From Yuukianura sp. NJ FZ-2021 (Eukaryota), in NCBI GenBank assembly GCA_046563655.1, contig CM102285.1, forward strand, positions 5,208,001-5,272,000: a stretch of DNA of 64,000 nucleotides, written 5' to 3'. Positions 1 through 64,000 of this stretch are shown here, piece by piece. Numbering within the stretch: position 1 is the first letter of the stretch; the number at the start of each line of letters is the position of its first letter. The notes below the pieces were generated by a model. It made no database searches. It was not told where the DNA came from and saw nothing but the letters and a program-made list of their open reading frames with translations. The position numbers and the translations under genes were made by a program.

Positions 1-915
1 GTCTTTGGCGACACGATTCAAAGGTTCTACTACTTCTTCGATGAATTTGCAAACTTTTCCCAGTGACGACGTCTGCGTGTTGGAAACAACAAAACGTACT
101 TTTTCTGGAGAGGGGGTAATTTTAGAGTCAGTAATACAGTCAGTATAGACAACTTGGTTTAATTGAAATTTTCGACTTTATTGCGCTCCAAAAAATATTT
201 GCTGGGACTTCATAAAGTTCGCTATCGCCTTGTGCTACAAACTTGAGCTCTACTAAGTCAAGAGCCGCCACAATTAATGCCAATAATTCTAAATAGCACC
301 GAATTAGGTTGGATGTGACTAAAATCCGGGCTTGTCATACCGTATTGTATCATTTTCTTGTCTTTAAACTCTATATTATTTAGCTTCAGTGAGTCCCAAA
401 AATTCTATAAAATTCTCAGCAAAGACGATGGGAAATTGAGCATGAGGTTTAAGGTATTTAATCCTTATTTGATACCTTTCACCTTCTGCAACAACCCCAG
501 AGAACTCAATTTCGAAAACTTTAAAAATTCGGTTAAGTCCCAAACTAAAGTTTTGGACTGTTGTTCTTTGGCGCCATTACCGAAAATGACCTTTTCTGAC
601 TGCAGTAATTCTCTTTTGAGTAATTCCAAACATTTCTCGGAATTATAATGCTACTTGTATTGTATAAGGCCTTAATATTTGCCAATCGTAATTGCTCAAG
701 TGTTGGTAGCGAAAAAACATTGTCACCATAACCTAAAGTAATGTCGAATATTCCAGAAATTTTTTTAATTGTAAGCATTGGCTTTTCATATGACAGCACT
801 GGGGTAGAGAATGTGGAACTACATTCTGTCAATGCCACCTCAAATAAGCTAGAGTCGAGATTAATCGGTTGGCTAAGCTTATTTCTAAAATTAGATTTTA
901 GATCTTTAACAAATG

Positions 916-2171
916 CAGGGTTCGAAAATTACGGTATTTTTCCCGAAAACTACGTAACTTAAGTAATTATCGCAACTTACGTAATCTACGTAAGATTGTA
1001 ATTTTCAAAACAAGCCGCCCGCACCCCACTCCCATCCCCAAACCATAAACTATTAATATCTACTATCTAATTGCGTTAAAAATCAAACCAAAGCCTGATA
1101 GAAATCTACTGCGGTAGACAATGGCTACTATTTTATTCTTAAGACTAAACTAATAACACACCTAACGCAATTAACACAAATAGTTCGAGAAACATAAACT
1201 AATTATTCCACTGCCATCACATCTAACTCTTCCTCAGGCTCTGGTAATCATCCTCCACTTCTATGTACTGCTCCTCGTCATCTTCTCCCCAGACAAATTT
1301 AAGTGAGGACTTTTTAGGTTCTTTGGATTGGTTAAAATGCTTAAACATAAATGCTAGTTTTGCGGCTTTTGGATTTCCCGAACGATTTCGCAGTTTGGAA
1401 TTCACATAACCATAAGTTGAAAAGATTCGTTCGAGAAAAGCCGTACTAGCTGCTGCCGACAGCAGTTGCTCACAAAGTTAGGAGTCGCTTGAGAGGAGGT
1501 CAAATATGTGCGAGTTGCACCCGTACTGAATAATTTTCATGTTTTCAGTTAATTTTCTTCTCATTTGGCCACATTTCCTGTATTGTCCGTGACAAATGAC
1601 CCGATTCTGACGTGGTAGTCATTTTCGCACTTTTCGATTTCGGCTTCAGCCAACGACAGTAAATATTCTGCGTTATGTGCATGGCCGGAAGTGTCCACGC
1701 TGTTTGTGAGAGCTGAGTTACCATCCGAGTCTAAGATCGAAATTCCGACAATAGGCTCATTATGAACGTTAGACCAACCATCTAAAGCCATGGTAACAGT
1801 TTTTCCATTGAGTTGGAGTTTCCATTGCTCCACAAGTTGGTCATGTGTGCCCGTATCATCTTACTGCCCGGGTTTGGTTCAAGGTCAAAATCGTTCCAAA
1901 TCGGATCTCTGACTCGTGGCATTTCAATAACAGCCAGTTAAAACAACAGAAAGAAAAGCTAGAAGGCAGATCAGTGTAAAACCGAAAAAATAATCATCTA
2001 AATCACTGCTCTTTTGTTATTTTGGACTTCTCCCGCTCCCCTGACTCCTGCGCTGTCTCCCTCCCGCGTAAAACTCAAAAGAATGAAAATTACGAAAATT
2101 ACAACCCCTCTGAAAATTACGTAACTTACGTACGTAAGTTACAGGACGTAAGTTACAGCCTTCGAACCCTG
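916..2171 (-). mobile_element. Internally deleted hAT DNA transposon
   Basis: 11 bp TIRs CAGGGTTCGAA (916) and TTCGAACCCTG (ends 2171). Perfect 8 bp TSD AACAAATG (908-915, 2172-2179). Subterminal AATTACG/TAACTTACGT repeats. Minus-strand transposase remnants: TMALDGWSNVHNEPI (1561-1833) and dimerisation-domain-like ERIFSTYGYVNSKLRNR (~1220-1450). Confidence 0.92.
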
Positions 2172-2997
2172 AACAAATGCAAATTATTTAATGCCTGGGA
2201 TTTTTGTATTTCCCGGTATTATATTATATGCCCTACGGGCATAGGTATGGTGGCCATAAGCCACCATAGGGGCCACCCCCGTGGGACCCACCGGGCCACC
2301 TCCCCAACCCACCCCTTATGCTATGGCCCAAGTTAGTTCGTATTGTATTTGTAGGGATCACTACAAACTAAGTAGGTAGGGACCATACTACTTACATGTA
2401 CCAGATTCATCCTTGCTGGTGTGCAATTGTTCCATCAAACGTATTAGTGTAAAAGCAATTGAGCTACCTCAACCGCTTTTGTATTAAATTTGTTGCTAAT
2501 AAATTTAATAAATAATTCATGGTATACTAATGAGCTCCTGTTATTCCGGAATTGCATAGGAACCAATATTGTTGATTTTGAATTCCGTGACAGGATTTAG
2601 TTACGAGCTAATTTGTTTAATCTCAGAATCTTTGACACAAAAACACAAACCCAAGTGGATTTTTCAAAATTTTATAATGGTCAAATTTTAGAGTGTCAAT
2701 AGACTGATTGTTCAAAATTTGATAGCTATCTAATTTTAGAGTTTCAAAAAATTGAGCCCCCTTCCGGGGCTTGGAGATTACTACTGCAAACGGACATTTT
2801 CAAAAATTGTGGTACTAAGCACATTTTGTTGGGTGATAATTTGGGCGTTCATGTGAAATTCAAAAACTCAAATTCGCTTGAATTTGTGAAGGTTGAAATG
2901 AACACATGATTTTTAAAGATGAACTTAAGTTAAGTATATTTAATTAATAATATTTAATTCGTCTGAGAGGTTGATGCTCTCGACTTTTATAAATTTT

Positions 2998-6890
<3,893 letters not shown>

Positions 6891-7453
6891 CGCTTCAGAT
6901 TAGCTGGAATTGCATTGGACTCATTTCGTCAAGTATTCTGCTTTATAAGAATTAGATCAACACTTTCGACAACCAATTGCTATACATCCATTAATCTAAT
7001 CAGTTGACTTGTTAGTTCACACTTGATGCGTATTTTGATGTGCAGAACTTGACTTGTTGCGCATGACAGGTCATACACAATACATCTTCTCACCTCCTGC
7101 TCTAAACCCAAGCAGTAGAATGATCACGTCAATCAAACCTTTAAATTTTCAAATTTCGGTCATGGGAATTGAAATTTTTCAAAATATTGTCGTCCTTTTT
7201 TTTTTTTACAAAAAAAAAAGTCGTGGTTAAATCTAAAAATTTAGGCCAATCAAACGTATCGGGCGCCGCCCCAGTAAGTATGCGTACCACATTTGGTCTT
7301 GATTTGAAAATAAATAAATAAAAACAATAAATGCCAGAGGCTGAAGCCGATTGATTGATTGATTTATTAAGATTTTAAAGAGATTTTAAATCAGTACCGA
7401 AGCATGTATCAGAAGGTTTACGGTATTTTCTTTTTATAAACTTCACTTCGGAA

Positions 7454-7505
7454 CTTACGCCAAAGTAGATTCAGATGCAAACTAATATGCATAAAGTGAA
7501 TGTGT
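7454..7505 (-). pseudogene. Remnant paralogous GH31 exon
   Basis: Reads THSLYAY*FASESTLA then GTAAG donor, against THSLYGWFESEPTLA then GTAAG in the intact gene (~4291-4350). Confidence 0.55.
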
Positions 7506-9759
7506 AGAATAATGATGAAAAACTTTATTTACATGATCATGACAACTGAAAAAAATATGAAATTTCGTGTCTTTGAAACTGAAATTATTTCAGTTGTACT
7601 CCAGATTGAAATTAATCAGTTTGCCTCAGGTTTTACCCGTGCTTCATGCCACACGTCACACTATAATCATGTCAAACAATCGTGCCCTTTTTCGTCATCG
7701 TCATCTATCTGTAGTAATTGGCCGAGTCATACCTCAAGTGCCTTGTCGGGTATTCCCCGAGATTTGACGATTTCTCCTGAATACTCGACAGATCCTGTGG
7801 GATTTGGAGATTTTCTGGGTTTCATACTACTGCGCAGGCACAGCGTCTTAGTCCATGTTTTGCATATAGAGCCTAAACTCAATTGATATAAGAGCATCTT
7901 CCCGGAGTGAAGAGGTGTGTGGGTTGCAGTCGCACTCGCTTCTAATTAATTTCTGCGCTGGCATTCTTTGTCTGTCAAGTTATGTGAGCATACCTGGTCT
8001 CAGATCCTTGAATTCGGTGTATTAGCTCCACCCCGAGCATGTTTTAAGTATTGATAAATAATATATAATATATAATATTCAACACCGCATTAAGATTCCC
8101 ATTCTTTGAGTGTTTTAATTCGATTTTAAGAATAGACAAACTGCGCAGAGTTTGGACTTCGACGATAATCTAATCTTTACACTTCGGATAATACATACAC
8201 AAATTGATCCTACTAAAACCAGATTTACTGGTGGAATGGAGTCCAGTGTTCACGCCCCAAGCAAACATATTGACAATTGGCTTTTCTTGCCATTTTCCGC
8301 GAATTTTTGAAATCCAAGAAAAATATGGTATGACGTTGAAGTGTTTTACTGGGACTACCAGTTCCAGTTCAGGTTTGTCCTGGAACTTCATAATACCTTT
8401 GACGCGGTAGGACTCAAAGTCGAAATTGTACGGTGCCCTGACAAAAATTGGTTTGTCTCATCATCAGTAATTACATTCAACTTCAAAGATCAACTTCAAG
8501 ACTGTGTCTGACTCCCGAAGTAGTTTCTATATTCCATATATTTTCTACTACCCGCGGACTCCCGCACTATTTTTTCCCTTCATATTTAAGATCCATACCC
8601 GGCTTGGAAAAAATTAAAAACTTATTAGTAAGGTGAATAGTTAGGTCTGAGTCTGCTGAAAATTAGCGTTAGGTTAGGCTAGGGTATACTTGCTGGGATA
8701 CGCATAATTCTCCGTAAAGCTAGGAAATAAACTTAATATAAACATAAGTTTTAAGAATACACCGCGAGGAATCCCTCGTTGGCAATTTGCTAAGGTAAGG
8801 AAAGAGCATAGGGGAGAGATAGCGTCTGCCCTTGGGCTATTTTTATTGTGTGTATTTTTTCACAAGTAAAAAGTGCAAGCGACAAAGTTATTGGGGCTAC
8901 AGTCTAAAACCCGAGGTAGCACCAGGGTCCCCACTTTTACCTAACTGGCCAGTTGGGGGCATACCTTCGTTATCCTACGTCATCAACAGCAACGTATATG
9001 TATTTTCTGAATCCGAAGGTCAAGTCCATTCCAGCAGTATGCTACGTGCATGGCGTCATCATACGATGTCAAGTTGACTTTTGACCCTTTGTACCCCTTG
9101 ACCTATCGATTCAAAGGCTCTGAAAATTTGCCCATATGATCCCAGTATTGACCCTAACAACTTGTAAAAATTTCATTCGAATACCACCGGGACAACTTTC
9201 TTATGGACTTTGGGCCATACCCTTGCTACCCAAATTAACCTGTAATTAAGTGTCAGTTTTTTCAGTAAATCAATAAAATCATTCGATAAATTGGACATTG
9301 ATCTTTAGAGAGAGTATCATTTTCTTTTAACTGAACTATCCAGTGATTAGAAGGGGTGTTCTAATGGCGGGTTTTAGTCCCTACCCTAACTCAACTCCAT
9401 TCAACAGGGTCAGTAGCAAAGTAACACTGCACATTCATTTCTAAATTGTAAATTTTGATTTATTTTTGGAAGCGGTTTAAATTATGATTATTTTGAGACA
9501 TGGATTTTTGGAAAGCTGACGCTGTTGCTAACCATCGTCCGAAACTATTAAGTGAATTCTAAATATCCTTACAGTGGAGGATTTATAGTCAATTTCTCAT
9601 GTTTACAGTGAGAACGTTTAATTTAAAATCTTTAACAATCAATTATATTTTAACATTATAAAAAAACTTAAGAAGTTTTGAAAAAAAATATTATAGCATG
9701 TTGTGAACTTTGGACACGTCAAACCTTTCACCGGAAGCTCCTACAAGCGTTTTAAAGTA

Positions 9760-11020
9760 ACTTTAGTCGCCCTAGCTGTACCGCTAGATAGCTACGCTTC
9801 GACATTAACTATACGCATGTCAAATTTGGCACATAGAAAGGAAGCTTTAGTAAGCCTTTTGAAGCATTTTAGTCGCCGCTAGATGTACCGCTAGATTGCT
9901 ATGCTTCGACATTAACTATACGCATGTCAAATTTGACACATAGAAAGGAAGCTGTAGTAACCCGGCTTTTTATTTTATGCCTAATTCATGTCTAATGAAG
10001 GCTCTCTCCTAAAACATGATCAAAACTAGACACAGCGAGTGTACATTAGCTCATCCCACTTGAGTTGTGTCTAAAAATCTCGACACAATTTGTGTCGTGT
10101 ACCTTTTGTAAGGGTTGACTAAGATGTTTTCAATTAGGCCCCACGCTTAATAATAAATTTGTCAATAAAATTGTCAATTTTAAGAGGAATTACATCTTTT
10201 GAAATTCTTAACACTTTTAATTAAACATGATGTGTTAAAATTAACAACATTCATTTTACTGACAAATGCTACGGGTAGTGAATTAACTATAAAAAGATCC
10301 TTAATAATGAAGATGTCTCCGTTAACCTCTACAACAAAATCGCAATGCTTTGGTTCACCTATTTTTTCCACAGTGTATTTGTTTCCGTTTACATAACATG
10401 ATCTATAACACAGTACTGTTTTGGCTATAAATCCTACACTTTGTAACGATTCTTTTAGGAGCGTTTCTTAAGCGTTTTTCTTCAATGATGCTGGAAATGA
10501 ACAAAAACGCAAAAGAAACAGAAATACTGCTCAATACTACTACTGATTGAACGATTTTAGAAAGGGACTCGCTACATTCCATAACATAATGCTACATATG
10601 TTATGAAATAGATGGAGTTTCACATCAGTTAACTAAAAACAGGTGTGTGGTGAAATGGATAGTGTGGTCAATTAGTAATAAAGTTACAAGGGAGTAGGCA
10701 GTGAGTTCGAATCTCATCTCAGATGAAGTGTTTTTTTCCCCTCTTTTTTCATGGAGTGTCTACTCCAGTAGACACAGAAAGGGATCAAGTTTGGGGGTAG
10801 AACTTTCGACATAACGCTCTACACAGGCTCTACCCAATTTCATTCACCGGGAAGCCTTTTGAAGCATTTTAGTCGCCACTAGATGTATCGCTATGTAGCT
10901 ACGCTTGCACATCAACTTTTGGCGTAAGTCAACTTTGAATTTTCAACACATAGTACTTAATGAAAGCTGTAAAAGGCCTTACGAACCATTTCAGTTGCCG
11001 CTAGCTATACCGTTAGATTC
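9760..11020. repeat. Degenerate ~100 bp repeat, two tandem copies plus dispersed partial copies
   Basis: TTTAGTCGCC..TAG(C/A)TGTACCGCTAGAT.GCTA.GCTTCGACATTAACTATACGCATGTCAAATTTG at ~9762 and ~9868; partial copies at ~10868 and ~10990. Confidence 0.7.
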
Positions 11021-11275
11021 TTTGGGAATTCGCTTTGTTTCCCAGAAGGGAATTAGAATCCTAAATTTAACCAAGCGAAAGTCCGAGTTGAGCACTCGAC
11101 TGGCATAGATGTGCGCTATCCAAGGTTCTAGCTTCAGATCTAAAACGACAGTAAGCAATGCAGTCCTCCGACACTCCCCACCACCGCCTCCGAGAAGTTA
11201 TCTTCCCCCTCCACAACCAGGAAAAAGTGGAGCGACATCACCCGAAATATCCGAAGAAGAAACAAAGACAATCGT

Positions 11276-11701
11276 TTGAAAGACGTAGCCTATGCCACAA
11301 CAGAACAGAAGATTGATTTTATGCTTCGTAAAATTCTGGACTGGGAATCGGCCATCATCAAAATTTCTGAAACTGAGTTTTCACCCAAAGAAATCCCGCC
11401 AAAGAAAATCCACGAAATTGACCATGAAATTGAACGCATTAAGAAGGAACAGATTTCATCGAATGTGATAGTGTTCGATGTTGATGACTCAGCTAAAGAA
11501 TCACCAGCGGACCTATATGCCAAAGTAGAATCGGTATTTGTAGCAGTGAATCTCCCAAGACTTGATTACAGCAACGCCAGAAGAAATGGACGATACCGAC
11601 GAGAACAAACCAGACCCCGTCCAAAACATGTCAAGTTACTGAGACAGAAAGAGTTGAACACTTACTTTTTACACAAAAGTCGGTACCTAATAACTCTGTA
11701 A
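11276..11701 (+). pseudogene. LINE ORF1-like fragment (coiled coil plus RRM-like domain)
   Basis: Coiled coil followed by SNVIVFDVDD...RRNGR...RPRP.VKL, typical of CR1/L2/Jockey-type ORF1. Confidence 0.55.
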
Positions 11702-11739
11702 CTACTAAAGCGTCTTTTAGGTTGGGGCAAGTATACCGG

Positions 11740-12245
11740 GAAAGACAAGAAATCAATACGAAGCAGAACCGCCCGCTGGAAGGTGACGTCACCCAACCTG
11801 CATGGCTTTATTCGAAATGGAATTTTACGAAAACATACAATGGAAAGACGGCGAAACACAAGGTGGACAGCAATGACACTGTGCAACGTTTTAGTTTCTT
11901 TAATTTTAAGGTTAGTGAAAAACAAGATTTGCAGCAGGCTTATACAAAGATGGAAGAGATTTAGCGAAATCTGGCCGAAATTGGGGTCAACATGGAAGAA
12001 AAGACAGTGGTCACAAAGATTGTTTCATTTCTTCCGGAACAACGGTGCACAGCTCCGAGGAAGGCGTGGGACGCTAACCAACACGGAATGGAGTAACGCA
12101 ATTCATCACGAGATTCCGGGAATATAGGCGAAGTCAATGGACGCGGGGGTCAAGGACCTGACCCACGAAAATCTAACCGGCATCTTAAACCAAGATTGGC
12201 ATCTCCACATAAACCATCTAAATCTATCCGCCTAAGGAGGAGGAA
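11740..12245 (+). mobile_element. Decayed Copia-like gag remnant
   Basis: QQAYTKMEEI*RNLAEIGVNMEEKTVVTKIVSFLPE..KAWD resembles the Copia Gag UBN2-type domain; purine tract TAAGGAGGAGGAA at ~12234. Confidence 0.4.
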
Positions 12246-14911
12246 TTAGCAAGGAATGGTTTCCTTGGATAGCGAAAGGAAGGGAGAAGCCTGAAGATTG
12301 TAACGTCGTATTTCGAGCTACCTCCAAATCAATTAATTGGTTTGGAGTTGGGCCAAATTCGGACGCCCCAATCAGTTAAGACAAATAACTAATTGAAACC
12401 GGGTAAGAGGCATGTCGAGTATACAAATTGATAATTAGCAAAAGCTGACAAATTGAGACAAGAGGTCTCATGACTTATGATAAGAGAAAGGCCATTTGAC
12501 AATTCCAATGGACTTGTCATGTAAAATAACTTGTTCCGCAATTTTGACATCTTAGGTTAGGCTACGTTAGGTTGGGATGTCGAATCGTCAGAAAGTTTGT
12601 ATCCCATTCATTCCCGATGTTTATCAGTTCGCATAATGTCGTAAATTTGCCTCACTTTTGACGTTACTTGACCTGACTGTTTGCCTGACTTTTGACGTGA
12701 CGTTTGAAGGACAGTTCAGGTCAAACGTAGTGGTTTTTAAATATTAGTGAAACCCTGTTAATGGTAAGTCATCCTCTAGTTAGCTTTAGCTTTAAGCTCT
12801 CTTAGTTAAGTCATTCTTAGATTTGCTCTCGCTCTAAGCAGACTTTCCTAGTAAGATCAGTAAGAAAGGTCACTCATAGAATTCGCCTTATAAGTCGTAT
12901 GCCTCATGAAATAAACACTAAACCTCATCTTCATCGCTGCCTGCTGCTTATTCATCACACATCATTTCAACCGTAGCCGAAAAAGTAAAAGAACTATCTT
13001 TAAACAATTGGTTTAAGACTTAGTTAACTAACAACAAACAATAGAAAATGCAGAAGGGTGTTCCGGATCGTCTGGCCCCACCCAACGGGTTTTATGATAG
13101 GCAAAGTTAGGCAAGGGTGAGGTGGACCTCACGCGGGGGTCGTCAGAATTTGAAAATCCACTTAAAGGCCTGGAAGGGTCTATATGTCAGGTCACAGTAG
13201 AGGTGAATCGGTGTTTGACCCGTAGAGCTGTTCTGCTTTAGTTGTTTTCAGAGAACAACTATGATGGAAGTCGCTTTAATGCAAGCAGGAAAATCACCTC
13301 GATTCAAGATGCCGAAAGTGACTTTCCCTAGGCAAAGGCTTTCTTTGGTCAAGGACGCACAAAAATAGGAGGTGATCCTCAAAGGTTTGAACATTTCACA
13401 GAACCTTGGCCAGTAAGCTACGAATAAATTGGTACGCAGATTCTGCAGCTTCAAACCATTAGATTATATTTATTGTTTGTGTAGATTATTACTTCTCCTG
13501 TGTAAGATATGCATTCGGGAGGGGTTAATGTACAATTAATTAGAATTAAGGAACCTTTTCTTGAATTAATGATATCAATTTCTTTTTAAATTCAAAAGTT
13601 TTTCACAAGGATTGACTCTGTAGAAAGGTCAATTTTGAAGGAGAATGTTGATTTGAGAGGTCAAAACTTGACTCTTTCTCATATAAAGGTAGTTGACAGG
13701 TTAACTCAACCAGTGATTTTCACACATACTATATATATCATACTATATATAAATTTCCTCGTTTCAATGGAAGTTCTACTGCGATCCTTCCATCCAGCCT
13801 TTAAGGCAAGCTAGAATGGACAAGCGAGGTCAGATATAGTTACATTTACAATAAGTCCTGGAAAAAGATTTTCAGATTTAAAAATTTTTGGCGGAAAAAT
13901 TTGAAAAAATAGTATTTTGAAGGATGAAACTCCAGCCAACAGTCCAATTGCAGTTTTTCTTTCAAATTTCGAAAATATGAATTTGGCGCGAGAATACAAA
14001 TTTAGGAAATTCAAAAAGTAGTGTATGAGGGAATATCAAACCACGAGTTGTAATAGTTCAGTATTCAGTTTCAATAAAATTTCAACGTTTAAAGATTCTC
14101 ATCTCATTTCTGATTTAACATATAGCCACAAAATAGTTTTCGAAGAAAAAAAAATAAACACAAGTCCAAACTTTTAGGGATCCTTATCCCATTAACTTTT
14201 AATTCGATTATATTTTGTTTTTAAGTCATTAAGTCATGATTAGCCTATAGGATGAGTTAACGTAAAATTTCAGGTAACAAATTTTGGACAGAATTTTGAC
14301 GCGAACCCTTCAAAATTGAAAATGAGAGTAGATTCCATAATGTGACTTTTTGCATACCAATTGAAAAATACCATACAACGCTTCGAACTTAGAATTTAAA
14401 TTCAGATTTCATTTGATTTCAATTGAATTCATTTCTTTTTCGAAAAGAAATGAAAATAAACGAAAAATTGCATTCAGACTGAATTAATAGGAGGAGGCTT
14501 AACGTATAACTTATAAGTAACTTCTGTTGACCTCAACAGCCAAAGTAGCAATATTCGTGACCATACCGTTTTGTTCCAAGGAAAATCTCTTGATTTCATT
14601 AGGATTATAGTAACGTCAAGACTTAATCTGGATTAACGGATGAGAAAGTTTTCACTTTCTTTTGTGTTTGCTTTCCGAACTTTCACTTCACTTCTGAAGT
14701 AGTGCGCATGAAGGGGGACCTAGCGCCATTAGCTAAGGTTTAAGAATGACTTCGTCACGATGGAGGATAGATCTCGTGACTATATAGCACTGTTTAAAGA
14801 CAATAGCTTAAGATACGAATCCTCGTAAGGACTTGAAGTATTCCGAGAATACGGAGAAGTCGGGGTCAAGAGGTAGACCCCGTAGCAACTGGTGTAAGCT
14901 TGGCCGGGGTC

Positions 14912-15460
14912 ATGTTATGTGGCGACAATGACAGCTTTTAGTTGAAGGACAATCTGAACACTTGAGGACGCTGGAGTCGCGACCAACCGAAACTTGCTAT
15001 TAGGTAGGGCAAGACCTAAATGAAGGTAAGGTTAGGTCTTAAGTTTGCGGTGTGAACTCTCGACGAAATTTTGTTGGTGAAATCAATTATTTGAAAAATG
15101 AGTCATGCACATGACATTTGATTTTTCTTCTGGCGTTAGCGTCAGAAATATTTTCACTTTAATTTCAACCAAACTTTAGAAATAGAATTAGAATTAAATC
15201 TAAAGTGACTGAGATGAGATGGGACTCACTCAGCACTAGAAGAGAGTTTAAGTTCACATAAAGTGAGAAGATAGTGTTAGGCCCACTCTTACTTTCAGTT
15301 GTATCTCAACACTCTCTCTCAAGTCAACACTTCTCCTATAGCAATTAAGTGTAGTATTAAGTAGTGGGAAAAGAGCAGGAGCTCAGTCATGCGCATTACT
15401 TGCTCCGCCTTTATTTCCACGTCAGCTCCACGTCTTCAACCATAGTAATGTAGGATAACA
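14912..15460 (+). repeat. Possible solo or 3' LTR
   Basis: Bounded by inverted TGTTAT...ATAACA and preceded by G-rich GGCCGGGGTCA. No second copy in the window. Confidence 0.35.
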
Positions 15461-16837
15461 ATACTCATAAGTTTACAATTTCATTCACTACTAGATTCTT
15501 CTCTCAATTCAATTCGATCCGTCAATTCAACTTTCAATTAATTGTTTTTCTTTTCATTTAAGTATTTAATTAAAGTAATTGGCTTCATTTGACATTACTG
15601 GATTGGTCTCTTCATCGTTCACATCATTTCAAATCCAAACTCACTTGAATTCTGCGCATCTTATGGCCGCGATCAATTACAATTTTCATTTAAATGTTGG
15701 ACTCCTTGGCATGATTTTTGGAATGTGGACGGAAATATGTCGTTTGTGTCTTCGTGACACTATGATGCGAAGGACTGTGACAAGAAGGATGTGGAATGTC
15801 ACTCGTGTAGAAAAAAAGGCCACTTCGCAAAATTCTGCAGATCAAAGAGCAAGGCAGTCCCTGCCCAACATGACAATTTTGGACATAAAAAAGTTTCCAG
15901 CATTGTGTCGGTCAATCACGTTCACTACGGTAAACATAAGGAACAATGAAGAAAAAATTAAATGGAATTCTGCTTGTTAATTGCGACACTCCTTCTGAGT
16001 ATGTCGCCAAACGACTGTCATGTCTGTCGGTCATTGACCCTGACATGTCAGCCGAGAAACGAGTTGAAAAACTGATTAAGGGCCTACCAGTTTCCATGAG
16101 AAACATGATGACCCTTGCTGACCCTAAAACTGCTGCTGAATTTTTACAAAAATTAAGAAAATTGGAAAAACCTACCTTTCAAGACAGACGAGGTCATTTC
16201 CAAAATTCAAATTCAGGTAGTTCCAGTTCTGGAACACAAAAATCTAAACCAAATTCAAATTCCAGTGATGGGAAGGAAACACCGTCAACTTCAGACACTG
16301 ATTTAAAAAAATCAGCATTTCAAAAAACGAAAATTTTGCACATTTTGCAAAAAGCCAGGTCATACATTCGATGACTGCTGGCACAAAAACAAAGCCAAAT
16401 CGGGAAGTTCTACTTTCTCCTCAGCACTTTTACCCGAGGAACAAACTGAGGAGACAAACACAAAAAACTAATTGTCACGGGTGATTACGCACACCATAAT
16501 TTAAAAACAGCGTATAATTGCAGTTTACAAAAAGTAAACAATTCTAAAATAGGAAAAAATACTTTAATATTTGAAAATTCAAATTTTTCAAAAAATCAAA
16601 ATAAATTAAATACTAGCGAAAGTTACGCTAGTAAAGTTAAACAAAGTTTAAATAAAATCAATTATTTTACGGAATCCGTTCCGGAAACCTCTGTAGAGGG
16701 CACTAAAGTGCAAGTACCGTTCAGAAATTCAAGTTGATGAAGGAGCTAATTTTAGCAGCATCGGCTTGGACTTTCTGAATGACCTCAAAGGCCAAATTCA
16801 CAAAAGGTACAAAATTCCACCTGTCTTAGTCAATACT

Positions 16838-17007
16838 TTTTTTTTATTTGTAAAAGCCGCTCCCTGCGGGCTCGAAGCCCATGGAGCCAAAATCAATTGC
16901 CTCAAACGGGGTCACAAGGAGTTCGAATGACAGTATCAGATGTAAAGAGAATTGGTTGAAATAGAATCTGCTCAGTAAGGCTAAATTAGGGTCATATTTC
17001 TAAGTAA
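16838..17007 (-). mobile_element. 5'-truncated non-LTR retrotransposon or SINE 3' end inserted antisense in the Gypsy protease region
   Basis: 14 bp direct repeat TCTTAGTCAATACT (16824-16837, 17008-17021). On the minus strand the insert ends in AAATAAAAAAAAA (poly-A tail). Confidence 0.8.
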
Positions 17008-17878
17008 TCTTAGTCAATACTGCCAACAGCCAAACAAGCATAGATGAAATGGTTGAATTGAGATTGCACTTCAACGGTGTACTCACAATTTTGGGATTCC
17101 ACATAATGAAGGGACTCAAGCCAAAAATGCTACTTGGGACTGATTGAACAACAAAAGACTTAAATAAACAGGAATTTACAAACATCGATGATGAAACACC
17201 AATTAATAATTGTCCCAAAAATGAGGAAAAGCCTCAACCAAATAAATTCAAACTGATAAAAACAGTACGGCTTCCAGCCAGAATGACCTCCAAAGTCGCT
17301 GTTAAGTCAGATAAAATTATTTCTGGTTCAACTATTATGAATCCCAACATGACACTTTATGAGACACAGGCCTTACTTCAACCTTATGTCTATTCAATTG
17401 TAAGGGATCATGAAACCGATTTATGGATTACAAATTTAAATGATTTTGAAGTGACCTTGAACAAAGGCACAACAATTGCATATGGCGAAATTTGTCCACC
17501 AGAGAAAAACATTTATGCGTTTACTGAAGATGGCGACACTATCGATTCGGGTGAACAAACTTTTGGAAATTTTGACCCAAAACTAGGAGACAATTTGTCC
17601 AAGGATGAGAAAAATGAATTGAGAAATTTGATTATTCAATTTCCTACGCTATTTGCGGAAGATGAGACCGAATTAGGGAAAACTAGCCTTGTTCGTCATC
17701 AAATTGACACGGGCACAAATCCTCCAATTAGGAATTATCCCCATCGAGTTTCCTATCCATAAAAAAGCAAAATTAACGAAAAAATGAATAAGCTTCTTGA
17801 AAGTGACATTATTGAAGAATCAATTTCTCCTTGGTCATCTCCAGTAATACTCGTTCCTAAAAAGGACGGAAGTTCAAG

Positions 17879-18050
17879 GGTTAGTAGGGAAAGGCGTTGT
17901 ACGCCACCGCCATCTTGGATGTGGGTGGTGTCATGCCAAGATGGCCTGGTTGGGGTGTTGGGTAAAATGGCGCAGCGGTGCTGGACAAAATGGAGGGGAC
18001 AGCCATCTTGGATGTTTTGTGATGGCGGGATGAGTGTTTGTCTTCGAAGG
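17879..18050 (+). repeat. Left terminal inverted repeat of the Polinton-like element
   Basis: Reverse complement of ~27385-27556 with about 7 mismatches counted by eye. Confidence 0.95.
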
Positions 18051-18479
18051 TCTTAAGGGATTGGTGGCCTGGTGGCTCGTGTTTCTGATGCTTTTGCTCA
18101 AGAGGTTTTGAGTGGTAGGGATTGTGGTAGAGAGGGGTTGTGTTGGTGTGGTGGATCAAGGTAGTGTAGTGCGAAGATGACGTTTTCCTATGGACTGTTT
18201 GATTGTATGGAGAGGGTGAGTTTTTCGGTTTTCATTTTTTATGGTGGGTAGGAGATTTGGGAGTTAAGTGGCTCAGCTGAGACTTGTTGCTTGTTCTCTC
18301 TAAGGATTTTAATCAGATTTACGACTGCAGTTTAGGTGTTTTCTGCTGACGTTAGGTCAAAATGTCAACTTGTAAGAAAGAGGATCTTGTGTCAAGTTTG
18401 ACGCTACAAGTTGGTTATGACGCATCAGTCGTTGTGTGTCACTTCTTAATTTTGGAGGTAGTTCGAAGAAGAAGTAGAA

Positions 18480-19157
18480 ATGGGTGAGTTTAATTTTCAT
18501 TGAGAAAAATATTACACGAAATTATTTTTCCGTTTATTATTTTAGATAATCGATTGAATATACTTTTTTTTTCAGTTTGCGATTTCAATCTAGAGTGCAT
18601 CGCTTGCGTGAGCAGTGGATGCTCATATTATGAATTCGTATTTAGTGACGAGTCACTGCGGAAGGTCTGTGCAGTCACAGGATCAGTGATTGGAGCAACT
18701 TTTGAAGTCGATCCTCCTGACGTCACCGCATGTCCGTCGGGCTCAACCACGGTTTCACCGCTTACCACTAGTTCGTCTTCATCTACTTCTGCGCCACCGA
18801 CGCCAACGACAGCTTACACCACTACTACTTTGGCTCCTCGCACGACGACTAAGTTACCGACAATTGTTCCGGCCACTCTTGATGGTGATTCTTGGAAATT
18901 TGGATTTGTTGTCACTTGTAAGCATTTTGATTTATACTTTTTTTCAAAAGATTCCAACAAAACTAAATATTTACTAAATTCGTTCTCTATTTGTAGTGAT
19001 CTTGTTCCTGGTTGCTGTCATTGCTTGCTTTGTTCTTTTGCGTCAATGGTGGATCCGACGCCGTGCGGTGGATGGGACCAGGCGTAGCCAGCTGCGCATG
19101 CGTGGCGAAGAGCAAATTCCATTGAGAATGTTGGCGCTCGACGAAAGTCATTTTTAA
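18480..19157 (+). CDS. Spliced single-pass membrane protein: Cys-rich (PSI/CD164-like) domain, Ser/Thr mucin stalk, TM helix, short tail
   Basis: ATGG then GTGAGT intron 18484-18575. Exon 18576-18917 (CDFNLECIACVSSGC..C..C plus Thr-rich stalk). Intron 18918-18996. Last exon is in frame and gives TM FGFVVTLILFLVAVIACFVLL, RQWWIRRR, ...DESHF*. The true 5' end and signal peptide are uncertain. Confidence 0.7.
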
Positions 19158-20140
19158 GCGTGTTCTTCCAATTCAAGTTACCACAGAAACAACAACAACA
19201 ACAAAAACGCGAGTATTTTTAGCAATTGAAGAGTTTTAGCGGTTATTTCAGAAATCAGCTCATAACTATATTTTGGCTCAATTTCAATATGAATTCAACA
19301 ACTCTTAGCTTTTCAACTATTTAGTTAGGTTTAGATTTATCAAATACGAGAGTTATTTTCAATTTAACTAAGAAATGTAATTTTCATTCCTAAAGTCAAC
19401 GTGAAAAATTGTAACCACTTTTACCTTTGTAAAAAAAATTTTTAAGAAAATCAGAAAATTATTTTACTCGTGCTCAGCCTTACGCTGTCGTGACTGCTGC
19501 TGCTTAGTAACCAAAGTTCCTTACAAAGATTTTGAGTTTAAAATAAACTAGTAAATCTCACAAAACAAATTGAATATTCTTGTTTATTTCATCGTATAAA
19601 ATTTCTGCATTAAACGAGTGAAAGGTTTCGAAGGTTGTATACAGAGTTGGAAGATACAAAAAGTTGCAAAATACCAGAAAATGATAGTAGAATTAGTATT
19701 TAGTATGAACTATTTAGATTTAGTACTAAAATTCTAGGCTGCTGAAACCTGGTTTTTAAAAGTGAAAAATACTTTGAAATTAAAGTTTCTTCTCTTCGCA
19801 TGTGACAGTTTTGTACAAAACTGTAAAATCTTGTTTTGTCTCTGCTGACAAATCAATCGGAGTAGAATCCTTGGCCGCGTAGGTGCATGCTGCTCGACCT
19901 TCTCTGATTATCTTGTCCATTTCGTCGGTACTTTTTCCAACAGTGTTCCCGCCTTTGGACGTATCAGTCGCTCAGGAAATTGCTAAAAAAATTAAAAAGT
20001 CAGCAAGAAAGACCGAAGCTCCATTGTACCCAACTGTTCAATCATGATATAAGCTAACTGCTTACTGCCTAAATCTTGCTTTCATTCCTTCGACATATTC
20101 TGAGGATCTCTAATTGAGATTTACTCAATCCTGTTTCATC

Positions 20141-20804
20141 ATGCCTTTTAGGATGGCCCAGGAGAAGAATACAAAACTTCCACTCCCTTCTGATTTCGCA
20201 CCTATCATGTGGTTAAATCAGTGGGATTTCAAATAAATCGTTGCAATGGACTGCGAATTTGTGCATACTCGGAAAGGGAAAGGCGCCTCCCGAGTCCCCT
20301 GCGTTAGTAGAGAGGTAGTAGTAGGTAGATATCGTTATCAGCTCACTCCTTCCAATCTACTCTGCTAAAATATATCACCCTAAGAATTCCTTCTTGGTAA
20401 ATGAGTCTACTCGTCAAGTAAATGAATTTGAAGCGGATAGCTTTGACAATCCAGACTACAAATCTTTAGAGACAGTACGCGAAGAGGTTAGACAGATACT
20501 CCAAGATAAAGTGGTCGTAGGCGTCGCATTGAAGGGGGACATGAATTCACTCCACCTTCAGCAAGACCAGTTCAGTCACGTCGAACTACACGACACTTTT
20601 TTTAAGCACCGACTGGACAACAAAGGAGTAATTATGCTGGCTAACAAAGGCAGACCGATTCCCGAACCAATCGCACTCGGGACAATGTACCAAATCCTTT
20701 TCCGAAGACCACTGTACACAAACGGGTCGATTCATTCCTCTTTAGAAGACGCTACGGCAACAATGGAGATTTTCAACCAACAGGTTCATATTCCGATACC
20801 GTAG
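20141..20804 (+). pseudogene. DEDDh 3'-5' exonuclease (REXO4/REX4/ISG20-like), disrupted
   Basis: ExoI IVAMDCEFV (~20237-20263, just after an in-frame TAA), ExoII-like KVVVGVALKGD, ExoIII HSSLEDATATMEIF. Frameshift near 20300-20330. Confidence 0.75.
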
Positions 20805-20946
20805 GTTCCAGATAATCCATCCTCCAAATTGTTCACTGCATGGTTAATTCAAACCAAAATCGGCCTAACTGCACCGGCAATTCATTCTATCCTTAAATGA
20901 GAACTTTGTTGACCTAGTACAGGTTAACTTTTCTCTTTATTTCAGG

Positions 20947-22065
20947 ATGCAGAACAACTTGTACCGCTCAAATTTGGCAGCAACGGAGGGCAGAGAATTG
21001 TCCTACAAATGCTGGCAACGCGAGGTCAAGTGGCAAGGTCACCAACTTACTCCAGCACTTAACTTCGACTCAATACCGGAGTCGGAGAAACAGCGTGCCT
21101 ATCAGGTCTACCTCGAATCGGTCCGCCTTAGAACCCGCGTTAACGCCATGTTGGCCAGCATGCAGCCTAACTTTGTCTACGGAGCTACGGTGGAACACAA
21201 ACTGGAGGGAGAAGAAATCCTTAACATAAGTGGTCCACACTACAACCACATCACCAACAACAAAATCGAACACACGAAGAACTACAAGGACGAACCAAGG
21301 GTCCGCGCACCACTAAACCCGGAACGCAAACTCAGCCCAATTCCGCAATACCACAGCCGCCATAACGAAGACAATGACACGGATCATTATGATGGTTACC
21401 ACAAGCGATACCGCTCTCCTGGGAGCGGAAGCGGTTCAAATCGGCCGTCTCCGCCCCGTCAAGATCGTGATCACCGATCAAATCATCGAACAACTGAACA
21501 TACTCAACACCGACGGCACAACTCCAACGACCGACGCAACGATAACAGACGGCCTCAATACTCGAGCCACGAAAGAGATTATTCCGGTACTCCAACAGAG
21601 TATCGGAAGAATCACACTTCAGGATCTGCAGAACGGGAAACAAACAGACACCAAGACTACCGGAAGAACCGATTTGAAACCTACAGTTGCTCAACTGCAG
21701 ATAAAAAAACCGTTCCGCGGAATCAACACCCAGTTCCCACTCCATCTTCCATCTATGACAAACCAAAAACGTACTTTGGATCCCACTGTCAGGCCCCTCA
21801 TAGTGAGTCACACTCTTACAGTAGAGGCGATGGCCAAATCGGCCATTCGTCCAGTAACTACGAGCCCGTGTGGGAACTCAGAAGACAAACTACCACGCCT
21901 CCAAAAACATGGACTAACCCGAAACCTTCAACGGAAGTTCGTCCGAGGGCCAGAGCCTCCAGCCCGAAGAGACGTCAAACCTCCCCCACAACCACTTCAC
22001 CTAGCAAAACGGCGTCATTCTCCAAAAACAGTTATGAAGACCCCGAACTAGGGGTCCTCACGTAA
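20947..22065 (+). CDS. Hypothetical low-complexity R/S/H/T-rich protein
   Basis: 372 aa open frame directly after a polypyrimidine-CAG acceptor; no recognisable domain. Confidence 0.4.
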   Translation: MQNNLYRSNLAATEGRELSYKCWQREVKWQGHQLTPALNFDSIPESEKQRAYQVYLESVRLRTRVNAMLASMQPNFVYGATVEHKLEGEEILNISGPHYNHITNNKIEHTKNYKDEPRVRAPLNPERKLSPIPQYHSRHNEDNDTDHYDGYHKRYRSPGSGSGSNRPSPPRQDRDHRSNHRTTEHTQHRRHNSNDRRNDNRRPQYSSHERDYSGTPTEYRKNHTSGSAERETNRHQDYRKNRFETYSCSTADKKTVPRNQHPVPTPSSIYDKPKTYFGSHCQAPHSESHSYSRGDGQIGHSSSNYEPVWELRRQTTTPPKTWTNPKPSTEVRPRARASSPKRRQTSPTTTSPSKTASFSKNSYEDPELGVLT

Positions 22066-22411
22066 CAGCCCTCGTCCGACAGATACAAAAAGGTATGGTG
22101 GATACGACCGAGAATCTTTCCGGAATATACATCAGCGAGACAACGCTTACTTTAGCGACGTCCACCATACCCATCCTACGACAACCACTTCCTCATCCAG
22201 TCGTCACACCGATGAACTGAACCAACCCAGTTCCAATCACACACCAAAACATTATAGAGACGTCGTACCAAGGAACACAAAACGCGACAAGACTCCACAA
22301 CCTTACGACGATGGTAACTCAAACCGATTACCATCCAAAACTTCAACAAGGACGATCAGTCAACGACACACGACTCCGCCCAATCGGCGACAGTCAGCTC
22401 CACGGGATCCC

Positions 22412-23122
22412 TTGTACAACTTTGCGGGATTAATTCCTAACGAAACTAAATCTCCACCGACCTCCCCAGCAATTCCAGTCGAGACGACAAGCATACAGCC
22501 CACACAAACTCAGATACGTCTCAACCAAGCCACGCAACTACATGCAACAGGACAGGAGAATCCTACCCTGACACCATCACAGCTCACCTCGTCTACACTG
22601 ATCGACGAATTATACGCAAAGATCCAGAGCCTCGAACGTAAATTTGAGGACCAGAACCGCCAACTCCAACAACAGCCAAAACCATTTCCGTTACCCGTCG
22701 TACATGACTTCTACTCAAAGGAACCCAAGAAACAGTTGGTCCTTAAATTGACTCGACTTACAGCTCAGGAGTGTTCTAATACCTCCGCTTCCACTTCTCC
22801 AACCGGGAGCCAAAAGTCCCAGAAGTCGTTATCCAACTTTAAAGTCCCTCTCCTCTCCAAACAAAAAAGACTCCGGCTTTACGACGCTCCAGGGAACCAT
22901 CGCCATCTCCAAAACGAAATTCGACACCAAATTCCTCAAAGAAACAAAAGACTGAAGCGATCCAGAAACCAAATCGGACAAGCTCGTATAACCGGCCCTC
23001 CTCCAATCGCTCCACTCATCACTCACGCGAGACCTCCAAATCGGATCGAGTGGCCGATCGGGCCACCTAGAACCCACGGTGGGGCACCTTCGGGTATGAC
23101 TACCGAGAGTTGGAGGTGTTAG
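22412..23122 (+). CDS. Hypothetical Pro/Thr/Gln-rich protein with a short coiled coil
   Basis: 236 aa ORF with a LYAKIQSLERKFEDQNRQLQQQ coiled coil; may be a frameshifted continuation of the upstream ORF. Confidence 0.35.
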   Translation: MYNFAGLIPNETKSPPTSPAIPVETTSIQPTQTQIRLNQATQLHATGQENPTLTPSQLTSSTLIDELYAKIQSLERKFEDQNRQLQQQPKPFPLPVVHDFYSKEPKKQLVLKLTRLTAQECSNTSASTSPTGSQKSQKSLSNFKVPLLSKQKRLRLYDAPGNHRHLQNEIRHQIPQRNKRLKRSRNQIGQARITGPPPIAPLITHARPPNRIEWPIGPPRTHGGAPSGMTTESWRC

Positions 23123-23263
23123 TAGCCTGACACTGTTCCTCGGGTAGAGATCCTCTCACGCGGACCTCTACTCGAGTACTACTCCTCTCACTCCTCTCAT
23201 CCTCCTCCTCTCTACCTCTATCATAGGGAGGACTCCTACCCCCATAGGGGGCCTCACACCTTC

Positions 23264-26200
23264 ATGCCGGTGACACATGAAATTTTTGTTCCAAAAGTAA
23301 TTTTAAACTCTAGTAATTTTATAGTTTCTAGCTTTAACTTGTATTTGGCAAATAATTCCAAATGGGAAATTGAGTCTTTGAATCAAATTCAGCTATTTAT
23401 TGCTCATTACAATCCAATCAGGGGGCGGGGCTATATTCCAACCTCTCCCGATCTGCACAAAAGGCGCGGGCTCGTTTCAATTAAAACTGACAAAAATTGT
23501 TTTAAATTGAGTTTACTATGCTCAATTTTTGGAGACGAAATTTTGAGAATGTTAGGGGAAAAGGCAAAGTCGCGGGAAAAGCGTTTTCTTGAAGACCCCA
23601 GGAGTTATGAAAGCCATTTCGATAAAATCGATTTGGGATTTTTAAAAGATCCCGCTGCAGTTTCTATGCATGACATTGATGTAGTAGAAGAAAAATTGAC
23701 AGATCTCAGTTTAAACGTTTACGGCCTCGCAGGAAATGACGTTTTTTTGATGATGGCCACAAGTCAGGTTAAAAAAAATCAAGTAAATTTACTCCTCGTC
23801 AGAGACGAAAAAAATCAGAGCAATTATCATTACATATTGATTCGTGACTTTGGAGGATTTCTGGGTAAAGATCGCGGCTACGGCTCACAATTCTGTGCAA
23901 AGTGCCAGAAGCGATTAGACCCAAGATACAAATCTGGACTTTTACATTCGTGTGGGGAGGGGTCTACACGGAAACGGCAATCAAAGAATCACGTCGCCAA
24001 ATTCAAACGATTTGATTCTCTGCTAAAGTTTCCATACTGTATGTACTATCGATTTTTTTTTATGTAAAAATCAAATTTGGACCAGAAAATCTCACAAATT
24101 CAGCAGAATCTGACACTGAACAGGTTCCATTTGCCTATAGTTTCTTTTGTGTGGCTCAGGACGAATTTATTGATAGGTTTTTCTACACCAGCGTAGATTG
24201 CGTCGATCATTTTATAAAAGCAATTTTAAAGTTGGCAGAAGAAAAAACAAGGCTGATTAGGAATAAAAATGTTTTTGTTCCGCCGAGTCGAGAAATTTTA
24301 ACTAAATTTCAAAATGCGACACATTGCGAACTGTGTCAAGACAATTGTTTGGACAAGAGAGACGAACATTTAAAACTTATAATCATGACCACTTTACCGG
24401 CGAAGCAATCCAGATCGCTTGTGTCACGTGTAATTTGCAAAATCGTCGCAGTCACTTTCTCCCAGTTGTAACCATGGGACCACGACACGAGTTTAGTTTG
24501 TTACTTAGAAAAACAACTTGCCCACCAGAGTCAGTTTTTCCTATATGCAAAAAGAATAGGCAGATTATAGGGGTTCAACTGAAACAAAACCACTGGAATG
24601 GAAACTACCGTCACCATTACGTGAGTTAATCTAAAAAACCACGAGATAATCTAATGGACTTGTCTCATTTCATAACGGACATGCCGCTTTCGGAAATTGC
24701 ACAAGATCTGACACACGGTGGCCTAGGGTTATGTTGTTTCGAAAAAGTTTTTGGCGAATTAGCAAATCCTCAGGAATTACTAATTGACGACAGCCTGTTT
24801 CCAGTTTTTGATTCCATTTAGCATTTTCTTGGGCTAGTTGACAAAATTTTCCTTAATATTTCTAACAAAATTGTTTAAAATATCCACCAGAAGCTACAGT
24901 TAGAGACATCATACGACACAAGTGTAACGCTGAGGCTAGTCTCATAGCAGATGCATTCGAGAACCTAAGAAATATTTGTTTCAAAGACTACCAGCTAGAT
25001 TTGTCGTCATTCTGGAGTCTTTCGTCTTTTGGTTTGCAAGCTGCTCTGCTTTTTAGAAACACAGAAATTGAAAGTATCGCTGATTCGGAGATTGGTGAAA
25101 TGGTTACCGATGGAGTTTTTGGCGGTTATTCAAACTACAAAGTTGCGCAGTGTTGCCAACTCGCGATCAAATTCGAATTTTGATCCTAGAATAGCGGAGA
25201 AGGAAATTTTCTGTGGCAACATCCGAATGAGTTACAGCAAGTCGCTGCTTGGTAATCTCCCATACAAAGATATTACGATTTTGTCGGAGACGGAGCTGGA
25301 AACGTTCAATTTCAGCAGAACTGACGATTCGTACGGATATCTATTTCGCGTAGACATTTCATACGTATCTGAGGAATGGAAACGCTACATTTCAGACCTG
25401 CGTTTTCCACAGGAACGTCGGAAAATTTGCATAACGGATCTTTCTGATACACAGAAGCAATGGTTGCAGGATAAGGATAAAGTACTTTTAGATCAGACTA
25501 GAGTGTTAAACACACTTTATGACAAAGAATGTGGCGTATACTATTTGCCGTTTCTGAATTGGATGTTGTCACATGGTGTAAACGTCACACGCGGGTATCC
25601 GTTTTAGAGAATTCGCCATTTTCAAAGATTTTGCAACGTTTAACGTTGAGGCTAGACATAGGGCTAAGTGTGACCTTGACATGCAAATGAGGAAATCTTT
25701 GAATAATAATTTAATTGGAAAAATGCTTGCTCTAGATTCAGACTACGCAGAGTCAAAGTTTATTTTCACCTCTATTGAAGCGAAAGAGCATCTTGCGAAA
25801 GACACTTTTACCGATTTTAATATTATTCACGAGAATTGTTCATTGCTAAAATTTAGAAAGGAACGAGCATCGACCTTTGACCTCAGGTTGACTGCTTTGG
25901 TAGCATTATCTAATGCTCGGCAAAATTTGTATAACATTGTTTACGATGGATTCAAAGCAGAGTTCGGCGACGATTTCAATCATCTCTACAGTAATACGGA
26001 TTCTCTAATTGCACAGATTAATGTCCCCAGGGCACGGTATATTTCTGGGTTGAAAAATATTGAAACTTTTTTTGATTTTTCCAACCTACCCCTAGATCAT
26101 GAATTACATAATGACAAAAACAAAAACATGCCAGGGAAAATGAGGCTGGAAGCTGATCATCTCCTTTCCTTCTACTCGACAGGGTTTAATCAGTATTCAT

Positions 26201-26544
26201 TGCTCGTAGACACAAAATACGAAGACAAGGAAATCTCAAAAGCAGGGGGAATTAAAAAATCAGAAGCAAAGTTTCTTAGGCATTCCCATTATAAAAACAT
26301 CGTCGAGGAAGGGAAACAATTGGAAAAAATCAAAATCAAAACAATCAAGTTGGTAGATGATAAGATTGTTTCGATTTCCAGCGAGCGCTGTAGTCTTGGC
26401 GGGGTGAGTATGAGAAACTTTTTTTCTAATGAACTCAGTTTCTCATTTGGAGATCCTAGAATGTTTAGAAAAATAAATTTTCCGAAGTCGTTAAAAGGTT
26501 ATTCATGTACTTCTTTAAAAAAAACTCATTTTGTTGTCAAATAA
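23264..26544 (+). pseudogene. Protein-primed family B DNA polymerase (Polinton/adintovirus type), frameshifted
   Basis: YNPIRGRGYIP..LVSIK.DKNCF, HYILIRD, FCAKC, exonuclease I region KFPYCMYYD, Zn/endonuclease VII-like HCELC..DHFTGE..ACVTCNLQ, motif A region NIRMSYS..LP, GYLFRVDI, motif B RKSLNNNLIGK, motif C YSNTDS, KNMPGKM and KAGGI. Several stops and frameshifts. Confidence 0.88.
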
Positions 26545-27384
26545 ATACTTTCTTTTATTGTTTACTTCATTTTCTCCGTTCGTTATTTTCAAAAACACCT
26601 TAATTGTAGAACTTTCGAAATTTAACCGTTAATCCGCGAGTCAAGTTCTGGAATGAAAAAAATCTTCCTTATTTTCTTCAGATTTTTAATAAACCGACTC
26701 AATTCGTTAGTGGCATTTGAGCTAAGAAGGTTACCATGGATCCAGCGAAAACGATTGGGTTTGCCACTGCCATGCCAGTCGTCGAGCCAGTGGCTTTTAA
26801 ACTTTACCGATTTGCATGTAATATTATTGTGTTAGATTTCTATTTGTATTTTTTTTAAATATTTATTCTTTAATGTATGATTCAGATTTGAAACGCTACG
26901 GAGCTTCCCATGCAAAGGACGCCATATCATAAAGCACGAGATGGTCGTGCTGGAGACAAACCGAAAAAAGACACGAAGAGACTGAGCCGGCAACCAACCC
27001 GCCAATCCATGAGCTTTTGTTTACTGATTTTGCAAAATACCTTTTTTTCACCATTTCACTAACAAACATTTAACACTATTGTTAACACTATTAAAACTGT
27101 CACATCCAAAGAAAAGAAACTTTAATTTAAATTTTAATTTAAAGGATTTTTTTTCGTTCTCAAAAGTAAGAGTGATGAATCAAAATAAAAAATTTTTGTT
27201 TTCAATCTCTTTAACCGCAATATCCGAATTTTCTTAAATTATCGAAAACATTTTTTTTCCTGAGTGGCGTTTTATATTTTCTGTTTCTAAACATTCGTTT
27301 TCCATACGTAGCATGGACCACTCCATCTCCGTACAACGCCCTCCATAAAAGAGAAGAGAACGGAAGTCATCCATCTCGCTAAAC

Positions 27385-27556
27385 CCTTCGAAGACAAACA
27401 GTCACCCCGCCATCACAAAACATCCAAGATGGCTGACCCCTCCATCTTGTCCAGCACCGCTCCGCCATTTTACCCAACACCCCAACCAGGCCATCTTGGC
27501 ATGACACCACCCACATCCAAGATGGCGGTGGCGTACAACGCCTTTCCCAACTAACT
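27385..27556 (-). repeat. Right terminal inverted repeat of the Polinton-like element
   Basis: Inverted copy of 17879-18050 ending ...CAACTAACT, followed by the TSD TTCAAG. Confidence 0.95.
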
Positions 27557-30500
27557 TTCAAGACTGGTGATTGACTATAGAAAATTAAATGCAATTACCA
27601 AGAAAAACTCTTATCCATTGCCTAGAATGGACGATGCATTGGATAGACTGTCAGGGGCCAAGTACTTTACTGTACTAGATTTGCTATCTGGGTGCTACCA
27701 AATAGAGTTAGACCCAAAAGACAAAAAAAACAGCATTTATAACTCCTGACGGCCTTTACCAATTTAAGAGACTTCCTATGGAACTCTGTAATGCTCCATC
27801 TAGTTTCCAATATTTAATGGATTTGGTTTTACTAAACTTGAAATGGAATATTGTACTCGTTTACTTGGATGACCTTGTTGTTTGGGGAAGGACTTTTAAG
27901 GAGCACAATTCTAGACTCTTCACTGTTCTAAACCAACTCAAAGAAGCGGGCTTAACCCTAAAAATCAGCAGGTGCATTTTTGGAACCAATAAACCTAATT
28001 ATCTGGGCCATATTATTTCAGAAAATGGAATTCAAGTAGATTCGGATAAAACAATTGCAATGGATAATTTTCCAATTCCAAAAAATCAAACCGTCATAAA
28101 ATCATTTTTAGGAATGTGCGGTTACTATAGACGCTTCATCCAAAATTTTGGTAGAATTGCGATCCCACTCACTCTTTTGACAAAAAAAAATCAAAATATT
28201 GACTGGGGTGAAAAACAAAATGAAGCATTTCAAAAATTAAAATCATGTTTGGTCAAAAGCCCAATTTTGTCATACCCAATGGACAATGTCCCAACGGAAG
28301 TGCACTGTGATAGCAGTGGGTATGGGATCGGGGCAACCCTGGTCCAAATCCAAAATGGAAAACCCTGCGTCATAGCTTACGCTAGCCGAAGTATGACAGA
28401 AGCGGAACGAAAATATTCGGGATCCGAACAAGAATGTCTAGCAGTAGTCTTTTCTGTTAAAAAGTTTAGGCCATACATTTATGGAACCAAGTACACAGTG
28501 TACACTGATCACTATGCTCTAAAATGGTTGTTTTCCATTAAAGATGTAAATAGTAGGCTAGCTAGATGGTCAATTACACTGCAAAATCAGGACATGACTA
28601 TTGTACATAGACCAGGGAAAACTGCAAATGACGCTGACCCTTGTCACGTTACGCAGTTGACCCACCAGAGAGCATGGACAGCTCTGAAGTTCTTGTTTTG
28701 GATGGCGTTCCTGACTTGTTTACAATAAACGAATTAAAAGTCAAACAGAGATCCGACCACTTTCTAAAATCGATTATTCTTTACATTAAGTCCTTGGGAA
28801 ATGAAGAATATAATATACCTCAACCTAATGTTAAACAATTACAGGACTATAGTTTACAAAATGGAATTTTATTATTTCCGAATTTTGCACCTTCAGGCAA
28901 CCAATGGAAAATCGTGGTTCCAAAATGCTTAAGAAAAGCCGTTTTAGATTCTCTGCATTGTGGAAATTTAGCAGGCCATTTTGGAATTACTAAAACTTGG
29001 GAATTAGTACGTAGTAGTTGTAAGTAGATTTCATTGGAAAGGAATGTACCGTGATACTAGAAAATATATCCTAGGGTGTGAAGTTTGTCAGAAATTTAGG
29101 AAAAGAATTGGTCCTGAGTTTATTGAAAAGTTTATGGTTTGATGGAAAGTTTTCCTGAGGTGACAAAACCCTTCGAAAGAGTGGGAATTGATTGGATTGG
29201 ACCTTTTGTAAAGTCAGAAAATGGCAACAAATATGCGATTGTTCTCACTGACCACTTCACCAGATACTCAGAAACTGTTGCCGCACCAAGTGCGACAGCA
29301 GAAGAGGTGGTAAAAGACATTAAGTCCAAGATTATTTACACTCACTCTCTTCCAAAGGAATTTGTGGTTGATAGAGGAAGACACTTTACTGCAAATTTAG
29401 TAACAGCTGCAGCAGAAGAATTTAGCTTTAAGCTGAAATTCACAGCTATCCCACAGCAATCCCACAAGCCAATGGAATGGATAAGATGTAACAAAACTGT
29501 CAAGAAAATTATTGCCAAAACGGTTGATGAAAACCACAAAAACTGGGAATTATGCTTAGAGCAAGCGACATTTGCTTACAACATTAAAAAGCATTCATCA
29601 ACTGACTTTTCCCCATTTTATTTGGTTTTTGGTCGAGAAGCAGTTTTACGAATAGATTTGCAGCTTCCTAATTTTAATTCTGACCAAGAACTAAATTTTG
29701 AGGAATTAGAGCATAATAGGCAACAAGCTCAATTAAAATCTAAGGAAAGTCATGAAAAGTCAAAATCTCGAGTTAATAAGAACCGACATGAACATGATTT
29801 TCAAGTGGGCGAACTTGTTTTAAGGTCAAGACCTATTAAAAAGAAAGGCCTCTCAAAAGCGTTCATTGCGCAAAAAGATGGACCTTACAAAATTTTACAA
29901 CAAACAGGTCCAGTCAATTATGAAATTAAAAAGCTAAATAGTAAGTCAAAAAAAGTAATTGTGCATGTCAGAGATTTAGAACATTTTAATTCAGAATTTA
30001 TGCCCAGCTCTGACAGTGAAAGTAGCGAAAGTGAGTTCACTGATCATCAGAATACAAAAGCGAAATCTCTAGACACACAGAGCACAAAGATGCAGCAAAA
30101 GTTCCCCTTTCATCGCCAGTGGGAAGGAAGAAGGAGCAGTCAGTGAGTCACAGCAACTCCACTCGCTCCACTCATTCTCATGCACGATCAGCTGCAACTT
30201 CTGATTTTAAGTCACCAAAAAGTTACAAAAGTAAACATTCAAATCATAACAAAAGTAATTCCAGTAGGGAAATTAGCGCACATTCGTCCAGGTCATTGCC
30301 TACACGAGTAAGTCACGTAGACTCAGACAGTGACAGTGCAGGTGATGGGGAAGTTACTGACCTCGACCCTATAAATAGGACTGAAAACGAAGGAGACGAC
30401 TTTGTCTCAATTTCAACGTCCTCCGAGGAAGAAATCTCTGCTCCACCATCTCCTCCACCAAGGGTCACTGCCCCTAAAAGAAGATCAACTCGTACAAGGA

Positions 30501-30679
30501 AGGCTCCAGATCGCCACGGTGATTGGCAGTATGACTAGTGAAATTGACATGGACACTCTGTGCAGTACGGTGACCGTTAAACACCAGTGGCGACATTTTT
30601 GAAGTGCGACCCTCCATAAAAGCATCATTTTATGACATAAAAATTGTGTGTTTTTTTCAAAATTTTAGCTCTGCGCTAA

Positions 30680-31955
30680 GGGGTGCCGGACCTGAACACA
30701 TATTTTTGAATAGGGTTTGCCCATGGCATACACTTTCACCGAAACTTAGCCATGTTAAATCTCTTTGTAGAACTTCCAAAAAGTAATATTTAGTACAACA
30801 CACCACACCCCACCCACAGCAAACCGTATTTGAAGTCATATAGGTTTATCTGAAATTAAGATTCTAAGGAGAGGCAATTGTAATAACTAATTAAACAACT
30901 AAAATCCAAACTTTCTCACTTACACGTTGAAACATCAATATTTTTTGAAGTTTTGCGACCTTTGCCTTGATCATTCAACTTAATTCCCAAACGTAAGTAC
31001 TTTCTTCACTATTTTCTATTAAAACAATGAAATAAACCGAATCGACTGTTGGAAAGTAACAGCGAAAAATACACCCAACAAAAACAGAATTGGCACTTGT
31101 TCGATTTATTTTCATTTAAATTTTATTTGGAGCAGATGGAGACAAGATCCACGGAACACAAACTGGCCCTTTGGTTAATTGGAGAAGGACTAGAAAAAAT
31201 CACTGGACATAAACTACCTTCCACTGGGCATGTTCTGAGACGACTATTGTACGACGTGCGAACTTGCCATAATTCTGTTAAGGACTCAGCTTCCAAGGTC
31301 ATAGAGGAGGTGATCTTGTTTTGGGAGAAAGCAAGGATCCCCACGAAGAAAAAATCGGACTCCATTTCGAAACTCGTAACGCTGTATGAACGCTACAGGA
31401 AGTTGCAGAAAAGTTCAAATGTAAGGTCTGGCAGCCAGCCAGCATCTGAACAAGCATTTGTTGATACTCTGGACGACCCCTTTGACATCGCACATTCAAA
31501 TGCAATGAACCTAATGACAATTGAAGAGGACAAGGAATTTTTGGTTGCCCAAAGAGAAAAAGGTTATTAAAAAATGTCAGCTGATTTTTAAATTAATCAA
31601 ACTTTTTAACAAAAATAAATTACAAATTAATTATTTTCTAATTTATAGGAAGAAGAGGTTACATGGACGGAGTTGATAAAACGCTAGCAGCCGCTGAAGC
31701 ACAAGAGGAACAACGAGAAGAAAGAAAAAGGAAACGCCTGGAGAAGTCAATGAAAGAATTAGAGTTAGTAGAAATGACTTCAAGTTCCTCGAGCGGTAAC
31801 TCGTCTCCAGAGCGACGTTTCGACCCAGATTACAAACCCACACACCCGCGCTTGGAAGCCCCTTGCAGCTCTAAGTCTATTACTCAACGCGGAACAATCG
31901 ATCTTGTAACATCTAACGTTGCGTCAGCGTTAGATAGGACGAAAATGAGTGTGCA
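30680..31955 (+). mobile_element. 5' part of a DNA transposon, probably Sola2-like, with a spliced transposase N-terminus
   Basis: LPSTGHVL, FWEKARIPT, LDDPFDIAH, EEDKEFLVAQREKG. Intron 31563-31648 joins in frame to GRRGYMDGVDK...ALDRTKMS. Candidate terminus TAA/GGGGTG at ~30680. Truncated before the catalytic core. Confidence 0.6.
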
Positions 31956-32039
31956 GTGTCATGGAATGAACGGTCATTGCACCTTCCACTTTTTCTAAAA
32001 CCAACATTTACTAATATTTTCTTTTCTTTTTCTAGGTAC

Positions 32040-33028
32040 TTCCGTCCTCGAGCATCTCCTGTCTACTCCGATGTCACCGCTGTCCGTCAACACTACTTCG
32101 TCCACTATTCCGATTCCGGCTACTTTGAAGGCTCCGTCCGTGCCATTAATCATTAACTGCAACCCGCCTGATGGAAAAACGGACTTTAGCCGTTGGCGCA
32201 TTCCGAAGAAACAAACGGTGACGACGACATTGACTGTAAATGGAGATCAACTGGAGGACCATAACAAAACTACTACGCCTGTCAGACGACCATTCAACTT
32301 CATGCGGATGTCGACTGCCCTGGGCCACCTCCTAAACGGCCTCACTTCAATCCTCAGCCCCACAAGAAGTCATCTGGAAAACCGGTCGTGGTTTTGGCCG
32401 ATGTCAAAGACCTCAAGGCAGCCGTCGCATCCATGACATCTCAAACCCCCCACCGACGTCGTCCTCGTCGATGCTTTTCCTGTAACCGCTTCGGACACTA
32501 GGCAAAGAATTCTTTAATTCAGCGACCTCGACTTGCGATATCAGGAGAATCGCTCCCCTAAGGAGGGTAGGATGTTATGAAAACAGTTACTTTTCATATT
32601 TGCTAAAGTTCACTAGAGTTCATTCTAAAAATATCTCATTGTTAGACTTTTGTTAACAAACACAACTTGCCTACAACTTCTCTTTTGTTGTAATTAGAGC
32701 TTTGTCTACAACTTGCCTTTTGTTGTGATTTGAAGTTAAGCCTACAAATGATTTACATGTATTCCAAGTAAGGTAACATTCGACTTTGTTTTACTCCGCT
32801 GGTTTCCGGCTGAGACCCTATAAAAAGGGCTCAGTCCGGAGAGCAAGATTCATTCTGTTTTCTGCTCTTGACCTCTGGTCAATAGGACTTAGTGGCCTAC
32901 TACTACTCCCATGCCTTGCCACAAACTTTGCCCGTTGAAATAAAGTTCATTAACCTTTCATTATTGCAAAACATTGCAAAGACATTAGTAGTGGAAGATT
33001 TCATTTATTATTTTATCATTTCACTACA
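32040..33028 (+). mobile_element. 3' fragment of an LTR element: Gag-like knuckle, PPT and LTR-like unit
   Basis: Degenerate CFSCNRFGH*AKNS (~32472-32513); PPT AGGAGGGTAGGA then TG at 32573; TATAAAA ~32819; AATAAA ~32939. The right boundary is uncertain. Confidence 0.5.
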
Positions 33029-34489
33029 GTGGCATCCCAGTTTACAGTTTTTCACTGGTAACCTCTCAGGGAAAGTTCACTTCCCTTCCTCTACTTTAGC
33101 CTTCTTGACCCCCTCAGCGGATGGCCTTAGCAAAACCTTGGTGCTGCTGGAGGCCTTGCCCACCTCAACGTCACAGCAGTGACTCCCACCAGCTACCACG
33201 ATGCTGAGGTCATTTTCCTTTTCTCTCCTTTCCAAAACGTTCTGGAAAGTAGCCTTTCGTAGAGGGTAAGGAATGTACTGTTTTAGCGCTTTTCAACGCT
33301 CTTCTCGACATCCCGTAAAGTTAAGTTTTAGGTAACTTTGGAGTCACACCAACTCTCCAAAAACACAGTTTTAGCACTCAGTGTGTGAGTGCTCTCACCA
33401 AACGTAATTTAGCTTGAAAAACATTTTCCATTAAATAAGTACAATTATTTTAAAATGCCAGTTCCTCACACAGTCATCGAAAGCACGGTGATTGATGTGC
33501 AGGCCAGGTTCGCTTGTTTGTATGTGCAATATGCATTGTATGCGTTTTAGTTTTAAGTAGTTCTGAATTTCATTAGGAAAGTTAATTTCGTTTTGTATTT
33601 TCATGGGTCGCGGAGTTGGAATTTGGTAGTAACCAAAAGACGAAAGCAATTATGAGCTGGCAGGTGGAGCTCAACAAGAAGGAAACGGAGCTGAACTGTC
33701 GTACTTTGGTCTGGCAAGTGTCACTTTCTGTGTTATCAAACTCTAAATGTCAGTTGCCAAGTTTTTCTTTTTGCTTCTGTGTAATTAGTACAACAATTCT
33801 TGTTTAAAGACAAAGTCTGGGCGAACAATTTAAGATGAATTGACGAAGCGAACCAGCGGGGAGCAGCCTCCAAATCCCGCTGCGCGACGTCAGTGAAAAT
33901 CCAAACTGCAAAATTTCTGCAGATGGTGCGTAAAGTTTTTCAAAGAGGAAAACAGAACAGATGTAAGAAAAAAGCACATCATGAAGGAAGGATGTTTCCT
34001 GTCACATGGATTGCCGGACAAGAAGCAGTGGAACATGAAAACGATTTCAGAAAACGATTGATTTGCTTCGCGATGTCCATATTGCGGCGTTACAAAATTA
34101 GGTGAATTTGCCGAAATTAAATTCCACAACGAATTTATTGCTTTTGCAGAGACGTTTAAAACTACCGACGCTAGTTACTTAAAAAGCTACAATAAACATG
34201 TTCAAACTTGTGTACACTGAACTTAAGACCAACACGCCGTTCCATCGCCATCTAGACCTTGATATGTCTCAAAGTTGCTTTGGGAAAGTCCTATGACTTT
34301 TCTCTTTGTCTTGGGAAGGTTGGGCGGACCAAATCGTTTAAATTAAAGTTCTGTAAGAGGTGATTTACTTCTGCCTTGTGTCAGGTTTTGATTAGGCGTT
34401 TCAAAATTAACGTGCGCGCCTGGTGCCATGGCCTTGTAAGTTATATTGATGGCCTTGTAGAACTGAGTTATTAAGTCGGCCGTTAAATT

Positions 34490-34935
34490 GAAAAGCAAAT
34501 TTGGGAAGGCGTCCCATTACTAAAAAGAATGGAGATTGGAAATTAAAGTTATCATTATTTTCTACAAAATATCTAATGGTAGTATGAAATAGTTGGTTTA
34601 CTATTTCGTAAAGAGAATTGCCTTGCTTGGCGTAGTACATGGCATGTCTAATTTCAGTCCGAAAAAGTTTGACATGCGACTTCAAATATATTTTTTGAAG
34701 TTATAATTTTGTGTTATAATTTTGCGCGTTATCCACTATCATGATTCTTGGACAGGAAAATTTTAAAAAGATTTCATTCTCAAAAAATTTGGCAATATCT
34801 TCCCCTGTAGTATTAATGAGTGAGTGGTGCGAAAATAACGTACTTGGTTAGTAGGCATACTGCGTTAATGATATATTATATCCGTTGCTAGGTGGAAAGT
34901 AGCCACAGATATCCAAACAAACTATGTCCGAGCGG
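34490..34935 (-). pseudogene. Gypsy/Ginger-type DDE integrase core remnant
   Basis: IVCLDICGYFPPSNG.., TKYVIFAPL, EIFLKFSCPRIMIVDNA, YYAKQGNSLYEIVN, SPFFLVMGRLP, with frameshifts. Confidence 0.7.
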
Positions 34936-35323
34936 TATGTGGGTGTGGGTGTAGAACCGCTGACTCCTGGAACTTTACCACAGTGTTGTTTCATTTTCCG
35001 TGTAATAAATTGGTAAAAGTCAATTTTTTGGGAGTTCGGTTGTAGACGTGAGAGAGAGCAGTCACAAATGAAATTGCTCTGCACACATAGCTATAGTGAT
35101 ACAAAGGCACAATGAGTAAGATTCTCCGTTCAACACTACTGGCTCCTCCAAATGCACCACAGACTACTGGGAAAAGACCCGCCACAACGCCAATAACAAA
35201 TGAAACGAAGAAGACAAGCCAAATGACGAAGCAGAATTACTAAATGACACACTCGAAAACCAGGTACGGTTTTTAGTATGAAAAATGCTGGCGTGGGATC
35301 CGCTGATTGAAAAGTTTGATTCA

Positions 35324-35860
35324 ATGGACATCTTGGACCCTGTGATTCTTACCGCCAAGTTTCAAACGATTGATAGAGATAACGAGCGAATTAATAAGGA
35401 AGCAGTAATGCCAAACATTTTGATTTCTGGAGTCGAAGAAAAGTGCACAAGAAGCTCCGGATAAGCTCCACGATATCGTCGAAAATATTTCCAAAAAGCT
35501 GGAGGTTCCTTCTGTGGACATAAGTTACTGTCGTAGGATTGGTTGAAAAAGTGGAAGAGTCAGACCGATCCAAGTTAAACTTGTACGGCAGAAAGACAAG
35601 TACCTTATTCTCTCCAAGAAATTTCAACATCGAAACGCTGACTTCTTGAGAAACATATACATCAGCCCAGAGTCAACAAAAAAGGAAGGAGAAAGAAATG
35701 CGAAATTACAACAAGTTGGGAAAACTTTAAAGGCAGAAAATGCTGGCACCGTGTTTGAAATAAGCAGCTGAACCCTACGACTCACCCATGGATGAAAAAC
35801 TACGACATATGGACTGGATGAACATGGATCTGTAATTGCAATAAATTCGAACATCTAACT
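35324..35860 (+). pseudogene. Decayed LINE ORF1-like remnant
   Basis: NILISGVEE...NIYISPESTKKE pattern of CR1/L2-type ORF1, with multiple disruptions. Confidence 0.45.
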
Positions 35861-36750
35861 CAGCACTAATTTGTATGTTGTGTAAGCGAATAGGACTTTG
35901 CATGTTGTGTGGAAAGTGAATGGATGGACGACTTAAGTGAATAGGATTTTGCAGGTTGTGTAGAAACTGAATGGACGGTCTAACCGGAAATAGACGTGGG
36001 AATCAGCGTATCAAGTATGAGCCAGCATCTCCAGCTACTTGTGGATTTGCTACCGAAATGGACACATATATTAACACTATCATCCAATCAACCCAAACTA
36101 CCACTGAACCTGAATCTGATCAACCTTGTCTCAGAACTGGAGGTGGAAAAAAATTAGGCGACAATCTATGCCTAACCAACACGCAAGGAAGGTACATCCC
36201 TTTCCATGGTTGTTAAAGGTTACTCATCCGGGTTAAAAGTCCTAAAAGAGTTTCCGAGTTTCCACCACCTCAAATTAACTTGGAAGACGGTTGGCAACTT
36301 TTTTTTAATGAAAACGGATTTACTGGAACAACACACTTGCACATTAACAATCAATTGGATCAAAGTGTCGTAGTCGCCTTGCCCGTCGAGCTGTAAGACT
36401 GTCTCATGGAAGGACTTTTGAAACTCAAAAGATTGCAACTGAACGCTTTTATTATTTCTTCATAAATACTGTACAAGAGGATGAGTCTGGAAATACATTT
36501 GATACGCTAAAACAAAAAATGTCAACCTGATTTTGAGATAAACAACAAAACAAATAACTATTAGGTTTGATTTTGTCGTGTCTTCATACGCTTCTTCCAA
36601 CAAGCCGTTTGACTTTCCATCATGCATTTGCCGTGACAAATGATTGTATCCCTGGGATTTTGAAACAAAACTAAATATTTACTATTTAAGGTTAGGTTTC
36701 TACATCCCTTATTAAAAAAATCTTGCACTGTTATAATTAAATTAAGGCAG

Positions 36751-37041
36751 TGTTTTGGCAAATGAGACGCTTCTCAAAAGGGAAGCGCTTATTTCAAATT
36801 GGCGAAAAGTGTTAAGATATAGATATATCTTTAAGTGCAGAAAGTGTGTGTGTCATGAGAGATGAGCGGAGGAACTGCCATCTCATCACTTCAATTCTGA
36901 TTTTGCAAGCAGCATGGTCTGCAGCGATTCTTTTCAGTTACTAATTAGTAAATATACAATTCAATGTAAAATTAAAGCATACCTTTATTTTGTAATAAAA
37001 ATATAAAAATCCAATCACCGCCTACCATCCAAACCACTTCA
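36751..37041 (+). repeat. 5' LTR of the BEL/Pao element
   Basis: Direct repeat of 40218-40508 with about 9 substitutions counted by eye. Confidence 0.95.
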
Positions 37042-40000
37042 TGGTGCCGAAAGACGGTTTTCGCCGACAAGACCACGAACGACAACCATCAAAGGAAGTG
37101 ACATATGAATGGCCGTCAGATGCCTCGCAGAAGACGAGAAGGCCAAATTTCCAAAGGCTGATGAGGTGTTAAAATCAAATTTTTGTGTGTACGACTTAAT
37201 GGAAGGAGCCATCAGCGTACAGGAAGCCAATCAACTCGTGACGGAGCTGGAAGGACTATTACGTCGTGGTTGCCTTGAAATTACCCAGTGGGACTCGAAT
37301 TCAAAAGAGCTTCTAAAGTCCATTCCTAAGGCAAAACGAGGTAAAAATGACGTAATTACATGTGATGCTGATTTCGACAGGGTTTTAGGCGTGGGACAGT
37401 GGAGGTGACTATTTTCATTTCAAAGGTTACACTCCAAAACCAGTGGGCGTGGTCACAAAGAGGACGGTCTTGTCGACTATGTCCAAGGTTTTTGACTCAC
37501 TTGGTTTTTTGTCTCCCCTAACTGTCAAAATTAAAGTCTATTTTCAGGTTTTCTGGTCACCAGTTCAAAGAAAAGAAAATGGAATTCTCTCATGGGACGA
37601 TGAGATTCCACCTGATCTGGCTGGACAATGGCATGACTATGTCAAAGGTGTCCATGACATAAAAAGTCTAACTATTCCAAGGTGTTTGTTTTCAGGTTTT
37701 CCAGAAATTGTCGAAATTCATGGATTTAGTGACGCCTCGGAACTCGCCTACTGTGCGGTGGTGTACATTTGGTCAATTCAGAGGAATGGTCGGGCCACTA
37801 CAAATATAATTGCTTCCAAAACAAAAGTGGCACCGATGAAGCAAAACAGCCTTCCGAGACTCGAACTTTCCGGTGCTCTACTTTTGTCCAAACTAATTCC
37901 GAAAGTGCTGGAAGCAACACGACTCAAATGTCCAATCGTCACATGGACCGACAGTGGAACGGTTCTGAAGTGGCTACGAAACACGAGTCGTAAGTTTGTG
38001 ACATTCGTTGCTAATCGTGTTTCTGAGATACAGGAAGTAATTCCTGTCAGTTCCTGGAATTTTGTGCCCGGAACTGACAATCCAGCCGATTTAGGGACTC
38101 GTGGGATCACTGCTGAGGAACTCGTAAGTTCAAAATTGTGGCCCAGACTGGCTAAAAAATGCGAATTTGCCAGTGTTTGAGTCAGAGGGGAAAGTAAGTG
38201 ACTCCTCTAAACTCCTTGAAATGAGAAAGGTAAAAGTGAATCTGACTCTAATTGATCGTGAAATGATTAATCGTTTTTCCAATTACGTGAGGCTTAACCG
38301 GGCGGTAGCGTACGCATTGCGATTTGTTTCATATTGCAGGAATTTGAAACAGGAAGAGAGGCTTATTGGTGATCTATCAGTTGAAGAAACTGACCGAGCC
38401 CTTCTTATGTGCATAAAAGTAGCACAAAATGACGACTACAGTGATGACATAATGGCCCTGAAGAAGAACAATCGAGTGGACAAGGGAAGTGCATTGGAAT
38501 CACTACATCCGTTGCTGGACAGTCATGGAGTTATGCGTGTTGGAGGTAGACTCCAAAAGTCAGACCTACCAAGTGACCAGTGCCATCCCATCATTTTATC
38601 AGGTCAAAATCATTTCACCAAAATCATGGTAAGGTATTTTCATCATTTTTACCTCCATGCCAACTACCAATTGTTGTGGGCAAACTTGTCCAAACGATTT
38701 TGGATCGTGAGAGCGCGAGTCACAATTCGACAAGTGGTCAGAGACTGCCTCAAATGCAAAAGACTCAGAGCGAAAGCCAGTGAACAACTGATGGGAGCAC
38801 TGCCAAAGGCGAGAGTAACTCCTTCTCTGCCATTTACGAACGGTGGAGTCGACTACGCAGGCCCCATTAAGCTGCAGGAAAAGTATGGGCGTGGCAAACG
38901 ACAATTTGACGGTTACTTTTGCGTATTTGTCTGATTTGCGACACGGGCAATCCATTTGGAACCTGTGACTGACTTGACCACTGCAGCGTTTTTAGCGACT
39001 TTAAAAAGATTCATTTCTAGAAGAGGACTTGTGTAAGTCATTTATTCTGACAATGGGAAAAACTTCATTGGCGCAGCTAATGAAATTGCAGAATGGCAAA
39101 AGGTAATTCATGATACTAAAGTCGTTGATTTTTTGTGCGTTTCAGGAATCCAGTGGAAGTTCATACCTCCTGATGCTCCTCACATGTGTGGATTATGGGA
39201 GTCAGGAGTAAAGTCGGCGAAGTACCACCTGAAGAGAGTGATTGGATGCACGACATTGACACTGGAAGAATTCCATACGCTCCTGGCAATGGTGAAAGCA
39301 GTGCTCAACTCACGGCCGATTTGTGCAAAATCTCGTGACCCGGATGACGTTGAGGCATTAACTATTGGACATTTCCTCCTTGGGAAGCCGTTACTCGCCA
39401 TTCCAGAGCCAAGTTTGGCTGAAATCAAAGAAAACCGACTGTCGAGGTGGCAACGAGTCCAACAGATGTCGGAGCATTCCTGGAATCGCTGGAAGAAAGA
39501 ATACTTAAATCTACTCCAGCAGCGTAACAAATGGCGAAACGAATCCGAAAATGTCAAAACTGGCGATCTCGTCCTCATCAAAGACGACGACACTCCACCA
39601 TTGAAGTGGAAACTCGCTAGAGTCACCAAAACATTTCCAGGAGAAGACAACTTGATTCGATCTGTGGAAGTAAACTTCAAAACGACGGAATTGGACAAGA
39701 AAGGTCAACTGAAACTCAAAGATCATGCTACTAGATCCAGAGTAGCGTAAGTCTAGGGAAATGTGTAAATACTGTAAATTTAAAATTCAAAATCATTTAA
39801 GTGTTCATTTCAAAATATTCGTCGATTTATTCTTTAAAATTCTGGGTTAAAGTTAGCTTTAAGATCATAAGTGTTAAGTATCTCTTTCAAGCTATCAAAA
39901 CATAGGTGTTAAGATAGGTTTAGTGTTAACTTCCTATCTCTTTCCAAAAACCATTTGTAAAAACATCTTCCGTTCGAGTAGAGTAAGTACTGAACGTAAG

Positions 40001-40217
40001 GTGACTAAATTCTGGATAGGTGACTGTGTGTGTGATCTTTATGTCATGACCTACTGGTACGGTCATCCAAACGGCAATTTTCCAGCCTTCGTTGCCACCG
40101 AATAAAGTAGTATCAGGGCAGCCTTCTATTTTTTCATTGTGTTTCTTCCAGAATTGGTTGCCATTTTCTCTGTGTTTTTTTGAAAATTGAATGACCAAGT
40201 CATTCAATGGAGGGCGG

Positions 40218-40508
40218 TGTTTTGGCAAATGAGACGCTTCTCAAAGGGGAAGCGCCTATTTCAAATTGGCGAAAAGTGTTAGGATATAGGTATATCTTTA
40301 AGTGCAGAAAGTGTGTGTGTCATGAGAGATGAGCGGAGGAACTGCCATCTCATCACTTCAATTCTGATTTTGCAAGCAGCATGGCCTGCAGCTATTCGTT
40401 TCAATTACTAATTAGTAAATATACAATTAAATGTAAAATTAAAGCATACCTTTATTTTGTAATAAAAATATAAAAATCCAATCACCGCCTACCATCCAAA
40501 CCACTTCA
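40218..40508 (+). repeat. 3' LTR of the BEL/Pao element
   Basis: Follows the PPT; copy of 36751-37041; contains AATAAA. Confidence 0.95.
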
Positions 40509-41449
40509 GGGAGCGATGATGAGACCCTCTTGTAGCCATGGCACAAACTTCTTTTGAGTAGGCAACAACCTCTATGAAGTCATTAAAATCACCATGGTTT
40601 CCACTTGAGTTCCTTCTCCCACATCCAAATTCTCCATTCCTTGCTGAAATTCAACTTTATGATGAACTCTAAATGTCTCGACAAAACTAGGCTCATCCTC
40701 ACTGCAGCAATAAATAACACGTTTAATTTTTGGCACAATAACTTCATCTCTTCTCTCAATAAATTATCTAATCAACTCTTTCCACAACATTTCTAGATTC
40801 GAGTTTAGTACGAAGATTTTAGAAATACGAAGCTGTTGTGTTTTGTAGGGAGGGTGAATGTGAAGAACAAGAACTGGATCAAGATGCTAGTTCGGAAAGT
40901 TCCTCGGAAGAGGAGGATGGTGGCCTCATATGTTATTATTGGCAACAACATATTAAGCCAAGAGTTTACGTCGACAGGGAAACCGGGAAAAAATTAGCAA
41001 CGTAAGAATGATTTGATTGGTTTTCCAAAAAAACATGTAACTTAACTCATAATTTTTTGTAGACCATGTCAGTTCAGTATTAAGGTCGCTGCGATGATGC
41101 ACGAGAGGTGGGTCGAAGGACATCGGCTTGGGAAGAACGAAGATGGACCTCTTGAACCAGTAATTTTTACACCAACGCATATAATTCATAAAACGCTTTT
41201 TAGTATTATTAAGTGCTATTCGCTTTTTATGAAATTTAGATAAGCAGTGCAGGTTCTGAAAAGTGGAAACAGTATGTGGTTGGGCGTGGTCATGAAGCGG
41301 GAAAAAATATTTACCTCCAACTTAATTTGTATCTTTGTAGTTTAATAAAGGGTACAGTAATTATCTCACTCGGATGTTAGGGTTAGCGGGTTAGGAGCGG
41401 AAACTGTGAAATGCTCATGCTTCCAAAATAACTTCTGTTGAATGGATTA

Positions 41450-44400
41450 CAAATGAATTACCCCGAATGAATTTCCCCGAACCCAATTACAACAAAAGTT
41501 ACAGCGGACATGGATGTAATGTTTTGGTGCCTGACGGATACTGTACATCCCTCCAATGAGTTCCCTAACCAGTGACTCCACAATTGATACCCAACCGGAC
41601 ACTGCAAACGTTCTTCAGTTGCCGAATGCAAATCAGCCAAACACAAGAAGTTCAAACGAAAAGCCAGTATTTCAGTCGACGACAATTCTACTTCCATTGT
41701 CCCTAAGAAACAAAAAATGGCAAACGAAACTGTACTGGCAGCCATTAATCAGCTTCGAATTGATCTACAAAAGGACAACCACAAACTATCCCAGCAAATT
41801 ACCGACCTCTCATCTCAAATTACATCACTTCAAAGCCGAGTTTCTATTGTCGAATCAAGACAAGATGCGGACACTGTAAAAATATCCATACACGATAAGG
41901 AAATTGAACAAATCCAGATTTAACGCGGCAAATCAAACCTCATCCTCCATAAACTGAACAAGCTGACGAATGAAACCGAATCTCTACTTAACAATTACAT
42001 TGAAAATCTCTGCTCTGAATTCACTGGACTAAATAACACCAACTTCGTCTCTGCCGCCTGGTAACTTCAATAGCACTCGAATTCCTCCCGTAAAAATGGT
42101 TTTCAGATCCAGGAAAGAAAGAAACGCTGTTTGGGGAAAACGATTTGACTTGCCGACCTCACCACCTGGTGACAGACTTGTACTTAGAGACGACGTACCT
42201 AAAGCTACAGGAATCAACAGAGCACACAAACGCACGACAAATCCTACAATGTTGCCTCAACCTAGAGTTAGTAATTTTCGTCCAAACCAGAAATGACTAG
42301 ATCATCATGACGCGGCTCCATAAGCTTCCTGTAAAACATTGAAAATAACTGGACTTAATGTTTGTGGGTTCAATTCAAAATGTGAACTAATAAAAATACT
42401 AATTAACGATTACGATCTCGACGTTTTGTGTATCTCTGAAACGCATCTCAAGATCACTAACCCACCAAGATCAATTGAAGGATTTGAATTCTTGCGACTT
42501 GACACAGAATGGCAAGCAAAAGGAGGTGTAGGCATCCTCATTAAATCTACGCTGAAGACAAAAGTGAAAGTTATCACTTTGCCCCGTAACTGTAACTTTG
42601 AAGTGATTACCGCATCGATTCAACTCAACTACAACAAACGTTTTCTCGTCTCCAGTGTTTACCGCATTCCTAATTACTCTTCTGAAATAATCAACACTGA
42701 TTTAGACTCGTTAAACAAACTTTGTAATGGACTGAGTCTCATCAGGAAAAACTGCTTTGTCTTTGGAGACTTCAACTTGAACCATAAGTACATTCCTCCA
42801 AAACGTCGGTTAAAAAGACAACATCCATATTTCATCAACTAGTTGAGCAACCAACCAGGGTCAATACTGGACCTAATATGCACTAACTGAAAAACAACAG
42901 TAGTTGATCATTGTGACATCGATCCCCATATTTCTAACCATGCGATGACTCTTCTGAACTCAATTTGACGAAGCCAAATATTCCACGAGTGCAGTTTACG
43001 TATAAAGACTACAAAAATTTTGACATCGAGGAATTTGGCCTCAAGAATGTGTACACAACATTCCAAACCAGTGATATGGATTTAAATTTTTAGTTCCACG
43101 ATTTTATGCAGAACATCATAGCAAATTTTGAGGACACAGCAAAAACCAAAACTGTTTCATTTGTACCAAAAGTTGTGCCACTTACACTTTCACAAGAAAC
43201 CAAACATCTGATTTTATTAATGGACCAGCTTGGAAGTGTAAAAACTAAAGATCAAGTGCACAAACTCGAATTACAACAAATCAAAAAAAAGTGAAGTCGG
43301 AAGTATTACGTGATAGAAAAGACACATTAAACCTCGACATTGAAAAACTTGGCCCTTTTAATGCAATTTCAAAAGTCTGGTCAAAAACTAAATCAGAATT
43401 CAATAATCTTCCTATGAATGCAGATGAAATCAATGAATATTTTACTTCAATCACCACACCTCAAACAGTATCGACACTTTACCCAATCAAACCTACTACT
43501 ATGGTCACTCCTCCTGAAACTTTTGATCTCAAGGCAGTGACAGTTCATCAATTAAACAAGATTTGGAAAAATGTGAAAAACAAACAATCCAGAAGTTGTG
43601 ATCAATTCTGCATTTCAAACTGGATTATTTCCCACAGTGAAAGTGCACCTAACATAAAAACGCAAATACTAAATCTTGTAAACAAAAGCTTTGAAACAAA
43701 AGTGTTTTCAACATTGTTTCAACATTCCAAAATTATTCCACTGCCAAAAGTGAAAGCTCCAAAACACCCATTGGACGCTAGACCAATCTCCCTCCAACCA
43801 GTTCTATATAAACTCTTAGAAAAAGTTGCTCACAATCAACTGAGTTTTTGAACAGCCACTCTATACTGAATAAGGCCCAATTTGGGTTTCGACAACACCA
43901 CTCAACTACACTGGCTCAACTGGCACTAATGGACACAATATACTTTCACCTTAATCAAGCCGAAATCTGTCTGGTGATTTCCTTGGATCTCAAAAAGGCT
44001 TTTGACACGGTCAACAAAGGTTTCCTCATTGAGAAAATGCAGTGGTACAATATTTCAACTAAATGGTTTGAATCCTATCTTAGCAGTAGGTCACATCATG
44101 TAGACCTTCACAACTCAAGTTCAACTTCCCGTCCAACCATTTTGCCAGTTCCTCAAGCCTCCGTACTTGTTCCTCTACTGTTTGCCATTATGATAAATGA
44201 CCTTCTGGAAATCATCACTGATGCGTCTGCAATTCTATTTGCAGACGACAACAACATTGTGCTCGCAAGTCATCCAGACAATGTGAATTCCTTAATTCAG
44301 AGAGCAGAATTATTAATTGGAAAAATTAATAACTGGATGGAAGATAATCATATGTCACTGAATATACAAAAAAACCAAGGTGCTTTTGGTTGGGAAGAAG

Positions 44401-44980
44401 AAAATAATTGCCAAAATTGGCTTACTTCAACTACAAGTGGGAAACACTAGTGTGACAAGTGTAACCTCATTCAAATCACTCGGTCTAACCATTGATAGTT
44501 CCTTAACATGGTGTGAACATCACATCTACATAATCAGGAAATGCAATTCAATTCTGTGGTCACTCTACCCAATTCAGAATCTTTCTTTCCAAAAAACACA
44601 GGAAGTTAATGGTGACTTCATACATCTCTCCAACATTGCGATACATGCTGATCATTTGGGCAAACTGCAAAACCTCCCAATTTAAGTGCACTAACAAGAT
44701 TTTTCGGAAGAGAATAAGATTCATCTATCAATTCAGAATATATTTTGATATATATATATATATATATACACTATATATTTTGATCAACAGTAGGTCGGCA
44801 TACTAGACGAACAGTGCCATCCAAAAATCCGAAACAGTTGTTGTACGGTGAACCTTTTCTGGAAACTGCATCAGCAAACGTTTTGACCAAATCCATTGTC
44901 AACCAAGCATGTTGTAAACCACGAGTTCGATGGAAATGTTGATTTTTTTAAAAAAGTAATCATAAGCTTGTTTCAAATAA
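41450..44980 (+). mobile_element. Near full-length degenerate CR1/L2-clade LINE
   Basis: Coiled-coil ORF1 (~41718-42296). APE endonuclease NVCG, CISETHL, GGVGI, VYRIP, FGDFN. RT PLPK, RPISL, QFGFR, LDLKKAFDTV, FADD. Many stops and frameshifts; AATAAA at ~44976. Confidence 0.9.
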
Positions 44981-46154
44981 AGCGATTATAATCCCTTTTC
45001 AAATCTGAGGTGGTGCGCAGAGGCGCGGTGCGCCACTTTTTGGATTATAATCGCCCAAAAAAGAATCTACAAAAAAAAGGATATTTTCAGATTAATCTAC
45101 TCAGCTGAAGTTTTTCTCAGCAGAGTTACTGCTTTCAGATTTCTTAATTTTACGTTCAGTTAATTACTGTTGTGTAATTAAGACTAAAGTAACAAATAAC
45201 ATGCTAAAACGAGCTTGTAGTGACGTAGCCAGTACTTCTGCCGATGTAGCAAGCAATACTACTCATCAATTCAAATGGAAACCAGACGACAAACTTTGTA
45301 TGGCAGAGTACTTGGTAGAACTCTTCGAAGTGTACAAGGTAATTCAGCGTTAAATCTTCTACAGCACAGCAGTATTTTAATGTAAAATAATTGTAATACC
45401 AACATAACATCTAAAACGTTCCGGTTTTTCAGACCATTGGGGGAGAAGGTGATAAGAGACTTGATTTCTAACGAAAAATGAAACAGACTCTGGAGATTGC
45501 ACTGAGTATGTACTGATCAATAACTGAAAAATGGGTTCTCTTCCTTTCTGAACAAGAACTATGAGTTTCATGATAAGCTGAACTCGTCGGGATTCGGCTT
45601 TGTACACGGTAGATGCATCGTTAGATAAAGATATTCAATTCAGTCAATTACCATTCTCAATGAAAGTGCCAGCTGATGATTTAACTAATTTAACCTCTAC
45701 TTCTGTACTAGTTGCAACAATGATCGTATTTTGAAGTCTTGCACTGTGTTCTTGGCACGCGTCAAAACGTTACACCTCCCTTTATCCTCGACGCTACAGA
45801 AATTGGTCAAATCGGTAGTCCTGTTGAACCTAAGACGTCGAATGACCCAATTTCGAATGAAGTTGAAGAAGCTGATGAGTGTTTACCAATACGACCTGCC
45901 ATCAATACTGATGAAAACACGAGTCCTGTAACTTCGATTGTCAAATCGGCCTTCTCTCGTATCGGAATTCAGAAAACTGACTCTCAAAATCCAAAAAACC
46001 AACGATCCAAATGAAATCACAGCTTCATATTCTAAATTTTAATTATCTCAAAATTCCCATTACAAGTACAACACCGAACTGAGATTTCATTTGGATGAAT
46101 CCCTAATTTAATTTATAGTGAAATGTATAACTAAGCGGATATCAATATATTTCA

Positions 46155-46645
46155 GACTCCATCTGATCCTGGCCCTTACGCTCATTAACACCGGAATCAC
46201 CGATCCATATGTCTACAAAGGAGTATGGCCGATGGTGAAATCAAGTGCAAAAAATGGCCTTACAAAATTCGTTCTGGGCGGAGCAGCCCTGATAGGAGCG
46301 GATCACGCACTGGAAAAGACAGTTGACCATGCAAACGGGAAGGAAGATTCCTTTGATCCATGCGCATCGGAAATAAAGCAAAATTTGCAACTGGTATCGG
46401 GCTCTATTAGAATGCTAAGAGACCTACACGTCAACAACCAGAATGAGAAATCGTCAGCGGGTGACCCTGCAATCACCACTGACAGAAAAGACGAACCAGC
46501 GGACACGGCCATCATCATTCTCATATCCATAAGTATACTGCTTGCAATAATCATAATATTATTTTTGATCAAATTCTACTTGATTAACCAGAAACAAAAC
46601 AAACCGCCACCAACCCAAACTGTTAACACTACTCCCGTTGTTTGA
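46155..46645 (+). CDS. Hypothetical small single-pass membrane protein (last exon)
   Basis: After a TTTCAG acceptor: hydrophobic LHLILALTLI, Gly-rich FVLGGAALIGA, short coiled coil, strong TM AIIILISISILLAIIIILFLIKF and a short tail. Confidence 0.5.
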
Positions 46646-47230
46646 GCGTAAGGGTAGGGACAAGATTTATAATGAATTAGAAAAGGTTAATAACCTAAGA
46701 CAATGTAAAAATGAGAGAGAATCAGGCATAGTTTTAAGTTCAACATTTATTCATGTAAAACTGTAAACAGTTTCATGGACGCAAGTCCCAGGGAGCTAAT
46801 AAACTTTAATCCAATCCAATCCAAAATCCAAAAAACCGAAATTGCTGCATTTACTTTAATATGTTAACTTTATGTTTAACAGAGCGCCTGTGCCTAACAC
46901 ACAAATTATAAAAAATACGAATACAAATTTTTATAGTAAATCCAATTAATTGCTCTTTCTCGGATTCAGGCGGACTCATTTTAATTTTATCTAGTTTGAA
47001 ATCTAGAAGAAATAAGAATCAAAAGTTTAGTTTCTTAAAGTTAGTTTGCTTTAATATTTCCGCCAAAAATGTTTGAAAATAATCACTCTAAGAGTCGCTG
47101 CACTCAAATAAATCGATTATAATCCAAGCCAAGCTAAACAGTTTCACCAAATCCACATACCTAACAAGATTATTACGTTTCAATTTTTTTAAGGAGAGCC
47201 AGTTAGTTAAATAGCTTTATAACTGATTTA

Positions 47231-47708
47231 CAGTGTTGGTGGATATCCACTTTTTCGACATTTCATCCACGGCTGGATATCTAGTGGAAGAAATGGACGA
47301 AATGGATGAATCCAAAGGGGCGGAGCTTTGCCCTCTGAATTTGAATTAATTTACTACAAAAAACTAAAAAACATGAAAACACAGTACAAAAACTATGTAT
47401 ATATATATTTGGCAGGTGACTGTGAACTCAAATTTAATTGTTCAGAAATAAATTATTTTTTGACTTTAAAAAAAATGTATATATTGTTTTTAAATACGTT
47501 TTAAATAATATATTAATTATCATGGCGAAAGTAAAGCTTTCTGATATGATTTCGTAAATTTAAATTTGAATTAATTTGAATTTCGCGCAAAATTTGTGAT
47601 TTCTTCCATCCACTTTTAGTTTCGTCCATTTGGGGTGCGTTTCTTCCAGTGGATATCCACTGGAAGTGGCAATTAAGCCACTGGACGTTTAAGCGTCCAC
47701 CAACACTG
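47231..47708. mobile_element. hAT-derived MITE (478 bp)
   Basis: 13 bp TIRs CAGTGTTGGTGGA / TCCACCAACACTG; perfect 8 bp TSD CTGATTTA (47223-47230, 47709-47716); subterminal TGGA/TCCA motifs. Confidence 0.92.
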
Positions 47709-47716
47709 CTGATTTA

Positions 47717-48010
47717 CCTATTTGGGTAAGCCAATCTTCTTAGTAAGATGCAGAGTGCCTCGATCTCAACGACCCTTGTTCCCTGACACCGAATAACGTT
47801 ACCAATTTTCAAGTAATGTTTAAGTTGAAGAAGTTCTGATTTATGAAATCGGAAATTCAGGAAGCAAAATTCATCGTCAAAGTTCTCTAGTTTGAACAAC
47901 TTCTTCTTAACTTTAATTGGTGGCTTTCTAATGGTAGTATACAAAATAATTACATCCTCCACATCACTACCAGATAAGTGTGTAAGGAGTCTAACGGTAT
48001 TCAGGTCCAT
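47717..48010 (-). pseudogene. PIF/Harbinger (ISL2EU-like) transposase first exon
   Basis: DEFCFLNFRFHKSEL...EALCILLRRLAYPNR followed by a GTAAAT donor; downstream exons not found. Confidence 0.65.
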
Positions 48011-48448
48011 TTGCGTTTCAAAATTCGTTTTGTTTTAGATTCACTTTTTAATTAGTTAGTTTATAACTAGTTTTAAAACCAGAATTGAAAAGGGCTGGTG
48101 TCGTGTCACGTGTCTCGTACGATTTCAACCTCTAAATCCTACGTTCACTTATTGACCAACCGTAGGAGAGAAGGCTGACGTCTACGCGCGTTCTACGTTC
48201 AAACCTACAATTGCAATTTGCCTAATACCTCTGAGTCATTCTAATGTGTAAAATTAATTAAAGATTATATGTTTCTTGCCTTTAATTGTTGAAGCGTAGC
48301 TAGCAAGCGGTGCATGCACCTGTGGCTGACAAGACTAGGACAGTAATATAATAACCCCGAGTCGAGTCATTCTAATGTGAAGAATTAATTAAGAATTATA
48401 TTTGTTGACTTTAGCTGTTGAAGGGTAGCTAGCAAGCAGTGTATGCAG

Positions 48449-49571
48449 CGAAGCACGCCATTACATCGAAAAAAAGACATCGAAGGAAAAGACATCGGAG
48501 AAAAAGACATCGAAAAGAAACACATCGAAAATAGAAACACATCGAAAATATAAACACATCGAAACAAAAGACATCGAAAAGAAAGACATCGAAAATGCAA
48601 ACACATCGAAACAAAAGACATCGAAAACTAACCTCAGTCAGCCAAACCTACGCAAGCAATCACTATTGCGTGCCTTACCAAACCTAACGCCAAACCTAAA
48701 GTTTTCATTTTTAGACTGAAACTGCACGCACAAATTTCGTTGGAATTTCCGCGCCGAAGGCGCGGCGTTAGGTTTGGTAAAGCACGCAATAGTGATTGCG
48801 TGCGTAGGTTTGGCTGACTGAGGTTAGTTTTCGATGTCTTTTGTTTCGATGTGTTTGCATTTTCGATGTCTTTCTTTTCGATGTCTTTTGTTTCGATGTG
48901 TTTATATTTTCGATGTGTTTCTATTTTCGATGTGTTTCTTTTCGATGTCTTTTTCTCCGATGTCTTTTCTTTCGATGTCTTTTTTTCGATGTAATGGCAT
49001 GGACCCATATCCCGAAGCACGCCATTACATCGAAAAAAAGACATCGAAGGAAAAGACATCGGAGAAAAAGACATCGAAAAGAAACACATCGAAAATAGAA
49101 ACACATCGAAAATATAAACACATCGAAACAAAAGACATCGAAAAGAAAGACATCGAAAATGCAAACACATCGAAACAAAAGACATCGAAAACTAACCTCA
49201 GTCAGCCAAACCTACGCACGCAATCACTATTGCGTGCTTTACCAAACCTAACGCCAAACCTAAAGTTTTCATTTTTAGACTGAAACTGCACGCACAAATT
49301 TCGTTGGAATTTCCGCGCCGAAGGCGCGGCGTTAGGTTTGGTAAAGCACGCAATAGTGATTGCGTGCGTAAGGTTTGGCTGACTGAGGTTAGTTTTCGAT
49401 GTCTTTTGTTTCGATGTGTTTGCATTTTCGATGTCTCTCTTGTCGATGTCTTTTGTTTCGATGTGTTTATATTTTCGATGTATTTCTATTTTCGATGTGT
49501 TTCTTTTCGATGTCTTTTTCTCCGATGTCTTTTCTTTCGATGTCTTTTTTTCGATGTAATGGCATGGACCC
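48449..49571. mobile_element. Tandem dimer of a foldback (probably Mutator-like) MITE
   Basis: Two ~558 bp near-identical units (48449-49006, 49013-49571). Each is a long inverted repeat made of ACATCGAAAA-type minisatellite and AACCTA motifs. One flanking direct repeat GTATGCAG(CG) at 48441 and 49572. Confidence 0.85.
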
Positions 49572-50071
49572 GTATGCAGCGGTGCATGTAAGCTGTACTT
49601 GTAGTTAGCGTTATTTTTTAGGAAAATTTTAAAAATTGAAACATTAATTTTCCAATTTAATTTTTTTCAATAAAAAAAAAATTAAAATGTCTAATTTCAG
49701 AGAATATTAATTGCTTATTTGGGAGTAGTTTTAGTTCTAGTAGTTAAAATTCTGACTACATTGTAGCGTTAGTCACAAATACATTGTATTTGTGAGAAAT
49801 AAAAACTTGATAGTTTCGGATGATGTTGCCAACTTTGCCTGGAAATGTTCAACCGACTAATGGAGCAATAACAAGAAATACTGTGTCTCCTATCCCATCT
49901 TATATCTAGCCGAAAAGGCAAGGCAAGGCAGAACCTACCAACTAAATATTGTTCAGCTGAATGTTAAATACTGAATGTTTACCTAACCTAGTGTTTAGTT
50001 TAGTATTAGACTATGTATTTGTGTGATCGTATAATACAAGATTACCCAAGTAAATCCAAAAGTAGCTCCCG

Positions 50072-50775
50072 TCATTTGTTTGTAACTATTGCTTCCTCCT
50101 TGCGTTGTGTCACGTCTTTGCCATTTATAAATGCTCCTTCTTTTTTCAAGCTGATGTGGTTGTTATCCCTTGGTGCTCCTTCGCCATATGCAACGAAATT
50201 ATAGACGAGCTTTCCGAAGTGAGCTGTACACCAGTAGTGCCTGCGATGAAATATGTCCGTAACTGAAAACTCGTAAATTCCCGCCGATGGAATGATGGTA
50301 CTGAATTTTGAGAATGGATCTCTGCATTGGACAAGGGAGTCTAGATCAGCCACGTTTTCAATGCTGATACTGTGGATCTGAATTTGCTTGTGCTCTCCGT
50401 CCACAATTTTCACCATGTCCTTGCCGGATATGAATTGAACATCCCAATCCGCAGGCTTTTTATGCTCTTGTGAGGATATTGGTTGGTCGTTTGTATCTGT
50501 TTGACGGCGTTTGATAGTTGCCTTTTGCTCTCTCTAGTTAACAAGCATACAACAATTGAAAAATGTCGCATTACATCGGTAAGTGCATTGTCTTTAAGTC
50601 AATTTAATGTATCCCTTCTAACCTTTTGTCGTTGAAGGTCAGAGTTCTTCAGAAATTCCTCGTACGCCTTTACCTCCTCGTCCTCCGAAATCGTCATTAG
50701 CCCCAACATATACATAAGAAGCAGAATCACCACGAGGAAAATGAGAACGTACTTTCTTGAAGTTTGCAACCCCAT
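50072..50775 (-). CDS. Two-exon 204 aa protein with N-terminal TM/signal anchor and a plant self-incompatibility S1 (SPH)-like C-terminal domain
   Basis: Exon 1 50775-50623 (MGLQTSRKYVLIFLVVILLLMYMLGL...). Phase-0 GT-AG intron 50622-50534. Exon 2 is in frame to the stop at 50072. Domain pattern ISIEN..LVQCRD..YEFSV..YWCTAHF..FVAY..ISLKKEG. Confidence 0.7.
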
Positions 50776-52877
50776 ACTGTATTGGTGTCTGGTGCATGAA
50801 TCCTTTTTTTTCGAAACCGTTGACTAAAGCAGGACGTAGTAATCACGCCGATGATTCCCAATCCCAATTGTCTCCTTTGTTTGCTCTTCTGCGCAAATAG
50901 AAGTCCATGAATATTGATACTTATCGTTTAAAGGCACTGTCGTTTTGCGACGAAGGAAATTTTCACAAAGTATGTAACAGTACTCATGTTTTGAGGTACT
51001 GCATCCAAGTAATGACACTAGATTACGGCGGCGTTTAAATTAAGTTAGTTTTAAAATTAGGGTTTATCATTGGTAAGCGAGAGCGAGAGGAGAAGAAAAA
51101 GAAACCCCTTTTCCTTCACATTCTCTTAACCCAAAACCCCGTGCAAAACCCATTGACAACTTTCAAATCGATTTTCTATGAATCGGTAACCAGCGTCAGA
51201 ATCTAATTGCAGATTGGCGTTGGGATTCAACTTACGGAAATCTGTATCACAGCTGAAATATTAAACTTCAAATCCCTGTCGCCGCAAAACAATAGTTTTT
51301 CCGAAGGTAGGTAACTTACTTTTTCCAATTAACTAACCATTCATTAACAAGGAACAACGAAGAGTCACTATTGGTTTTTAAGGAAAAGAGGCCTGAGTCT
51401 GATGCAAAAATACTTAAATATGTACTAATATTCAATATACAAACTAACTTTTTCAAATATAAAATTTATAAAAACAAACTTTTCCACAAAATCAAGACAG
51501 AATGGTGTTGACATAACGTTTAACTCTATCCATTGTATCATCGCATTGTTAGATACTCCTACCATCTTTAGTGATTACAATTGGTGGCTAGGCTACACTG
51601 TGCGGTAGTGTATGTTGCCACCTTAGGTTAATGATATCTAAGTTCCCATTCATGTAAACCAGCCATTGCAGCCATTAAAAATCCCGGAGTGTGGTTACAG
51701 TTGCATAAAGCAGCCACAAAGACTAGTTTAAACCTTCCGTCGACCGAAAAAGGAGTTGACTAAATACGAGAATTCTCAGGACTTTAAAGATTCATCGTAA
51801 ATCCTTTGCTTGAGGTTTAGTGTATGGACAAAAACTGGAGAGAAAGTGCTACAGATTAGATGCGTAAATTTCGAAAAATTGAAAAACGTTGTAACAAGTT
51901 TGGCTCCAATGCTTCGGCTGCTAATAGTTTTTCAACCATGTAGTAAGGTCGTTTGTTGCAACCCGTACGGTTGCGAACTTTAGCCCTAAAACGCAATTGA
52001 CGCAATTCAAACGCGGATCACAGCCTGATGGCTGGGTTTCCTTTAGCTAAATATCCTGCGATCCACACTTTCGGCTTAAGAGTGTTTTGGGCTACCTTCC
52101 ACTACCCGAGTCCCTTAAGCAGTGTACTAATCGAATATTTAATGTACGGTTCAGCCGGCTGGTATCGTCGTCGACTGTTACACATTACAACAGTCCGAAA
52201 ATCATGAGAACCTGGAAATACGTTAGGACTACGGAAATGAATTTTACCACAAACTGTATAATACCAAACTTTGCTTTAATTAAATTGAAACCTCACAACA
52301 AATAATCTAAGTTGGGTTTTCTAGTATTAAACAACGTGCTTAATCGTTTTAAATGTTGCTGGTAGATACTTGTATTACCCTACCCCTTCAGAGAACTTAC
52401 AGAAGTTGAATAAATGTTTCCTAATTCGTATATAGTTGATGTAATATCAGTTCAGTTACTGTATGCTAACTATTGTAAGTAATCTGTTACCATAATGGGA
52501 TGTTTAGCAGGAAATGGGGAAAACTGCAAACTTAACTAAAAATCTAACACAGTATTTAAATAAAAACATATTGTACAGGAACGAATACTAATTTATCTCG
52601 CAGTGTTTTGATATTATTCTGTTATTAGAATGGAATGGCCTACATTCGAAAATTTGAAATCAAGAATAAGTTTTTAGAATTTTGTTGAAATTGACGATGT
52701 AGCTTGGTCTCCAGTTGAAACCAGTTTTAAGAGCATGCAGGAGTGTGATGTCCAGTAGGAATTTGAATTATGTGAGCTATAAGGTTTTAAAGCAGTTACA
52801 TACAGAAACGTATAAGTTGAAAAGCATTTTACGCAGGAAGAAAACAATTGGGATTTTTATAGTACATGGGCTCCGCG

Positions 52878-55800
52878 TCAATCAAAGCGGTACTTCTTGT
52901 CTGCCATATCAATTGCCCATCGAAACTTTGCACGCTGAGTCTTGTTATAGGCTTTCTCAATTGGAACGTCGTGCTTTTTACACCTAAAAAGACCAATGTA
53001 TCAATAAACAACGTTCCTCAGATACAACTCCAGATACAACGAATTCGAGTCTAGGCCTTACCATGCTACAGTGATACGTGGATCCAAATAATTTAACTTG
53101 GATGTACCAAGGGCAATTTCCTTCCCCTCTTCTTTGTCTGTCTTACTCATCTCCAATTTTGCCAGTTGGTCCTCAAGCCTCTTGAGTGCATTCTGTTTCT
53201 TCTCCCGTTCTCTGAAAAGTGTACCATTAAGTATGAAATTAAAAACCGAATTTCAAGCGTGATGACATCCAAGGACTTACGTTGTGCCTTTACGTAATCC
53301 TTTCACTTCCTTCATCATTTGTTCAACGGCTTCCTGTTTCTGCTGAATTTTCGCTTCCAAATTTTCCATAGACTTTTCGTGTGATTTTGGCGCGGCACGT
53401 TGATGGTTGCACAATATAGCTACTGCTCTGTTCGCTCGATTGTAGGCCAGTAATTTTTCCGCTTGTGTCCCATTCGCTGGTGTTTTTTTATCAAGCTCCT
53501 GTTGGAGGGTGTGTGAGGCGTTATACGTACGGAACACCTTTGCACTGAGTCCGTCCATCAATTCACTCAAATGTTTGTTTAAAATTGCGGTCTGGAAAAA
53601 GTCAAAACATCATATTAAACAGCAGAAAAGTTTGGGTGAAACAGTCAATTCGCAGCAATTTATCATGGCGAACTAATTTTTTGTCCCGTTAATTTTTTAG
53701 TGATTTCAGAATTGCAATTAAACAACAAAAAATCCATAGACAAAGATATCAAAAACGCCGCATGTACTACTTATTTTTTTTCTCGGTCGTAAGGACAAAC
53801 TTGTCTTTAAGATTAACCACCGTATTCTCGTTCGGGATTTCGGATACTTTTGGTAAGGAAAATTAACTCACATTGAGACGGTCGAACAGATCATCCCCAT
53901 TCTTCTTGTTTTGCATGAAAAGCTTCACGTTCTTGAAAACACGCTTGTCAACAGCCACTTCGTTGTGATATTTAATTGAATCCTTTCCGAGAAAATCAAA
54001 CTCAACCACGCATTCCTTTCCATTGCGGTGATCATGCAGTTTTATGTGTTCAAAACGAAGGGAACAACAGCCAACAGTATCGGCTTGATCCTCGTCCTTT
54101 TCATTCCCAGCTCTGAGAGCAAGCTAAAGAGTGAAAACAGTAAAAACCTGTAAGCCCAAATTCTCAATATACATGTACTATTCAATATTTTTCTTCATAC
54201 TTTGTCAATGAAGTATAGCGCCACAGCTCTTTGACGCACTCTCATTTCTTTGGATTTGAAGTCATTCCGATAGTTTTCCCGAATTTCGTCAATCTTCTTT
54301 GCCAACTCACGGGCTTTCTCGTATTTCATCCAATCCTTTTCTCCCTTGAGTCGTGATGTTGGATTCAGCATTACGTATTTTGGCTGACCCTAAAATTCAA
54401 TTTGAAAATAAACGTCAATGATATTTATTTCCCATTTTGCCCTCGAGAAATAGATGGTTAAGGAATAGATTCACATTCAATAAAACTCAAAAACTAACCT
54501 GAACGTTTTCGGTCCAACTAGCTAACCAGCTAACTGTGTTGTCGTGTCGGACCTCTTTCCACTTGTGACCCTTCGGTGGCACGGGTACTTTGGCGCCTTT
54601 GCTGCAGTTGATTATGACATCTTCCGGTTGAACCCGAGTCTTCAGCATTCCCATTTTCGGATGTTCGCCACGACCTCGGAATAACCCTGGTGGTTCGATC
54701 CGAAAATTGCCAATCTTCTCTTTGTGTCCATCCAGAATGCAGATCCCGTATTCCTTCGTCACTCGTTCGTTTTCTTCCTTAAGTGCTTGCTTTTCCTCTT
54801 TCGACATTGCCTTCCTCTCTTCGCTCTTCTTCTTGTAGTAGTCATTGATTTCGGTGAAATCACATTTCGATAAATCCGTAATCAGCTCTTTTTCTGACGG
54901 GGTCATCACCTTTCGCCAGTCCTAAAATTTTACATTTTTCATTTTAAATGAGTCATTTAGGAACCACTCTCCTACCAAATTAAGCAGTTTCATCCTATTC
55001 CTAGTCGTCAAGATATTCCTAGCCATGGCTAGCATATGGTCTGGTCGTTGAATATGGCAGTAATTCGCATTATTACCTTAAAAAAGTTCTTGTTAAAAGT
55101 TTCCTTAGTAGTATAATCGTGTTCTATCAAACGAGCATAGAACCCAGCAACCTCTTCAGTTTTCTCTGATAACTTGACGGATTTTTTCGCGTATCTGAAC
55201 TTGACATCCTTCGGTAAAGGCTCGTATTCTGCTGCAAAAACGGGTCCCTTATGTTCTAGAAAGTTCCACTTAACACCGTCCTCTCTAGGAGCTTCTTTCC
55301 ACCATTCCCAAACCTCTTCCGGTTCCTCTTCCTTCGCTTTCCGGCCGCCCTTCTTTGCCGGTGAGCCTTGACTTGAACTTCCAGACTTCCGACTTGACTG
55401 GGATGAAGAGCTGCGGGGTTTCTTTTTGCTTGATTTGAAGTCGTCCTCGGAATCATCATACTCAGATTCGCTGTCCTTTTTCCGTTTAGTCTGCTTCTTC
55501 TTTACTTCGGATTTTGCCTTTTTCTTACGCTGGCTCAAAGGAATGTCGTCTTCAGAATCAGATTCCTTCTTACGCTTACCGTTTTGTATGGGCTTAGACT
55601 TCCTACGTTGACTCTGAAAACGAATGTAAAAGTAAACTCTCAAAACACAATCGGATATGTTGGGGTTGCCTTGCATTTGAGAAGTTCTTACCAATGGAAT
55701 ATCATCTTCATCGTCCTCGCTTTCCTCTTCTTTTTTAACAAGAGACCGATCGTTACTTTGTTTTGTCTAAATCAAAGATCAGAAAACAATTGACCCATAA

Positions 55801-56613
55801 ATAAATATCTGACAGCAATTACACGCTTGATGACAATCAAATAAGGGTAAAATCAAATCGCATAACTTTTGCATACCAGTTGCTCATCTTCGTCAGAATC
55901 GTAGTCCATTTTGACCGAGTCTTCTGAATTCGTCTCTATTTCATGCTTGTATGGCGAGGATATTTCTTCTTTTACTTCGAGGCGATGTTCAACCTCTTTG
56001 TCCCGGTGTTTATCCTTGTGCTTGCTATTAAGTTTAAATCAAACCAAACAACTGATTCCGAGGCAATGCTCAGCATTCAAATTCTGAATTATTAAATGTA
56101 ATTTTTACCTCTTGTGCGAGTGTGATTTGGATGTAGGTTCTTCCTTGATTTTGAGAGAAGATTCGTCTCTTTTATCGGATTTGTGTTTGTCTCTACTGGA
56201 ACTGGATTTCTTGTCCTTGTCTCGATGTCTTTCCTTGTCCTAAATATTACAAACATAAAAATACCACCGTTCTTACCATAGCAACAGTTCAGTCTTGAAT
56301 GTAGAATTTACTGGGAATTAAAAAGGTCAAAGATCGATATGTTAAAATTAAAAACGGAAGTAACCTTATCATGTTTGTGATGTTTATGTTTTTTATCCTT
56401 GTGCTTGTCTTTGTGCTTATCCTTGTGTCGTTTTTCGGAGTGGCCATTCTTGATTTCGCCATTAGATGTAGATTGTTCTGCTAACAACGCATCACCAAAC
56501 AAAGTAGAAGATGCTTCCATTATCATCGACTCGGTAGGACCGTTTTGTTTGGTTGGAGACGATGGAGGTTCGGGGGTCCGGACTTGAGTTGGAAAAATGT
56601 CCATGGTCTCCAT
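52878..56613 (-). CDS. top1: DNA topoisomerase I (type IB), multi-exon
   Basis: Charged N-terminus (HKDKHKDK), [67 protein letters not shown], catalytic [14 protein letters not shown]; final exon ends ..[14 protein letters not shown] at 52878. Confidence 0.97.
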
Positions 56614-59600
56614 AATAAAGCAAAATCTAAATAGGAGAATAGATATTAATCAGATGAATAACGATAACCCATGCATCGTTCCTCAAAATTACTAAACGAA
56701 ACCACCAACTGTTATTACTCCCGGTTTTGCCTAATTATTTCTCTCGGGAAGAGTTACCCATTTTCACACTTTTTCCATACCTATTGCAATTTTAGGCTGC
56801 AATAAAGGTTAAGGGATGGTTTTGAAGTTAACTAGCTTACCTTTTCTACTCACTTAATCGGTCGTGCAGTGTGGGTAACAAGATTCCGTTGAATTCCAAA
56901 TATTCTTACTCCAAAAATTACAGTCTAAAAACAGTTCAGTGAATATTCACTATGTGTACTCATCGACATGAACGACGAGCAAAAAAAGAAAAATTATAAC
57001 TTTTTGAGTGAGTAAAGTATCAAACCAGACAAGTGCAAAGTGAAAAAGGAAAGAGAAGGGGAAAGCCCCCTCCATCCAAAAACACAAAATTTAAGTATCG
57101 AAACCCTTCCAGAAAGTCCAACAAGCCCAAAGGGTTGAAATACAGCTCAAGGCTTCTCATTGTAGTCGTGCAGTATAACCAAAGGCGATCACAGTTTATG
57201 GCTAAAGTGAGTGAATAAGATATTGTCGCAAGTAACACTAAAGACTTTACCTGAAGAACCTAAAATGACAACATAAGTTGCCACACCGGCCGGATAGGTT
57301 TGCATTGTAGCCGCCGAAGAGACTACAATGACTGCCATTTAGCCTTACTTCATCCGACAGAAACGAGCAAACGCGTTGAGTTTTTTTGTCGAAGAAAAAT
57401 TTTATCCGTCCTAGTGTACTGCGGTGAAGTAACCAAATTGAAAAGGGAACAAACGGGACCGTCAAACTCAGCAGTCTCACTCTAAAACTATGTCCATAGT
57501 TTGTAAGTAGTGTGTGCCATGCAGTATTTTGAAAGGATACATAAAGTCAATACGGATATCTTAACATGACTCGATTAAAAATTCACTTTTGAAAAAAAAA
57601 ACAATTTTCAAAAAGCTTTAAAAGATTTTAATAGGTTTCGAGTTAGGACGAAGTTAATTCGACTTAAAACTAAACAAAAAAATTTGTGGTTTATAGCTTA
57701 GTAAAAACGGAATCTTACGAAAAATAGTTCATGGCAATCAAAATCATAAACAAGAATTTGAAAGCAAAAAGGGCACGTGATACAATAATTGTATTAATTA
57801 TTATTAATTCTAATTAACTATTAATTACATAAGCTAGACGAAGGTTATTTGAATTACTGAACCATTGATCAATCAAAACACGATGAGCTGAAACTAATTA
57901 GTATAATTACGAAACCTAGCTCATGGAAAAATTGGCATGAGCGTATTTTTTAAGGTTAGGTCTGCTGGACTCTGGTGGAGTTGATTTTGTGAAAAAGCGC
58001 GAAATAAACACCGACCCTCGCCTGGTTTCTAAAATTTCAAAAAGCGTTGAAACGACAGCAGAATTTCAGATCCGTAACCTGCCGTAACACTTCAGCTAAT
58101 CATCTAAAAAACGGAATTATAACTCAGAATCATAGTCGACGTATTCCTAATGGTGTCGAGTCGACATTGTGTTTCAAACTGAGTTACCAATTACCTTAAA
58201 AAAATTCTGACAGAAAGGTTTGAGAAATGGTACTTAGGGTATATTTGGTCATGATTTTCCCATGAATACGTTTTCGCATCGAAATAGTCGTTGAAATCGA
58301 AATGTAATCAAATAACAGTTATTCCCTACGATGTGTGGCATAATTTACTGGCTGATAAATATGTTATTTAACTTACAAGTATTGTTAATTGAATATTATT
58401 GATGCTTCTACATGAAACCAAAATGAGAACATTAACACAATTCAAGGTAGAAGTAGAGGAATTTCTTCGTTTGTGTTCCATCAGTGGTTTTTAATTAATA
58501 AATTCTTAACCAGTAATCAATAAATGGATACCATAACAAATTCAAAAATCCGACGAGCATAAACACCTTCTTTCTGTTTGTTATTTTTGTAAGGATGTAG
58601 CGCATTGTGAAAAGGAAATTTTCCATTGTGCTCATTAGTAACATCAAAAAGTAAGGTTGGTACATACTGTACGCAGTTGCTTTAAAAAAAAAGTGGCATA
58701 TACTTACCAACAACAAAATGATTTTCTTCAGCATGTTCAACATGCCTCAACTACGCTGGGAAAGGAGCCCGGCTTTCTTTAACTATCACAACCAATGAAA
58801 CCCCAAACTTTGGGAATAAAGCAAAAGCAGTCCATAAATGAAGTTTCCGCGTAAAATTTTGTAAACACACCTTGGGTACGGTACAACATCTCCGGATCTG
58901 TCTTAATTTATGTGGTAATTTTACGGCCATACGTAGATTTACATAACATACATACAGCCATACAATATTCCTCTGACGGCCTCTCAATATATTTCCAATT
59001 TCATAAAGCTGCTGCGTAAGTGGTTCGTCGCCGCTGAAGCAGATAAATACAAGTCCGACTATCCCAAAGCCAGCGGCAATAGCCGTAAATCTTTTTCGAC
59101 ACCGAAACCAAAGACAAAGTACGCTTTAGTCTACTTCGAATTAACTCCTAATTTACATGAGTATTTTCTAACAAACCTACGTAAATCAAGCTATATCAAA
59201 AATTAGCTTAGCATAGCCTGGTTTTTATGTTGTTCCTGACCGGTCGTGTATTGATTGATTGTCGTATATTGACGTTGTTGATTTTTGTATTATCGACATT
59301 AATTTCGTCCGCTTTTCAAGCTGCAGACTTTTGATTATGGTTTGCGTTAACAAATGGAAAGCATTTTTAGCAACCGGTTCACACTTAAACTGTAGTTGAT
59401 TGGTTAGTAACTTCTGCAATTTGACCTAAAACATTTGCGTTGTTCGATTTACTCCTCCGTACTATTTATACTCCTATTAATTTTATTTAATAAGAAAAAA
59501 ACGGGTTCTTCGATTTATGGGCTTTCAGTTTTGGTATTTTTATTACCATACAAAGAAAGATAATAGAAGGATATATGTTAGATAATATTTATTACAGTAT

Positions 59601-62600
59601 ACCACATATGCATCAGAAACGTCAAAATTTCAATGTGTTTAGATTGTCACATTTTAATTAAAATCATGCCACGCATTCTTTATTGTATTTTAACTTTAAC
59701 GGGAGATTGATTCCTCCGGTAATGAAGAGGCGAACGTTATGAGTTGGCTGGCGCAGCGTAAACAATTCCCCTATTCCGAGTTTTAAAGTACCAACATGTG
59801 AAAACCCTATGTTGAATATAATTTGATGGGCTTTTTTTTTTCATCTTACTTGCAGGTAGGCACAGACTGTCTGCCCTCTGTTACTATCTCTGTTTCTCGT
59901 CGAACATAGTATTACTTTAGAATTGCTTCGTAAGCGCTCTCTTTCGGTTAGTCAGTTTTTGGGTAAATTGAAAATTGAACAACAATATGAGAATATGACT
60001 CTTTCAGCCTAACAGAGGGCAGCTTCTAATCAAACCGAAGCTGCAAGCTGCAACTTTATTGTTAATTCATCTATTCAGATTCATAAATTATTAATTTCAA
60101 ATTGATTTCAGCTTCACTTACTCAATCTGTGGATAATTTTACCTTGTTTGAGGAGGTACTTGATTATTTCCCGAAAAGAATATTTGTATATATCCGGAAC
60201 CCAATCACTCAAACAAATCAACACGAGGTAATTTACTTATACTAAATGTTAAATTAGGTCAGATTTTGTTTTAGATTGTTAGATTGGTTATATTGGTTTG
60301 CAAAATAAATTATAATTTAAACGTTGACAAACGTTTTCTTCTACACGATTAAACATTTCTTTAACTTACATGTTAACATCCATTGCTAAAAGGTTGCTTC
60401 CAAGAGTTGAATTCTATAGCGGAATATTTTTACACTGCGGATCAAGAGTTATCTGAAAGACCAGCGGTGAAACATTTAACTCGACGCTATTTCCTATGTC
60501 AAAAAGCATCTTTAAAAAAATTGGCTCGTGACGTGTCAAGACGATTTTGCAATTTTCGTTCAATTTGCGGAAACTCTTTGTGGGATGCGCATATTGGACG
60601 CCTAATAAAAGCATTTATAAGGTTTGTACGTTTTAGTCAAAAAAGCCGCTGTAAATCGTGAGTACCGCCGGCAGTTTGTTTTGTGACATGAGCTACACCA
60701 ATTATGCAAGCATTTTATGAACAAAATTAAAGCATGTTCAGTTAGGGTAGCTTAGCTTTTTCCTTGCTGGAAGATTTTCGGGGACTACTACTATCTTGGA
60801 TGCAAAAAGTAAAAATCCTAAGCTCGTTTCTGTTTCCAAAATGTAAAAAAAATGTAATGAGTTTTAGAACCAAGAGGCATGTTCAGATTTTTCCGTATCA
60901 ACTCTTTGTTAAGTTTAGAGCTCGAAAACTGTTCAATCCGACAATTCATTAACCAATCAGGAATTGAAACTAAAATTCATTTCATTCCAGAAGCACTACT
61001 TTTTTTTAATTTTTGTTTTCCTGGAAATACTTGTACTACGGAATTCTACCACTCAGCGTTATAGCGTTTTGGTTTTCCTACAAAAATATATACATATTTT
61101 GTAAAACGAAGCAGTGATTGATGTAAAACTGATGTTGTATTTCATAGTATCATTCATTAATCATTAATCTATAATCTATCATTAATTTTAGTCGCCTTTA
61201 TTCCTGAACATCTTGGTTTTAAAACAATAGGTGGATTTTTAAAACAGATTCTCAGCTTTCGAGAGGAACGTTTATGAGAAAAGAAGCGAACTTTCGTGTT
61301 CGTTACGCTTGACCAACTGACGCAGTCGATTATTGTAACCTCCCTGACTCAACTGTTAAGGATGCGTCTATTCTGCTAATAAGGAGTTCCGCAGTTACCC
61401 TACAGGTAATTCAGGCAGTAGGTCTGGTAACATCAATGGCATGAATGGCTGGATCTTGCCGTCCGACATATGGGCGGATGTGATCCACACAGAACGGAAG
61501 GACCCAACAAGTGGTTGGTTTCGGAAGCGGGACGCTGCGGCAGAATTTGAAAAGCACGGCATACGGCGACATTGTGGAAGGGAGAGGCGGATGCCTGCTT
61601 GTGTGGGAGGAGACGGAATTCGGAAGACAGAAATCTCTTGATCTTCCGTCCATTATCCACCCATAGGTGCAAGAACAGTTCCAGATGGACGGATGGATCA
61701 TATGGACGGATTAATGTCTACAGACGGATGATGACTTTCGGAAGTTACCTTCCCATGGAAGGAAATCAGAGTAATGCTGCACAATTAGCCTCGTTTCTTC
61801 TTAAGGCGAAAAAGCAATCCTTCCACTACAAAGAGATGAAGCTTTTGACTTGGACGAATTATGATCCCCATCTTTGGTCTTGAAGATCATCTTCCGGTGG
61901 CCACAAATCATCTTCCGGTGGTGGCTTTAAAGAAAAAAGCCCGCCAAATTCAAGAGCACAGAACTTGAAATAGAATACCGACAAGATTTGCCACTTTAGA
62001 GAGTCCCTCTTTACCAACATTCACCTAATCATAATTTAAAAAAAATTTCTTTTATTTACATAAAGTTTTTGTAATTATCGAAATAAAGATTTTTAATACC
62101 GGCCGCTGAGATGAGGTTAATTCCTGGAAATTGTATATTATGCGTCATCATCTTAGAAAATTTTAGAGATCCAAGGAGATGTCAGGTGTGTCTGGGAATA
62201 ACATAGAACTTTGTCATCATTTAAAAAAAAGTACACTTTATTTCGGTGCGGGATGAAACACGAACGCATCTTCTATGTTTTCTTCATGAGAAGCAGGATC
62301 TGTTAGAATTGAAAATTGGAACAAAACCTTAATATACTCCAAAGGCAATGGATTCGGAGTCAGATGCTGGAGTCCTCCACGGAATAAGTGTCTGTCTCAG
62401 CATCCCTTCAGTCCAGCACCTGACTTCGCATCCGCTTCTGTAAAAAACAAAACAAAACAAGCATCTACGGACACCACGGATGGCAGATGGGATGCTGAGG
62501 CCTTTCTCATCTTCTCCCATCATCCAAAGATCATTTCCTGTCGCTACTTTTTATTTATAAAGCTTGATGTAGGTGGGCTTCAAAGGCTATTCCTATCCTC

Positions 62601-64000
62601 TTCTTATAGAAATCACTCGAAGCGGATTTGATGATCTTTTTGTTGGTGTCTACTTCGATTTTGAGAAAAAAAAAACTACAAACTTAGTTCGCAATTTTGC
62701 TTAATGCCATGTTTGAATCCAGTTCCACTAATTTGGCAGATTCGTTTTGAAGATGCAGCAGTTGAGTGATTTCGTATTATACATCAGCATTAAAAAATAG
62801 CACTACGTGAGCGACGAAGACTAGGTTAACTCCTTTTCGAAAATACGTTGTATTCAGGTGCTGTGGAGGATGCGCATCTTCCAGATGCTTCAATTCAGGC
62901 GTCCACTTTTAAAAATTGAACAGTTTGGAAATGTTTTATTTACTCCAAGAAAAGCACCAACTGCTTCGGTTATTGTCTCGTGCTGATCTCGATTATATGT
63001 AAATTCTCCAGAAAAATGGCGTTGGACATTAAGCAACGTCTTGGAGAAGAGCGCGGTTCCTTGGAATGAATACCTTGACAGATGGATATCCTTGTTCATC
63101 TTTTCGGTTTACACTGAAAATATTGATGGATTTAGTTAGTCGATGAGGAAGATGCTTAAAAGAGCAGGTGAAATTTCAGGTACTTTTTTGTTCTAAAATT
63201 CAATGCAGTTTAGAGTATACGTCTTAAACCTTTCAGATTCAATTTCCAAAACGAGTTTTTTAAGGTTTGTTTTATGGAGAAACCTAAAGGCCATGCAGCG
63301 CGTGCCATCACACTAAATATTCTGAAAGGATTCAGTGGGACGGCATTATTTAGCGTCACTTCAAACTTAATGGGTCCAAAATTTTATTGTTAAGAAATTT
63401 GCAAATCTTTGAAATATTTGCGACATGTAGTGGCTTTATCTTTTGTTGGATTGTTTTTAAGGAAAGCAGAAGAATGGATAAAAGTACATGTACTTCCGGT
63501 GGATGTTAAGTTTGTTTCATTTCAACGGCCTCTCAAGGTACAATTTTAATATTTGGAAGTCTCATCCTCAGGCCGTTGGAGTTAAGAAGACTTCCTCTGG
63601 GAACAAAGCCACATAACAATGAAGTCGCATCTTCCTTCGGATGAAGGCAGACGCTTCTCTTCTGCGTCCCACTAATGGGATGATGTGAGCACAAAATGGG
63701 AACACAGGAAGGACAGGGACAAATAAATTGCAAGTTTCACGGTTCAAAGTTGACATGATTTTCCTAATTTTAAGTAAACAATTGTGGTTTATTTCCATCA
63801 AAATTGTTTGCAACTCCTAACTTCAGCAATCATCAATAATCAGCATAATCGAGCACAATTTTAGTTCAATTGGGAAGCATTATCCGGATCTCATTATTAA
63901 TGTTTTGTATTTATGATCCTATTCACTCTTACGCTGATTCAAAAATTAACTTATCACCGATTATTTCTACTTCAGAAATGATTTATGCCTATCATTTTGT

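Follow-up and report, generated by a model that had tools for sequence, protein, structure and literature searches.

A Decayed, Compact Polinton-Like Element Without Recognizable Integrase or Capsid Genes in a Gypsy Retrotransposon of Yuukianura sp.

Element Boundaries and Insertion Site

The window, a stretch of 64,000 nucleotides of Yuukianura sp. NJ FZ-2021 (assembly GCA_046563655.1, contig CM102285.1, positions 5,208,001–5,272,000), contains a Polinton-derived element of 9,678 bp (17879–27556), which is delimited by terminal inverted repeats (TIRs) and by an unstranded duplication of the letters TTCAAG (17873–17878 on the left, 27557–27562 on the right). Its genes, all on the plus strand, are a predicted membrane protein gene, a putative exonuclease gene, two low-complexity open reading frames (ORFs) and a pPolB gene. 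The left TIR (17879–18050, plus strand) has the tip GGTTAGT, and the right TIR (27385–27556, minus strand) reads AGTTAGT inward, corresponding to a right end in ACTAACT. Compared base by base from the tips at 17879 and 27556, the first 172 nt contain 7 mismatches, and the match decays after approximately position 18050; a repeat search delimited arms of 176 nt (17880–18055 and 27380–27555; 95% complementary), and blastn aligned 171 nt at 96.5%. A 36-nt TIR core occurs in the window at two places only, the two TIRs, and two matches were reached in none of 100 shuffles. Inside the left TIR we found the words CCATCTTGG (twice), CCAAGATGG and AAAATGG (twice). A preliminary description of the locus had reported TIRs of about 172 bp, a perfect 6-bp target-site duplication and ends of the AG...CT type with GG at the left, all of which we recovered: the repeats measure 172–176 nt, TTCAAG stands on both sides, and the AG...CT pattern is true at the right tip, with G instead of A at the left one. 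TIR length and duplication lie within the ranges of Polintons/Mavericks (TIRs of 100–1,500 bp; duplications of 5–8 bp, typically 6 bp), as given in excerpts of PMC10748475 and PMC3014272.

A further inverted repeat of 39 nt lies within the element (19774–19812, plus strand; 27093–27131, minus strand; 90% identity between the arms). The idea that the arms mark a nested element was rejected, as no duplication accompanies them. No Rfam families or tRNAs were detected in 17500–28000, and the window contains neither a further copy of the element nor a Polinton fragment elsewhere.

The element interrupts the reverse transcriptase (RT) gene of a Gypsy retrotransposon. The flanking ORFs (17763–18056 and 27555–27749) are both in frame 0, the length that has to be taken out to restore the gene is 9,684 nt (3 × 3,228), and the RT then reads continuously across the insertion site (...KKDGSSR|LVIDYRKLN), so that the exact frame restoration reported previously holds. 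Positions 10–90 of the RVT_1 profile begin directly after the site (E 5.8e-6, under the gathering score), and the remaining RT, RNase H and rve domains follow at 27712–30143. The Gypsy retrotransposon holding the element is old and the genome is that of an animal; no LTR-sized direct repeats (≥80 nt) were found in 11000–35000. The uninterrupted form of the site is seen in a single contig of run X4, which joins 17872 to 27557 with six letters that fit either side and a short side of 23 letters; TTCAAG is thus present once in this form. In addition, an X1 loose end at 27557 continues into the upstream Gypsy letters.

Gene Content

The first gene (18577–19157) is predicted to encode a mucin-like membrane protein, its splice signals and translation having been read directly. 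Exon 1 is Cys-containing and then S/T/P-rich up to 18917, a GT-AG intron follows (18918–18996), and exon 2 (18997–19157) supplies a transmembrane helix and a basic tail. The model is plausible; its match to Pfam MGC-24, a sialomucin family, is weak and under the cut-off (E 0.043).

The second gene (20142–20804) putatively encodes an ISG20/RNase T-like DEDDh exonuclease. Inspection of the motifs Exo I (AMDCEF, 20243–20260), Exo II (KGDMNSL, 20532–20552) and Exo III (HSSLEDA, 20733–20753) recovered all five catalytic residues (D, E, D, H, D), which agree in order and identity with the DEDDh 3′-5′ exonucleases of the ISG20/REXO family. In contrast to that family, the gene is transposon-borne, scores under the cut-off and is frame-broken in the window copy, with an in-frame stop at 20234–20236 and a frame change in a short GTA run near 20315–20328. 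Motifs and matches to Pfam RNase_T (E 0.006; 17.6 bits against a curated cut-off of 24) and to human ISG20 (PDB 1wlj, E 0.006) weakly support the DEDDh identity; a single-sequence structure model reached a mean pLDDT of 31, and a word-based search returned no close relatives at E ≤1e-3. The notion of host-like cargo put forward in the preliminary description gains no support from these searches: the exonuclease lacks a close relative and the sialomucin match is marginal.

Next follow two low-complexity ORFs rich in S, R, T, P and N (398 and 356 aa, about 750 aa together; 20869–23122, plus strand), with the first Met at 20947 and a frame break near 22052–22065. The second immediately precedes the polymerase, whose frame it shares, with one stop (23123–23125) between them. 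Both ORFs are longer than the longest obtained in any of 500 dinucleotide shuffles (maximum 290) and are therefore probably coding, and neither has a Pfam match. Tandem repeats were considered as their source, and none were found. The gene content reported earlier is thus borne out for the pPolB, the low-complexity ORFs and, plausibly, the spliced membrane gene, and less so for the exonuclease, with its low scores and motifs.

The DNA Polymerase

The largest gene of the element (23126–26544, plus strand) encodes a pPolB polyprotein of the Polinton/adintovirus type, composed of an N-terminal region, a vOTU protease domain, an exonuclease domain, an HNH/Zn insert and the palm and thumb. The catalytic Cys (23498–23500) and His (23828–23830) of the vOTU domain are both present upstream of the polymerase, in which we located the equivalents of Exo I (24044–24061), Exo II (24474–24494) and Exo III (24914–24937), the HNH/Zn insert (24381–24443), Pol A (25215–25238), Pol B (25693–25722), Pol C (YSNTDS, 25987–26004) and the KxY equivalent (26185–26199). 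The frame-broken window protein has no Pfam match of its own, and its affiliation follows from relatives. One of these, the clade member P0001, matches at E 1.6e-37, a full HMMER search yielded 1,117 matches at E ≤1e-3, and hhalign aligned the profile of its clade (see below) with that of 30 canonical relatives over 625 columns (probability 100, E 1e-108). Pfam DNA_pol_B_2 is passed by the clade member P0006 and the relative P0014; among the 30 canonical relatives this family is matched by five and Endonuclease_7 by 20. For the N-terminal model, BFVD returned polymerase proteins of adintoviruses (E 2e-8 to 3e-4), and sequence searches of the PDB with the clade and canonical profiles gave no match at E ≤0.01. 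The element thus carries a Polinton-type pPolB that belongs to a divergent clade and is broken in the window copy.

This copy is dead: no fewer than five frame changes, along with in-frame stops, disrupt its genes. In the polymerase, the frame changes near 24050–24080, 24340–24372, 24821–24866, 25130 and 25586 are accompanied by an in-frame stop (24627–24629); because the exonuclease frame is broken as well, the window copy would no longer make either protein. At three of the window's frame breaks, every covering run has an indel that places the flanks in one frame. At the T-run 24053–24061, in contrast, the run contigs show a broken frame as well, so that the polymerase may be broken in most copies of the family unless a very short intron is present; a candidate intron of 22–40 nt would lie at the T-run near 24060. 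This decay, as well as the frame and place of the low-complexity ORFs, had been missed previously.

In a pPolB phylogeny, an analysis proposed in the preliminary description, the window polymerase falls into a distinct clade of 10 of the 147 rows (SH-aLRT 99), whose exonuclease site is dead and whose polymerase motifs are altered. This clade, which the preliminary description had not noticed, is the new point of the present analysis and its most interesting feature. The canonical enzyme has Kx3NSxYG in Pol B and DTD in Pol C. The first Asp of Pol C is absent in all 10 clade rows, in which N, H, Q or Y takes its place, as opposed to 7 of the 137 other rows; the second Asp is retained in 10/10. 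The Lys of KxY is likewise absent throughout (10/10), the aromatic residue of Pol B is lost in all seven clade rows covering the site, and the Pol B Ser is lost, with Lys and Gly of this motif being retained. The Pol A Asp is conserved in 4/4 homologs and is Asn in the window copy. Among the clade rows covering each site, Exo I is lost in 3/3, the Exo II Asp in 3/3 and the Exo III Asp in 5/5, and the catalytic residues of the exonuclease domain are replaced in the window copy too. In the 30 canonical rows, every position altered in the clade is either invariant or conserved to at least 90%. Nevertheless, the comparison of the window with L001 (pN 0.27 versus pS 0.87 over 240 codons) indicates that the clade polymerase is under purifying selection. 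Intact members measure 1,203 and 935 aa. Scans of viral contigs with P0001, the window fragment, an alignment, P0004 and P0006 found no relatives, and the only match in a search of metagenome contigs was the 1,040-bp contig of P0003.

These losses could mean that the polymerase-like protein is catalytically dead and confined to the role of a terminal protein, a protease or an origin-binding adaptor, synthesis being left to a helper or host polymerase. Four site features, namely the Lys of KxY, the first Asp of Pol C and, in Pol B, both Ser and the aromatic residue, have disappeared jointly, the first of the Pol C positions is free to vary, and inactivated pPolB derivatives that keep TP and vOTU are known from PLVs and transpovirons according to excerpts of PMC5499653 and PMC11161782. 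However, purifying selection has maintained the Asp of Pol A, the second Asp of Pol C and the Lys of Pol B, which is difficult to account for in a protein without nucleotidyl transfer, and we regard a dead polymerase as rather unlikely.

Integrase and Virion Genes

A six-frame profile search agrees with the earlier observation that integrase and capsid genes are lacking: none of the 89 ORFs of at least 45 aa matches the Pfam rve, protease, ATPase or capsid families at E ≤1, remnants included, and the only rve domain nearby is Gypsy's own (29127–30143). Polinton capsid proteins are poorly covered by Pfam, and the probable absence of a capsid gene is concluded partly from the lack of coding room, the unassigned DNA of the element (approximately 435, 975 and 835 bp) not being enough for such a gene. 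Marks of casposons, linear plasmids or PLVs (Cas1, RNA polymerase, and a capsid with SF1-helicase fusion) had no Pfam match among the 89 ORFs either. At 9,678 bp, the element is also below the 13–25 kb of autonomous Polintons/Mavericks.

The family might nonetheless be self-sufficient and need no helper if an unrecognized protein, for example the product of the 750-aa low-complexity ORF or the polymerase with its HNH/Zn insert, performed the integration. The low-complexity ORFs, probably coding and without Pfam match, could hide such an activity, the HNH/Endonuclease VII-like insert is retained in the polymerase clade, and two other clade members reside on contigs of 8,523 and 8,952 bp, near the element's size. 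However, AG...CT-type tips together with a 6-bp duplication are a mark of the Polinton rve integrase, no catalytic fold is apparent in the S/R/T/P/N-rich ORF, and the HNH insert is common to canonical Polinton polymerases (20/30), whose elements do have an integrase. We consider self-sufficiency quite improbable.

Related Copies

Contigs of four runs with two organism labels are collinear with the element. The eight listed X1 pieces are collinear between 18173 and 27400, with gaps between the pieces, X2 record 9 spans the same left junction as the window, and two internal deletion variants occur in two or three runs. In one X2 contig, the only one of its kind, the left end adjoins 255 unlike letters, that is, a different flank. 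These data consist of contigs, whose depth does not represent copy number.

The preliminary description had left open whether the element represents a compact family or a deletion derivative. For the latter, a full-length Polinton would have been stripped of its integrase and virion genes by a deletion that took place here after insertion, as might be expected from the decay of the window copy and from the frequency of Polinton remnants keeping the pPolB end (excerpts of PMC11414722). The compact layout shared by four runs and the second left flank make a post-insertion deletion at the locus unlikely; moreover, the collinearity with the run contigs extends over the whole element, the duplication and the two TIRs are preserved intact, and the polymerase is part of a separate clade. 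Such a one-off deletion appears highly improbable, and a compact family is the likelier of the two.

Interpretation

The observation of a Polinton-like element without recognizable integrase or capsid genes is confirmed, its classification being based on the TIRs, the 6-bp duplication, the tips and the pPolB, and the interpretation given in the preliminary description is partly supported. We assume that the element is probably a dead member of a family of compact DNA transposons that is non-autonomous, present in multiple copies, derived from Polintons/Mavericks and mobilized in trans. A retroviral-type integrase from another element would recognize the tips and integrate the compact element, the element's own protein would prime and perhaps copy the linear form from its TIR ends without proofreading, and the DEDDh exonuclease and the membrane protein may be accessory cargo. 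The left tip GG instead of AG, the Asn in Pol A of the window copy and the lack of a helper in the window fit less well with this reading.

As an extension of this trans-mobilized family, the clade with the Pol C form xTDS might consist of capsid-less, integrase-less Polinton satellites whose polymerase abandoned its own proofreading site, in which the upstream DEDDh exonuclease edits 3′-5′ in trans, and integrase and any virion are borrowed from a full Polinton. Such a split of polymerase and proofreader would resemble the alpha and epsilon subunits of bacterial Pol III. To our knowledge, this arrangement has not been described for protein-primed polymerases, and our literature search found no paper naming both "Polinton" and "DEDDh"; we judge this extension unlikely.

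Comparison with Known Systems

The element shares long TIRs, the 6-bp duplication and AG...CT-type tips with Polintons/Mavericks and adintoviruses, and its polymerase has the N-terminal region, vOTU domain, HNH/Zn insert and palm of their pPolBs. It differs from Polintons in lacking the rve integrase, which is part of their definition (PMC5499653, in excerpt), in that capsid, ATPase and protease genes were not found, and in its size (9.7 kb as opposed to 13–25 kb; PMC10748475, in excerpt). The exonuclease motifs, reported as conserved in all integrase-linked pPolBs surveyed in PMC10748475, are all lost from its polymerase. The largest census of Polinton polymerases that we found counted, in the parts available, only integrase-linked pPolBs and reported all Exo and Pol motifs to be conserved (PMC10748475); censuses of this design would miss elements like the compact one described here.

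The helicase-fused, inactivated pPolBs of PLVs, Tlr1 and transpovirons are likewise Polinton-derived and keep TP, vOTU and palm, having lost exonuclease function and canonical Pol motifs (excerpts of PMC5499653 and PMC11161782). In the present polymerase, by contrast, the exonuclease domain persists minus its catalytic residues, an SF1 helicase is absent and both metal-binding Asp residues are kept; furthermore, the element is an animal-hosted TIR transposon without capsid. It resembles non-autonomous DNA transposons in having TIRs and a duplication but no matching recombinase, in its internal deletion variants and in the decay of single copies. Remnants from the pPolB end of Polintons have been described in C. 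elegans (PMC11414722, in excerpt). The present family is not a short shell, however, as it keeps other genes and a large polymerase gene that is under purifying selection. Repbase contains "Polinton-N" entries. A polymerase lineage without exonuclease site, with a remodeled nucleotide pocket and under purifying selection in a 9.7-kb TIR element suggests that dependent derivatives of Polintons can be long-lived, as is the case for other transposons and for viruses, and offers a natural test case for what a protein-primed polymerase needs for priming as opposed to copying.

Insertion site and termini

The element occupies 17879–27556 (9,678 bp) and was inserted into the reverse transcriptase (RT) gene of a Gypsy element with duplication of a 6-bp target (TSD), TTCAAG, at 17873–17878 and 27557–27562. 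A repeat search placed the arms of its terminal inverted repeats (TIRs) at 17880–18055 and 27380–27555 (176 nt, 95% complementary), and blastn aligned them at 96.5% over 171 nt. Compared base by base from the tips inward, the arms differ at seven positions within the first 172 nt, and similarity is gone beyond about 18050. Four sequencing runs contain the stretch, all as contigs: X1, X3 and X4 represent one sample of organism A, and X2 stems from organism B in another study. The letter of the right arm is what the run contigs show at both 17973 and 17989, so that two of the seven mismatches are private to the left arm of this copy. A 36-nt core of the TIR has only two sites within the window, one in each arm, a number reached in none of 100 shuffles. 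Read inward, the right tip is AGTTAGT and the left tip GGTTAGT. CCATCTTGG and AAAATGG each occur twice in the TIR (17879–18050, mirrored at 27385–27556), together with CCAAGATGG; these words may resemble the YY1-type AAGATGGCGGC motif. Another inverted repeat of 39 nt (90%; 19774–19812 and 27093–27131) lies inside the element and encloses the exonuclease gene, low-complexity ORF and polymerase gene; no target duplication was found beside it, and its arms could represent either a regulatory word used in common or a vestige of older ends.

The ORFs flanking the element (17763..18056 and 27555..27749) share a frame, and the element plus one TSD comprises 9,684 bases (3 × 3,228). Thus, the RT reads KKDGSSR–LVIDYRKLN across the insertion site (dash). 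Positions 10–90 of the Pfam RVT_1 profile begin directly after this site (E 5.8e-6, under the gathering score), and the remaining RT, RNase H and Gypsy integrase follow at 27712–30143. One X4 contig fuses 17872 to 27557, with six letters fitting either side, and an X1 contig ending at 27557 runs on into upstream Gypsy letters; other Gypsy copies therefore appear to possess an uninterrupted site, as judged from a single X4 contig whose short side has just 23 letters. The preliminary description had reported the TIRs, a perfect TSD, AG...CT tips with GG at the left end and restoration of the RT frame upon removal of the element, all of which is borne out by these data.

The host Gypsy copy is decayed, with a stop at 17760–17762 and a frame change near 27712–27749 (within 14500–31000), and no LTR-sized direct repeats of at least 80 nt were found in 11000–35000. 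The window holds no second copy of the element. Genes elsewhere in the window (1564–6800, 37389–39747, 42324–44447, 53280–55766) comprise a DUF659 fragment of hAT-like type, a LINE coding for endonuclease and RT, a BEL/Pao element and, on the minus strand, a GH31 glucosidase with trefoil domain and a topoisomerase I. Apart from the DUF659 fragment, these genes and the Gypsy element indicate that the window is from an animal genome. At 46112–46642 there is weak similarity to the Orf78 (ac78) family of baculoviruses (E 3.6e-5, below cut-off).

Gene content

All readable genes of the element are on the + strand. The first (18577–19157) encodes a putative membrane protein: exon 1, Cys-containing and then S/T/P-rich, extends to 18917 and is followed by a GT-AG intron of 79 nt (18918–18996) with a TACTAA-like branch word, and exon 2, joined in phase, codes for a hydrophobic helix with a basic tail. 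A spliced membrane protein gene, as originally proposed, is plausible, and the only hint of a family is a Pfam match to the MGC-24 sialomucins below the cut-off (E 0.043).

The second gene, at 20142–20804, was assigned to the DEDDh exonucleases by motif inspection and by matches of its Exo II–III half to Pfam RNase_T (E 0.006; 17.6 bits, cut-off 24) and human ISG20 (1wlj; E 0.006). Exo I (AMDCEF) is located upstream in a different frame. All five DEDDh residues are present, which upholds the earlier assignment, with an RNase_T score under the cut-off and a gene that is broken in this copy by an in-frame stop (20234–20236) and, near 20320, by a frame change that falls within a short run of GTA. 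In all four runs a different letter stands inside the stop codon. No close relative of the exonuclease was found.

Downstream, at 20869–23122, two low-complexity ORFs, 398 and 356 aa long, are enriched in S, R, T, P and N and lack tandem repeats. Both are longer than any ORF obtained by dinucleotide shuffling (500 shuffles; longest ORF at most 290 and on average 147), so they are not just a by-product of an A/C-rich strand, and their presence as first described holds. The second is in the frame of the polymerase ORF, with one stop between them.

The element was also said to lack integrase and capsid genes. None of its 89 six-frame ORFs of at least 45 aa matched the rve, cysteine protease, packaging ATPase or capsid families (Pfam, E ≤1), and no Rfam family or tRNA was found in the element region. 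Since Pfam covers Polinton capsid proteins poorly, the case against a capsid gene depends in part on the limited space. Only about 435, 975 and 835 bp carry no assigned gene. That the element is self-sufficient through an unrecognised integrase is improbable in our view.

A divergent protein-primed DNA polymerase

The protein-primed DNA polymerase (pPolB) gene extends over 23126–26544. None of its fragments in the window has a Pfam match, and its identification, which agrees with the preliminary description, is founded on homology and profile comparison of a frame-broken gene. With the 1,203-aa homologue P0001 as query, tblastn yielded 30% identity (E 1.6e-37) along 23258–26487 in five frame segments. 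A HMMER search with a 320-aa C-terminal fragment retrieved 1,117 proteins at E ≤1e-3, 150 at 1e-10 and 6 at 1e-30. In a 147-row tree the window copy groups with P0003 (62% identity) within a clade of ten rows (SH-aLRT 99), the others being P0005, P0008, P0152, P0004, P0001, P0027, P0007 and P0006; the same core clade was found in an earlier tree of 123 rows (SH-aLRT 98). All clade rows other than the window are from metagenome or run assemblies, and the only named relatives in a wider 16-row group of the 123-row tree belong to the springtail Allacma fusca (P0014, P0016). The clade profile aligned to that of 30 canonical relatives with an hhalign probability of 100 (E 1e-108, 625 columns). Pfam DNA_pol_B_2 is passed by the clade member P0006 and by P0014, and was matched by 5 of the 30 canonical relatives, 20 of which matched the Endonuclease VII/HNH-like insert. 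One homologue, P0002 from Mercenaria mercenaria, has all canonical motifs.

The clade has lost the proofreading site. The Asp and Glu of Exo I are substituted in all three covering clade rows, as are the Asp of Exo II (3/3) and of Exo III (5/5), positions at which the canonical rows show either no variation or conservation of 90% or more. In Pol C, the first Asp is replaced by N, H, Q or Y in all ten clade rows; the other 137 rows have D (130), E (6) or L (1). The Lys of KxY is absent from the entire clade (10/10) and elsewhere only from P0082, and the Pol B aromatic residue is missing in 7/7 covering clade rows vs. 3/137 others. Retained are the second Asp of Pol C (10/10), the Pol A Asp (4/4 homologues; Asn in the window copy), Lys and Gly of Pol B, the HNH/Zn insert, and Cys and His of the vOTU domain. 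Over 240 codons shared with the contig of P0003, pN is 0.27 and pS 0.87 (saturated); together with intact clade members of 1,203 and 935 aa, this shows that the polymerase polyprotein is under constraint.

An AlphaFold model of 23126–24064, for which 16 aligned rows served as input (mean pLDDT 63.9), had BFVD matches to a Drosophila-associated adintovirus protein (E 2e-8), the PolB of MELD virus (2e-4) and the polymerase of an adintovirus (3.4e-4). In the model, Cys125 starts a helix (125–142) and His235 falls within a strand (234–239), in line with the location described for the vOTU residues in Polinton polymerases (PMC11161782).

Frame changes interrupt the polymerase gene of this copy near 24050–24080, 24340–24372, 24821–24866, 25130 and 25586, as does an in-frame stop (24627–24629); P0003 is uninterrupted at the place of the break near 25586. 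A low-complexity ORF is broken near 22052. An indel that brings the flanking segments into one frame occurs in all four runs near 22052 and 25586 and, near 24345, in both runs that differ from the window there; these three breaks are accordingly confined to this copy. The nine-T run at 24053–24061, between two polymerase segments, has another length in the run contigs, where its flanks are out of frame too; slippage, a tiny intron or a break throughout the family could account for this.

A probable compact family and its propagation

The preliminary description had left open whether the element belongs to a compact family or is a post-insertion deletion derivative. Eight X1 pieces, among those listed, are collinear with the element over 18173–27400, with gaps between them and 1–22 differing letters each. 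Record 9 of X2 spans the same Gypsy/element junction (17035–17992). In another X2 contig the element, matching inward from 17880, follows a flank of 255 letters that differ from the window, the last of them being consistent with A at the tip; this is an element copy at another site. Because contigs of all four runs share the layout, a one-off deletion at this locus is very unlikely, which favours a compact family. Internal deletion variants join 18713 to 23224 (X1, X4) and 22847 to 23383 with 12 other letters between (X1, X3, X4).

Word depth in X2 is about 120–370 over 17982–21527 vs. 4–19 over 21528–27437, and even in organism A; contig depth, which does not equal copy number, is a weak measure, but a shorter, polymerase-less derivative may have been amplified in organism B. 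Contigs of X2 and X4 depart from the window at 23258/23259, the exact start of P0001 homology; upstream of it, one X2 contig has 1,280 letters of other sequence, so that the polymerase module also occurs in another context.

We consider the element to be, probably, a Polinton derivative that is integrated by another element and still primed by its own polymerase. A retroviral-type integrase from another element would perform the integration, and the element's own protein, cleaved by its own vOTU domain, would prime at the TIR ends and might copy the element too, given that this protein retains the Pol B Lys and both of the Asp residues that bind metal. Alternatively, the polymerase-like protein could be a dead adaptor, a possible but not a likely explanation: the loss of the first Pol C Asp and the KxY Lys speaks for it, and the retained residues speak against it. 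Within the favoured reading of a Polinton derivative, we lean slightly towards a polymerase that is still active, as opposed to a dead adaptor. That the proofreading lost from the polymerase is instead supplied by the DEDDh exonuclease encoded next to it seems unlikely, this idea being derived from one element.

Comparison with Polintons

Literature searches found no paper naming both "Polinton" and "DEDDh" and, in the text portions available, no description of a non-autonomous Polinton family of this kind. A large census of Polinton polymerases covered integrase-linked genes only and reported all of their Exo and Pol motifs as conserved (PMC10748475). PLVs, Tlr1 and transpovirons have inactivated pPolB derivatives, fused to helicases, in which the TP and vOTU parts persist (PMC5499653, PMC11161782), and Polinton remnants from the pPolB end are mentioned for C. 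elegans (PMC11414722). Polintons are defined by the presence of genes for pPolB and an integrase (PMC5499653), measure 13–25 kb with TIRs of 100–1,500 bp and duplications of 5–8 bp (PMC10748475), and typically have a 6-bp duplication and long TIRs (PMC3014272). The element resembles them in its end features and polymerase, but differs in its size of 9,678 bp and in encoding no integrase, and is therefore a Polinton derivative rather than a strict member of the group.

Follow-up and report, generated by a model that had tools for sequence, protein, structure and literature searches.

A predicted spliced gene inside an inverted-repeat element

The window, by which we mean the whole 64-kb stretch of DNA that was analyzed, contains an element of 9,678 bp (17879-27556, ends aligned) that is bordered by terminal inverted repeats (TIRs). 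The inverted arms (17880-18055 and 27380-27555) are 176 nt long and 95% complementary, with blastn aligning 171 nt at 96.5%, and the hexamer TTCAAG is found on both sides as a target site duplication (TSD). The flanks of the element read through as one continuous gypsy reverse transcriptase (RT) frame, which indicates a clean insertion with a 6-bp TSD; the RNase H and integrase of this gypsy element follow downstream, at 27712-30146. The order within the element, all on the forward strand, is TIR, a gene for a predicted membrane protein, an exonuclease remnant, a low-complexity region, a polymerase, and TIR. The membrane protein gene lies 600 nt in from the left end. A previous reading, made from the letters alone and referred to here as the sequence-only reading, had placed this gene inside a Polinton-like element, and the TIRs and TSD mapped around it bear this out. 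The features are as follows.

17873-17878, no strand: left TSD copy, TTCAAG (same hexamer at 27557-27562)
17879-18055, forward: left TIR, paired with the right arm
18425-18430, forward: candidate transcription start, a putative initiator-like TCAGTC 55 nt 5' of the ATG
18480-18483, forward: exon 1, coding portion (ATG plus one base)
18484-18575, forward: intron 1 (92 nt, phase 1, GTGAGT..TTTTCAG, 21% G+C)
18576-18917, forward: exon 2 (342 nt), with the six-Cys domain (about 18578-18733), the Thr/Ser/Pro stalk, and the start of the transmembrane (TM) helix
18918-18996, forward: intron 2 (79 nt, phase 1, GTAAGC..TTTGTAG), within the TM helix
18997-19157, forward: exon 3, with the remainder of the TM helix, the polybasic stop-transfer, and the 38-aa tail (stop codon 19155-19157)
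19542-19547, forward: candidate poly(A) signal, a putative one formed by the first AATAAA past the stop, 385 nt downstream
20236-20804, forward: what remains of a 3'-5' exonuclease gene of the DEDD type (Pfam RNase_T at E = 0.006 and 17.6 bits, short of the cut-off, 24)
20869-23122, forward: two overlapping low-complexity frames, rich in Arg, Ser, Thr, Pro, His, and Asn (46-47% G+C; no Pfam match)
23126-26544, forward: polymerase, by tblastn with the intact protein P0004 (covering P0004 residues 113-1200)
27380-27556, reverse: right TIR, paired with the left arm
27557-27562, no strand: right TSD copy, TTCAAG

When exons 18480-18483, 18576-18917, and 18997-19157 are spliced, they form an open frame of 168 codons. 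Two canonical introns of 92 and 79 nt had been claimed to join an uninterrupted frame here, and both the coordinates and the GT..AG borders were found as claimed. The exons have a G+C content of 49-52% and the introns one of 21-23%. An in-frame stop lies 6 codons upstream of the ATG at 18480, which is the first ATG of this frame past that stop and carries an A at -3. This ATG is preceded by a match to the initiator consensus TCA[GT]T[CT], and the leader between this motif and the ATG contains no other ATG. The stop-to-stop frame spanning exon 2 has 197 codons in DNA of 38% G+C; this length, along with a 39%-identical homolog that has the same exon-intron plan (see below), places the frame beyond chance. 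No second copy of the gene was found within the 64-kb window.

The TIRs and the TTCAAG duplication liken the element to Polintons/Mavericks, which have inverted ends and TSDs of 5-6 bp. No Pfam match to an rve integrase was found in any frame of at least 120 aa between the TIRs, and the rve match at 29127-30146 lies outside, in the gypsy element that flanks it. Likewise, there was no Pfam match within 17879-27556 to major or minor jelly-roll capsid proteins, a packaging ATPase, or a protease. The only frames of the element otherwise unaccounted for are short ones, at 19780-19971 (reverse strand) and 26626-27237. The second of the two low-complexity frames shares the frame of the polymerase, with a single stop codon (23123-23125) between them. 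Upstream of the exonuclease remnant, in another frame, a D-x-E motif can be read by eye.

A homologous gene linked to a related polymerase

Searches of Pfam, PHROGs, and PDB sequences recognized neither the polymerase of the window nor P0004, a 1203-aa protein that was found by a word-based search for longer proteins (E 1.6e-37, 30% identity; 1 match among 2618 candidates). In the ESM Atlas, 21 of the 30 hits of P0004 carry DNA_pol_B_2 and Endonuclease_7. The best three Atlas clusters (score 0.98) are dominated by arthropods and consist of proteins of 1150-1290 aa, with DNA_pol_B_2 in 20-27% and Endonuclease_7 in 25-34% of the members. A weak Endonuclease_7 match is present at the matching place in the window (24306-24626), and polymerase-type motifs, K..N..G and TDS, can be seen by eye. 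An AF2 model of the C-terminus of the polymerase, with a mean pLDDT of 34.6, was too poor for any use of its fold. Based on these similarities, we tentatively take the gene to encode a divergent polymerase of the protein-primed Polinton type.

The window copy of the polymerase is broken. When P0004 was aligned to the window by tblastn, it was split into 5 pieces in frames 2, 3, 2, 3, and 1, which amounts to 4 frame changes. At those near 25130 and 25588, the pieces overlap or abut, leaving no room for an intron, and these are true frameshifts. The other two fall in unaligned gaps of about 320 nt, where a short intron is possible. The many lesions attributed to this gene by the sequence-only reading therefore hold for two true frameshifts and the in-frame stop that precedes the polymerase, while the two other frame changes may be introns. 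With its polymerase broken, the element, whose TIRs are 95-96% identical, is dead. Over 3.2 kb, the disruptions of the polymerase number between 2 and about 5; by our own arithmetic, a coding sequence of 507 nt would escape lesions at this rate with a probability of roughly 0.45-0.73. Given this chance of escape, the intact frame of the membrane protein gene is uninformative on selection on the window copy, and the caution that its intactness may simply reflect its short length was justified. Evidence for selection comes from comparison with a homolog instead.

A phmmer search with the exon 2 protein (P0001) against 1.84 billion representative proteins gave 2 matches at E<=0.001, of which one, P0002, was a true relative (E 9.3e-10; by BLASTP, 43 of 111 residues, or 39%, identical, E 1e-16). 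P0002 has 152 aa, forms a single-member cluster, and derives from one metagenome contig of 2399 nt (L001). As annotated, it is mis-predicted: the start codon chosen belongs to intron 1, and intron 2 is translated as though it were coding. The other match, P0003 (3504 aa, NCBI), was rejected as spurious, as its seven matches all fell on a short repeated Thr/Ser-rich stretch and its sole Pfam hit was DUF6265. A profile search for further relatives recovered P0002 alone among 2427 candidates. With exon 2 as query, none of the 31 candidates from a word-based protein search was significant, and the ESM Atlas gave no usable match. Among nucleotide collections, 124 pattern matches in metagenome_contigs included 1 true relative, the same contig L001. 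No relative was found in viral_contigs by membrane profile, polymerase, polymerase alignment, or a 54-nt signature (see below), and no related locus was found in genome_contigs. On its sequence, the predicted protein is assigned to an unclassified family with, at present, two members.

The gene on L001 follows the same plan. An ATG plus one base is followed by GTAAGT and a phase 1 intron of 92 nt; exon 2 again measures 342 nt; a second phase 1 intron, of 74 nt, lies inside the TM helix at a place matching that in the window, and exon 3 ends after a short tail. Here, too, no in-frame ATG stands between the preceding in-frame stop and the start codon, which has an A at -3, and the initiator-like motif stands at -58 (-55 in the window), followed by a leader free of ATGs. 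This comparative evidence supports the exon model of the sequence-only reading, including its odd first exon with only 4 coding nucleotides.

All 6 Cys residues are invariant between the two proteins, and the block CAVTGSV..VDPPD is nearly identical. The window has a single match to a degenerate 54-nt signature of this block, 100 shuffles gave none, and L001 is matched as well. Identity between the two genes at codon positions 1, 2, and 3 is 0.53, 0.58, and 0.28, respectively; these values were used in place of a dN/dS ratio, which could not be computed because dS is saturated. The dN is 0.65 for the membrane protein gene (0.54 for the Cys domain) and 0.56 for the C-terminus of the polymerase. 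Together, the codon-position identities and the similar dN values indicate that the membrane protein gene and the polymerase diverged by similar amounts under purifying selection. Judging from this comparison, the family is one kept by selection over a long divergence, in which the Cys residues, the TM helix, and the tail motifs persist despite saturated synonymous sites. The stalk encoded on L001 contains a 39-nt tandem duplication, as is typical of mucin regions.

The two genes are also linked on L001. The contig opens within a polymerase frame, of which the final 335 codons are present without interruption and are 43% identical to the polymerase of the window; 435 nt further downstream, on the same strand, comes the membrane protein gene. 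The gene order differs, however: in the window, the membrane protein gene lies upstream of the polymerase and next to the left TIR, whereas on L001 it comes after the polymerase. A flip of the element cannot account for this difference. A head-to-tail or circular junction was considered as the cause of the order on L001 and rejected, as there is no palindrome between its polymerase and membrane protein gene. Linkage in two elements with similarly diverged proteins, in an order that is not fixed, points to a lineage-specific accessory gene rather than a one-off capture.

The predicted protein and its resemblance to known systems

The 168-aa chain predicted for the window begins two residues ahead of its first Cys and has 6 Cys within its first 54 residues. 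The 50 residues past the last Cys consist for 68% of Ser, Thr, and Pro. The most hydrophobic window of 19 residues (112-130) has a mean Kyte-Doolittle value of 3.31 and is followed by an Arg run. This leaves an ectodomain of about 108 residues, half of which is stalk, and a tail of 38 aa with a basic run, an EE-x-[IL]-P-L motif, and the C-terminus E-S-H-F. The parts named in the sequence-only reading (a Cys-rich domain, a Thr/Ser stalk, a TM helix, a basic stop-transfer, and a short tail) are thus all present in the spliced frame, and its proposal that the gene is intact, contains introns, and encodes a single-pass membrane protein of mucin-like type is supported. An AlphaFold model of the exon 2 protein had a mean pLDDT of 39, too poor for use of its fold, and a profile search of the PDB with the membrane protein returned two chance matches only (E>1).

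By hydropathy, no signal peptide was detected in either the window protein or its homolog: the first 30 residues lack a hydrophobic stretch, and the highest 9-residue means within them are 1.78 and 0.47 for the two proteins. The sequence-only reading had overlooked that its gene model lacks a signal peptide. Each homolog has one strong TM helix (3.31 and 3.27), with acidic residues before it and four to six Arg or Lys residues after it. Of the features expected of a type III protein, namely the lack of a cleavable signal, a single TM helix, net positive charge on its C-terminal side, and a glycosylated N-terminal part, those that can be read from sequence are present in both. Most likely, the topology is type III (N-out/C-in), with the TM helix acting as a reverse signal-anchor, as the acidic residues before the single TM helix and the Arg/Lys run after it would suggest. 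The tail encoded on L001 likewise has a basic run and an EE..PL motif, and its last residues are E-T-S-I. Common to the tails of both homologs (n=2) are thus a stretch of basic residues, the motif EE-x-[IL]-P-L, and a C-terminus that matches E-[ST]-x-hydrophobic. Such an end fits the pattern of class I PDZ ligands. This suggests, as a lead drawn from two sequences, that the tail could couple the protein to host cortical scaffolds.

The architecture had been compared to CD164/PSI-mucin surface proteins, and this kinship was not borne out. P0001 matches the Pfam family MGC-24 (PF05283) over residues 1-109 with an E value of 0.029 and 15.1 bits, below the gathering cut-off of 28.5. No MGC-24 match was obtained for P0002, for exon 2 of L001, or for either Cys domain alone, and we attribute the match to composition for this reason. 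What the window protein shares with CD164/endolyn is its general build: a small single-pass protein with a Cys-rich module, a Thr/Ser-rich stalk suited to O-glycosylation, and a short cytosolic tail. CD164 is a type I protein with a cleavable signal peptide and a Tyr-based lysosomal motif, YHTL. The window protein, in contrast, has no signal peptide, its Cys domain is at the extreme N-terminus with one mucin region after it, and neither homolog has a Tyr in its tail, and hence neither has a Tyr-based sorting motif. For the PSI domain (PF01437), no match was listed by Pfam at E<=5 or E<=10. By eye, the spacing of the first four Cys residues (C-x5-C-x2-C-x4-C-x-aromatic) is reminiscent of how PSI domains begin, but there are six Cys rather than eight, and none after the aromatic residue.

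In layout, the nearest cellular analog is glycophorin C, a mucin-like type III protein of red cells that has no signal peptide, a juxtamembrane basic stretch that binds scaffolds, and a C-terminal PDZ ligand; the likeness is one of architecture only. The death protein of adenovirus (E3-11.6K, ADP) offers a viral parallel and is glycosylated. It is described as a small membrane protein of type III, whose N-terminus is luminal and whose C-terminus is cytosolic, from which no signal is cleaved, and whose virus shares a broad lineage with the Polintons (PMC7449217). Here too the likeness lies in the layout. ADP has no six-Cys domain; it lyses cells so that virions are released, and nothing at the present locus points to such a role. 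That animal Maverick/Polinton elements themselves can have a membrane phase has a precedent in MFUS-1, which the relevant passages of Widen et al. (10.1101/2022.07.12.499685) describe as a gB-like fusogen encoded by nematode Mavericks; it is 866 aa long, carries a signal peptide, and folds as a class III fusogen. Apart from being a predicted membrane glycoprotein of such an element, the window protein differs from it in its length of 168 aa and its lack of a signal peptide, and shows no sequence similarity to it. A viral fusogen of class I-III was rejected for the same kind of reason. Such fusogens have ectodomains of hundreds of residues, with fusion loops or a fusion peptide, and a signal peptide; with a short ectodomain that is half stalk, and no signal peptide, the protein is too small for any known class.

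A likely accessory gene and its possible role

We consider it likely that the locus is a genuine spliced accessory gene, coding for a single-pass mucin-like protein, of a polymerase-bearing but integrase-less, Polinton/Maverick-like TIR lineage. The structure of the gene, its conservation, its linkage to the polymerase, and its place between the TIRs are observed; topology, glycosylation, tail partners, and role are predictions. Three other explanations were weighed against this. The protein might be a classical type I protein, in which case a 5' exon that escaped recognition would supply a cleavable signal peptide, and the true start would be an ATG other than the one at 18480. Ectodomains that combine six Cys with a mucin stalk usually enter the endoplasmic reticulum (ER) behind a signal peptide, and a disulfide-bearing ectodomain of ~110 residues with a mucin stalk is long for translocation without one. 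L001 has an upstream ATG, at 1138, that opens a hydrophobic mini-ORF of 12 codons, and mini-ORFs of weak hydrophobicity occur in the window at 18177 and 18362. These mini-ORFs are not homologous to each other, however, and tblastx between the upstream regions uncovered no coding signal common to the two loci (best E 0.32). The start, with an ATG plus one base followed by GTRAGT, and the 92-nt length of the intron are moreover identical in both loci, and in each of them the ATG is the earliest one past an in-frame stop and carries an A at -3. We therefore regard an additional 5' exon as fairly unlikely.

The suggestion that the gene was captured from a host can be read as a CD164-like sialomucin that was picked up by the element lineage as passive cargo, without use to the element. 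Carriage of host cargo by Mavericks has a precedent, reported in passages of Widen et al. (10.1101/2022.07.12.499685), and both the sub-threshold MGC-24 match of P0001 and the endolyn-type order of Cys domain, mucin stalk, TM helix, and short tail could be taken in its favor. Yet that match, absent from the homolog and from the Cys domain alone, is most likely compositional, and no cellular relative was found among the 1.84 billion representatives or in the profile search. In addition, purifying selection and linkage to the polymerase were held over a divergence that saturates synonymous sites, which makes passive host cargo quite improbable. Of the two options left by the sequence-only reading, a captured host gene or a viral-type surface glycoprotein, the latter is favored by the homolog, 39% identical, that shares the introns and lies next to a polymerase of 43% identity. 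An open frame that has no function and survives by chance in a decaying element would fit the broken polymerase of a dead element and the odds of 0.45-0.73 for escaping lesions. At the level of the family, it is already contradicted: the homolog keeps the frame, introns, Cys residues, TM helix, and tail across saturated synonymous divergence, and the 54-nt signature, found once in the window, is absent from all 100 shuffles. A chance survivor is, accordingly, very improbable indeed.

As an accessory gene of its element, the locus could work as follows. The host spliceosome would remove the two short phase 1 introns, the first of which directly follows the ATG plus one base. The 168-aa product, lacking a cleavable signal, would be inserted by its TM helix as a reverse signal-anchor, leaving the six-Cys domain and the Thr/Ser/Pro stalk, which could be O-glycosylated, on the extracellular or luminal side. 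The 38-aa tail would face the cytosol, where its PDZ-ligand-like end may couple the protein to host cortical scaffolds. The protein would thus be displayed on the membranes of the secretory pathway or the surface of cells that express the element. There, it might serve the spread of the element from cell to cell or from host to host, or the exclusion of competitors, rather than the copying of its DNA. We put forward this role in spread or exclusion only tentatively, and think it possible rather than probable. A further reading is that Polinton-like replicons of arthropods (of the springtail type) that have lost capsid and integrase genes keep a surface glycoprotein that marks or remodels the membrane of the carrier cell, so that their DNA could leave or enter cells bound by membrane, or within particles of helper Mavericks that carry the protein. 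This last reading we consider unlikely.

Mavericks and Polintons are now viewed as virus-like vectors of horizontal gene transfer. In the main texts of the Polinton/Maverick articles searched, the sole membrane protein described is the large gB-like fusogen of nematode elements, and no small mucin-like membrane protein is mentioned. What the present locus adds is a small, unannotated, intron-bearing gene for a predicted membrane glycoprotein, which accompanies, as a conserved partner, a highly divergent polymerase in reduced elements that lack integrase and capsid genes. If a role in transmission or exclusion is true, it would show how minimal elements persist, and that arthropod elements have a step linked to membranes. 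If the replicons do keep a surface glycoprotein for the passage of their DNA, this would constitute a second Maverick “membrane phase”, independent of the nematode gB-like fusogen. It would then also answer a question that a preprint on nematode Polintons, in the passages concerned, leaves for investigation, namely whether envelopment is exclusive to nematode Polintons. Standard annotation overlooks genes of this kind: the sole relative in public protein sets was mis-predicted through both of its introns.

A polymerase clade missed by Pfam, PHROGs, and PDB sequence searches

The polymerase of the Polinton-like element belongs to a clade with the following members:
P0004, an intact relative of 1203 aa
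window 23126-26544, the polymerase of the element
L001 3-1007, on a metagenome contig that also holds a homologue of the membrane gene

None of these, including the intact P0004, was detected in sequence searches with Pfam DNA_pol_B_2, PHROGs, or the PDB. The sole tie between this clade and Polinton polymerases is provided by language-model features, and elements carrying such polymerases would escape standard Polinton screens.

Upstream of the polymerase lies a low-complexity region:
20869-23122, + strand, open frames rich in Arg, Ser, Thr, Pro, His, and Asn (~2.2 kb, 46-47% G+C)

The composition of this region is strongly skewed (C>G and A>T), and no family match was found for its low-complexity frames in Pfam. 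The second of these frames shares the reading frame of the polymerase, from which it is separated by a single stop (23123-23125). This second frame may encode a disordered stretch that extends the polymerase at its N-terminus.

Other features of the element and of the membrane-gene homologue on L001

Two further features were found within the element:
20236-20804, + strand, remnant of a DEDD 3'-5' exonuclease of the ISG20/REX type
19774-19839 and 27058-27131, inverted similarity of 66-74 nt (74% identity)

The exonuclease assignment is based on a Pfam RNase_T match below the cut-off (E 0.006, 17.6 bits; cut-off 24) and on a D-x-E motif identified by eye, which lies in one frame, while the RNase_T-matching remainder lies in another. 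This remnant may derive from another cargo gene, the second, that has since decayed. The arms of the inverted similarity share a core of 39 nt (90% identical), are both well internal to the element ends, and are not collinear with the TIRs; they could constitute a subterminal repeat or a common regulatory element.

The Thr/Ser-rich stalk of the membrane-gene homologue on L001 contains a tandem duplication:
L001 1707-1784, 39-nt repeat (copies 79% identical)

The stalk evolves by gain of repeats, as is also the case in mucins.

The insertion host and the rest of the window

Nested transposons make up most of the window. Features outside the Polinton-like element include:
17148-17878 and 27563-30146, + strand, gypsy-type LTR element, the insertion host (Pfam RT, RNase H, and integrase matches)
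37389-39750, + strand, BEL/Pao element (Peptidase_A17, Integrase_H2C2, DUF5641)
42324-44450, + strand, LINE (Exo_endo_phos, RVT_1)
46112-46645, + strand, open frame of 177 codons with a strong TM helix at its end
9733-9946, 107-nt tandem pair (80% identical), with two related 66-nt copies ~1 kb away (10852-11039)

The RT frame of the gypsy-type element is interrupted by the Polinton-like element and additionally contains at least one in-frame stop. The 177-codon frame matched the baculovirus Orf78 (ac78) family of Pfam below its cut-off (E 3.6e-5, 24.4 bits; cut-off 29.4), a similarity that is probably owed to the TM segment.
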